From the NCBI RefSeq assembly GCF_018977255.1, contig NW_024704742.1, positions 115,818,001-115,882,000 on the forward strand: 64,000 nt of DNA. The letters run 5' to 3'. Below are positions 1-64,000 of this stretch, piece by piece. The position numbers and the translations under genes were made by a program. Every line of letters starts with the position of its first letter. Positions within the stretch are counted from its first letter, which is position 1. The stretch comes from Callorhinchus milii. Its lineage: Eukaryota. The notes beneath the pieces were generated by a model. The model was not told the origin of the DNA and searched no databases. It was given only the letters and a program-made list of their open reading frames with translations.

Positions 1-1166
1 ATTATTTACCTCTTAATCTAGGAAGCCCACAATATAAAATCCAGCCCAACAAAATACTTATATTTCCTAGATTGAATATTTTGTGCTTTAAAACAATTTT
101 GTCTTGTGAAGTGCCTTTCTTTAGATCAGGCACTATTGGTTGAGCAAGAGGACATATATAGAACGTATTCCAGGCCTCGGTCAACAGTGCCTTTGAAATG
201 GCCTCAAGGCGATCTAAAAGCATGTTTATGTCACACTTCAGAACCAAGAAAGTTCAAATAGAACTCAAGTCTACAATGAGGTTGAGTGTTAAGCTCCTAT
301 GTTCTGCTCGAACAGCAGAAACTGAATACCTTTGGCATTACTTGAAAAGTAAACGTGCACATGTGCTGTTGTTTCCATTACAATTTTCATTTTCTTTGGG
401 AAGCATCATATAGTCCAGTAATATCAAAGCCTTATTGCTATATTGCAGGGTCAGGCTGACTATTTGGCCATTGAAGATCACCATAGTCAGTGCACCTCGA
501 TGTATAAATGGGCCATTTACCTAGCAGTAACATTTCCTTTTATATACACACCCATGGATCAGCTGTTTCCTGTGCTTAAAAAAGACGACTTCCACGTGTG
601 CTGCTTTAATGTACTGCACATGTGCAAAACAGCAAATGATGTTGGCAGCAGCCGAATGACTGGGAAATCTGCTGTTTTACACGAAAGATAGGTGGTGCCT
701 GGAAACAAATGGGGCAACTGATTGTATACAGAATGGATGAGCTCTAAAATGCAATTGCTTTATAACCAAATCAGCACTATAAAGAAGTGATTTATAACAG
801 GACCCTCCTATTATAATAATAATAATATATATATGGTGTGTATGTGTGTATATATATATATAAAACCGCCCACAAATACACTGTTCACTCCACTTCACAG
901 TCCAAACTTGTAAATGGCTCTGGGATGTCCTCCTGACATGAAAGGCGCTATACCAAATGCAAGGATTATTTATAGATATATATATATATATCTATATTTC
1001 TTGGTTTCTATTACTCTAAAGTTGATGGCTAGCAACTTCAGTGAATGATTTATTTTGAGGAATATTGTCTTAAAATATGATGATTAATTATGTCTCAGAC
1101 CTACAGCTTCACAGAAAGTTATGTGGTCTGAATAATTGTAAACATTTGTAGTTGTAAGTAGGAACC

Positions 1167-1764
1167 GCAGCCTTCATACACGCATTCATTACATCAAGGC
1201 TCGACTATGCAAACTCTTTGCTTGCCGGCCTCCCCAACTCCTCCCTCCATAGGCTGCAGATCATCCAGAACTCTGTAGCCCGTGTCCTCTCTCGCACCAA
1301 GCTCCGTGACCCTATCACCCCCATTCTCGCCCAACTCCACTGGGTTCCCATCACACAGAGGAGACAGTTCAAGATCCTGGTCCTCACCTTCAAAGCCCTT
1401 CATGATCTTGCTCCCACCTACCTCTGCGACCTCCTAAACCCCTACCATCCTGCCCGCTCCATCCACTCAGCAGGCTCCGGTCTGCTTCACGTCCCCCGCC
1501 TCACCCACCCCACCATTGGCAGATGGGCCTTCTGCCACTCTGCCCTCGCTCTCTGGAACTCCATCCCACAGTGCCTCCGCCTCGCCCCGTCCCTTAACTC
1601 CTTCAAGACCCTCCTCTTTGACTGTGCTTTCGATTACCCTGCTTCCCCCCCTGCCCTCCACCCTCCCCAATCTCGACCACCAGCTCAGGTCCGAAACTCT
1701 GACTGTCCAGCGCCTAGGGACATCCTCCCGACGTGAAAAGTGCTATACAAATATAATGTTGTTA
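1167..1764 (+). mobile_element. L2-clade LINE, 5'-truncated 3' fragment
   Basis: ORF 1218..1736 (RLQIIQNSVARVL..ITPILAQLHWVPI..FKILVLTFKALH) typical of the L2 ORF2 C-terminus; tail GGGACATCCTCCCGACGTGAAAAGTGCTATACAAAT..(TTG)n. Confidence 0.88.
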
Positions 1765-1895
1765 TAGTAAAGATGTTGCCTAATGCTTAATAGTTTATAT
1801 AAAGTATTTGAGAAAAAACATTGTAGCTGAACTAGAATTTAACAAAGGTACTTGAAAGACAAATAGATTTTATATTTATTTGTTTTTTGTTTCAG

Positions 1896-1940
1896 GACCC
1901 ATCGAGTTTGAAGAATGTAACATAGCAAATGCGCTAGAAG
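1896..1940 (+). CDS. FCHO2: FCHO2 exon (45 nt): (G)[14 protein letters not shown](G)
   Basis: tttcag acceptor, AG|gtattt donor; matches FCHO2 GLIEFEECDTASAVEG. Confidence 0.93.
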
Positions 1941-4900
1941 GTATTTTTCTCTTTAGAATATATAACTGATGTTTGTACTTACAAAGTACAATGTGCAAAT
2001 CTATTTTTGAGATTATTTCTACATAATTAAATAAAAATACTCGTGTAAATGACTGAATTTTTGTTCTTGAATGGTGTCTTTACAGACATTTGTTTAGTAC
2101 ATTATGGATTTTTTTTCTTGTGAAGTATCTTTTGATGTAAAATTTGCTAACATGCTAATGCTAATTAGTATTTATAATGCAGGAGTGAAGAAGTCAAAAA
2201 GAAAAACTTTCGGAATACCAGGTCGAGCAAAGAAAGAAAAAGATACAGATTCAGTGTGAGTGATTGTTTTAGTGTTTTTTTTTAGCTTATTGTGCATTAA
2301 AAGGTGCAGCATTCAGAAGAGGCAGCTCTTGCTTTAAGTGTTTTTGATCCTGTTTAAAGTTGTACATGAATGTGCTTTCTAAGTGCAAGTTATAACTTTG
2401 TCAGCATTCTAAAGAGTGATGTTGAACCATTTATTTTTTTTAAAAAAATACAAGCACCCTTTCTTGCAGTTCTTATATGAAAATTTAATTATCTGCTGCA
2501 AAATATATTTGTAGAATTTTTTTTGCTATAGTGGCATGTTTGTTCAACTACTTTAATACTGTAGCAGAGTGACCTGAGAGCACATCCCAGTGACTGGCAT
2601 TTGAACTCTCTTCTAACGCTGAGTTTGCTAAACTTGGTCAGGCTCTCCTATGGGAGGAAGCGAAAGCCAACAATCTAATCTTTCATATGCTGACAAAGTA
2701 ACCTTTCAGTCAAGAGCACTAATAATGTCATCCGTGCAGATATTTGTATTACTCGTCCTCTTTAAGATAGACACTAACAGAGCTAGAAGGAGGAACGTAT
2801 TTATATGTAGAGTGGTGAGAATGTAGAACTCACTGCCAGGAGCAGAAAGCATCAATGCATTTAAGAAAAACTTGGTGCATATTTGAGGGAGAAAGGAATA
2901 GACAGTTGTGGATTGGAGGCTCTTGTGGAATATAAACACCAGCATGGACTAATTGGGTTGTTTCCGTGCTATAATAGTCTATATAGTTGTAATGAGAAGA
3001 GCATAGATGTGAATGGATTGTTGTTGAGATTGTTATCCTGAACATCAGATCCTTTGCACCTTCTCCTATGAAATCTCTTATTCTCTTTCATGTAACCTCC
3101 ACTTTTCTGATTCTGGTATATTGTTTAATGGAGCATTTGCTTAGGGTGAATCATAGAATTTTACAGCACAGGAGAAGACCATTCGGCCCATAGTGTTTGT
3201 GCCAGCTCTTTTAAAAGAGCTATCCAAATCAATCCCACTCCCCCGCGCTCTCCCCATTATCTACTTCTCTCTTAAAAGTTGTTATTAAATCTGCTTGCAC
3301 CACCCTTTCAGACAATGCATTCAAGATCCGAACAACTTGCTGTGTGAAAAAAATGTTGCCTCACCTCTCCTCTGTTTCTTTTAACAACTATTTTAAGTCG
3401 GTGTCCTCGGGTTACCGACCCACCCGCCAGTGGAAACAGTTTCTCCTTGTTCACCCTATCGAATCCCCTCATAATTTTGAAAACTTCTATTAAGTCTCCT
3501 CTTAACCTTCTCAGCTCCAAGGAGAATGATCCTAGCTTCTCTAGCCTCTCCTGATAACTGGTACCATTCGTGGTACCATCCTGGTAAATCTCCTTTGCAC
3601 CCTCTCCAATCCTTGACATCCTTCCTAAAGTGTGGTGCCCAGAACTGAACACAGTACTCTATCTGAGGCCTAATCAGTGTTTTATAAAGATTCATCATAA
3701 CTTCCTGACTTTTGTATTGTATGACCCTGTTTATAAATTCTAGTATCCGTATGCTTTCTTAGCAGCTTTATCTACCAGTCCTGCCACCTTCAAAGATTTA
3801 CTTATATGAACCCCCAGGTCTCTCTGTTCCTTCACCCCCTTTAAGATTGTACCATCAGTTTATATTGCCTCTGCTCATTCTTCCTCCCAAAATGCATCAC
3901 TTTGCATTTCTCCACATTAAACTTTATCTGCCACATGTCTGCCCACTTTACCAGTGTGTCTATGTCCTCTTGTAGTCTGCTACTATCCTCCTCATTCTTT
4001 ACACGTTTTACTAGCTTAGTGTCAACTGCAAACTTGGAAATTGTACTCCCTACATCCAAGTCCAGGTCATTTATATAGATTAAAAANGAGCATCACTTCC
4101 CACAGGTCAGAAAAACAACCATTCACCACCTCTCTGCTTTCTGTCCCCCAGCCAGTTCTATATCCATGCTGCCACAATCCCTTTAATACCATAGGCTTCT
4201 ATTTTGCTTACAAGTCTCTTATGTGGCACTTTATCAATCGCCTTTTGAAAATCAATCCCAATTTGAATAAATATCAATTTATCTTCGTCAACTGTACTAC
4301 CTTCATCCACCCTCTCCGTTACTTCACTCAATAAAATGTGTCTTACATAAGATGAGGTTGGGATGTCCTCCTAGCATGAAAGTGTATCTATGTAAGGACT
4401 ATTATTAGTAGTATTATCTTCATCTCTTATGTCACTAATATTTTTATTAACCTGTCACCCTTTCTCTACTACTCATATAGTAATAATCCTTGCATTTGAA
4501 TCAGCACCTCAATATCCTGTGCACAAAATATCTGAAAAGTGCTTTAGAGGATTTACAGTAGAGTGTGTGTTCATCATATTTGGAATGCATGTAGTAAATC
4601 ATGTATGCTATCATGGTAAATATTATAAAGCATATCTGGAAGTGAGTTGAAAGCAGCAAATTCCGTCATGGTTTTGTTGACTTTCAGAAGCTACTTGATT
4701 CTCTTGTAGCTTGTGCTAGAACAGCTGTTTTAAGTAAATGACTTCCAACTATCTGTAGCTGTTACAACTTTCTTCCTGTATACGTCTGCCTGACTCAGTT
4801 GGTAGCACAGCTTCCAGCAATGAATTCCTCATTCTCCCCCTTCTCCTGTTTAGATCTGTGGAGTCCTGTAGCTTAGTGGTTAGAGCACTCGCCTCACAAG

Positions 4901-7900
4901 CGAAAGGACCTGGGTTTGATTCCCGGCAGGGCAAAATGATAGGCAAGTTTCCTTAGTCCACAAGCCTCTGTTTACCTAGCAGTAAGTAGGAACCTGGTTG
5001 TTAGTCGATTGGTGGATCACTTTTCCAGGGGTAATAATACCTTTTTTTTAAAAAAAATTTAGTCACTCAATCTACGGCTGTGTAGGACTCTGCTGTACGC
5101 AATTGGCTGCCGCTTTTCACCCACAAAGTATACAGTCAATTCACTTTACAGTATATTCTGTGAAGCGCTTTAAGACATCTTGAAGATGTGATAGGGCGCT
5201 TATCAAATGCAAGAATTATTATTATCATATTCATGCTGCCTCATTTTGGACTCAAATGAAACATTTTGAACGTCTATCCACCCTTATCGAATCCTTTTGT
5301 AATCTTAAACACCACTATATTGTTTATTAAAACGTTTGTGTGAAAATAACGTAATTTTTTTTATTTCTTTGTGTATAAATGTATGTGTGGATATTATATA
5401 TTATAGTTAATTTTTATATATTTTTTTCTACAGGGAATCTCCAGATGCGGATTCAGTAGTAAGTAGATCTAGCAAAGACAGAACTGAATTGAATTACAAT
5501 TGCAGGATTAGTTCGTATTTTTGGACACAATTCTACATTTTGGATACAGTTCTCTGCTAAATTATCCCATGCGTTATACGTTTGCATTGTTTATACTCCT
5601 TGTTAGTATACTATCTGGTAAATGATTATTAACTTGATTATGAAGCATTTGTACAATAGTAGATGATCCTTATAACTAGCGTGTACAGTTTGGGATTTAT
5701 TTTTATATAATGGATGTAGAAGAAGGAAACCTTTTAACTAGTGAAAGGTTATATAACTGATGGTAAGTATTTGTTTGCCTGTACAATAATATACCATTGG
5801 CACTTTTCAGATTTGGTTAAATTCTACAAGTGTCTGAGGTGGTTGCCAGACCTTTCTCAAATGCTCCCTTTCCCTCATCTGCCCACGTACTTCAACAAGG
5901 TGGTTAGAATCTTATTTCATCTCCCTTCTTCACCATTGGCTTTTTAATACATAACTAACCCAAGATAACTAAGAGAGGAACGTAAAGGTCGAAAAAGATG
6001 ATTTTAACAGCAACGACAAAATTACATTTATCGAGCACCTTCACGTCGGGAGGACGTCCTAAAGCGCTGGAAAATCAGGGGTCGCGAACCGAGAATAGGG
6101 AAGGGGTGGGGTAGGAGTGAGGGAAGGCAGAGAGGTGGGAGGGCGACCGAAGGCACGATCGAAGAGAAGGGTCTTGAGACCAGCTTTGAAGGAGGCAAGG
6201 GAGGAAGTGAGGCGAAGGGACTGTATGCTGGAGTTCCTGAGTGAAAGCCTGGCCACCGATGGTAGGGCGGGTCGGGCGGGAGACATGGAGCAGACCGGAG
6301 CCCGCTGAACGGAGGGAGCGGGTAGGTTGGTAGGGAGTCAGTAGGTTAGAGAGGTAGGATCCTCTGAGGGATGGGGAGCCAGTGTATCTGAGCTTGATGA
6401 CAGACCATCTAGAGAACTATGTGTAATTTATTTCCCTGTTCAGTTGTATGAGAGAACAACAACCATCTCCGCCGCCAAAAAACCCAAACCCGGCTGCTCG
6501 AGCGCAGATGGTGGAAAACTGGCCTGACAGTTCACTGCCAACTGTGGCTCGAGCATCTCCACAGCTACCGTTGTTCTTTGACACTCGCAAAAACGGCCTT
6601 CTACTCCAACACAACCCTAAAATCCTTTTTTCCACCACCCACTACCTCCTCTGTGCCCCCCCTCAGGCCTCCTCAATCTTCATATCAAATGCCAAATGCG
6701 AGGATGTCATGGACTTCTTTTCATCTAAAATACATAACATCCGCCAGGCAGCCTCATCCACCTGCCTCTTGTCATCCACCATCACGCCCTCTCTGTCCCC
6801 CTCACCCTTCCCATCATCTGCTCCTACCACCACCCCCATGCTACATTCCTGCCTCCCCTCTCTCCCTCCTCCCTCTCACCCACCATCACCTCCAAGAAAC
6901 CCACCACCTGATGCCTCGACCCCCTCCCCACCAACTTACTGGTCACCCAACTCCCACTACTGGCTGACGTCATCAACCAGTCACTCTCTTCCAGATCAGT
7001 CCCTCTCCCCCCCTCAAAACTGCTGTCAACAAACCCCTCCTCAAAAAACCTTCCCTGGATCCCTCAAACCCCAGCCACTATTTCTAACCTGCCTTTCCTC
7101 GCAAAAGTCCTAGAACGCATTGTTGCCAATCAGCTTCGTGCACACCTCTCCCACTCCCTCCTCGAACCCCTCCAGTCCAGTTTCCGCTCTGCCCAGAGCA
7201 CAGAGACTGCACTTGTGAAAGTCACAAATGACATCCTCTCTATCTGTGACCAGGGCTCCCTCTGCCTCCTTGTCCTCCTGGACCTCTCTGCCGCGTTCGA
7301 CACAGTTGATCACGCCATCCTCCTCCACTGCCTTTCCTCCATCATCCACCTCAGTGGGACCGCACTCGCCTGGTTCGAGTCCTACCTCACAAACTGCCTT
7401 CGTTCCACCGGGACAGGCCTCCTTCTTGTCCCCAGAGTCCTCCGCTCCATCCTCAGCGGCCGTGCCTTCAGCCACTACGCCCCGAAGCTCTGGAACTCCC
7501 TTCCTCACTCCCTTCACCTCGCTCCCTCGCTTCCTATTTTCAGGTCTCTGCTGAAGACCTTTCTTTTCAACCCCGTCTTTGTTCACCTTCCTCCCCCCTC
7601 CCCCTGGCTCGGCCCCGGGATCCATTACTGTGAAGCGCTCTTGAGACTCCGTCCGGCATGGAGGGTGCTATATAAATCCAAGTTGTTGTTGGAAACTGCA
7701 GGATTAATGCTGGAGTTTAGGGGACAGAGCTATGAGGAAAAAATGACTTCTCTGGTTTAGGGACTTTACTCTTAAAGGAGATGATTAAGAGAGAACTTGA
7801 TGGAAGTGTTTTTGTGTAAAATCAAATACACCAATTTACTGTCTCCTATTGCTGAATTCATGTTCTTGTCGACTTTGATGCTCACTATCAAGCAGTCATT

Positions 7901-10900
7901 CTCTTCTGCTGATAAGGCACATATTAATGCTGAACTTTAAGCCAATTTAAATTCCTTTGAACCAGTTGGCATTTAAGCCTCCCTATATCTCTGGTCAACC
8001 TAACCTCTTAGATTTTTCCTTGTCTCGAATCATATCTCCCATATCGTGTAATTTTCCTTGCCCCTGGGTTGACTCATACCTCCATTTTGTGGACTACCCT
8101 CCAACTAAACAAACTCAATCATGACAGCTTTGCAGTGCATTTGTTGACTAGGATTCTTTTTACAGAGTTCTTTGCTGATTTTCCCCTTGTCCAAATGCTA
8201 CTTGGATTCTTTTGATCTTCTGTCCCTGCAAGTGAAGTGATCAGTTATTTTAACTTGCTAGGATGGTTGCTTGCCTCAATCTTCCCTGACTGTCAGATTA
8301 GGCCCTGCGTCATGGTTGAATCCTACCTGCTGTTTTGATGTACAAATTCTGCCTATTGACGTCCTAAACAGTCTGAAGCATAATTTGTATTCACCTCGCG
8401 GGTAGAGCTGCTAAATGTAATTTTATTGAAAAGAAGCTTGTCTCTCTAGTGCTTGCTCCTTATGCAATTCTTTTTTGAATCACTCCTCATCATGATGGCT
8501 TACTTGCTGACTCCTAAGGAGAAAGCTGTCCTCTTTATCTTACCTTTCTCCTCTCATTCTAATCTAATATGTGCTTGCAATTAAATGCAAGTGTCCTGAA
8601 AACAGGAACTCGAGCTTTGTGAAGAAGAGCTTTTAAGTGCTTTCACCTCGACAAGTTCCATGAATAAAATTGAGCATCACAATTTCTATTTGCGCCACCT
8701 GTTATGGGAATAAATTCACAAGGTCAGAAAAGGGCTTTCAGACCACCCTTTGATCTTTTGATGTATTTCCATTACAGACAGTATCAAGCTGCTTCAACCT
8801 TCAGTTTACTGGTAATCCATTCCAGCTGTGGACTAACCTCTAACTAACAAAATATCTTAGTATCAACCTTTAACTTTCACTCCACGGCCCTGAACATTTG
8901 CCCACTGGCCCTCTTGCCTTTCTCTATTCTATTTTGCAACTTAACAAATCTCCTTGGAGACTGTTACACATAACTGGTCCCTCTAACACCGTGGATCAAC
9001 CTTGTTCTCTCCTTGGCACTGCTTTTTAGACCTCGGGCCTTATTTCGCAGTTATTGATACTGTACAAGCATTTTAGTTACAGCTTGAACAGAGCTTCAGA
9101 GTAATAACTGGTAAATTTTATTTCAATTGATTTGATAATGTAACTTACCCAGGCCTCTGTCCTTGGCCCTCTCCTCTTTAATATCTACATGCTCCCCCTT
9201 GGTGTCATCATCCGCATACATGGGGTCAACTTCCACATGTATGCGGATGACACCCAACTCTATCTTTCTGCCCCACCCTCAACTCCAGGACCACTGCTAT
9301 CCTGAGAGACTGCCTGTCGGACATCAAGTCCTGGATGAGGGCAAACTTCCTACAGTTGAATGTGAATAAAACTGAGGCCTTCTTGATTGACTCGCGCCAG
9401 TGCCTCAGCACCTCCGCTCTGGCAATATCAACCTCCATGGTTGCATACTACAACTCACAAAGCCAGTCAGGAACCCAGGTGTCTTGTTCGACCCTCAACT
9501 GTCTTTTCTTCCCCACATCCAAGCCATGACCCGCTCTGCCTTCCCTCACCTCCGTAACATCACCCGACTCCGCCATTACCTCACCCCTCAGGCTGCTGAA
9601 ACTCTTGTTCATTCCTTCATCACCTCCAGCCTCCGATTCCATTGGCTCCCTATCCTTCAGAGGATCCAGTTCAAGATCCTGGTCCTCACCTACAAAACCC
9701 TCTATGGCCTCACCCCACCCTACCTCTGCAACCCCCTACCAACCCGCCCGCTCCCTCCGCTCAGCCGGCTCCGGCCTCTCCATGTCCCTCAACCCACCCG
9801 TCCCACCATTGGCGGGAGAGCCTTAAACCACTCTGCCTCCAACCTCTGGAATTCCATTCCACAATCACTCCGCCTCGCCCCCTCCTTAGCCTCCTTCAAG
9901 TCCCGCTTCAAGATCCTCCTCTTCGTCCATGTCATCGGCCACTCCCCTCCCTTCTCTCCCCACCCCCAACCCCAGCTCGGGTCTGAAATGCTGTACACTG
10001 TCCAGCGTCTTGGGACGTCCTCCTGACGTGAAAGGCGCAATACAAGTGTAATGTTGTTGTTGCTTATCTTTATTTAGTTCAAGTGCACTGATGTTGAGCT
10101 CTCTTTGTCTTATCTTGCCTGAATCTTTGATTCTGCACATACCAGCACAGAATCCATGAGACACCCATTCCAGGCAGAAAATGAATAACTATCAAAGGGG
10201 AAGATGAATGTGAAGGCATTGACACAGTAGGGTTGCAAAATGTTTTGTACAATGGCAAACAAAGTCCTCAAGTCTAAACAACCACTGTCATAATGCATAT
10301 TGTTTTGACATTTGGATTATCCAGAATAGTAATCAAACATGCAGTATCACATATTTACCAATTTTTAAATATTACATTGCCATTGTGGATACGCAACTAA
10401 TTAATGTTTATTTTCATTTCATTTTGAGAAAAATAATCTAGCTTTCGCCTTGGTAATCTTACTAAATTATTGGCTCTTCATGTTTTAGTATATATTAAAA
10501 AAAACTTTGGATTAATTTATTAAGGAAACCTGGGTATATGTTTCTCTTGCACTGTTTGGTATTCCTATTTGCTGAATTCATCAAATAGTTATTGGGCAGA
10601 GATACTTGTATTCAGTGACATTTGAACAGTAATGTTGCTGTAAATATTCACTCAATTAATTCAGCATAGTGATGGACACATACAGTTTATTGTCCTCAAA
10701 TTTTGAACTAATTTGGGCCTTTATTTTTATCAAATGCAAGGATTATAATTTATTTTTGAATTGAGAACATTTTATATTCATTTTTTTTCTAAGATGTATG
10801 CTGTATTCTGCAATAGATATGCATATGTATTAAATGCACATTATTATTGTTGCTCCCATGCCAGAAACTGCAACATTAAATTTGTTGTAATTTCCTGAGC

Positions 10901-13900
10901 AAAGTTATGTATTTTCAGTTTCCACTGATGCCCCACTCTTACTCTGTTATTAACTGAGACATTTGAACTTGATTGTAAAATGTACTTAATTTTAAAAATT
11001 GTCGCAATTAGAGACGTTTCTGTAATGGCAACTTGCAGAGTTGTATCTAAGAAAAATTGTTTCTTCATTAGTATTTAACATCTTTTTGTTACAGAATATT
11101 CCAGAGGTGGATGAGGAAGGTTTCTGCATCAAACCAGAAGTGAATCAAAATGATATCCTTAACTTTAACTCTCAGATGTTTAAGTTACCTAAATTTTATG
11201 TGCAAACTGGCAGAAAGGGATCATTCCTTGCTCTTGAACTCCCTAAACTGTACTTTTAGAAGTCAAATTAATATATTATACAATATTTAACTTGTCTAGA
11301 ATGTCTAATTTTAAGATTAACTTTCATACTGACTTCTTAATATAATACAGGTAAAAGTTCACTTTAATATAGTCAAAATATTCTTTGGTCAAAATGGTCA
11401 GATGATCCTTTGAGATTAGTGGAACTGGGAGCTTTGGATTGGCTGGGAACTGATGCGTTGCCTCATGACCCCAGGAAAGCCTATTGTTGTTGGAGTTTTC
11501 ATAAATAGTTGCTTGTTAAAATTAATTGATGCTGCTTCAAGACACAATGTTTCTCTCCGAAACTCTCAAGCGTGGACATGGGATGGCATGTGCTTAGGTA
11601 GAAAAGTAGGAATTCCTCATTTTAGGAAAAGTGTACACTTTATGTATGTTTATTTTCTCACTTTTACTGCTGATATGCATTTTTTTAAAAAAACAAGGTA
11701 TACTGTTTAATAAAAACTTAGTTATACATTATTTCACAAAGAAAAATGTGCTGTAGGATGAAAGCTAAAACCCAAGGGTAGAAAGTTGATTGTGAATGAA
11801 TCCATTGGATTGAACAAACTTGACAAGACTTATCCATTCACAATTGCTCCCATATAGTTACCTTGTAGAGATTAATGTTGTAAAGTGTATATCTATGCTT
11901 AATATTCATCTTTGGTTCTGTAGAATAGCTGTCACAAAATATTTCACCTATAATTTGAAATAAATACTTGTTATTCACTTGAACGATAGCAATGTACATG
12001 TTTGTTTTCCTTGACCAATGTATACATGCCAAAGAGAACAATTTTTACTCATCAAGCGATTCGGGTTCTGATGATGAGGAACCTCGAAAATTTCATGTGG
12101 AAATCAAGCCAATGCAACCAAATAATGGCACCAATCATACATTGGAAGAACTGAAAGCATCCATTGGGAATCTCACACTCTCTCCCTCCCAATCTGTAAG
12201 TAAATCGTTATTGGTCCTGTCCATATACTTTGCAATTAAGTAAATATGAAATAGAGAATTCAGGCCTGTTTCTAACACTTAGATTGCAAATGTTCTCCTC
12301 TCCTGAAGGCGATGACTTATTGGGAAGTCATCCTTCATCACAAAAAGTTTTGTTGATATGTCATTCCAGGCAGGATATCTGATCATGACAGGCATCAAAA
12401 ATTAACACAGTCTCATCAGTCATCAACACATGTGTACTTCCCAGCAGGATTCACTTGAAAGCAATCAAGAACAATCTCTCTTATTTCTCCTTTTCTCCCA
12501 CAATCCTTCCTAAATGTATGTTTAAACCTCTGCTCACTGGCTTGATGGAAAATTAAAGGACATTCCGGAAACTTTAATATTCATTTTATAAAATTTGGCT
12601 TTGCCCAGTTGCAATTCTCCTAAAGCAGCATGATTCTACATCCTTGTTTCTCCTGTAAAGATGATAATATCTCAGTGTAAGGTGCTGGTTTGGGCACAAC
12701 GCAATGCTTTGCAGCCATACAAATTCTGTGCAATTCAATTGTCCTACTTTTGTTAATATGGCATTTGACATTCCTTGAAAGTAAAACATCATCTAAATTC
12801 AGCTTGTCCACTGTCCTGTCCACTTCTCCATGTGGTGTGCATTATATATAATTTGTTTCAGTGTTTTCCTTTCTGCTCATGTCTCTGCATAGAATAAGTT
12901 TGTAAATTTACAAAAGACCTTTGTGTAAAGCATGGATCAGGGCCAGTGCAAGAAGATTGCACAGCTACTGTGATACTGAAACCTTCAACACAATGCCTTG
13001 GATTTTTCCTGTTTGGATGACTACAACAACAACATGATTACATTTGTATAGCGCCTTTCACGTCGGGAGGATGTCCCAAGGCGCTGGACAGTGTACAGCA
13101 TTTCAGAATATTTGTCAATTTACATGTGGAGAATCAGCTTTGTTCAAGCAGTAAGAAAGAACAGATCAAAAGGTAGTAATCTAGCTTTAGCAAGAGAATT
13201 ACCCTGTCCTCGGTACAGGTCATCATCTATCTGTTCTCTTGATTTGAGATTTCTGAATGAGGAAGGGAAAGAGGGAGATAATAATCCTTGCATTTGATAT
13301 AGTGCCTTATGTCTTTGAGATGTCTCAAAGCGCTTCGCAGAATACACTGAAACAAAAGTTACATGTAATGCAGCTGACAGTGATCCTTTTTAAAGTTGGA
13401 TGATAGGCAGTCTTGATCTATTCAGCCCCCCTTTCACCAATCAATAATAATACATTTTGTTGGCATTTGACATTAAAAAAATTCAGCTGAGAATTAACAT
13501 TATGTAATCATATAAGATAAGCATTCAAGACTAATAGAAATAGAACACCAGAAGTCTGAAATGACTGGATCAGCGTGTGAAACCAAGAGAGATTAATCAG
13601 TCCAGCCAAACAGGTGTATTTTCAACATTTTCTGGTTTTACTTTAATTAGTGTATATTGGAGCTAGGATTGAAATTGTTCTGAGTACCTCAAATATAGCT
13701 TCAAACAACAACAATAACTTTCATTTACATATGCCTTTCACGCGAGGTAGCGGCCCAGAGCTTCAAAGAGATTCAATAAATAGATATGTTTCTTAAATAA
13801 GTATACATAGCATTTAACTTGCAATTGTTTCTTCTTTTTTACATGCTCATTTCAGAGGCACAGTCCAGTAAGTAACTGTTTAAACTGAATAAATTACATG

Positions 13901-16900
13901 GATGTATGTTCAAATTTGTGTGCAACTGTGTGTTCATGTTTAAAATAAAACTGTGCTTACTGTGGCCTGTTCCTCAAGTTTAGTTTGTATTATATTACTT
14001 TGCAATACTTTGCTAAAACGCGTTTAGCATAAATACAGTATAATTCAAAATCTAGTGTTAATACCTTCCTAAGTTCTTTTTCTGTTTTGATGTTCCAGAA
14101 TACAATGAAACAAAATTCATCAAGTAAGTAATCAATTTGCCCTAGTTTTGCCCATTGAATATTGAGTCATGCTAGTACATCTTATATTTTGATCCATTTA
14201 TCTAGCTTCAGAAACCTAAAGAAACTAATTTTATTGATTGTGACCATAAATTATGTAGAGCTGCAGTTAATACAAATTGATTTTGGTCTTGTTTTGTGTA
14301 ATAAGCTAAAGTTATACCAAGGCCTTGCAGTTTCAGTTTGCAGACTGTGCTTGTTAAGGTTTCTTTAGTTGAAGCTACAGAGGCTTCAGAATCCATTAGT
14401 CAGATGCTGTCTGATTTCTTGGTAGGAATAAGATGAAATTATACTGCTGGATGGTGATGGATACCTGGTGTTAGTCTTCTCTCTGTATGGACTAGTTGAT
14501 ACAGGGATACCTACTGTGTAAAAATATAAAGACTACATTTACATAGCTGTCTAGCGTTCGTTACAATACTTTTTATATTAAAGATATTAATAATTTATGA
14601 GTATACCCATTTTTTTAGTATTTGGTTCTTGATAGGAATACAAATTGAAGATAGTAGTGTTTCACTGGACTACAAAACATTGCTTTTAAGGTGTTTCATA
14701 CTATTGAAGCTTGAGCAAATATTATAGCCTTTCACAATTATCTACAGTTATTTATACTGTTATCACTCATATTGTATTAATCACACTAACTAAATAAAGT
14801 TAAACTGTTGATATTAACCAAGGTCAATATTGCTTCAAATTAAGCAATATCAGTTAATCAATCAGGCCAGACATAACATTTCAGGCTTTACCCTTCAGAA
14901 AGAAAATACTTATATTGTAGTTTGACTGTTTTTACATGGTATAGGGCTGTTAATGCTTGTGCTGAATCCAGTAGACTCAAATTCACAATTGGTCAATCAG
15001 GCATCATCTGGTAAGTGATGTAGATACATGCTATACTTCACAGGGAGGCTTTTCTGATGGATGGTGATGGATAGCTGCCAACAAACTTCTTACATACACA
15101 TTTTTTAGATTTATTAACTGAATGTGGGTTGTAAGGATCTATAACATATTGTGCAATAGTCAATCAATAGCATAATTACTTAATAAATAGCCAGCAAAAA
15201 GTGATAGAATCACTAAAATAGTTTTACTCCTTGGATTCCCTGTTTCTTAAAATCTGGTCTCAACTGAAAGCAGCCTCTGCACAGGTGATTTACATTATTT
15301 TAAGTTTCCACAGCAAACTAGTCTTTCCAAGTTTTGATTCAGATTCAGGGCATAAATATAATTGATTCTGGGTATAGACTCATTTATTACACACTGAGTG
15401 TTTTTTCCCACAAATTAGCTATAGTTTGATGAGTAAATAGATTGAATTGGAAATCACAGTATAGAGCTTTTTTTAAAAAAAAAGTTGTGTAAACTGGAGC
15501 GTGAACTTAATCTGCAGTTAAAATGAACTTAAAATGCAGTTTTCCCAATAAATTGAAAATTCTCTAAACTATCAAAAATGTATAGTTGCTGATAAATTGA
15601 AGTGGATCGGACAAGTCAAACTGATTTATGAATTTTAAACTTGGACTAATATGTTTACTTTGTGAAACTTAGATCTTATCTAAAAGTGGCAAGAACTAGC
15701 CTTTATTTCAAAATCTTGCAGAAAAGAAAATTTGCTATTGGTAACATTGCTTACAGGAATTTAGATTTTTTAAAAAAAATTGGCTATATATTTTTCTGTT
15801 GAGCCTGTATTTTACTAGTTTTGTGTTTAAACCACATAACTATACTTTCTGTATCTGGCCACTATACAAATCTATCCATGATTGGATGTTCCATTTCCTA
15901 ATGTAGAAACTTTTTAATGGTACCGATGCCATACTTTTCAGTATATATGTCATGCTTACCCAATTTCAGTGACTGTGTTGTATCTAGTCCAAGGGGTACA
16001 ATGTAGAAGTACTTGGCATATAACCTCGGAAATACAACAACAACAAGATTCCATTTATAGAGCGCCTTTCACGTCGGGAGGACGTCCCAAGGCGCTGTAC
16101 AGTTGGGTCAGGACCCGAGCAGGGGGGAAATGGTCAGGGTGAGGGGAGGGAAGGGAGGGAGCGAGGAGGGGGTAGAGAGTCGAGAGGGGAGCTGAAGGCA
16201 CGGTCAAAGAGAGTCAAAAATAGTAATGAGTTTTACAAAAGATTATTAAATTTAACTCAGAATATTGGAGTAGCATTTATAAGGATTATCTTTTGAGATG
16301 TATATCCTTTATGAAGTGGCTTTAAAGAGTTGGACACTTTAGAATATAAAAATATTTTGTTTATTTAAATATACTGAATAACTCTCAACCCTTTCTTCCC
16401 TCCCTCCGGCTTGCCTCCATTCCATAAGGCGAAGAATTGGTTAGGTCAAGACTCTGTATGCCATCATCTGAGTAAGTTCAGTGAAAGGAGCCAATGCCAG
16501 AAATGTAATTGTATGGTAACTTGTTATTCCCTAGGAGAAGTACTAAGTTAGGTTCAGGATTGGATGAAAGCATTCACATATTTAGGAAGCTTTTAATGAC
16601 TGCTTCCTTAATTTCATTGTCAAGAAAAAATACCACCGGCTGCTTCAGGGATTTCCAATATATATGAAAAGCTTTTTCCAATATTTTGTATTTGCATAAA
16701 GGGTATAATGCAATCCGCTTATCTCAAACACGTTTATATCAATATCCCGTGTACGTAGTCAAAACTTTGAAGCCCTGGGTGCTTTCCAGTATAGGAACAA
16801 TTTAAACTTACGTATGTTTAATGTGTATGTCAATGTCAACTTAAATTTTGAAATGGTTGTATTGACAAATTTTTCAACAGCATTAAATACATTGTGTTCT

Positions 16901-19900
16901 TACTGCTTAAGTCGATAGGCAGGTTATTTTAACCTTTGCCTTCCCACTCTGCACCTGGGTCTCTGCTGTACATTATTGATCAAAACAAAGTGCTGAAATC
17001 TCCACTTGAGCTTTGGGGCAAGCAGCACATACGTCCCCCTGGAGTCACAGAGCACGGTGCTCAGTGTGCGCATGGACTACGACTTCTAATGTGCACCTTG
17101 GCTGCCATTCCCGGCTCTTGGTTCGTTGCTTTATGTCGAAACCTGCGTGTGAAAATCTGCTCGGTCCCCACAATGTCCCCACAAACGGGTAGGACTGTAA
17201 TAAAATCTGGTGATTACAATTTTTTCTGACTAAAATTGGTAAACTATTGCTTCATGGGTTGCAGATGTGACCTTGAACATGCCATAACACACTCAGCCTT
17301 CAGGTTTCCAGCTTTCTGATTATTGTCAATTTTATAATCCAAGGAATATAGCTTAATATTAAACTGTTGTCAGTATATTTATAATGTATGAATGAATGTT
17401 AAAATATTTTTCCTTTATTTAATCCTGTGCTTAGTAATAGTACATCAGCAAGGGATGGGCTATCATTGTAGCAGTCCAAAACTTCGACATAAACCTTTGA
17501 AAGCGTGTTTTAGAACAGTTAAGAATTTGAGCATGGTTCCTAAATTCGCTGAACAGATTGCTAGTGAAATTCATGTGGGTTAAAAAAATAATATCGGGAT
17601 GAACTAACTACAGAACTGAATAGATGAGTACGTATATACTGTAGTAAAGAAGTTTAATTGTTTTAAAAGCCTTTTTGCTTAATTCATGCAGTGCCAAAAA
17701 GGTCAACAGTGATCTGTTTTCATTGGATCCGTTGTTTGGCCCTCCACTTGATTCTTCATCCTCATCCACATCAACTACTTCATCAGGTGATCATTCTGTT
17801 TCTATTGCTGCTCAATATTATAACTGTTTCAAATTGTATCACGTGTAATTAATTAACGATTATCAAACAATTTTTTGAACTGATTTTAAATAAAGTATTA
17901 TTGTTCAGATGTGGAGCAATACCTGTATGGTTCCTTAAGCCATACTGATGGTTTGTACTGGTCTACTGATATTTCCTGTGAACAAAGTGTCAAGAATTTT
18001 CTGATTAAAATTTGCTATGTCGGAGTTGTCAATTTAATGGTCTAGTGAATTGATATCACATTGTTCAATTTTTCTAAATGTTGGAGAGATATTTTAGTTG
18101 TTAGCAATTGGAATAAAATGCAGATTGTTATAGGAATTTGCTTACAAACCTATTTAATTCAATAGATTTGACTACAATTATTTTTCTTCACTTTTTTTGC
18201 GGTTAGTTCTATTAGAATCGTAGGTATTCCAAACATTTTACAATCACAGAATTGAAATATATATTTAATGAATGACTCTTTTCATTTGTCACGTAGGATG
18301 ACAATAATTTAATATTTTTAATAAAGAAAAGGCTGACATAATACAACATATAATAAAGCAGTTTGTGGATTCTGTTGAGGCCAGTAATTCAAACCTATTG
18401 GACAAATTGGAAGCAATTGTTAATTAAATGAATTTATCTGGTTGCTATGTTGGTGGGGTAGGTAACAATAACAATAAAATTATATTTGCTTAGCGCCTTT
18501 CACGTCGGGAGGATGTCCCAAGGCGCTGGACAATCAGTGTTTCGGACCCGAGCTGGGGGTCAGGATCGAGGAGGGTGAAAGGCAGTGGGGGAAGGAGGGT
18601 AACCGAAGGCATGGCCGAAGCGGAGGGTCTTGAAGGAGGCACGGAAGGGGGTGAGGTAGGAGGGACTGCAGGATGGAGTTCCAGAGGGTGAAGGCGGAGT
18701 GGCAGAAGGCGAGCAAGGCGGGGGATGTGAAGCAGGCCGAAGCTGGTTGAGTGGAGAGCGCGGGTAGGTTGGTAGGGAGTTGGAGTTGAGGTAAACAGGG
18801 TTTCCTTGAATCTGAGTTGGCTTCAAGGTGACTTACTTCACAACAGAATGTCGGAATTAAATTGCCCTCTGTGGTGGTCTTGATGAAAATGGGTCTGCAG
18901 TACTCTAAAGCACTGCTAATGGTACACCAGCCGGTCTGGTTTGTCAGTACTAGAGACTGGGATTCTTCCCACTTGGCTTCTGTTAACCTTGGAATTCAGA
19001 GCCCTGACTGGTAGGATTGTCCCAGCTAAACAAGCAATGGGAAGCTTGACAGATAGTGCTCTCGATGGCATGCTATGAAATTTTAACTAGGTAAACTCCA
19101 GCAGTACCCTGGTGTGCATTCTGGAGTCCTTGAGCGTTGGCTCTTGCCAACCTACACCTAATACTCTCTGGAATTAGGTAAGTGGGGTGTGACCCTTCAG
19201 GGGAGAGTGCACATTCCATTCCAGACACATAGAAATTTCCATTCAGAGGTGGCATGTATATGTGGAACAGTCAATTTGAATATTCTTAAGCATAATGAAG
19301 GGTCTCTTATGTTGCAAACACCCAGCTGACCAAACAAAATATACAGTTGCCATAAACAGTGACCAACACATCCATATAATAATAAATAATAATAATCCTT
19401 GCATTTGATATAGCGCTTTTCATGTCGGGAGGACGTCCCAAAGCGCTTCACAGAACACACTGTAAAGTGAATTGACTGTATATTTGTGGGCGAACGCAGC
19501 AACCAATTGCGCACAGCAATATTCCACAAACAGTCGTAGATTGAAAATGACCAATTTATTATTGTTTTTGTTTTTTTGGAGGATTTATTATTAGGCATGT
19601 GGAGTAAGGAAACTTGCCCAAGGTTTCACCCTGCCTGGAATTGAACCCAGGTGTCTCACTTGCAAAGTGAGTGCTCTAACCACTGAACTACAGGACTCCA
19701 CAATAAGCCAAACTTCCCAGATTCATTTGAGCAACCCTTTTTTGTAAGATGTTGCTTTGATAGACGGTGGACAAATATGTGTTTTCTGTGAGGTAGGATT
19801 GAGATGCATTATCTGAGTCAGGTAGAAGTAGCTTAAAAACACAGTTGAACTGCTTCGGCCTTGAGTTCCTGGTGGCAACATTTGATGCAGATGTTGGAGA

Positions 19901-22900
19901 ATTAATGAGTAATTATTTATGTAAATTGTTGATTTTTAAAATGCCAGTGTATGACTTATAATTTTGCTACACAAAAGTTTTTGACACAGGTAAGCAGGGT
20001 TTCCTTGAAGATGAGTTGGCCTCAAGGTGACACAGGTTTGTCTTTCTCTGCAGGTCTTTGTGTGGTGAATGACCCGGGGATGCACATATACATTTCCCTC
20101 CCCCCTCTCTTTCCAGTCTTCTCTCTCCTGCCTTCACTTGGGCAGGGAGATTAGATGAATTGAGTTCCTCTGAGAGAGTTATAAAATTGGAGGGATATCC
20201 ATGCCAATCCCGCGTGCCTCAGCAACCTGTTTGAGGAGGTGCTGGAATAAGTAGCTTGGTCAGAGAATTACTCTCCATGGCAGTGAAGAGAGGGCTAAAG
20301 GGAGAAGAAAAATAACTATATTAAAACGGACTGTGGAAGAAACGAAAGACTAGAAACTTAACATTGCAACTTAGCACAAGCTACTGAATGAGAGGCAGAT
20401 TTAAGGGACATTTACATTTAAATGTAAAAACATTTATCCATCCCTCCTCTCCAGCTATTGCCCCATCTCTAAACTTCCATTCCTCTCCAAGGTCCTGGAA
20501 CAAGTCGTCGCGTCCCAGCTCCGCTCTTTTCTGCCCACAGCACAGAAACAGCCCTGGTCAGTCACTAATGACATTCTGAACATCTGTGATCAGGACTCCC
20601 TCTGCCTCCTTGTCCTCCTCGACCTCTCTGCCGCCTTCGACACTGTCGACCACTCCATCCTCATACACTGCCTCTCCTCCTTACTTAATCTTCGTGGACC
20701 TGCCCTTTAAAAGTCTTTAAAAAGTCACTTCTGACCTTACACTTAGACTGAAGATACTCCATTCTCTGGACTGGTCACGCACTATACCATGATGCTGAAA
20801 TAAATGCATAATATAATATAGCGCATTATCACGTCTTCGAGATGTCTCAAAGCACTTCAAATATATTGCAGTAATAAAGTTACTCTAACACCCAGATAAC
20901 TATTACTGTAATATCCCTAACCTACCAAAGTATTATAAAAATCAGAATTTTAAATGGGTAATTTACATTATCTATATATGTGCTTGCCTATATAAGCAGG
21001 ATTTAAATTTTCCCATTCAATCTTTACGTAAGAAATGCAATTAACCTATTTTAAATATGCATGTGTTGGTCAGTACTTGCTATTTTCATCAGGTTTTCTA
21101 CTCCATCATAGAGTTTTCTACTCCATCACATACCATATAAAGACCTTGGTCTAATCTGCATCTCAAGTTTTCTTTTCCTGCTCCTATCTTGATCGCCACT
21201 TTTAAGTGTTTATGCATATGTGGATGGGTGGGTGGTCATTGCTTACTGTTTGTTACCCAGTAATTGGCGCAGTAAACAATTTTCTTTACATGTTAAAAAA
21301 AGGATAGTTTTCATGAAATTAAAATGTCACAGATACCATCAACTTGACTATTTTGCTGCCAAGTCCTGTCTTGAGCAAATTAGTCTGTTTACTTGTCTTT
21401 GGACAAAGGACACCAACTTTCGTGTTTATATTGACAATAATAGTTGCTTTGCAGTGATCAATATATCAGAACTATCAAATCCAAAGAATATTTTATTATT
21501 GTCAGAACCACTATTATCTATTTCTTTGAAATGTCTGAGGAAGAATGCTGGATTGTTTGAGATGTGTATCTTTCTTCCATGAAAGAAGTATAACTTCTGC
21601 ATAGAAAGCAGTTTGCAATCAGTCTCGATTCTTGTTGCAAGCTTGTGCTTTTTGGAGGTATTCATATTTGTGTGGGTAGGGGGTATTTCTGTCTCTGCTA
21701 CTTCCTTCAGTTATAGAATTAAGGGTACAGTTTAAAAATATGCCTTATAATGAAGAGGATGGGGGAAGAGGATACAACCAGAAGTATATGTGCAAGGATA
21801 TAAATTTATCGAAGGTACAGTATTACTCTGTGGACCGCTGATAGAATTTCTAATTTTTAGAGGTTGAACTTTTCTCAAAGAATGATGACCAGAGCAATAG
21901 TAGGTAATCAATTTATGCCACGACAAGATCTAAGTTTCAAGTTTGTTCCTCAACTTAAAAATTACACTGAAGTAATTTGGTTGCAATAATATTGTGAAAG
22001 TTCATGATATGCCAGACCCTTCAAAAGTGACACTTGATTCCAGTTATAATACAAAATCCCCACTAATTATTGTTGTGCATTGCATTAAGACTTTGAATTA
22101 ATGGAATTCATCATTGGTGATTATGTATTGTCCAAATTTGTTCTCCTGGTGAAAGCCTATCATACAAATAGAAATTTTATGACAGAGGAAGGCCTTTCAG
22201 GACATGGTGCCTCTGTTCATAACAGCTCATACCTGTAAAGAGCCCTATAACACATCGATGAAGTATTCTTCTTGGAAATGTAAATTGGTCATAAGCAGCC
22301 TCCATTTCAAATGTTGCTATCATTTATCTGCCAATGTAATAATAAATAGTGATCCTTACATTTGATATGCTCCTTTCACGTTTGGAGGATATCTCATAGC
22401 GTGTCACAGGATATGCTGTAAAGTGTAAAGTTTTAGGCAATCGCAGAAGCTGATTTGCAGACGATAATGTCTCTTTCAAAGGATGGTACCTCAAACAATG
22501 CAGCACACCTCCAACACTGCATTGGAGGGTCAGCCTAGGCTAAATGAGTTCCGAGTTCTGATGTTAGGCTTGAACTAACAACCTTCGAGGCAAGAGCTCT
22601 ACCAACTGAGCAAAGCTGACACACAGTGCAGTATAGTGTAGGCAAGAGACTTGTGACTGAACTTTATTTAAGGATGGCTGATTAACTGAATTGTTTTCCT
22701 AGTCCAGTACAAAACAGCATAGCATATTTTCAGCTCTAGTAATGATTATTAAATGAATTCAGAGATAAATAATTGAGGATCTGCATTATTCATATTGTTG
22801 TATTGTATTGGCTCCTGCACATTTTGAAGAGATATTCTGCTATGACTGTTAACCTTGAAGAAACTTACCATTCAGATTTCACCGTGTACTTTGGAAATGG

Positions 22901-25900
22901 TGTTGTTGAACTTCACAGTCTCAATTAAATCCAGCTCACACAGTGAGTTCTTCATGGGAAATGATTCAATGTGTTGCACATTCAAACTTTGCATTTTTCA
23001 AATTCAACTTGTTGACAATATTTCATTAATTGCTTTGCTTCTGTCTTCTTTCTTGTTTTTCTTAACATTTTCTCTCAGCTCTTCACTCCCTTACAACAAT
23101 CAATCCGCATCTTTCTAGCGCTTCAGAGGTACATGCAGTGCTTTCTTCAGGTAAATTAACTAATTGTGCATTGGAAAGGCATGGAATGAAATGTGTTTTG
23201 ATGAGTGATTACCCAGTAATTACCCAGCAGAGTAGTTTTAAGAAGGAAAATTTGGGACTCTTTGACAAGAGCTTCACAGAGGAAATAGAACTACGCTGAG
23301 TTGATAGTTTTTGAGTTTGTCTGTAGAATCTTCTTAAATGAGAAATATCTTGATTAATTTTAGTTTAATTTTCAAAATTACCAATGGAATGAAAACTCTT
23401 AAAAACTTGCTCGCCTCCTATGAAAGTTGATGCAAAATAAGGGTATAGTAAATATCAACTTGTTGATTGCATGGTAAATGCTCTCTTGGGTACTGTATGC
23501 TAATAGTTATCCTGGAAATGTAATCAAATACTTAATGGGTTCAAAATTAATTCCAAAATTGATTTTGATTTTACTCATTTTTACATTCTTAGATCTTTTA
23601 CAGCACTTTTGTAATTTACAGCAGTGAGTTGATCAGTTTCTTCTAATGACATTGGAACACTAAATGAATAATTGGACACCAAAAAAGTATCATTTTATTT
23701 CACTATAGAAAAATTCTACTCCATTAACTAATTCTGGCATGTTCTATTGTCTAAGAAAGTTTAATGTATCAAAATAGTCATATAATTGAGCCAGTGAAGT
23801 GTTGTTCCATTAAATTCCATTCCATCTATTAAGTTATAGTTGAAGGTAATTATTCTTAAACGAATTTAGAGTTCTGTTTTCCTCCTGTGGGAATCTTCTG
23901 CTTGCTAACTGACAAAGGTGTGTGATATTAGTTTAACATGGTGCAGTTTGTTTAAAATTGATAACTTGAATTAATATGCTCAGTTTATTAATCGATTAAT
24001 GTTCTAAATGTTTTAATATTTGCATGATTTTTTAAAAAAACTTCATCACTACTAGCCCTGCTGAGAAATGTGAAAATACACTTGTCTCTATAAATTAATA
24101 TCACACTCCTTTCTAATGCATATGTGTTCTAAGCTTTCACCTTCTCCAAGCTTTCAATTCTCCCTTTTCCTTCAGCTGAATTAACATGGCCTGAAGGGAG
24201 CTCCACATTGTCGAGTCATCCTGTTTTACCTTGGGGTATAGAAATTGAGTCCTCTGTGAAACATCAACCAAGCTACGAGTCTAAGAGTCGTAGTCCTGAC
24301 ATCTCTGACAACCTTGTGCCTGACTCAGATTTTAGTATAGTGACAAATTCAAAGACCTTAAATGGTCCTCCTCCCATTCCCACTTCACGGAATCAGTGGA
24401 TTTCATTTAATGATGAACTAATTCCAAGCAAACCTTTGAACTTGCAGTTGAAGGAAGAAATACATTCTAAAACTTCAAACAGCTCCAATGCTCCAGTGGC
24501 CTCTATTGAATTATCTTCCAGCGACACATCTGATGATCGAAGTGACCTTCAGGATGATTTTTCAGGTCATAGGAGATTATCCATTGAAGAAAATGGCACT
24601 GGATCAGAAAGTTTTTCCATCTCTACACCTCAGTCAGTGGACATTAGTTTAACACCTATGGTCGCTCGATTAAATAATGGTATGGCAAGCATGATTTGTA
24701 CCCCGACTGTACGCTTAGTATTTTTGGACTGTGCCCTTGTCTTCCCTTAATATGGTTTCCTAGTGTTTAAAACAAAAATAGTTTGGATGAATTCAAAACT
24801 GGCATTACGTGACCAAAAGTTGAGGCATCTGAGCGCTCACATTTTGAGTCTCAATTCAAGTGAATGTTCCGAACTAATTTTGCGTACGTTTGCTTGTGTG
24901 TGTGTGGCGGGGGTGGGGGGTGGTGTTTAAGGGGTGTCTGAAAAAAAGCATGTAAAGTTCAGCCTCTAATTGGCAGAAAAGGTAGTGTGTTTTGTAAGTA
25001 GAGTAATTCCCTTTTCTGCTGCTCTCCTAGTACTCCAGTGTTGTTCAGGATCAGGTAGGGCAACAGGTGATATGCAGGTGTCATATTGTCATTTGTGGGA
25101 AAGGTGAATTCAGCTTGTAAGGATTTTTTTTAACTAGGAGTGGAAAATGTTCTGAACCTTTAACAAACTTTACGTTAATTTAGAAAAAATTTGATTTTTT
25201 TCACCTTGTGTATCATTAATTAGGACTTCCAAATAATGTTATAAATATGATATTCAATAATGTAATAAATTATTGCAGTTTTACTTCTGTGATTAAAATT
25301 TTAGTATAATCAGTCAAGTTAGTTGAAAATCCTTTTGGTTGGACACGTTCTAAGGGCCTAAGCAAAATAAGTTTGAGTAGCTTCAATTTATTTCCTCAAA
25401 TGGTTTATACTTTAGCATAATGGTGGCAAACTTTTTTGGTCAGCCAACAAAATAATTGTTCTTGATTTGTGCCATCAATCAAGAAACAAAACTGGAAACA
25501 AAACATTGATTTAGAACTGACTCGCTTAGACTAGTGTGAACGTCCGGCGGGCCACTTCTTGGTAGTCCCATGGGCCACGGGTTGGCTACTGCTTTAGCAT
25601 CTGGCACTAACTGAACCATGTTTCTCAGACCATGAGGTCTGTCGGGGGTAATGCACATTTCTACAGCAAAAATGCTTTTTTTTCATAATAAGGCTGCAAT
25701 GAGTGGAGGGAGGTCTGGATTGTAACAAATCTATAAAATACCAGCCTAAAAGGGCCTGGTGTTGTTGGCTGATTCTGAGTAAGAAAAAAAAATGATGTTG
25801 CACCTTGCTGCTCCATATGGAGAGCAGTCAACTTAGCAATATCAATCAGGAAGTGCAGAGTCTGACCTGGCAAGTGTAGGGAGGGAAGGAATGAAGGAGG

Positions 25901-28900
25901 GAGGGAGGGAGCACTGGGAGGCTGGAACCTTTGTGGTGCTCTTGCAGATCTTCCACTGTATAGTTCAAGAATAAAATTAGCAGAAACCTAAGATCAGATC
26001 ATCAGTATTCCCTTTTAATAGTGCCAGCACAGGTAAGCAAATCGATTTAGTTTTAAGTGGAACAAAACAAAGTTGTATTATCTATACAGTATAATTTAAA
26101 TTTAGATTTTTTTTGAAGACAAGTTTTTTCTGATCCTTGTCATAGACATGCCATACCATTGTCAGATAATTGGCTCCCATTTGCTGACAATACCACTCTG
26201 CTTGGAAGTGGAAGAGATCATCTCCTGTAATTTCTTCTCTTTTTGGCAAAGTTCAAGAACTCAGTGTGTGGAGGATCATGGATACAAAAATCTACTTCTG
26301 ACACACTTGGAGCAGAGTGTATTAGAACTCAACCAAACAAGCTAAGCTACTCCAACCAATACTAACATTTACAATTAGTGTATGGAAGTAGAATTTCAAA
26401 CTCCAAATTGAGAACTGCTTTCCCGCTTTAGCGTGGGAATATTTTGAACCCATAAAAGTGGCATTTACCTCTTCGGTCTGTCAGTTTCTATAGTTTGTGT
26501 CTCCATGATTGGTGGGAGTTGTCAGAGGACAGTAGATATCAGCACCATTTGTAAGCAAAATGTACAATTGTGAAGTTGATATCTTCAGGGGAAAAAGAAG
26601 TTATTGAATTATGTTTCAAACTCAGAACTTATCAAAATCTTGAGTCTTGTTTTATTGCAAAGTACAGTACAGGTTAATGTTTCTCACAATATGAAAATGG
26701 TCATTTTTAATAATTCTACCATTATGAAAACTAACATTTCTAAAGGGGCAAGAAGGAACTTCACAAGATAAAATTAAACAAATGGCCGTTTCTAAAGTAC
26801 ATTATTATAAGTAACTTTAAACAGAACAAAGGAACTAGGTGGCAAAGTGAAATGCAGCAGATACTTGCCTTTCAGCTCTTGAACCCCAGCTGATGAGATG
26901 AGTCATTTTTGTCTTTTAGCTGGAAGGATTCTATGCCATCTTAGTTTGTGTAGTTTCCTTCTAATTGATAGTGGGTATGAGCAAACTGGTTCTGAATATT
27001 ATTTGTGGGTTATTGATTAAAAATATTATATGGTAAAATAGACCTGAGTTACGTGGGTGATTTCTGTAACTCCATGAATGGCTCGTATGCAGAGCAGTGT
27101 CCACTGCTTTACTTGTGAATGTTCCACATGGGAATTTTGAATATTGAGATTTTTAAAAAATGGTTAAGCATTCCATTTGAATGTAAATAAAAGCTAATAT
27201 ACTACAGATGTTGACATCGACTTGATTCAGAATCCACTTCCAAGACATTAAGATGGGGCATTCGGTCAAAGCTTCAATATATAATGAAATAGAAATGTGC
27301 ATTCCATGTAATAAATGGCGCAAATTGAAATGTTGGAAAAGAGATCTCGAGTACTTTTTATTTTGTATTTGTGTGTGCATTACTTGTCTTTTTCTGCCTC
27401 CCCCAAATAGTATCACCACCTGCAAGGCCTACCACTCCTCACAATGCAGGTGGCCTTGTGCCACCACCTCGGCCTGCTTCTCGACCAAAGCTTTCTTCAG
27501 GAAAATTGGGTGGAATTGATGAAATGGTAAGGTCCTATTTAAGTTTTTTAATCCTACAAAAATCTGGAAGAAAATTTTGTGATGATATCTGATGATTATT
27601 CTTACTTTGCACTGGTAATAACAATATTTGATGTTGCTAAGTTAGTACTTTTGACCTTTTTTGGTTTAACACATTATAGCTACTAATGAGTGTTGGAGGT
27701 GATTCTCTATTGATAAATTTACCAATCGTGATGGGTAGTGTGTAGTGCCAAACCCATGTAGAGAGCATATTCAGTTGTCACTCCCATCTTTTGGATGGTT
27801 TATTTCATATCTGAAAGTTGTTCAAAGAATGAAGATTAAGGTGTTTTTTTAAATAACAGAATAAACTTGCTGACCTTGTCCAAATTTATAGTCAGTCGAG
27901 TAGGGAAAGCCTGCTGTAAATTAAAATACATATACACTCAGGAATGTGGCCACTGACTACTGCAAAACTCTGCTGCCCATATCCTATCCCGCACCAAACT
28001 CCGTACCCCCAATACCCCAATCCTTACCAGGCTCCACTGGCTCTGTATTACAGAACAGATTGATTTCAAGATCCTCACACGTATACAAATTACTTCATGC
28101 CCTGGCACCTTCCTAACTCTCCTGCTTATACCCCACTCCACTACCTGCCACCTTCAATCCCCTGGCTCCGGCCTACTACATTGTCCCCACTACTACAACT
28201 CCACCAACGAGGCTATGCTTTCACCCATTACGTCCCAAAACTATGGATCTCTCTCCCTCCATCCGTCCGCCTTGACCCTCCTTCCCTGTCTTCAGATCAT
28301 ACTTGAAGACCTTCCTCTTCGACCGTGCCTCCTCCCTCTTCCCCAGCTCAGCGTCAAGCTCTGCCAATGTTAAGCACTCCCAAGATGCTACCCAGCATGA
28401 AGGGCGCTATATAAATGTAAGTTGTTGTTCCCTGCGAATCCACCACAATTCTGGGAAAGGAAGGAAGTTTTTAGTTTAAAAAAAATTTTCAAATTATTTT
28501 TATACATGTCTAATTTCCTTTACCTCAAAACTGATGTTGATTACACCTCCAAATGCGAAACCTGCTGACAATCTAACTATGTATGCGCATTTGGCACAGA
28601 ACTCAGCTGCTTTGTCCCCAAATGCGAAACCTGCTGACAATCTAACTATGTATGCGCATTTGGGGACAAAGCAGTTGAGTTCTGTGGCACCAGGCTGTCT
28701 AAACCACCAAACCTTGAATTACTTAGCCGTAAAGCAAAATTAATCTTATGACCCAGAAGGTCGGAGTTTTTCCTGTGAAAGTTTGCAGTGAGTAACGTGT
28801 ACAAGCATTTGCAGGCAGCTGCTCAGTCTCAACAAACCAAATTAGTTGTGTAAACAGGGTACAGTACTGGAGTAGTGTCCCAGTACCTTTTTCTGATGAG

Positions 28901-31296
28901 ACCAGTTAAGAGCTGAAATTTCTGCCATTTTAAATTGATGTCTTGAGTTTGATATGATCTATGAGTCCATGTAATGCACCAATTTTAAAAAAAATCTTGC
29001 TCAGCGGAAATATGCTCTGACATACCTGATCAATGTTTCCTTTATAACCCAGAACTTTGGAGCAACTAATGCATAAATTTTATTTTCAATTTCCAGCTCC
29101 ATTCCATTTTTCTCAGTTAATTCCTTCCAGAAAAGTTTGTTTTTTGTGTCTGGTGTTATTACTCTGCAAATTTTGCTTCATCTTCTTTTATATTTTCTTC
29201 AAAAATATTTTGTGTGTGCTTGCTCTATATCCAATTCAAACATGTTATTTTTCTATCACAATTTAATATGTTTTCCCTTTCTCCCAAGATTTTCTTTTCT
29301 TTAAGAGAGTGGTTATCTTCAAGCCTCAAGCATCTTGCTGCATTATTTTTCTGAGTAAATGTGGAGATCAAAGCCAGATACAATTTATTCATTTTTTTTT
29401 GTAGAAAAATGTTGCATGAGTTTTAGTTTCTTTTTATTTGCACTGAATGTAATTTGGAACATGGAAACAAGATTATTCGGATCATTGATTCTTATCAATT
29501 TTTTAAATCATCGCAGAATTTTTTAAAACCCAGTTTCCCTGTTTATTTACCAAGCATATTAGTTGTCTTATTTCCAAAGAATTCACCTTTCATTTTAAAC
29601 ATTCCAATTATTTTTACCTCTACAACTTTCTGGGGCGTGCATTCCATTTTTTACAACCTTCCATATATTTTCTGAAGTCACTTCTAACCAGTTCTAACTG
29701 TCATGCTCTAATTTTGAGTTTATATCTTCTTGCCAGTTTCCTTTATTATTTAGAATAATAAATTATAATACTTGCTCTTGTGGAGTTGAAATGTCTCAAA
29801 GAGCGTTACATGATTTACTGTGAAGTGTAGTGACTGTGTATTTGTGAAAAAAAATGAGAAAGCCAACTCACCCGCAGCAAACGTTCCACAAGCAGACATG
29901 AAACGAATGACCAATATTTTATCTGGTGAATTGTTGACCGGGACACCAGGAGAAACTGCCCTCTCTTGTCAAAGATTGCCATGGGATCTTTAGTGTCCCC
30001 TTGAACAGACAAATGGGAAGTTGGTTTTGAGTCTAATCTGAAAGATGGTACTTTTCAGAATGAAGCATTCCCCCAGTAATGCATTGGGAGGATAAACCTG
30101 TGAACCGGTTCACAGTGTGAGGCTTGAACCCACAGGCTTCTCACTCTGAGGCAAGAATGCTATCAACTGGGCCAAGCTGGCAATTGTACCTCAAAATGCC
30201 TCAGATCAAATCAATCAGATCATTCCGAATAGTAAAAATAGGAATAAGCAAAGGCCGTTCAAATCATCAGAGCCAGCCAATTATTTACATTTGCATACAA
30301 GAGAGATTTGTTATATACTTGTGGCACTTGATTTGTCATTAAAATGTGCAGATAACTTTGACAACCTTCATTTTAATTAATTGGCATTGCATTTTGGTTT
30401 TAAAATTTTTAAAACTACACTAAGCTTAAAAAAGTTAGTAGAATGTGTTCATTGGACTGCTTTTCTATTGTACACAATTGTCCAATTACTGTTGGTTTCA
30501 ACTATGTTACAGTTTTGTTATTTGATATCCTCATTGAATATATTGTAGAGGCATTTGCATTTAGTTAGATTTTTCACCCGATTTTATTTTACAGTCAAGA
30601 TCATTCAGTCCACCAGCAGTAACATCGACCAGTCCACCTCCTGTCGCTCCACTGGCCCGTGCAGAAAGCACGTCCTCAATTGGCTCCTCTGCATCTTTAA
30701 GTGCAGCAACAACGCCAACAGTTGGTAAGTACACATTTAAAAGGTTGATGGGGCTTAGTTTTTGTTTAAACGTGAACCCAATAATGTGTCTTTGTCATAC
30801 AAAGCATCATTAGCTGTCCAACCTTTAAAGGAATGCAGACAAGTCTCCAGCTGAAAGCTTCAAATTCCTAAGTTGTCAACTTCAACAAATGCCAAGTAAT
30901 GCAGCAAATTAGCTCACCAACTACTGCACAAATTGACATCTCGATTGCTATTAATAACATGAGCAATTTAGATTACAATTTTGTTCATAATAATAGAATT
31001 TATGTATTGTAATAACACAAATGTATGTTCTTAGTTGCAGTTGAGAGGCTTGCAGCAATTATTTGTTAAACTCAATTTATGGATCAACTGACTGAAAAAT
31101 TAATTATCTAGTAATGGAATAGTAGGAAAGCATGAGTAATGGGTGCATTGATCCAGCAACATTGCAATGCCAAGAGTTGGTTAGACTGCTTATTTCCAAT
31201 ATAATGAGGTCTTAACCTCTGTTGTATCATTAGGGATAGGCAGCACGTGGGCTAGACATTTCTCCATCTGAAGAGAACACAAATGACTGAACTCTG

Positions 31297-31330
<34 letters not shown>

Positions 31331-34300
31331 AAGTGGCATCACCAGGAACAGACCAGGGATGATTTAGAACAAGACACCTGGTTTTCTTATTGGACATTAG
31401 ATAGTAAGAAGCATAAAAATGGTCAGGGAGGAAAGGGAACTTGATAACATAGTTAGTATTTGCAAAAGCAATAGAACTTGCTGACACTGTAACGTTTAAA
31501 TAAAGCTATAAGTACAGATTTATAGAACTTATTTAAATAGCTAATATCTTTTTTGTGCCATGCATTGATTCCTAATAAAATGCACTAACGGAATATTTAA
31601 AATGTAAGATTTTTTTTGCTATTTGTTTAAGGATGAGTGTCCACAGGGTTCTATTATGGGCCATGTGTTAGCATAGTTTTTATTTAATTAACCAATCAAC
31701 CAATATTGGTTGTCAATAATAACCAACTGTGGTTGATAATTGCATAATTAAGCACTCCTGTAATTCCCTTTCCAAGGAGTTACAAAAAAGTTGCCAAATG
31801 TGTTTCACATGGCACATATTTATTCAAGCTCTTTATGTATAATAAAATATTACATTTTCATTGTTGATTTGTGCATTAGCTTTCATTTTTCTGCTGCATA
31901 GAAATTACATGAAGCAAGGATAGCAGTCGTTTGTGCATTTATCTATTTTTGTTTTGAAACCGAAGCATAACAGAGATATTCTGTTCAGCTACCCTTAACT
32001 TTGTTGTTCACTATCTTGAGATAGCATATTAATCAATGAGAAATGTGAACAGTGGAACAATGTTATGATGTTGCATGTAAGCAATGCAGTGTTGCTTTCA
32101 GAACTCAGAGATGTGATTTGCACTGTCACCTCACAAGATTTAACAAAGTATAAAGGTTTGCAAATACTTTGAGAAGTGTTCTCAATTTAAAATATCATTA
32201 CATAATATTTTTGTGTTCCATACATAGTTGTAATCATAGATCATCCAAAACAAATGACTTAAAACGTTGATATTGTATTACAATGTGATACTGTATTTAG
32301 AAATTTTCAAAAAGACAAGTAATATGATATACTGTTATGTCTTACTGATTCAGTTATATCTGTTGTGTCCAAACTGGTGGTATGTAAAATGTTTGAAACA
32401 ATCCCTTTAGTTCAATTGAAAATTCTTTGTATAGTCTTTATGCGTTTATTTTTCCTCAGTTGGTGAGCCTTTCCGTATGAGCTTTGCTGTTGGAGGTCAT
32501 ATGTCTGCTATTGTTGGTAATTTTTCCACTTAATTGTTATGCCCACTGAGTTTGCTGTGTACCTTTGCGACCAGGACCAGAATGGAGTTTTTTTTTAACC
32601 AGAATTTGTTGAATCAGGATTATAATACTGTGACAGAAAGTTCTTTAACTTGATTTTAATGCTGTGATAAGAAACGTTTCATGTCACATCCAATGTTAGA
32701 ACAGCAAGAGAGCAGTCAGGGAGACAGTTAAAACCCAAAAGCGAGTTGAAAACAAGGATGAGTGAGTAAATCTTACTTTATCCTGCCTTCTCCATTCCAA
32801 TATGTTCTAATTTTCAAATGAAGTACAAAAGCCAAGATTTCTCATTAGCAGTAAACCACAATTTTAAAACTACTTTGTAAGGTTATCTTTCCCACTGTAA
32901 ACTGAAAATTTAGAACTATCAAATCTTGGTGAAATGAATAGCTTTTGTAACCACTTATCACACGGTTTTCCACTAGTGACTAAAATACATTAAAACACTA
33001 AGTATCGATATGAGGACTTTCAGAATAAGTATCTTTGGAAAAGTAAAGTTCTTATTAGTATTTAAACAGAATAGATGTTTCTGTTATTATTGGCTATCCT
33101 GCACTCCAGGCAGGGATGAAAAAAAGTGTGCACAGTGCAAAGCTCTTATTTGTATGCCACTTCACCCATAAGCAGAACAATGTGATCTGATAGAAAACTA
33201 GTTTCTCCATAACAGTCAGTGGTTAATTTCAGTAAACAGTCAATGTTTATTAATAATAATCTCCTAATTTGCCTTGTGCTCGTTTCCTTTCTTAAATGCA
33301 AAATACGCAAATTGTTATAAAATACACCCAAGATGCATGTGCTCATGCCAATTTTAGTGAAATATTTATCTGTAACATTTTATACTAATACTGGTGGCAT
33401 AATACATGATCATGCTTCATGATCATGTTTTGTAATTGCTTTCTGCTGTCCACTGTTCAATATACAACAAAATAAAATTTTCTGGTGTAAGTAAGCAGCA
33501 TTTGATGTCAACTGTAAAATGGAGACAATTTCATATATGATTGCGGAACGTGATTCTCCAAACTGAGACCCAGAATACAGCATCATTGATAGTCAAACCA
33601 GGTTTCATCAGTTGTGGGGGATGATGAGAAAATAGTCGTGAAGGGATCTCTTTTCAAACAAACAATAAATTAATTGATATTATTTATGGAGATGTCAATG
33701 GGCTAGGCTGTGCTCTGGACCATAATAGGTGAAGGGATTAACAATATTTTCTCTTCAGTCAGTAGTTGCTGGTTTAATGTAACATTTTCAATAAAGATGT
33801 TGTGCTTTGCCTTGCATGTCTTCCTCTGCTGCAGTATTAGTGAAGGGCTTTGGTGAACTGGGCTTTGGTTTGTTGTGAAGATTTTTATCTTAATACCCTG
33901 TTTTAATGGATGAAGTATTGGGGTTTTAAGAACATTGCTGAATATAGCTATTTGGTAGCATGATTGGCTGCTCATCTGGAGAACTGGTATAATAAAATAT
34001 TGCGTAACCATTATCAGCATAAGAGGAGTAAATTAGCACAAAGAACAATTATATTATGGTAAATACTATATGGAATCAGAGTTTACTGCCTAATGTAGTT
34101 GTGATTCGCATTCTAAATAATCAGGAAAAAATAGAAATTTGACAAGCATTTTCAAATTCTTAAAACTATTAACATGTTTCAACATTTGTGCAAGTAAGCA
34201 GGAATGTTCCAAGATCATTCCAATCCATGTTTCATATGCACAGGGTATAAATTGTGGTGTTTCAAAATTCATTGTACATGTTTTTTTTGGTGCTAAAGTG

Positions 34301-37300
34301 CAGAGGTTACGTTCATTTCAAACATTGTTGTGCTAAAAATGAGTTTAGTAATTCAGCAAAATTTCAACTCGTGCCATTTCTTAGTGGTTCGATCCGATGG
34401 ATTTCAGTCAAAATAATTATTATAAAAATAAAAATGCTTTCATTGATGATCTAATAGGTAAATGCTTAGTAAGTAGCATTGAGCCATACAAAATTGAACA
34501 TTAAAGATTTCATCCAGGATAGCACTGAGGCTCTACAACTGTTCTCAGGTCTCCAGATGTAGGGAGGGGGAAATCACCAAGGTTCCCTTTTCTGAATGAT
34601 TATCTACATGGAGACATACCTATCAAAAGAGTGCATGCAGAGAAAAATATGACTAGAAACTTATTGATATGTAACATTGTTATAAATAACAAACCCAATT
34701 TCCATTAGTACATTCCATCCAAATAGTCACTAACCATTGATCAATCCCATGAATAAAAATTGTATCTAACCAAAATTGTTTATTTTCTATCTAAGCAAAA
34801 GCTGTGACAAAATGTCAGTGATATAAAAATGAACATAACAAATCTTTGAGTGTATTTAATTGTAAATTAAATACAATTTAATTTAAAAGCCCATTTGGAC
34901 ATCCTCCTGATGTGAAAGGCGCTATACAAATGTAATTTGTTGTGGTATAGTTTTATTGCTCTGAAATTAATTGGATTAAGGATTTGCACACCAACATACT
35001 GAATGCAACCTCTGACTGCTTGACGACCTTGCTTTTAAATCCGCTCACTGTCGTGCGCCCTTTGTGTCTGCTTTTGTTTCAATTGTAATAGATGATGATG
35101 TGTTCATTGGGAAACTTCCTTCATTTGAGAAGCGCTGTGAGACACCTGCAGGTACAGTACTTGATGAGAGCTTGATCTAATCTTCAGACACTTTATAACC
35201 CTAACCTTATTATTTCAAAGTAACATTTTCTCTCATTTGCAGTTGTGAACTTATTTTAACAACCAAATTTCCCAACAACCCAGATTTAAAGTCTATGTAA
35301 ATTTAACAATTTATTTAGTGTATTTTAAATAAGATATTAAAGAAGATTGCTGGGGCTCAAAGACATCCAAGCCCTAAAGAACAATTTATTTTTCTCCCTG
35401 ATAACACTGAACATTTCGTTTTGAATTTAAATGGAAGTTCTGTAAATTTGCACTTGCATTCTGTTCTGTTTAACATTTTTAAGTGATTCTATATTAGACG
35501 GAATAATGTATTGAAATATCCTTGGATAAATACATTAGCTGTGCCTATTGCTACTTAGAAGACTTAGTTCATGTATGATTCTTTGTGGCACAGTTCTTTG
35601 TTGAAAAACTTCAAATATTGCGAAGCACTGAGTTCTTTCTTTGTTTTGGAAAGCTTTGGGATCCAGAAATTATTTGAATATTTGAAAGGGGGAGAGATAA
35701 ATACTTGTGAAGTAAGAAGACTATTAAGGGATATGGAGAAGTGATGGGCAAATTGAATTGAAAAATCTGCCATAATCAAATAAATTGGCAGAACAGGCTC
35801 GAAGGGCAAGTGGCTTTCTCCTGACCCGGTGTTTCAGTAAGCTTTGAGAAATCTGAGCTGGAGAAAAAACACGATCTTCTGTTCATATATTTGCACTATT
35901 GCGATTATTTTGGCTAATGTTTTCTTTGCTTCAGAGTGTGGCATTCCATCAGTAGAAATCTCTGCAAAGCATTATCTGTAGGTTTAGATCTAATAGCAGC
36001 ACTGATTATTGTGAAACAGAGGTTCAGCACATTTGGGATGGACTCTAGATCAGAACGTTTTCTTAGGGTTCAAGGAGTAACCTTCACCCGCATATCTAAC
36101 ACAGGTTGTGAATGAAGCATGGATTGATCCAAGATCTTTGGAGACCAGTGGATAACATCGTTCAGTACAGTTGTGGATGTTTCAAAAATTACAGTGTGAA
36201 ATAGTGTAATTGCACTATAATAGAAAGCAATATGATGATGTGTACTATATTCTGATTGGATGCAACCTGCTGTTTTTTTTGTCTCGCTTCCACAGATGCA
36301 AAAACCTGATAATTGCATTAAATAAATAATGTGGTCATTGGATGTGTGAAAAAATCATTAGTATTCCATAGGAGTAGTTGCTAATTTAGATGCTTATAAG
36401 GTACATGCAGCCTTTTAGCTAAGTGGAGTAGTTACATTAAATGTAAAGCCCTTAAAATTGGGTTTTTTGCTACAAATGAATAAAGGCCAGAACTGGTCTA
36501 GTTTGATTTAGAACCTTTTGCTTTTATTTTACATATTTTTCTGACTTTCAACATACTGATTCTTCAGCAGCTTTTGCACAAATGATATTGGTTTTTAAAT
36601 TTTATTTTAAACATTCAGCTTTTGCTCTTGAATTTTCATAGCTTTCTATAGCTAAGACTGAAACTGAGACTTTCAAACATGGTTTACAATTCTAGCTTGG
36701 AAATAAGGGACAAAATGAACTGGATTTGATTTGACTTTTAGATTGTTCTTATCTGATTGTGATGCAGTTTTTAATGTGTATTTACACCAGATTAAATCAT
36801 GCAGTATTTCTAATGTTGTGAAAACTGTCACTTTAACCTTACTGTTTACAAAAAACTTGTGCTCAGTTTGGCTTTATGTGCGGCACTCTTTGTCTGCACT
36901 CAATGGTTTTAGCATTATGTGTTGCAGTAAGAATTGCCCTTATGCTCAAACTGTATGTATAATGAAGCTTAATGGCAATTTATACTGGACACATCAATAA
37001 GACTATATCAATTCAGATATATATAATGAAAGAGTAGCAGTAATTTGTACTGCACCACATAACCCTAGAATTGTGCATCAATGTGTATCTAGAAAGAAGC
37101 ACAGCAACAATTTGAACTGCATTGCATAATGCTAGGACTATGCATATTGATTCAGATATTTAACAAACTTCCAAGCTCTTACCCCTATTCATACATGGGA
37201 GAAGGGTTTACACAATCTACAAAAGTGCAGATATGCATCGCCAGACATTTGCTTAACTGGTATACTTCACATTGTTTAAAACAAAATTAAATTCTTTGCA

Positions 37301-40300
37301 GCATTTATCCAAGGTCCAAGACCTTATCTCACAGCGACTAGTTTGGGTTATCAGATTTCCATAGCTGATAATTATTCAGCTAAGAATATTTAACTAAAAA
37401 GTGAGCTGTTTGCTGTAAAAAAANCTCCCAAGATGTTAATTTGAAATCTTTTACTAAGCGGGATTTCATACATTTTAAAGCTTAAAAATGATTCAAGGTA
37501 CAGAAAGAGTACTGTAAATGACAAGAACATTGAAGTGTGTGCTTATACTTGTATCTGTTTATTGATTTAGGCACTTCACGTGGACCAAGCCCAATCAGCC
37601 TTGGGAGCCAGGATTCATTACCAGTTGCAACTGCCTTTACGGAATCAGTTAATGCATACTTCAAAGGGGCAGACCCAACTAAGTACGTAAAAATAACACT
37701 AATGCTGAGAATTGTCTTGCTTGTGGATGTCAGAAAATTTGACCCAAAATTATTGAAATTACACATGAGTTAATTGAATCAGTTCAACTATTAGATTTTG
37801 ATTTCATAGTTTGGAAATTAAACCTTGAAAAAAAGTTTAACCCTCCTGAGCTACGGTCAGTGTAAAAAANCTAAGGTCCATGTAGTTCGCCTTCCATCTT
37901 CCTGGCGGTCGCATGCACATTTGTCCCAAACTACCTATGTACTATATCCCATAATGTTATTTCCTAAAAGAAAACTATCTAATTTGTTTGAAAGAATCAA
38001 CACTTCCTGCTTCAACCGTCTCCATAGGTTCACTATTCACTGAAATAGTGTTTGTGTAGATTTGTTCTAAATTTACCCCCCCTTCAATCGCAGGCCGTGT
38101 CTTCTGGTTTTAGTATTCTGGACAAGTTGAAACAGCCTGTCATGATCTATATTATCGAGCCCCTTTAGAATCATAAAGACAGCGATCATGTCGCCTCTCA
38201 ATCTTCTCTTTTCCAGCGTGAACATGCCCAATTTACTTAATTGCTCCTCATAGTCCAGCCCCTCCATTCCCTCAATCGTTTTGGTTGTCCTCCTCTGTAT
38301 CTTCTTGATTTCTCCAATATCCTTTTGTAATGCAGAATTGTACACAGTACTCTTAAGTACGGTCTCACCAATGATTTATACAGTGCCAGGATTACCCCAC
38401 TATTTTGGCTTGCTATTGATCTTTTGATACATCCCAACATCTGGTTTGCTTTATTCACTGCCACAGAGCATTGTTGGGAGAGCTTCAATTTATTGTCAAT
38501 CAAGACCCCCAATGCTTTTCATTTTCCATGCATACTATTTTCCTTCCATTCAAATAATAGTCTCTTCCACAATTTTTTGTCCCCGTGTGAAGTACTTTAA
38601 ATTTCTCCATATTGAATTTCATCTGCCACCAATCTGCCCAATCCAAAGTATGTTCAAACCCTCCTATAACCTAGCTTGTTTAGCTTCGCAATCCACCACC
38701 TTCATTATCTTGGTGTCATCTGAAAACTTAACCACTGCGCTTGCAACTCAAGAAAATAAAAAAATAATAAATTGGTCACTTCAAACCACGACTATTTGTG
38801 GGACACTGCTGTGCGCAATTGGCTGCTGCATTTCGCCCACAAATATACAGCCAAATTCACTTTACATTCTATTCTGTGTAGCGCTTTGAGACGTCTAGAA
38901 GACGTGAAAATCGCTATATCAAATGCAAGGATTATTATTATTATAACTCCTAATTCCAGATCATTTATAAAAATATTAAACAAAAGATTTCCTCCCTCCG
39001 TTTTATACTTCATATAAAGTGGCGGAGCAAAATCATTTTGTCCTTTTAATCATTATTTGCCACATCAATCATGCTCTCCACTTCTCAATGTTTTCCATTT
39101 GGAGTACCAATGACTTGACACAAGGATTGATAATTATTATTTTAAAAAAACTCTCCTAACTGCATACACAAGAGATATGGGATAGGGATATACGAGAGGG
39201 AATTGGGAAGGGTGGAGGTTCGTGTGTAGTGTAAACACTGTCACAGCTTGTTGGACTGAATGGTTTGTTGCTGTGCTGTAACATGCTCTGATTCGTCCAG
39301 CGCCAAGATAAGATGACAAGAAAAGAACCATGCTTTTCAGGATATGGGCCATCATGACGTTTTAATGCATATGTTCACTGTTAAGTGAAACATACACGCC
39401 TTGGGTGTATGTCTTTGAAACAAGTAGTAATCAATAGTGCTTGCTGATATCAACGCAGATAAAGTCCCATTTCACATGTATTTTGTGTAGGAATTTGTTT
39501 TGGCCAAAGAATCATAAAATATTACAGCATTCAGCCGATTCGTGCCTATGGAGCTACCCAATGAGTCCCATTCCCCCGCTCTTTCCCCATATCTTTGCAA
39601 ATTGTTTCTTTTCAAGTACCGAGCCAATTCCCTTTTAAAAGTTGTTATGGAATCTGTTTCCAACAGGCTTTCACGCAGTGCATTCCAAACTCTTAACAAC
39701 TTTCTGTGTTAAAAAAAAATAAAATTCTCATCTCCCCTCGGGTTCTTGAATCCAAACCCTTCTTTGCAGAAATTTGTCATTCACAAGATGAAAAAGTGAC
39801 CAAAAATAAAATTAAACTTTTCTCTTTTCATTTTTATGCCTAGTTCATTTTAACTTGCTCTGGGTAGAAGTTTTTATAGTGTTTATTTTAAAGTGTTTTA
39901 CTGTAACAAAATTAAAATGTTATTGCAATTGAATATTAAACTGTATGATTCTGATGTGATTTTTTTTCTTGGTGTATATCTTTATTGAAATATATTGAGT
40001 TAAAGAAGTAATTGTTACAATTCATTGCTAAAATTATTTCTAAATTTGGAGGGAAAAAAACGAAATGCATAAGAATATCAAGTCTGCAGTTTCAGATTAC
40101 AGGGATAAAGTAAATCCCCGTTTTACTGGACTCCGGTATCCAGAATTCATACTGAGCCGGATGGAGCCCAAAAATTTTTCCGTAGACCCACATGAATGTA
40201 GATTCCCACATTCCCACTCACCTAGCAAGCACCCCTGCCTCACCATCCTTGCTGGCCTTCAGGGATATCAACTTTCACTCAGATTCAATCTTATTTATTA

Positions 40301-43300
40301 TCTTCCGCTAATGGAATTCAAACAATTACAATGCCAGTAAAGCATTTTTAGGCACTGAAAAAAGCCGGTAAATGCCAGTACCAGCATTGTAATTACACTT
40401 AGCTGGGAATTCCATCTCACAGGCCAAATTTCTTCCCCCCCCCCACCTTCCCAACCCCTCACAATTGGTCTGGCTGGTGGGATTTTAGTGTATTCTGTAA
40501 AATGATTGGTTGTAATACATGTACACTTAACGTGATGCCAATGTCCCAATGTCTTCTCTCCCTGTGTTCAAAGCCAACTTGCTGGTTCAAATCATGGTCC
40601 TTGCTTGCTGGGTTTGCTGGTCTCAGCCATAGCTACATGAAAGGCTAAATTGGCTCCAGCCTTCCCAAGGTTAGGAAGGGTAGAACCAATTAAAGTACTT
40701 AATCCTGGTCCCTCTATGAGGTCCTTGGGACGTCCTCCAGACGTTAAAGGCGCTACACAAATGTAATATGTTGCTGTGTGTAACTGTCTGCCAAGTGAGA
40801 GGAGGCATGCCAGCAATCACTGTCAAAGCTCATACATGAACACTGGGCACATTGATGGGGTACCAGAAGGCAACCAATGCCTGTGGAACCACATCCCAGC
40901 AAGAGGAGGCTGGGGACGAGGAGCAGAGACTGCCATTGAAGAGAAAATAATTGAACACATTAAAAAAAAAATCAAGATTGAACAACCTTTTTCGTCATCT
41001 TTCTCAGATTTAATTCAATTGCTCCTTTAAAGTAGCTATGGCATAATCTGTTGCATTTAACATTTAAAAGGAAATTCTGAAACACTTGCTTAAAATATTT
41101 GAATTATTATAAAGGGAAGTTATTTACATTACTACTTAATGTACTTTGATGGAATCATTATGAGAACCTGAAGTAATAAAAATGAATTGTCTTTTGGTTT
41201 GTTTGGCTTGCTATTCTGCAGCTAGAGAAATCTGTTATAGGTCTAACTCTGTGCTCTTTTTACAGGTGCATAGTTAAAATTACTGGTGATATGACCATGT
41301 CTTTCCCAAGTGGAATAATTAAAATCTTTACCAGCAATCCATCGCCAGCAGTGCTATCCTTTAGGATACGGAATACCAGCAAACTTGAGCAAATTCTTCC
41401 AAATTCACAGCTTGTATTTAGGTAATTTTTTCTACTCTTCTTCCAGAATTTTGGTGTCCATATCTATATTTATAGTATTTGGTTTAATTGTATTGTAAAG
41501 TTAATAATTGTAAAACGTTCAGCAGGATGAAATATAAAACTGTATTAACCTTGTTCATAGAATCATTGAGGGAAGCTGTTTCACCCATCCAGCCTATGCT
41601 GGTACTTGCTTCTCCACTGGAGCACACTACTCTGCTTATTTTTCTTTCCTCATATCTTTTTATGATATTCCTCTTTATATCTTCATCTTTTCTCTTTAGG
41701 ACATAAGCTCTCCGAATTATTCAAACCTTCCCTATTATACTTATCAATCAATCAATTCCCTATCAATTCCCGGCAGGGCGAAATGTTGGGCAAGTTTCCT
41801 TACTCCGCACGCCTCTGTTTACCTAGCAGTAAGTAGGAACCCGGTTGTTAGTCAATTGGCAGATCGCTTTTACGGAGGTAGTAATTCCTTCAATAAAATA
41901 ATAATGATGAATTGGTCACTTCAATCCATGACTGTCTGAAGAACACTGCTCTGCACAATTGGCTGCTGTTTTTCGCCCACAAAATGTCAATTCACTTTAC
42001 AGTATATTCTGTGAAGCACTTTGAGATGTCTCGAAGATGTGATAAGGCACTATATCACATGCAAGGATTATTATATTTAATTGTGAATAAGATTTGCAAA
42101 TCATGACAGCTCATCTCTTTATCTAAGATGCTTTTGTTTCATTTTGTTTTGTTTCATTTTTTTCTGTCACTCAGTGATCTATCACAGAGTGATTCCAACA
42201 CAAAGGATTTCTGGATGAACATGCAAACTCTCACTGCCTACCTCAAGAAATTGGCTGAACAGAATCCATCTGCCTCATACTATAATGTGGATATCCTAAA
42301 ATATCAGGTATGCCAACTAAGAAACCAAACAATTATGTATGGAATATAATGTTACAAATGCTTTAAAACTGGTTATCTAGCTAACATAAGTACAGTTTTG
42401 ACAGGAGCTCACCAATGCACCACCAGCTATATTGCTGTAGAAGATGCATGAACATTCCAAATATCTTCCTTGGGGGTGGAGGTAAGCGGGGTCTTCTTGG
42501 AGTTGAACTGGCTCCAAGGTGGCATGTTTGGCAACGGAATGTCGGAATCGAGCCAGCCCTCTGTGTTGTTCTCAATAGTCCAGCTCCTGAACCAGCCAGG
42601 TTTACTGCATACCTGCTGATGACTGTGCAGCCATCCTGGATCATCAATCAGCACGACCTGGAAGGGCAGACCAGTAACCGGAGCCAGGAAGTCATCCTGC
42701 CCACCTCCTGTCAATCATGCAAGCCAAAACCCCAAGGGGTAGGGTGGTCCTAGCTGGACAACAACAGGAAAGCTTGCCAGACAGCAATATCAATGGCAAG
42801 CTATGCGGTTTTAGCTGGTTAGATTCCAGCAGTACCCCAACTGTATACAATTCAAAGATAGGTTTGTTGGAATAGAATGTGCACTCTCTCCCTGGAGGGA
42901 CACATTCTGCTTACCTAATTCCAGAAAGTATTAGGTGCAGGTTAGCAAGAGCCTAGGTTTGGGGACCCCAGAGTGTGTGTTATATAATAATAATAATAAT
43001 CCTTGCATTTGATATAGTGCTTTTCACGTCAGGAGGACGTCCCAAAGTGCTTTTCGGAGTCCTGTAGCTCAGTGGTTAGAGCACTCGCTTTGCAAGTGAG
43101 AGACCTGAGTTCAATTCCAGGCAGGGCGAAACCTTGGGCAAGTTTCCTTACTCCACACGCCTAATAATAATCCCTCCAAAAAACCAAAAACAATAATAAA
43201 TTGGTCATTTTCAATCTACGACTGTTTGTGGGACATTGCTGTGCGCAATTGGCTCCCGCGTTCGCCCACAAATATACAGTCAATTCACTTTACAGTGTGT

Positions 43301-45708
43301 TCTGTGAAGCGCTTTGGGACGTCCTCCCGACGTAAAAAGCGCTATATCAAATGCAAGGATTATTATTATTATACAACACACACTCTGGGGTCTCCAAACC
43401 TTGGCTCTTGCTAACCTGCACCTAATACTTTCTGGAATTAGGTAAGCAGAATGTGTCCCTCCAGGGAGAATGTGCACATTCTATTCCAACAAACCTATCT
43501 TTTGAATTTCCATGTTGAGTTGGGATGCGTGGAAATCTCAGCTTGGTTTGGATCCTGTTAAGCATGGTGATGGGTTTCTGCATATGTCAGACACCTGGCT
43601 AACCAAAATTAAATCTCAGTTGGTAAAGTTATTGTCTTGTGAAATTGAGTCAAAGGTCCCAGGCTTATTTTTTGGCGTGTGCAGAGCTAGCTGATCTATT
43701 CGATAGCTGACCATCATTAACTTTTTTTGGAGCTGGAAATTTGTGTTAGTTCTAGGGTCTCAAGGATTGATAGGAATAAAACTGTTTTCCAAGATGTGGC
43801 TTTTTCCTTTTCCTGGAAATGAACAAGTACTTTATCCTTGTAGTTTATTCAAACAATAATCCATATAAATATATTCATTCTGTCATTAATATCTCCTTTT
43901 TTTCTCAGGTATCATCAAATGGCATTCTATCAACACCACTAAATCTAGCTACCTACTGGAAGTGCACACTTTCCACTACAGATGTTCGTGTGGACTACAA
44001 ATACAACCCAGAAGCTATGGTTATCCCCTCTGTGCTATCAAATGTGCAAGTTTTGATGCCAGTCGATGGTGGAGTTACCTGCATGCAGTCACTGCCAACT
44101 GCTGTTTGGTAATTTGGAACCACAAATTGTTATTCATTGTAGAAGTACTGTACTCCTTCGCAGAAAGAAGCACTATTATAATAGTATTCCTACTGTAGAG
44201 AAAAGTATGTATCAGAATACAAATCCTAGACTAGAAATTGAAGGATCTAAAATTTCAAGATAGCTAAAGGTCTTTTTATAGGCTGTAATATATGCTGCAT
44301 TACTAAGGGGAAAACAACAACAACAAGATTATATTTGTATAGCGCCTTTCATATCGGGAGGATGTCCCAAGGCGCTGGACAATGTACAGCATTTCAGGTA
44401 AAGAAAACAAAGAGCATAAGTGGAAGTGGAGTGTGGGCTAGTAATAAGGCAGAACATGCAAAGGAATAAGCATACATGAATAAAGGCAATATCGGTGGGG
44501 AGGAACTCACATCAGAAGAAGAAGGTGGAAGGGAATTTAATGGCTTTGGGAGTGTAGGAAAAATTCATTAAATGTAAAATTAAAAGAATCATTAAATGTA
44601 AAGCCTGACTGTGTGGAGGTTGTACATTATATATTTTTTATCTGACTCTGACAATACAGGAATGCAGAACAGAAGAAAGCCTTATGGAAACTATCTGAAA
44701 TTTCAGAAAAATCCGACGATGCAGGTAAATGAAGCATGTCATTTCTTAACTCTCCATAACATAGGTTTAAGCAGCTTGTATTAGTAATGTCCATATACAC
44801 TTAACCCCCGAATAACCGGACTAATCGGGGGTCCTCCAAGCCTGAGTTTCCGACTACCTGCTAATCCTTACATTTAACATTTAAAATAAATCATGAAACG
44901 TACCATATAAGCACAAATTATTGTTCTACTCTTTAAGGATGTGGAACATTAGGAGCAACTGGAAGTACAGTATTACATTGCTGAACAGCATAGCTTTAAA
45001 ATTAAAATTAGCTGCAAAAATTATCCCCCTCTGCAATCATTTTTAATAATCAGTGGAGACTGCTACATTTTTTTCTTTAGGTACTGGATCCCTCAGGGCA
45101 AAATTTGACATAACTGAAGGTCCTTCCAAACCATCAACACTTGCAGTGCAATTTATTAGTGAAGGATCCACGCTGTCTGGAGTGGACATGGAGCTTGTAG
45201 GCACCGGTTATAGACTTTCCTTAATAAAGAAAAGATTTGCTACAGGTAAAAACTGCTGTTGAATGGCTTGTGGAATGTTACATTTTATGGTTGTGTTTTG
45301 TGAGGGATATTACAATAGAGGCCTCTAACATGAAAGGGATTTTTAAAAATGATAACTCCACAGCAAACAAAATCATTGAATATTCAGTTCCTTGTAACAG
45401 TTTAAATAACTTATTTGCTAAGGGTTTTGCATTTTCTGTGTTGCTGCTTGATTCATAATTAAAATAATCTTTGCATTTGATACAGGGCAGGCATTTAATT
45501 CCGGGAGGTTACAAAAATAATTTACTTGTTTCTGATTACAAAGAAGTAAATTGCCCTAATATCTTAAATAACACATGGGTAAAAATTTAGATAAGGTTTT
45601 CTTTTCAATTGATGTTGCAGTTATGTGCAAAATAATTAGAGATCAGTTGAAGAAAGTAACTTGTTTCCTTTTCTTTCTTTCACAGGCCGATATATGGCAG
45701 ACTGCTGA
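1896..45708 (+). CDS. FCHO2: FCHO2 (F-BAR domain only protein 2), 5'-partial spliced CDS: linker/AP-2-activating region plus C-terminal mu-homology domain; 18 core exons
   Basis: 18 exons assembled by hand join in one open frame (1646 nt; every phase matches). The peptide is colinear with vertebrate FCHO2 from (G)PIEFEEC to [15 protein letters not shown]171 lies downstream, matching conserved synteny. The F-BAR exons are upstream of the window. Confidence 0.96.
2183..2255 (+). CDS. FCHO2: FCHO2 exon (73 nt): [23 protein letters not shown](V)
   Basis: tgcag acceptor, gtgagt donor; matches [23 protein letters not shown]. Confidence 0.93.
2775..2972 (+). mobile_element. CR1 LINE 3' end, degraded
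   Basis: RVVR.WNSLP-like remnant followed by CR1-type 3' UTR (gtggaatataaacaccagcatggac). Confidence 0.6.
3150..4330 (-). mobile_element. CR1 LINE 3' fragment (frameshifted RT C-terminus + 3' UTR)
   Basis: Minus ORFs [75 protein letters not shown]. Confidence 0.9.
4860..5225 (+). mobile_element. tRNA-derived SINE, full length, long subfamily
   Basis: GGAGTCCTGTAGCT..GTGGTTAGAGC (A box) and B box head, conserved body, L2-like tail, (ATT)n end; many copies in the window. Confidence 0.9.
5434..5458 (+). CDS. FCHO2: FCHO2 microexon (25 nt): ESPDADSV
   Basis: T-rich tract + ctacag acceptor, gtaagt donor; matches ECPDADSL; phases 2/0 fit. Confidence 0.9.
6006..6392 (-). mobile_element. L2 LINE 3' fragment
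   Basis: Reverse complement of the same tail; ORF 6059..6286 [18 protein letters not shown]. Confidence 0.85.
6440..7690 (+). mobile_element. L2 LINE, internally deleted ORF2 remnant
   Basis: RT motif [15 protein letters not shown] (ORF 7215..7760); C-rich strand; tail gctatataaatccaagttgttgtt. Confidence 0.88.
9148..10062 (+). mobile_element. L2 LINE 3' fragment including the RT YADD motif
   Basis: cacatgtatgcggatgacacccaactc = [19 protein letters not shown]; canonical tail. Confidence 0.9.
11095..11152 (+). CDS. FCHO2: FCHO2 exon (58 nt): [19 protein letters not shown](D), followed by a U12 AT-AC intron
   Basis: ttacag acceptor; ends at ATATCCTT U12 donor; matches NIPDVDEEGYSIKPETNQND. 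Confidence 0.93.
11153..12025 (+). other. U12-type (minor spliceosome) AT-AC intron, 873 nt
   Basis: Donor ATATCCTT (11153-11160); branch site TTCCTTGAC (12007-12015); terminal AC (12024-12025). Removal restores N-D-A-K-E-N in frame. Confidence 0.93.
12026..12195 (+). CDS. FCHO2: FCHO2 exon (170 nt): [28 protein letters not shown]...[18 protein letters not shown]
   Basis: AC acceptor, gtaagt donor; conserved FYSSSDS, IKP and ELKxSIGNxTLSP blocks; lies within ORF 11992..12243. Confidence 0.95.
12290..12500 (-). mobile_element. ancient SINE-like repeat (AmnSINE2-like, tentative)
   Basis: Degraded similarity, judged by eye, to pieces at ~34520-34640, ~40775-40970, ~48625-48760 and ~56105-56200. 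Confidence 0.35.
13024..13108 (-). mobile_element. L2 3' tail only
   Basis: (CAA)n..tacatttgtatagcgcctttcacgtcgggaggatgtcccaaggcgctgg. Confidence 0.85.
13856..13867 (+). CDS. FCHO2: FCHO2 microexon (12 nt): RHSP
   Basis: tttcag|AGGCACAGTCCA|gtaagt; identical to the RHSP peptide of FCHO2. Confidence 0.88.
14099..14123 (+). CDS. FCHO2: FCHO2 microexon (25 nt): NTMKQNSS
   Basis: ttccag acceptor, gtaagt donor; corresponds to VQMNRNLS; phases 0/1 fit. Confidence 0.85.
16034..16212 (-). mobile_element. L2 3' end
   Basis: Same tail motif plus G-rich 3' UTR complement. Confidence 0.85.
16429..16471 (+). CDS. FCHO2: FCHO2 exon (43 nt): (S)[13 protein letters not shown](D)
   Basis: C/T-rich tract + taag acceptor, gtaagt donor; corresponds to NEELTKSKPSAPPNE; phases 1/2 fit. 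Confidence 0.82.
17692..17786 (+). CDS. FCHO2: FCHO2 exon (95 nt): [31 protein letters not shown]
   Basis: atgcag acceptor, CAG|gtgatc donor; conserved DPLFGP block. Confidence 0.9.
18464..18791 (-). mobile_element. L2 3' fragment
   Basis: Tail motif plus [13 protein letters not shown] remnant. Confidence 0.85.
18792..19260. repeat. unclassified dispersed repeat; related copies at ~19991 and ~42490-43500
   Basis: Shared blocks gggtttccttga..gagttggc.tcaaggtgac, ccagcagtaccc, ggctcttgc.aacct.cacctaatact.tctggaattaggtaag. Confidence 0.65.
19376..19699 (-). mobile_element. tRNA-derived SINE, full length, short subfamily
   Basis: Reverse complement nearly identical to the copies at 43056 and 55140. 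Confidence 0.92.
20440..20706 (+). mobile_element. L2 RT internal fragment
   Basis: ctccttgtcctcctcgacctctctgccgccttcgacactgtcgaccac = [16 protein letters not shown]. Confidence 0.8.
22340..22622 (-). mobile_element. older tRNA-derived SINE (SacSINE1/Deu-SINE-like), degraded
   Basis: Minus-strand head gtgtcagctttgctcagttggtagagctcttgcctc; similar to the 29760-30180 copy. Confidence 0.55.
23079..23150 (+). CDS. FCHO2: candidate FCHO2 alternative exon (72 nt, phase 1/1): (A)[23 protein letters not shown]
   Basis: Very long polypyrimidine tract + ctcag, CAG|gtaaat donor, open in the required phase, length divisible by 3; no remembered homolog. Confidence 0.55.
24176..24679 (+). CDS. FCHO2: candidate FCHO2 large alternative exon (504 nt, 168 aa, phase 1/1), Ser/Pro-rich with WISFNDE motif
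   Basis: ttctcccttttccttcag acceptor and G|gtatgg donor bound a stop-free non-repeat frame (ORF 24208..24750) in exactly the phase needed between exons 17692-17786 and 27411-27526. Confidence 0.72.
25418..25591. mobile_element. non-autonomous hAT (Charlie-like) DNA transposon, 174 bp
   Basis: Perfect 8-bp flanking direct repeat CTTTAGCA (25410-25417, 25592-25599); degenerate TIRs ..tggtggcaaac / gttggctactg; subterminal gggccac motifs. Confidence 0.72.
27411..27526 (+). CDS. FCHO2: FCHO2 exon (116 nt): [38 protein letters not shown]
   Basis: aatag acceptor, gtaagg donor; matches ARPTTP...[23 protein letters not shown]. Confidence 0.95.
27955..28430 (+). mobile_element. L2 3' fragment
   Basis: LQNSAA..LHWL..FKIL remnant; tail gaagggcgctatataaatgtaagttgttgtt. 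Confidence 0.83.
28549..28686. repeat. 46-bp direct duplication nested with a 32-bp inverted repeat
   Basis: Unit 28549-28594 equals 28618-28663; arms 28595-28626 and 28655-28686 are reverse complements with one mismatch. Confidence 0.92.
29760..30180 (-). mobile_element. older Deu-domain SINE (SacSINE1/AmnSINE1-like)
   Basis: Minus strand reads tRNA-like head, then aaagatcccatggcaatc, then Deu-like body; related copies at 50575-50880(+), 53840-54062(+), 60110-60400(-). Confidence 0.65.
30595..30724 (+). CDS. FCHO2: FCHO2 exon (130 nt): [43 protein letters not shown]
   Basis: ttacag acceptor, gtaagt donor; conserved APLARAES...TPTV. Confidence 0.95.
32460..32516 (+). CDS. FCHO2: candidate FCHO2 alternative exon (57 nt, phase 1/1): (V)[18 protein letters not shown]
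   Basis: tttatttttcctcag acceptor, G|gtaatt donor, open, length divisible by 3. Confidence 0.42.
35092..35151 (+). CDS. FCHO2: FCHO2 alternative exon (60 nt, phase 1/1): (D)[23 protein letters not shown]1-alpha-insert-like
   Basis: aatag acceptor, CAG|gtacag donor, open 20 codons; resembles the recalled SGIP1 long-isoform peptide DDVFYDKLPSFERRCDTPA at the equivalent position. Confidence 0.8.
37571..37682 (+). CDS. FCHO2: FCHO2 exon (112 nt): (G)[36 protein letters not shown](K), start of the mu-homology domain
   Basis: tttag acceptor, gtacgt donor; near-identical to FCHO2. Confidence 0.96.
37900..38990 (-). mobile_element. CR1 LINE 3' fragment interrupted by a SINE
   Basis: Minus ORFs [67 protein letters not shown] resumes beyond the SINE. 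Confidence 0.9.
38753..38944 (+). mobile_element. 5'-truncated SINE inserted in CR1
   Basis: SINE body and tail identical in layout to the full-length copies. Confidence 0.85.
39140..39285 (+). mobile_element. CR1 3' tail
   Basis: gggtggaggttcgtgtgtagtgtaaacactgtcacagcttgttggactgaatgg. Confidence 0.55.
39508..39745 (-). mobile_element. CR1 3' end
   Basis: Minus [30 protein letters not shown]. Confidence 0.8.
41266..41421 (+). CDS. FCHO2: FCHO2 exon (156 nt): [51 protein letters not shown](S)
   Basis: tacag / gtaatt splice sites; muHD match. Confidence 0.96.
41764..42075 (+). mobile_element. SINE, 5'-truncated, long subfamily
   Basis: Starts at B box tcaattcccggcagggcgaaa; full body and tail. 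Confidence 0.87.
42175..42307 (+). CDS. FCHO2: FCHO2 exon (133 nt): [44 protein letters not shown]
   Basis: ctcag / gtatgc splice sites; muHD match. Confidence 0.96.
42849..43508. repeat. ~200-bp inverted repeat (arms 42849-43052 and 43307-43508) enclosing a SINE 5' half
   Basis: The left arm is the reverse complement of the SINE 3' end plus ~135 nt of downstream flank. Confidence 0.93.
43056..43372 (+). mobile_element. tRNA-derived SINE, full length, short subfamily
   Basis: GGAGTCCTGTAGCTCAGTGGTTAGAGCACTCGCTTTGCAAGTGAGAGACCTGAGTTCAATTCC...(ATT)n. Confidence 0.93.
43909..44108 (+). CDS. FCHO2: FCHO2 exon (200 nt): [19 protein letters not shown]...[16 protein letters not shown](W)
   Basis: ctcag / gtaatt splice sites; muHD match (ORF 43819..44112). 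Confidence 0.96.
44313..44397 (-). mobile_element. L2 3' tail only
   Basis: (AAC)n plus canonical tail complement. Confidence 0.85.
44660..44724 (+). CDS. FCHO2: FCHO2 exon (65 nt): [21 protein letters not shown]
   Basis: tacag / gtaaat splice sites; matches NAEQMKAFWKLSSISEKSENG. Confidence 0.94.
45081..45245 (+). CDS. FCHO2: FCHO2 exon (165 nt): (G)[54 protein letters not shown]
   Basis: tttag / gtaaaa splice sites; muHD match. Confidence 0.96.
45686..45708 (+). CDS. FCHO2: FCHO2 last coding exon: (G)RYMADC*
   Basis: Pyrimidine tract + cacag; TGA at 45706-45708; matches the C-terminus GRYLADC. Confidence 0.94.
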
Positions 45709-48700
45709 CGGTTCCAGTAGTAAGTTTTAGTTCGGTGAAGCACAAATTCACTAAGATATTTTGATGGTGCATTTAAACTTGCCTTCAATTTTCAACCACA
45801 AGGCATTCAGGAGTAAAACTACAGACAATGACAATATTTTCAAGAATACAAGAATTTTAAAAATCTGAATTTTGCCTTTGCCTTTTTTTGGTAACTAAGT
45901 TTCGAGGAAAATCTATACTACACAACTATAAACATGCACTTTGTTTTTTAAAAGTCATTTTTGAGAGGAATAAGTTGTATTTTTATTACATTAAATTAGC
46001 ACTGATGGGATTTTCAACACTGTTTAAAAAAATTGAAAACCTGCAATATTCAGGAAATATAAAGTAAATGTTTTTGAATACAATATGATTTATTTAGACT
46101 TTAATGAAGTCAAACCAGTGATCAGTAGACATGCTGAAATGTAAAAAAAATGAAATGTATAATGTATATCGAACACTTATAAATATATATGATAGACGAG
46201 CCAGCATTAACCATTTGCCTTCACTGTGCTACTATACTACTCTGTTATCAGATATAGTTTTGCAGACTACAACATTTTGCTGATTGTAAGATTAGCCATT
46301 GCAAAAAAATTCTATTGTTAAAAATCAATGATAAATATAGAGGTTCAGAATTTTGTATATGTGACTGTAAACTGGCTTACAATCTTTTGATTCAATGTTG
46401 TTCCATGTGCCATAGAAGCAGTGATTAGAGCAAGGTAAAGTATCCAACTTAAAATCAAAATACAATGGAAAACAATCTTAGATTTTAGTTGTTCAACTGA
46501 AGAATTCATAAATGACAAAGGTGAATAACAGTAACCCATGAACAGTGTTGGGATGATGATTACACCAGTGAAAGAATATCTGCAACTCTTCTCTGGGGGT
46601 ACTCAGCTCTTAAATAAACTAGAGCATTGCTACAGAGATTACGTTTTTGACAAACTTGCATTGTTTTTACATGTGCACCTTGAGCACTGTAAAATTGCAT
46701 TTACACGTGTGAAAATTAAATCTAAGATAATCTGTCAATGACGGTTACAAAAATTATTTTGCAAATATGAAAAGATCTATAAACTAGATGCAGGATATAC
46801 GGTAAAGCCTTCTATGTTCTCATCACACACTGATCTAAGTGATTTGATTAACGGCAGTTTATTTTAATTTCACTGCAATTAATGTCAAGTAGAATTGTCA
46901 ATATTTCCCCATAGAATAAATATTATAATTGGCTACCATTCATGGGACCAGTGCTATCCACTTCAGTTTATTCAATGCAATCTTAGTGTAGACTTCACAT
47001 TATCATTGCACCAAAACAGTGTTCTGTATGAGAATGCATTGATGTGTGAGGACTGAGATTGTCAATACTCTTGCGGTTTTACACAGTAAATATATTTGTT
47101 ATCTAAATGGTATCAGCCAATTTATTTTTATTTTAGCGTTGAGGTCCAAGTATTTTAAACCTGAAATACTGAGAAATGACCTTTTTTTTAAGAAAGAAGT
47201 ACTAGTGTAACTTCAGGAACGGCATAAATGTAATGTGTTTCAGCTGGATATGTAATTGAGGAAAGTAAAACGGTTTGTTTTGTACCTTGCAGGATTTTAA
47301 CCTAGCTTTCTTGATTCATGGTTTGGCTAACATCTTCAAACCAGCCCACCAAGATGTACTAAAGATTTTAAAAAAACACACATGTCAGCATTGATTCTTG
47401 TCAGTCACACATGTCAGTCTGTTTTCTCAAAGTTAACTTGTTAAAAAAAATCTGTGCCTGTGTCCTCACTATTGTGCCTCTTCTGTTTTCCTTATTTAAA
47501 AAAAACTAAGGTAAACATTTCTTCATGTATGAACATTGCGGACATGTGTATCATAAATATATTAATAATCCTTAGTTTTTGTAATGGGTTTAGAAGAGGA
47601 ATTAGATGTGGCATATGGCATTCATAGCAGAAGGTGTTTCAAGCATATTCTGATTTCTTTTAATGGGTTATTTGCAATAATCTACAGCCAATGTAATGGG
47701 AAACTTGTGCCACCGCTTTTTTTTATAAAATGCTCATGTATTTAGGCTTCTCACTGTTGAACAAGAGACATGATTCACTGTCTCACATTGAAGCAATGTG
47801 CATTGTTTAAAGGATTCTTCAGGCACAGTAAGCACCGTCAACTTCAAAATAAAATCTGAACAATGAAATGTAGAAAAAAAGACCCGATTTTGTATAGGGT
47901 TTTGTGTAAGATTTTGATTAATTATCTGATCAACTTGATTTGGTTTCTGATATGAACTGTCTTCAATAAACTACAGTACCTAAAAAACATTGCATTTTTA
48001 CCTGTACTTTATACGAAAAACTGTCTTCTCCTAAAAGGTTAAAAATTTCCATTTGCATTTTTGTTTATAAAACTGCATGATGCTACTTGGTGTTTAGTCC
48101 ATAAAATGCCTTGTTTTCCAGTACAACATTTTCCATTTTATTATAGCTTTTTAACTGTGGGAAAGATGCAGCTGATAAATTTGCTATGAATGTATTTGTG
48201 TAAATGTGATGCCTCCTTTTGAAAGCTTACTATGGAAAAATTGTGCCTAACTTTTAAACAGCAACTGTTTTGTATTCTTGCCATTTGTATCAAACTCCAT
48301 GAAATTTTAAAGGCAAGAGTTTAACAGACTTATAAAATAACAACTTGGATTTATATAGCATCCCTCACACAGGGTAGCATTCCAGAGCACATACAGCTGA
48401 TAAATTTGCTATGAATGTATTTGTATATAAATGTAATGCATTAACGTTAATTGAACTATTCCTTTTTGTCTGATCTTATACTTCAGCATAGAGCATGGGT
48501 GGAACAGAGAGAGTCGTGCACATGAACAGTCATGACAGTATTTTTTTTACCAGTGCTATGTATAACAGACTGTCACGACGGGGACATTGTAACATTTGTG
48601 CTTCTCAGTTAAAGGCAAAAGAACTCTTCTGATAGCTCAATCAATAAATGCACAGTGTGGTCGGTGGCGCAGACATACTGACCAGAAAGGGCCAAGATTC

Positions 48701-50540
48701 AATCCTCAATCCTTTAGTTATTTGAACTCAGAGCAACAGTGGAATACTACAGTTGGCTACAGAGTCTTACAAGTGCATAAGTAAAGGAGTTTGTTTCAAT
48801 TTTGAATTTCTGAAACTAATTATGTTCTACCGTTAAATCTCAATTCATTCAGGCATATTTTGGAGAGAGGTTTTAGGAAACCTGTATGTTTAGATATTTT
48901 AAAATTATTACACCAGTAGAATGTACATTTGTACCTATTTGGAGCTAAATTAAATTGAAAACTAGGTTTCATCACTATTTTTATTTTATTTTAGGAGTAT
49001 TTTGTTAAGTGCTACTGAAAAAAATATTTTGTGTAGTTATGACAAATTTTTAAACATTTTTAATTCATCCATGGCTCAGGGTAAGTGTATTACAAGGTGT
49101 ACAGTAGGACTGACCTTTAAGATCGAAAAGATCACAGCTAAAGTATAATAAAGAGTCTACAATTGTCTATAATATCCACAATCTAGGAATGGGAAAAGAG
49201 AACAGACAAGGATCATGCTTCAGTTCACTAACCAGCGACCCTCTGCTCAAAACAGATGTGACCATCAAGCCCCTAAATCAGTTAGCGTAAAGACACGACT
49301 TTCTAGGCCAATCACATCAAAGGATTGCCTATTTGAGCATGGTATTGGGAGACTGCCAATAACTCTGGAAATGCACCGCCGCATAAAGTACAGCCTGCTT
49401 TCAGCAAGAAGGGAGAACAAGGAAATAAAATAGGTTTTATTTATGAGAGATACAAGTTGCCTGATCTGGTTAAATCCAAAAAGAAGGTTCAACGTGAAAG
49501 AATTGATTTGAGAAAAGGAAGTGTTTGTGTTGAAGGGTGACCCTTCAAAAAAATCTCTTCTCCCAACACATAGTCTGACTGAATCTAAACATTGGGATTC
49601 TTATATTCAATCCGGACAAATAAAGTTAATTGAACCATCGATGACCATGACTGTGTACGGGCCGATATTCAAAACAATATTTGCAGGATTGTTTTCAGAA
49701 GCTCATTATTCAATAACTACTCCACAACTAGAAGATTGTAGATGTGTTTACTTTTTAAATGCTCGCACACAAATGACTGGTTTCTACCATCATTATGAGA
49801 TCACTACCAATTGATAATGCAGAGATATCTAGTTAAACATGTAAAATGTATATGAAATCTGCATTATCCATTTAAGAAAAGTTACAGTAAAAATGGCAAT
49901 CTTTACTTCCATTAATACAGAGCAATAATGTGACCTTTCTAATTTGACCTTTTTGTAAGGGTAAAATATGTAACCAATTGGAATTGCATTGCAAAACATC
50001 ACTATTAAAATATAATCTGCATTTCTCAGCACAGTTTGTAATCCACTTTTGCAAATTCTGAGTTTGTCTGTTCTACGATTAAACAGTTGCAGGATTTTAT
50101 TAAGTGAGCTCTGTGAAACACAAACTAGCCTTAACTAATCAGTTACATTAATAAATGGATTGCCTCTGTGTTCTGATATAGTTCAGATACCTGTTCAAAT
50201 CTATTTTCAATGTTAAAGCTACATTAAACATATTTTGGAATCTGTAGCCCGTGCGGTATGTATGTTTAGCAAGCTGGTTCTTGCTTTCCTTTACACAGTG
50301 AAGTGGCTTTTTGTCTCTGCCTTATGCTCATCAAAATAAGTTTGTGATCTCAAATAAGGAATTTGAGTTTTTAATAACCATTGATTTCTGATAAGTCAAA
50401 ACATATCGACCTATATTCTTCTAATCTGTAAATACATTTAATTTTCCATAAAATGTAAATTTTACAAATCTATCTTGTCACTTGTCTTTACTTTTAAATT
50501 TTGTCCTTGTAAATAAATGTCATATTAGAAATTCTGTCTG
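45709..50540 (+). other. FCHO2: FCHO2 3' UTR, probably with alternative poly(A) sites; 3' end uncertain
   Basis: AT-rich and poor in young repeats. AATAAA occurs at 46613, 46915, 47848, 47965 and 50512, among others. TGTAAATA (Pumilio-type) at 50427 and 50508 precedes the distal site, after which repeats resume. Confidence 0.5.
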
Positions 50541-50574
50541 AGTGTTGTACATTTAAGTACATAACTAAATTGTA

Positions 50575-50880
50575 TATTGTCAGAGGTGCCATCCTTCAGG
50601 TGAGACTTTAAACCAAGGTCCGGTTTGCCTGTTCAGGTGAATGTTAAAGATCCCATGGCAATATTCGAAGAACTGAAGGGAGCTTCTGTTATTGTGGCCA
50701 ACAATCCCCCAGATAAACAAATTGGTTATTCACTTCATGGCTGTTTGGGGACATTGTTGTGCATAGGTTAGCTGGCACATTTGCCTAAAAGTGCATGGGC
50801 CCTAACTTTGCAAGAAGCTGAAGTGCCTTCACATTTCAACATGATAAAACATTATATGAACTACAAGGATTATTATTATT
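50575..50880 (+). mobile_element. older Deu-domain SINE fragment
   Basis: gaggtgccatccttcaggtgagac..aaagatcccatggca..gctgtttggggacattgttgtgca. Confidence 0.65.
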
Positions 50881-51104
50881 TTGGTGACTGGATTGTCCCA
50901 CCCCTGTTATACAGGAACCTGTGTGTGGCACATCTTTGCTGTTATTTTGGTTGCTAATGTTAGAAGTAACTAGTTGAAAATAGGCTGATGAGGTTGAAAC
51001 ATTTCCTCAAATCAGTTAACTAAAAACTACAGTAATTACTCTCCAATGGCAGTAAACATTTTCTGGTGACAAGCTCAAGACCAGGACTGGAGAAGTCTGA
51101 GAAT

Positions 51105-52200
51105 ATTGGTCACTTTTACCACCACTCTGTTGTCCACAGCCTCTCCTCTCACCTCCACCTCAATGGTTCTGTCCTTGCCTGGTTTTAATCCTACCTTTCC
51201 CACCGTCTGCACGTTGTGGCCACCAACAGCTTCTCCTCCAGCCACCGCACTGTCACGTGTGAAGTCCCTCAGGGATGTGTCCTCGATCCCCTACTCATCA
51301 GGGTATACATGCTCCTGCTCGGCGATATCATCCACAAGCACAGGGTTAATTTCCACATGTATGCAGATGACGCCCAACTCTATCTCACCGCCTCTATCCT
51401 CGACTACAGGACTGTTGATGTCCTGGCTAATTGTCTGCCTGACATCAAGTCTTGGACGAAAGCCAACTTCCTCCAGCTCAATGTTGGCAAAACAGAGGCC
51501 CTCCTTCTTGACTCCCGGCAGCGTCTCCTCACCCCAGCTGCTGATGTTATCACCATTGATGGCTGCACTCTTCACCGAGCCAATCCGAAACCTCGGTGTC
51601 CTTTTCATTATGTCCTGGCTTGACTACGCCAACTGCCCACTGACTGGACTTCCCACTCTTCCCTCCACAAGCTACAGATTATTCAGAACTTTGCAGCTCG
51701 TGTCCTCTCCCGCATCAGGCTCCAGGAACCCATCATTCCCGTTCTTGCCTGGCTTCACTGACTCCCCATTCCTCGGAGAATCGAGTACAAAACCCTCGTT
51801 CTTACCTTCAAGGTCCTCCATGGTCTTGCTCCCTCCTACCTCTCCAACCTCATAACCCCATATCAACTTTTCCATTCCCTCCAATCGGCCCCCCCACACT
51901 TCCCGGCCCACCATTGGTGGTCAGGCATTCAGCATCTCTGCCCCCACTCTGGAACTCTGTCCCACAAACCCTCCACCTCATCCCCTCTCTTGCCTCCTTC
52001 AAGTTTCAAGTACCATCTGAAGACCCTCCCTGAAGACCACTCTCTTCGTGCCTTCGGCCACCCTCCCAACCCCAACACTACCGCCCCCACCCTCCTCCCC
52101 TTCTGACTCCAACTCTCAGTTCGGATCCAAAAATTCCTGACTGTCCAACGCCCTGGGCCATCTTTCCAACGTGAAGGGCGCTATACAAGCATAATTTGTT
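51105..52200 (+). mobile_element. L2 LINE 3' fragment with RT core
   Basis: ORF 51216..51623 VPQGCVLDPLL..FHMYADDAQLY..FLQLNVGKTE; canonical tail. Confidence 0.9.
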
Positions 52201-52884
52201 CTGTTTGGAATAATGAGGCAAGATCTTTGAAAAGGTAGAAATAAAGTTAGATATAATACACTCAAAAATAAATCCTATTATTGTGTCAATGCAATGATTA
52301 GATAAGTCTTGTAACCAGAAGTCAATTGCAAGACACAGTATCAGATAGACAAGAATAATAAAACTCGCCGAGTGCAAGCAAACAGTAGTGAGTCAATGCA
52401 CAACTATCACTCAGTCATGACAAACAGTCACCCCCTAGCCTGTGAGAAGACATTCCGATATCTAATACTTGGGTTATTTTCACACGTAAATGTTTAAATT
52501 AGTTTTATGCCTTTGCAGTATAACTAATTGTGTGAAGATGAAGAAGTGAGAGAGGCCAAAATCTGAAACAGATGCTGGTATAGCTCCGGTTACACAGTTC
52601 AATTTGCATTCCTGCAACGCTCTATGTACACTCTGCTAATCCTGTATCACTTCCAAGATAACAACCGTGGTTTTCATTGATCCACATTATCAATGCAAAT
52701 AAAAGACGGTTGCTACAATGGTATTAATCCTATGATTTCACATTTTAAAAACTTACATTTGTCTCTGGGGAAAAAACTATATGAAAACTTGGTGCAGTTA
52801 CCAAATAGGGGAGGAATGTAATAAAAGTTTATATGTCAAATGCAAGGACTATTGTCATAATTCTGCAGAGGTCACATGTATTCT

Positions 52885-53153
52885 GAGTCCTATACCTCAT
52901 TGTTTAGAGCACTTGCCTCACAAGCAAGAGACCTGGGTTCAATTCCTGGCAAGGCGAAACATTGGGCAAGTTTCCTTACTCCACACGCCTCTGTTTACCT
53001 AGCAGTAAGTAGTTGTTAGTTGATTGGAGGATCGTTTTTCCGGGGGTAATAATTCCTTCAAATAATAAATTGGTCACTTCAATCCACAGTTGTTTGTAGG
53101 ACAATTGGCTGGTGTGTTTCATGTGACAAGGCACTTATCAAATGCAAGAATTA
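52885..53153 (+). mobile_element. SINE, long subfamily, internally deleted
   Basis: Head, body and tail recognisable. Confidence 0.82.
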
Positions 53154-53839
53154 TCAAAGTGTGCAGTATACTTTTGTTTTGCGTGAGCCCAACAATTTTA
53201 GATTTTTTTTAAGTCCTTAATGTTATATTTTTTAACCCAATCCCAAAATGATCCTTTCCTGTAAATTTCATTATTCCGAGGAATCACATTACATACACTT
53301 AAGGTGTATGTTGGAGAATTGCTGAAGAATCCAGATACAGACTGGGTCAGTTAAAACAAGTTAAATGGTTTGCACCGGGAAGGACAAGGACAGAGCTGGG
53401 ATGTAACCTCGTGTGATGAGAGACGTGGCAATTTTCCAAATTCTAATGGATCAGATAATTGATCCAGGATTTTCTAGTGCAAACTTTAGTAATTCACTCG
53501 AAAACTGCAATAGGGAAAAGATGAAACTGTGAACTCCAAAATTTTTATTGATTGTGTCTATTTTTAGCTAGTTTAAAGGACGATAAGGTAACTTCTTCAG
53601 TCTGCCCAGATAGTGGAAGGTATTTGCAATGAGTTGCACATTGATAACTTTAATCGTATATTTTGTCTGTCTTGGTGCTGAGAGTGGAAGAAAGTGATGT
53701 ATTTTTCTCTTCCTTAGTATTCGCAGGTTACAGGGTTCAGGTTGCAATATGGGTTTTGTAAACAAACTACAAAGGTTCTTGAAAGATCGGTGTCATTTCT
53801 GGGATATGCTATTTTAAAAACAAATTGAGGGAAAGGAAA

Positions 53840-54062
53840 AAAACTCCCATGGCACTATTCAAAAAGAAAAGGGAGTTTCTCCCGGTGTCCGGACCAACAA
53901 TAAATACCCTCACTCCACGGCTGTCTGTGGGACATTACTGTGCGAAAACTGGCTGCCGTGTTTCGCACACAAAACGCATGATCAATGCACTTTACAGTAT
54001 TGAGAAGTGCTTTGAGACGTCTCAACGACATAGAAAGTTCTCTTATCAAATGCAAGGACTAT
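53840..54062 (+). mobile_element. older Deu-SINE 3' part
   Basis: cccatggcactattc..gggacattactgtgcgaaaactggctgccgtgtttc..tail. Confidence 0.65.
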
Positions 54063-54328
54063 TATCTGCCTCAAAGCTCATTTGGCTTCATTCTGCCTTG
54101 CTCTGATGTGTGCCTGGTCTCCAACACACAGGTCACAGTATGACATGTGACATATATGTCTATGTTTCCATGTTATGGAGTAAAATAAAACCAATTGTAG
54201 TGACCAAACATCAGCAGCATCAAGATTTACATTATTTAAATTGTGTCCAGGTACATTATTTGAGTGTACAACAATTCCTTTCATGCAAAACAGCCTGCTT
54301 GCAGTCACTTCTGAAACTATAAACAGAG

Positions 54329-54572
54329 GGCAGGATGAAATCTTGGGCAAGTTTCCTTACTCCACACGGCTGATAATAATCCCTCAAGAAAAAAATAATA
54401 AATTGGTCAATTCAATCCATGACTGTTTGTGGGACACTGCTGTGCGCAATTGGCTGCCGCTTTTCGTCCACAAATATACAGTCAATTCACTTTACAGTAT
54501 ATTCTGTGAAGCGCTTTGAGACATCTAGAAGACGTGAAAAGCGCTATATCAAATGCAAGGATTATTATATTA
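54329..54572 (+). mobile_element. SINE, 5'-truncated, short-type
   Basis: Body and tail match. Confidence 0.85.
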
Positions 54573-55139
54573 TTTAAGATGGATCCTTCCGAAGCACTGT
54601 TAATTCTAAGACAAACTTTGATCTCCTTTTTATGATTGAATATATGCCCCGGTTTTATTAAGTAAGTTTTTGAACACAACCTAGGCTTAAAGAATATTCA
54701 GCTGATTCGAAAAATGAACTTTTTGGGAGCCCTGGAAAAAGAAAGGCAAGCAGGTGAGTGAAACCGAATTACCAATAGCCTGAATTGCAACCGTTTCTGG
54801 GGTTGCCATAATGTATGTCCCTGCAGCATAACCCTGGCTTCTGTCAATATCTACTGAAGGCAATCTCCAGATAAAGTCATCAAACACATTGACCCGCATT
54901 ATTCTCTCAATACCTGAGCATGTGATCCCAGAGTCCTAATTCAACTGCCTAAATAGGGGTTGCAACACAGGAGTCAAAATACAGCATCAAAAATTAATTT
55001 ATAGCTCACACAGACATCTTAAGGAAGTCAGTGACAAAGCTAAGCTAAATGAATGAACAATGAAAAATAAGCAAATAAGCAAATAAAAAAAAATAAGCAA
55101 AGCACTATCCAGCTTTTCACATCAAATTAGACGAATACT

Positions 55140-55466
55140 GGAGTCCTGTAGCTCAGTGGTTAGAGCACTCGCTTTGCAAGTGAGGGACCTGAGTTCAATT
55201 CCAGGCAGGACGAAACCTTGGGCAAGTTTCCTTACTCCACACGCCTGATAATAATCCCTCCAAAAAACAAAAAACAATAATTAAATTGGTCATTTTCAAT
55301 CTACGACTGTTTGTGGGACATTGCTGTGCGCAATTGGCTCCCGCGTTCGCCCACAAATATAGTCAATTCACTTTACAGTGTATTCTGTGAAGCGCTTTGG
55401 GACGTCCTCCCGACGTGAAAAGCGCTATATCAAATGCAAGGATTATTATTATTATTATTATTATTA
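55140..55466 (+). mobile_element. tRNA-derived SINE, full length, short subfamily (young)
   Basis: Intact A/B boxes and CpGs, long (ATT)n tail, possible TACTG target duplication. Confidence 0.93.
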
Positions 55467-55774
55467 CTGCATCTGAATAGGAAGTATAAAAGGCTTTTGG
55501 AAAAAAGCAGGAGACTGAACAAAAGGATTTACTGCCATGATGGGCTGAATGGATTGCTCAAATATTCTGTGCTTAAAAATTCAATGTTACAAAGTAAACT
55601 GCTACTTTAAATACCGCACTACAAGGAATTCTGTGATTACTTCTGAATGGTCAAAACCTGATGTTCATGTAGACATTGACAATATGATAAAGAATGTGTC
55701 AAGGTTAAAAACATTTCTACCAACCACTCAATTGGCAAAGCTACTGCCTCATATTTAAACAACAATAAGTTGTG

Positions 55775-56093
55775 TAGCATAGTAGTTAGCACACTTGCCC
55801 CGGGCAGGGCGAAACCTTAGGCAAGTTTCCTCACTCCACACGCCTCTGTTCACCTAGCATTAAGTAGGAACCTGGTTGTTAGTCAATTGGCAGATCACTT
55901 TCTGGGGGTAATCCTCAAAAAAAAATTAGTCACTCAATCCAAGACTGTTTGTGGGTCGCTGCTGTGGGCAATAGGCTGCTGCGTTTTGCCCACATAATAC
56001 AGTCAATTCTCTTTTTATGGTATATTCTGTGAATGCTTTGAGATGTCTCAACAACATGATAAGGTGCTATATTAAATGCAAATATTATTATTA
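55775..56093 (+). mobile_element. SINE, long subfamily, degraded
   Basis: Body and tail match. Confidence 0.8.
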
Positions 56094-56289
56094 ATTATAA
56101 GATTTAGGAAAATCCCAGATTCAATCCAGGTACCAATCTGTGTTGATTCAGGTGATCTCAGATGGCAGTAGTGGGAATATTACAATTTGCTTTAGCGCTC
56201 TGGTAAGAAAAAAGTAAGATTATACGCAAGCATTGGAACACAAGGAAATTAAACTTTCAGGATTTTATAATTCACTGCCAATGTATCTA

Positions 56290-56641
56290 TAGGGTGTTCA
56301 CAAAGTCCTGTTAACCCCATGTTTTTCTTTCCTACAGTGCACTGACCTACACTGTAGGAGCTACAATCCATTGACGTGGAAGAATGATGATAATTGTATT
56401 TAGAAGTACTTCATTATATTCAATACAAGTGTATTCAGACGTCCAGAGGGTTGGTGTGAGCGCCATCATTTTCATGGCAGATAACGATTTGTCGCCATGT
56501 TCATAATCCGTATTGTGGATGGAGTAAGTGACAAAGTTGCTGGTATCAGACCTTGTTACACTTGACTCATCTGCAACAGAAAATAAAACTTCATTGTAAG
56601 AAAAAAACACAAGGGGGTAATATGACTTTGTGTACACCCTG
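56290..56641. mobile_element. non-autonomous Tc1/mariner-type MITE, 352 bp
   Basis: TA on both sides; ~50-bp imperfect TIRs: left TAGGGTGTTCACAAAGTCCTGTTAACCCC, right (rc) CAGGGTGTACACAAAGTCATATTACCCCC. Confidence 0.8.
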
Positions 56642-56759
56642 TACAATGCTGTGGTAATCAGTAATGACTTGCAAAAGAAAGGTGATGCTCCAGTTGCTTA
56701 TAAATCAATTAAAATGACTGTCCATAGAGTTAATGCAGCCTCCAAAAAAAAACATTTTA

Positions 56760-57297
56760 CTGTGAAGGAAGGCGGAAGTGACTCTCGTTTGAGAAGCAGT
56801 TACAATTTGGTTTGTAATCTGCTCAAGGTTATCATCAATTTTCAAACTCGCCAGATTGCTCCTTATTGAACTTTGTTGGGTGCGTTTCGATTGATTATTA
56901 CCAGGGTGTAATGGCAACGCGCTGATCCTGATTGACCTGCAGTATGACAGTGGTTTTATTACCTTACACACACTTCAAGGGTCAACAAAAAAAAATGCTC
57001 AAGGATCCTGATCCAGACTGGATCCGTCAGGAAAAACTGAGAATCGGTTTACACAAGATAGGGCAGAGGAGGCAGCTCTGTGGTAATAGGGGCGGGAACA
57101 TTGCTCAAACCCTGTCACATTTAAGAACACCAATTCAACAAAATCTCTCATGTGGTGGATGTGCTGCAAGCCTCTGTTGATCTGCTGCCAGAAAGTCATC
57201 ATTAGCCCTTTTTTTTAATGTAACACGGATGAAGAAGTGAACTTTTTTTACACGCACACAGCAATTGCATCTGTTTCACAGTTCTGGGGCAACTCAG
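56760..57297 (+). promoter_or_regulatory. putative TMEM171 promoter and non-coding first exon
   Basis: Repeat-free stretch with ETS-like GGCGGAAGTG (56771), HNF4-like TGAACTTTG (~56867), GC box GGGGCGGG (~57088) and donor CAG|gtaaca at 57297/57298; motif-level inference only. Confidence 0.3.
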
Positions 57298-58567
57298 GTA
57301 ACACAAAGTTCTGTTCTCTAAGATATGTTTTAGTAAAAGTGTTTGCTTATTAACCTGCAAAATGAATGCATTGTATGTGTGGGGTGTGGTGGTGTGTGTG
57401 GGGTGGGGAGGGGGGAGTTTGTATTTAGGTCACACGATTGTGCTTTTGTAATTGAATAAAATAATCCCATTTCCATCTAAAGTGGTAAGTTTTCTATGTT
57501 GATGCAACTAATTGCAGATCCTCATTGCCATTTTGGGGCTCAGCTTGGGATAATACAGTACATCCATCCTCTTGGTATTTCTCTCTGGCGATGACCTGGT
57601 TTGTAATTTTTTTAAAAAAAACAAATAAAACTTTCCAATAGAAATTTGACCGAGCCAGAGTCTGATCCGGCTCCAGTTGTCTGGAATTGATAGGGATTTG
57701 GGAGTTGCTTGTCCAGGACCTGGGCTCCTCTTAGCCTGCAGACTCCCAGAGGTTATAACTGGGCAAACTATCAGCCAAAAAAGGTTCACTCTTGTACTAT
57801 TTAATGTTCCCTGTCAGAGATATTGTGTGGGGAGGGGGGAGGTCGACAATCAGCTGTGATTTACAGGGAATTCCCTCAGGCAACTAAATATTTCTCAAAT
57901 ACAGAATTCAGAAACTAGCATGTGCAAATATTCCGCTGATCAAGGTATAACTGGAATAGTTGCCACAAGGTATATATGGGCATAAGTCAAGTCGCCTTCA
58001 GTTGACCTCCTGGGAGCAGAGGAGGAGTGTGAATGTGAGCACTATAAGGGGCATTATCATCAGGAATATAAACCATGTTTGAACAGAAACTGTGACGAGT
58101 TATTGATGGCGAGGATGCTGGTGTTTTGTGCTTGTGAGGTGTGTGGGTGCTCCTAATGGAGAATGCATGTCATTTCAGTGACCAGACTGTTCTGGTTTGA
58201 GTTTACCTTTTCACCATAATCCTATCTCCTCCAACACTGAAGGGTGAGCCTCTCGTTGACGATTGTTATATTACTTACAGTTACATCGACTAATTGTATA
58301 TCATTTTTATTCCTAACTTGCAGGACAATCTTGGCCAGAACTATGAAATTGTACAAACATCTTGTCATAATGCTTTACAACACAGGTGCCTTGTAATGAT
58401 TAATTTTTGCAGTGTTCATGTTAAAGCAGGTTGGTGAGGTGCTTCAGGAAGCCAGAGTGGAAATGGTATGTTTCCTGTCACTGTCAAAAGAATAAACTCG
58501 CTACAATACTGTATCCACAGGCACTGCATACCATCAGAGGAACAGAGCTTCTCACTCCTCTTAACTG

Positions 58568-59183
58568 ATGCTCCGTGCGAATGTTCCAGTGCTGGCAAGG
58601 ACGGGGGGAGTTGGAGGCAGCACACTGGGGTTTCTCTTATTAATATTTGGCCTTTCGTTCCTGTCCTCTGGACTCCTTATTGCTATCTTTGCGTTCCAGC
58701 CTTGTGATCTTGAAGATACTCGTGACTGCAATGCAATCCTCAAGATAACGGGACTCAGTCTGGGTGCATTGGGGTTAGGATTCATTCTGCTGTCAAGATC
58801 CAAAATTCGGGTTAAAGCGAGTGAGAGACAGCTGGGAGCAGCTGAGAGCAGCCACTATGGGCCAAAGGCCCCTGTAATCCGTTTCCTCATCTGCATCTGT
58901 TGCTCCAGTGGAGTGTTGCTAACTCTGGTTGGAGTCCGGGTTACCAGCTGTCCTGGAGCCATGGAAAACCAGGCGTTGAATTCAACCAGTGCCTTTGCTG
59001 AAGCCGGGGACTGTAAGCTGCTCTTCCTGCAGATCATGGGACCAATATTAACTTTTGTTGGCATTTGCCTCTTATTCATTTCCCATGTCAGAAGAAGGGA
59101 GGATTTGGCTGAGCGGGAAGAAAATACACCCATAGATGAACATCAGCAGTCACAGGGACCGGCGTCTTATCAGATCACAATGG
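58568..59183 (+). CDS. TMEM171: TMEM171 (transmembrane protein 171), first coding exon; 3'-partial
   Basis: ORF with four hydrophobic segments and TMEM171 hallmarks (IFAFQPC..DC..LK, LLSRS, SG.LL.L.G, LQIMGP, ends QITMG). In-frame TAA lies just upstream of the ATG; G|gtgagt phase-1 donor at 59183/59184; likely acceptor at 58520. The next exon (PPPPPY) was not seen in the window. Confidence 0.92.
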
Positions 59184-59607
59184 GTGAGTGAGAGGATAAA
59201 GTAGAGATAGTAGCATCTTGCAAATGTGTCTAGAAACTCCATTAGGAATTGGCGTGGCTCCTCAGCTATCCCTCCTATTGCTACAGTACTAAAAGCAAGG
59301 GAGGGTGGTTATATACTTGGATATTCCTTCCCATTCCTTCAAGCGTCAGTCAGTCTGGACACAATGATCCCAAACTGGATTCTGCAACCTGAAATAGTGC
59401 ATGGGAGCATAATACTGTACTGACCCACTCCTGTGCTGTGAACTTTATTTCCCTTTTCATGCATTTAATCACCAAACCATTAAAGGTTCCTTCACCAAGA
59501 TGTTTAAAATCTACCCCAGCTTCACAGGGGAATCAAATGACAACATAACATTTGAATGTAGAAATATCTCTTTTCAAGAGTATTGTGCCAATCCTGATTC
59601 TTTTTCG

Positions 59608-59860
59608 TGGGGACTGGGAGATGCAGTGAATTAAGATGAAACACACTGATCTTTCTCCTCTGGGACCTGGGTTTAAATACAGCTCAGTCTGAGGGGATGA
59701 ACATCTTGTCAAAAGTGAAACGAGTTGAGGCTTTCTCGACCAAGATCCCAGCAGATGTGTTCAGAACGTAAGCCAGGCAGAGGATGAAAAAGGCCCATGT
59801 GAGGAATCAGTGTCACGAGTGCAGTAGGGGGTGCTCTCAGATTAAGATTAAGCTAAAACA
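59608..59860 (+). mobile_element. LF-SINE-like ancient SINE
   Basis: Ordered blocks ggggactgg, ctttctcctctggg, gggtttaaatacagctcag, gtgaaacgagttg resemble the LF-SINE consensus as recalled. Confidence 0.5.
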
Positions 59861-60479
59861 TGCCGTTAGAAAGTAGTTTAATTCTTCTAATGCCTGACTG
59901 AGCAGTGCTTTATTACTGACCCAGTAATAAAAGGAGAACGTGTTCATTGTCCAGGACTATATCTTTGCATTCAGGCTAAAATTCACCAACAATATTCTAT
60001 TAATATTGTAATAGACTACAGCAAAACTTTAGACTTTTTAAAAAAAAGACGACTTTCAATATCCATATTAAATACTATTTTGCACTGAGTATTCAGAAAA
60101 TTATAGATATAGAAAGAACCTTCATTGTTACAATGCTTCTTTCTTCTCTTCACTTCAAACAGCACATGCAATTAATGCCAAGTGTAGTGACTGTATTTGT
60201 AGGCAAACATGGCAGCAAGATCCCTCGTGGCTAATTAATTGTTGGCCAGTGACACTGGGAGAAAGTGTAAGATTGTTGGCCAGTGACACTGGAAGAAAGA
60301 CTGTTCTCCTTTCCAGTATTTAAGGTTCATCTGAGCAGGTAAATGAAACCATGGTTTAACATCACCAATGTAGCGCTCCTCAATCCTACACTAGAGTGTA
60401 GTCCTAGAAATATGATTTTAGAGATAAATTTATTGGTGTTTGTCAATTTTGTATTTGAAGTTTCCAAAGAGATTAGCTT

Positions 60480-60670
60480 TTAATAATAATAATTAATTGG
60501 TCACTTAATCCACTACCATTTGTGGGACACTGCTGTGCACTATTGGCTGCCGTGTTTCACCCCCAAAATATAAAGTCAATTCACTTTACAATATATTCTG
60601 TGAAGCGCTTTGAGACATCTCAATGACGTGATAAGGCGCTATGTCAAATGGAAGGATTATTATTATTATT
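60480..60670 (+). mobile_element. SINE, 5'-truncated
   Basis: Body and tail match. Confidence 0.85.
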
Positions 60671-60770
60671 GCCTGTCACCCTTCACTGCTCTGTTTAAAA
60701 GTTTCAATCTGGCTGCTTAAAGGGAGGCTGGGAGTAATCACTTTATGTGGAATTTTTCCCTCTCCTTATA

Positions 60771-61745
60771 TCCTGTAGCTCAGTGGTTAGAGCACTCACC
60801 TGACAAGCGAGAGACCTGGGTTTGATTGCCGGCAGGGCGAAATGTTGGGCAAGTTTCCTTACCCCACCCGCCTCTGTTTACTTAGCAGTAAGTAGGGATC
60901 CAATTGTTAGTCCCTGATCCACGCTTTCATCATGTCCCTACACCACTGCCTGCTCGCTGGATTTCCTAACTCATCCCCCCACAAACTGCAGATTATTTAA
61001 AACTCTGCAGCTTGTGTCCTCTCCTGCATCAGTCTCTGCGAACCGATCACCCCCATTCTTGCCTGGCTTCACTGGCTCCCCATCCCTCAGAGAATCGAGT
61101 ACAAAATCCTCGTTCTCGCCTTCAAAGCCCTCCACGGTCTTGCGCGTCCCTACCCCTCCAACCTCCTAACCTCATATCAGCCTGACCGCTCCCTCCGCTT
61201 GGCGGAAACAGGCCTGCTTCAGGTTCCCCGCACTTCCAGCCCACCATTGGTGGTCAGGCATTCAGCACCTCTGCCCTCTGGAACTCTATATCTCGCAATC
61301 CCTCCACCTCACCCCCTCTCTTGCCTCCTTCAAGTTCCGTCTAAAGACCTTCCTCTTTGACCGTGCCTTCGGCCACCCTCCCAACCCCAACTCCCTACCC
61401 TCCACCCCTCCTGACCCCAACTCCCAGTTCGGGTCCAAAAATCCCGGACTGTGCATTGCCCTGAGACATCTTTCCGACGTGAAGGGCGCTATACAAGTGT
61501 AATTTGTTGTTAGTCAATTGGCGGATCACTTTTCCAGGGGTAATTATTCTTTCAAAAAATAATAATAATAAATTGGTCACTCAATCCACGACTGTTTGTG
61601 GGACACTGCTGTGCACAATTGGCTGTCGCGTTTTGCCCACAAAATATACAGTCAGTTCACTTTACAGTATATTCTGTGAAGCTCTTTGAGACGTCTTGGA
61701 AGATGTGATAAGGCGCTATATCAAATGCAAGGAACATTATTATTA
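60771..61745 (+). mobile_element. long-subfamily SINE split in two (60771-60912 and 61507-61745) by an L2 insertion
   Basis: The SINE sequence resumes exactly after the L2; duplicated TTGTTAGTC. Confidence 0.9.
60913..61506 (+). mobile_element. L2 3' fragment nested in a SINE
   Basis: ITPILAWLHWLPI..RIEYKILVLAFKALHGLA remnant plus canonical tail. Confidence 0.9.
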
Positions 61746-62154
61746 AATGCAAGGATTTATTATGTTATGAATGAGGGCAGTGCCTTGACCATTCTAATGT
61801 GAGGTCGCTATTGTTACAATAGATGTCACATTATGTGAATTTTACACAAAAATATTGTCTATCTTTCACCAACAATTTCAAACCCTGAAACCTGACTAAC
61901 ATATTGGTAAGTGTAAAATTAACAGTTGGTTATTATTGGGCAATCTAATATGATCTACTTTAAGCGACCACTCCCTGCACTGTTAAATGATGGGAAAATG
62001 TGTTAACTGATAGATATTTAATATCTTCTTGTAGTTTTGATTTGAGACAATTTTCAAAAGGTGCAAGCTGCATAAATGTGTTTTCAATATATGCACATAT
62101 GTAGGAATGCGTATATAGGAATTTGTGTGTACACCATTACTAGGATCATTTACA

Positions 62155-62470
62155 GAACCATAGAAATGCACTATCTAATACGAGACCATTCACCCTTTTT
62201 GTGTATTAGTTCCAGAAACCATCCTCTCTCATCTCATTTCCTTGCTATTTCCTCATACCCTCTAATAGCCTTCCTCTGTCTATGTTTATCGAATTCTCTT
62301 TTAAATGCCTCAATCGACTCTACTCTAACAGCCACTTCTGGCAAATCTTTCCATTCTCTGATAACCCTCTGGGAGAAGGAGTTCTTCCAAACCTCTCCTT
62401 TATTCCCCTCATCACATTCTTGAATTCATGCCCTTTCTTGCTTAAATCCCCTGCCAGCAGAAGCAATGAG
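62155..62470 (-). mobile_element. CR1 3' end, degraded
   Basis: Complement of the FSQRVIREWK.L..SI.AFK remnant and CR1 3' UTR. Confidence 0.65.
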
Positions 62471-62899
62471 CTGTGCTAACTGTCAAAACCAGCTCAAGCA
62501 GTAGTTTAGGGCAGGTGTATGTTAAGCTTTGTACCCATTAGACCTGGGGAGCCAACTGTAAAGCAGTGGGACCTAAACAGGGAGAGGGTGGGAAAAAAAA
62601 CTTTTTGTAGATGTTTTGGTAAAGCGTTTAAGGTCGGTGTCTGCACCTGTCATCCCATATATTAGAATTTTTGCAGCAAATTAAAACCGAGTATATACAA
62701 CATTGTAAAATTTCCTTTCTGACTGTTCCATTTCTCTTTTATAATGGCTGTGATGATGTAATACCCTGTATGGGATGAGTGATACACAAATATTTTTGGT
62801 GTGCCCCTGAGTTTGGCTTTTCTAACCAAGTGCTTGTGTACAAGGAAAGACATTTACTGGACTCTGCTCTCACACTATCGCAAGAGTGGTTTGGGTGAA

Positions 62900-63170
62900 G
62901 AAAGCCAATTGGCCTATCTAATCTCATTCCTCCAGAACACCCACCCTATTGACCTCCCGACACAGCTTCGGACTGCTTTTTAAATGAGTCCAGTGTCCTG
63001 GCCTCTAACCAACCTTCCTGGCAATCCAGTTGTTGATCACCCTCTGAGTAAAGAAAAACTTCCTGGTCCTGAAATTGCCCTGTGCAGCTGTAAACTAGGT
63101 CTTCTTGTGCCACTGTCACGTTGCATCCTAAAATATTTTTCTGGGTTTACCTTTTCTTGTAATTTATATC
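62900..63170 (-). mobile_element. CR1 3' fragment, degraded
   Basis: Complement of TRR..LQL..FFFTQRVINNWI.LP.RLV.A. Confidence 0.55.
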
Positions 63171-63414
63171 TGACACTGCTATAAACTTGGAACTGTAAAT
63201 CGAAGGATCCAACCCATATTTGTGGAATGCTTCTGTTTAAGATTTATCATCATGGTCTCTATATGATATGGAAAACAATATGTATACTATCTCGATGATT
63301 GGCTTAAGAAGTTTAGTGAAGCCTATTATACAAACTTGTGATGTACCAGAAAAGACTAAATTGTTTTTATTTACACTTAATTGGGCTAACTGCTGCCTCA
63401 GGTTTTCATTTAAC

Positions 63415-63805
63415 GACAACAACTTGAATGTATATAGCGCCTTTCACACGGGCTGAGTCATGTAGAACTTAACAGTGGTGGAGTTTAACTTAAGCTGCAG
63501 AAAAAGGGGAGGTGATCATAGGCACGATCGAAGAGGAAAGTCTTCAGGTGCAATGTGAAGACTGGCAAAAGGGAGGCAAAGTAGAGGGATTGAGGCGGAG
63601 AGTTCCAGAGATTCAGGACATAGTGGCTGAAAGCACAGCAACCGATGGTGGAGCGGTGTGGTGGGGGGGAACGAGAGGCATGCGTAAGGCCAGAGCCGGC
63701 TGACTGAACCAGGTGGGTAGAGGAGTGAGATGTGAGCAGGTTTGAGAGGTAGGGAGGTGCTAGGGCATGCTTTGATTTGTTGGTGACTGTGAGGATCTTG
63801 ATATC
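63415..63805 (-). mobile_element. L2 3' fragment
   Basis: (AAC)n, tatatagcgcctttcac, ggagttccagag..gtgaggatcttga. Confidence 0.8.
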
Positions 63806-64000
63806 GATTTAACTGCCATTTTGGTTATAAATGTGCCTGAACATTTTGAGTCACTGGATACAATTACTTATACAATTACTGAGTTTATCATACAAACGGT
63901 CCTCCAATTATCATTGGTTCTTTGAGATTCAGTTACCAGTAATCGGGTGATACCATGTAACAAATAGAAATTTTTATCCTGGTTTATTAAATCTTTATTG

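Follow-up and report, generated by a model that had tools for sequence, protein, structure and literature searches.

The window, a 64,000-nt stretch of the Callorhinchus milii genome, contains within FCHO2 a 504-nt cassette exon that preserves the reading frame whether it is included or skipped. On comparison with other vertebrate sequences we favor, with moderate confidence, the reading that it is an old vertebrate muniscin exon, optional by splicing, that would add a predicted ligand for the sandwich site of the AP-2 alpha-appendage beside the C block. Both FCHO2 and SGIP1 contribute to the opening of AP-2 when clathrin-mediated endocytosis begins.

The cassette exon and its splicing in C. 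milii

The 3′ part of FCHO2 lies on the plus strand of the window, where successive exons match shark FCHO2 proteins (tblastn) between about 1.9 and 45.7 kb. Four of five translated FCHO2 exons are exact substrings of all six C. milii FCHO2 records (P0067–P0072), and the fifth is found in three of the six. The identity of the gene is further supported by exons for the APA region, the C block and the muHD, present in that order. In a muHD tree of 26 rows, none dropped, record P0068, which matches the window, groups with FCHO2 (support 94/93). Most F-BAR exons have no match in the window and presumably sit upstream. The features used below are as follows.

12026..12195, plus strand: exon with most of the AP-2 activator (APA; N2–N3) region (tblastn, joints)
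17692..17786, plus strand: C-block exon (LDPLFGPPL), upstream neighbor of the cassette (tblastn; joints 16471>17692 and 17784>27409; exact substring of P0067–P0072)
23079..23150, plus strand: optional 72-nt exon, phase 1/1, which can precede the cassette (AG/GT sites, frame)
24176..24679, plus strand: cassette exon, 504 nt, phase 1/1, 168 codons, low-complexity Ser/acidic linker (sequence, orthologues, contig ends, cover)
24397..24417, plus strand: WISFNDE, a WxxFx[DE] motif, the most conserved part of the cassette (alignment of orthologues)
24566..24679, plus strand: candidate short form of the cassette, from an internal in-frame acceptor, cag/GTCATAGGA, with the motif excluded (equivalent annotated in seven ray/skate records)
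27411..27526, plus strand: downstream exon (SPPARPTTP...RPASRPKL), target of the skip and inclusion joints (tblastn, joints, frame)

At the APA exon, the FCHO2–AP2 structures 7og1 and 7oho were matched through P0068, and the 3′ part of the 72-nt exon gives a 59% match to shark isoforms (tblastn).

Several other elements were observed in the window. The intron at 11153–12025 interrupts the AP-2 activator region; it has AT..AC ends in all four RNA runs described below, starts with ATATCCTT and carries TTCCTTGAC close to its 3′ end, a pattern that we take to be that of a U12-type minor intron. A 12-nt microexon at 13856–13867 is flanked by AG..GT, and its letters are found between the exon ending at 12195 and the exon beginning at 14099 in one X2 contig. 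Two more small, optional-looking FCHO2 exons, at about 32453–32516 and 35085–35153, precede the muHD and are matched by only some skate and shark isoforms. Decayed pieces of LINE-like reverse transcriptases and short repeats of high copy number occur in introns such as those at 1158–1733, 6427–7757, 9251–10023 and 51070–52103. A TMEM171 open frame (Pfam PF15471, E 1e-38) follows FCHO2 on the plus strand at 58565–59188.

The cassette acceptor (ctcccttttccttcag) has pyrimidines at 15 of 17 positions, the donor reads ATG/gtatgg, and both ends are in phase 1. No stop arises when the cassette is joined to 17692–17786 and to the exon from 27411, and the skip form is likewise open. The exon comprises 167 whole codons (P0001), or 168 residues when the split codon is counted. 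From the stop frequency of the 9.6-kb intron in which it lies, about 0.003 stop-free frames of 168 codons would be expected by chance. The first-pass annotation had placed here a stop-free, phase 1/1 exon of this length with an acceptor and a GT donor, fitting in frame between the DPLFGP and ARPTTP exons and encoding WISFNDE at 24397–24417; coordinates, length, phase, peptide and motif position all proved correct. It had also called the peptide a Ser/Pro/acidic linker, which is apt for serine (21%) and acidic residues (D+E 14%) but not for proline, at only 9%. When the peptide was shuffled 200,000 times, 1.5% of the products contained a WxxFx[DE] pattern. Searches of Pfam and PDB returned no match to the peptide; the Atlas was also blank, which is uninformative on absence or novelty.

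Evidence on splicing came from contigs of four of 13 listed runs (X1, X2, X3 and X5, from two studies), which we assumed to derive from RNA and in which exon–exon joints are visible. The skip joint 17784>27409, equivalent to 17786>27411 after two shared letters and with GT..AG at cut +2, is present in all four runs. The cassette is missing from all six C. milii records whose flanking exons equal the window letter for letter. Contig ends bear on the included form. One X2 contig ends at 24170 with 55 letters unplaced upstream, which is the break point predicted by joint 23150>24176, and among 760 upstream GT sites 23150 alone explains this end. An X3 contig ends at 24678 with 30 letters unplaced, the break point predicted by joint 24679>27411. 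Both are among the joints that had been proposed for a junction check, and the small upstream exon alluded to there is 23079–23150. Neither joint is itself among those listed, and it is through the contig ends, that is, indirectly, that the included form is seen to exist in C. milii.

Read cover is consistent with inclusion in part. The cassette bin exceeds the downstream intron bin in 4/4 runs and the upstream intron bin in three (X1, X2 and X5). For X3 the upstream intron bin (30.6) exceeds the cassette bin (19.8), so part of the cassette cover may be unspliced RNA. Depths of the skip joint and the cassette in the four runs were 46/36, 333/20, 266/14 and 10/5, although contig depth is a poor measure of isoform use. 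Since the runs carry no tissue labels, the proposal of a "switchable" module holds in the sense of an optional, frame-preserving exon rather than a tissue-regulated one.

Conservation of the cassette and its motif

The cassette peptide found nine shark and skate FCHO2 records, 58 to 65% identical over the full length, among 517 candidates. A search with the exon and its flanks, whose query contained the motif and may favor motif-bearing records, gave long FCHO2 isoforms from coelacanth, lungfish, bichir, sturgeon, paddlefish, gar, tarpon, eels, turtle, many birds and opossum among the 120 of 1473 matches listed. Other protein searches added bowfin and a halosaur. With the opossum exon as query, 11 of 586 candidates matched (six marsupial, three monotreme, one bird and one lungfish), extending the carriers by four marsupials, platypus and echidna; none of these 11 was placental. 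To our knowledge, canonical human FCHO2 is without the segment. Because the opossum search was insensitive, recovering one of the many known bird records, loss of the cassette in placentals is a lead only.

All of these orthologous isoforms are database predictions, exemplified by Mustelus X1, Latimeria X3, Lepisosteus X3, Taeniopygia X1 and Monodelphis X3, each with an orthologous cassette. As long isoforms are annotated widely, the cassette is already part of predicted gene models (RefSeq/UniRef), unlike in the six C. milii models retrieved, from which the segment is missing. The description of the exon as hidden is thus true of C. milii but not of vertebrates in general. The suggestion that this fish in particular retains it did not survive: the cassette was found in each group proposed for comparison (shark, ray, gar, coelacanth and bird), with frame and motif conserved in other chondrichthyans, and gene annotations contain it throughout jawed vertebrates as far as marsupials and monotremes. 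A relic specific to chimaeras or sharks was also rejected. The conserved orthologues ruled out a repeat-derived or chance open frame as the source of the cassette, which is almost certainly a real exon. We noticed no functional annotation of the segment in the RefSeq/UniRef long-isoform records.

The exon also appears to be optional elsewhere, several sharks and rays having both long and short FCHO2 records. Partial forms that omit the motif occur in rays and skates, through an internal acceptor in seven records and an internal donor in one; in the window, an AG at 24566 occupies the position equivalent to the internal acceptor.

Conservation within the cassette is concentrated on the motif. 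WxxF is present in 71 of 71 long records among the 119 that had both anchors (from the 120 of 1473 matches listed), counts that represent isoforms rather than independent lineages; P0089, dropped for its anchors, has WxxF too. The stricter WxxFx[DE] holds in 75 of 79 motif-bearing records, the exceptions, three from turtles and one from paddlefish, having no acid at +5. Across 12 clade representatives, column identity was 0.85 at residues 71–81 and 0.49 elsewhere in the cassette; Q73, W74, I75 and F77 were invariant, and all of the best-scoring seven-residue windows overlap the motif. Platypus and echidna records have a shortened cassette that ends a few residues past the motif. A second tryptophan lies five residues upstream of the motif tryptophan in 32 of 79 records and is not found in chondrichthyans. 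Judged by these alignments, one short motif is under far stronger constraint than the rest of the exon, in agreement with the WxxF-acidic motif originally described.

Relation to SGIP1 and other muniscins

The first-pass annotation had likened the cassette to a linker of SGIP1 and had inferred an ancestral origin. In SGIP1 of the same genome, an exon of about 700 nt in phase 1/1 encodes WIDFSE (G000:C5, minus strand, about 3549903 or 3549888 to 3549196, the 5′ boundary being approximate). The two exons occupy the same slot: the FCHO2 cassette precedes the SPPARPTTP exon, and the SGIP1 motif exon directly precedes the GSSSPARPATP exon. The phase match is weak evidence by itself because all mapped introns flanking linker exons past the C block are in phase 1. 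A survey of muniscins at 50%-identity representatives, restricted to the best 150 of 2273, contained SGIP1 motifs of the forms KWVHFSD (hamster and sheep, matching the form that the first-pass annotation gave for SGIP1), KWVNFSD (bobwhite) and KWVCFND (a cyprinid). Two of the six SGIP1-type records in this set, both teleost, have WVxF without the acid. A hagfish muniscin with an F-BAR domain, also in this set, reads HWVSFDDE, in line with an ancestral origin.

SGIP1 also offers a parallel for optional use. Rat SGIP1beta is described in PMC11213518 as being without 165 residues from N273 (N273–E438). In hamster SGIP1, 165 residues counted from the apparently corresponding Asn, a correspondence taken from length and position, span KWVHFSD and end at the ARPATP block. 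The SGIP1 optional segment of that description thus resembles the FCHO2 cassette in gene slot, in phase (1/1 in this genome), in being optional and in a W-[VI]-x-F-[SN]-[DE] motif. It differs in being proline-rich and unalignable outside the motif, and SGIP1 of jawed vertebrates, unlike FCHO2, has no F-BAR domain.

We regard shared ancestry of the FCHO2 cassette and the SGIP1 motif exon as probable, on the basis of position and motif. The competing account, which we consider unlikely and which is itself compatible with AP-2 binding, is that the motifs arose independently in unrelated disordered, symmetric exons and that the cassette is a novelty of jawed vertebrates. It draws on the lack of alignable sequence: hhalign joined cassette and SGIP1 over 12 columns with a probability of 4.2% (E 0.01), and SGIP1 linkers scored no better than reversed decoys against a cassette HMM. 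Homology of the whole segment was rejected on these results, and the likeness to an SGIP1 linker stands for slot and motif alone, since the sequences outside the motif do not align. The segments also differ in proline content (9% in the cassette versus 19%) and in the offset of the motif (residue 74 of 167 versus 40 of about 165). In the comparable slot, the FCHO1 locus of the same genome (C21) has a long open frame that lacks WxxF, and the motif is missing from the five lamprey records among the best 150 of 2273. In the 26-row muHD tree, moreover, the hagfish gene sides with lamprey and SGIP1 rather than FCHO2 (unstarred support 93/93). Against independent origin stand the common slot, which in each of the two genes of a single genome is bounded by the LFGP exon region and the ARP[TA]TP exon, the common W-[IV]-x-F-x-[DE] form and the optional nature of both segments. 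The distance from C block to motif tryptophan is also alike in FCHO2 (86–123 residues), the hagfish protein (72) and SGIP1-type records (85–92 in three, 56 in a fourth).

The 26-row tree is compatible with the hagfish gene being either an SGIP1 orthologue with a retained F-BAR domain or a gene that predates the duplication. As hagfish P0130, which groups with lamprey records, has an F-BAR domain, SGIP1-type genes may have kept this domain in cyclostomes. Lamprey P0281 and P0161, named SGIP1 and FCHO2-like, have near-identical muHDs (branch lengths <0.004) and may be forms of one gene. Among other records, P0227, P0237 and P0270 (about 1230–1250 residues) are distant proteins with F-BAR and muHD and with WxxF-like stretches in long linkers, and the teleost FCHO1-like P0134, P0199, P0279 and P0280 have WxxW (GWAAWP) in the linker past the C block, without an acid at +5.

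A predicted contact with AP-2

WISFNDE conforms to WXX[FW]X[DE]n, the consensus of ligands that attach to the AP-2 alpha-appendage at its sandwich subdomain (PMC5694535 and PMC3794858). NECAP and AAK1 are described as competing through WxxF-type motifs (PMC6706699). Like the ligands of NECAP1/2, the stonins, synaptojanin 1 SJ170 and AAK1, the FCHO2 motif fits the consensus and is internal to a probably disordered part of an endocytic accessory protein; the SJ170 motif likewise belongs to a long splice isoform, judging by a title cited in PMC5694535. The FCHO2 motif, a putative ligand, differs from these in that just one copy is present and its companion is a C block of the LFGPxL type.

In PMC9054013 (Zaccai et al. 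2022), the FCHO2 linker has four AP-2-contacting blocks, N1, N2, N3 and C, of which C is the final highly conserved region. The C block is reported there to bind the platform site of the alpha-appendage at 50–200 μM (100–200 μM for FCHO2 and SGIP), and WxxL of the mammalian FCHO2 C block to bind C-mu2 in the Yxx-Phi site at about 25–56 μM. The cassette motif resembles these blocks and the APA (PMC4215536 and PMC4215538) in being short, conserved and part of the same linker, the cassette directly following the C block. It differs in being optional by splicing and in that it would contact another AP-2 surface. The muniscin linker constructs described in PMC4215538 covered FCHO2 314–444 and Sgip1 77–214 and end before the motif.

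Inclusion of the cassette would make the probably disordered linker from the C block to the mu-homology domain 168 residues longer (192 with the 72-nt exon). It would also supply a WxxFx[DE] motif as a ligand of the alpha-appendage at its sandwich (side) site, which we consider the likely partner of the motif. With the C block bound weakly at the platform and the motif at the sandwich site, one FCHO2 chain could occupy both sites of the appendage. Two-site avidity is proposed because the C block alone binds the platform weakly and the motif would supply a second site. FCHO2 would then stay on AP-2 for longer, or would contest the side site with NECAP, AAK1, stonin and synaptojanin.

The exon and its motif might instead function through a different partner, which we hold to be improbable: the motif would be a Wxx-Phi ligand in the Yxx-Phi cargo pocket of AP-2 mu2, or would bind some other ear or mu-homology domain, for example delta-COP or the AP-1 gamma ear. 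The mu2 pocket gains plausibility from the WxxL of the mammalian C block, which binds C-mu2 in this site according to PMC9054013, and from the C block in the window, which reads FSLDPL without the mammalian tryptophan, so that a second Trp motif could substitute for it. The C-block WxxL and the cassette motif nevertheless co-occur in birds and marsupials, and the invariant F at +3 and the acids at +5/+6 fit the sandwich consensus. A reader of Trp motifs is suggested also by the upstream tryptophan of some records, a paired pattern that resembles di-tryptophan ligands; its absence from chondrichthyans speaks against this likeness. Gamma-ear motifs require upstream acids, which are lacking at the FCHO2 motif. 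Far less probable still is that the cassette lacks any specific function, being a spacer included at a low level or a by-product of annotation, and that its motif arose by chance. The predicted status of the orthologous isoforms and the greater depth of the skip joint in 4/4 runs, by the poor measure of contig depth, would agree with such an origin. Conservation largely refutes it: from chimaera to opossum the frame has stayed open and the motif intact, and the motif is a conservation island that outlasts the shortening of the exon in monotremes.

We return to the alpha-appendage as the probable partner. The literature searched, which included few subscription papers, gave no description of the FCHO2 cassette, nor of WxxF in either FCHO2 or SGIP1. 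As predicted models already contain the cassette and its motif belongs to a familiar class, this would amount to known parts put to a new use and not to a new system. A broader proposal, which we advance tentatively and hold at somewhat less than even chance, is that one ancestral WxxFx[DE] exon forms a fifth, splice-switched AP-2 block of FCHO2 and SGIP1, optional throughout jawed vertebrates and lost from FCHO2 only in placentals. If so, the cassette would have been overlooked because work on FCHO2 uses human and mouse clones. Mammalian SGIP1 would then keep the motif, which in mammals sits in a segment apparently missing from a cloned brain isoform, and SGIP1/SGIP1alpha and SGIP1beta would differ in their avidity for AP-2. 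A fifth, switchable block at the side site of the appendage would give isoform control over the time for which muniscins hold AP-2 and over the proteins with which they compete.
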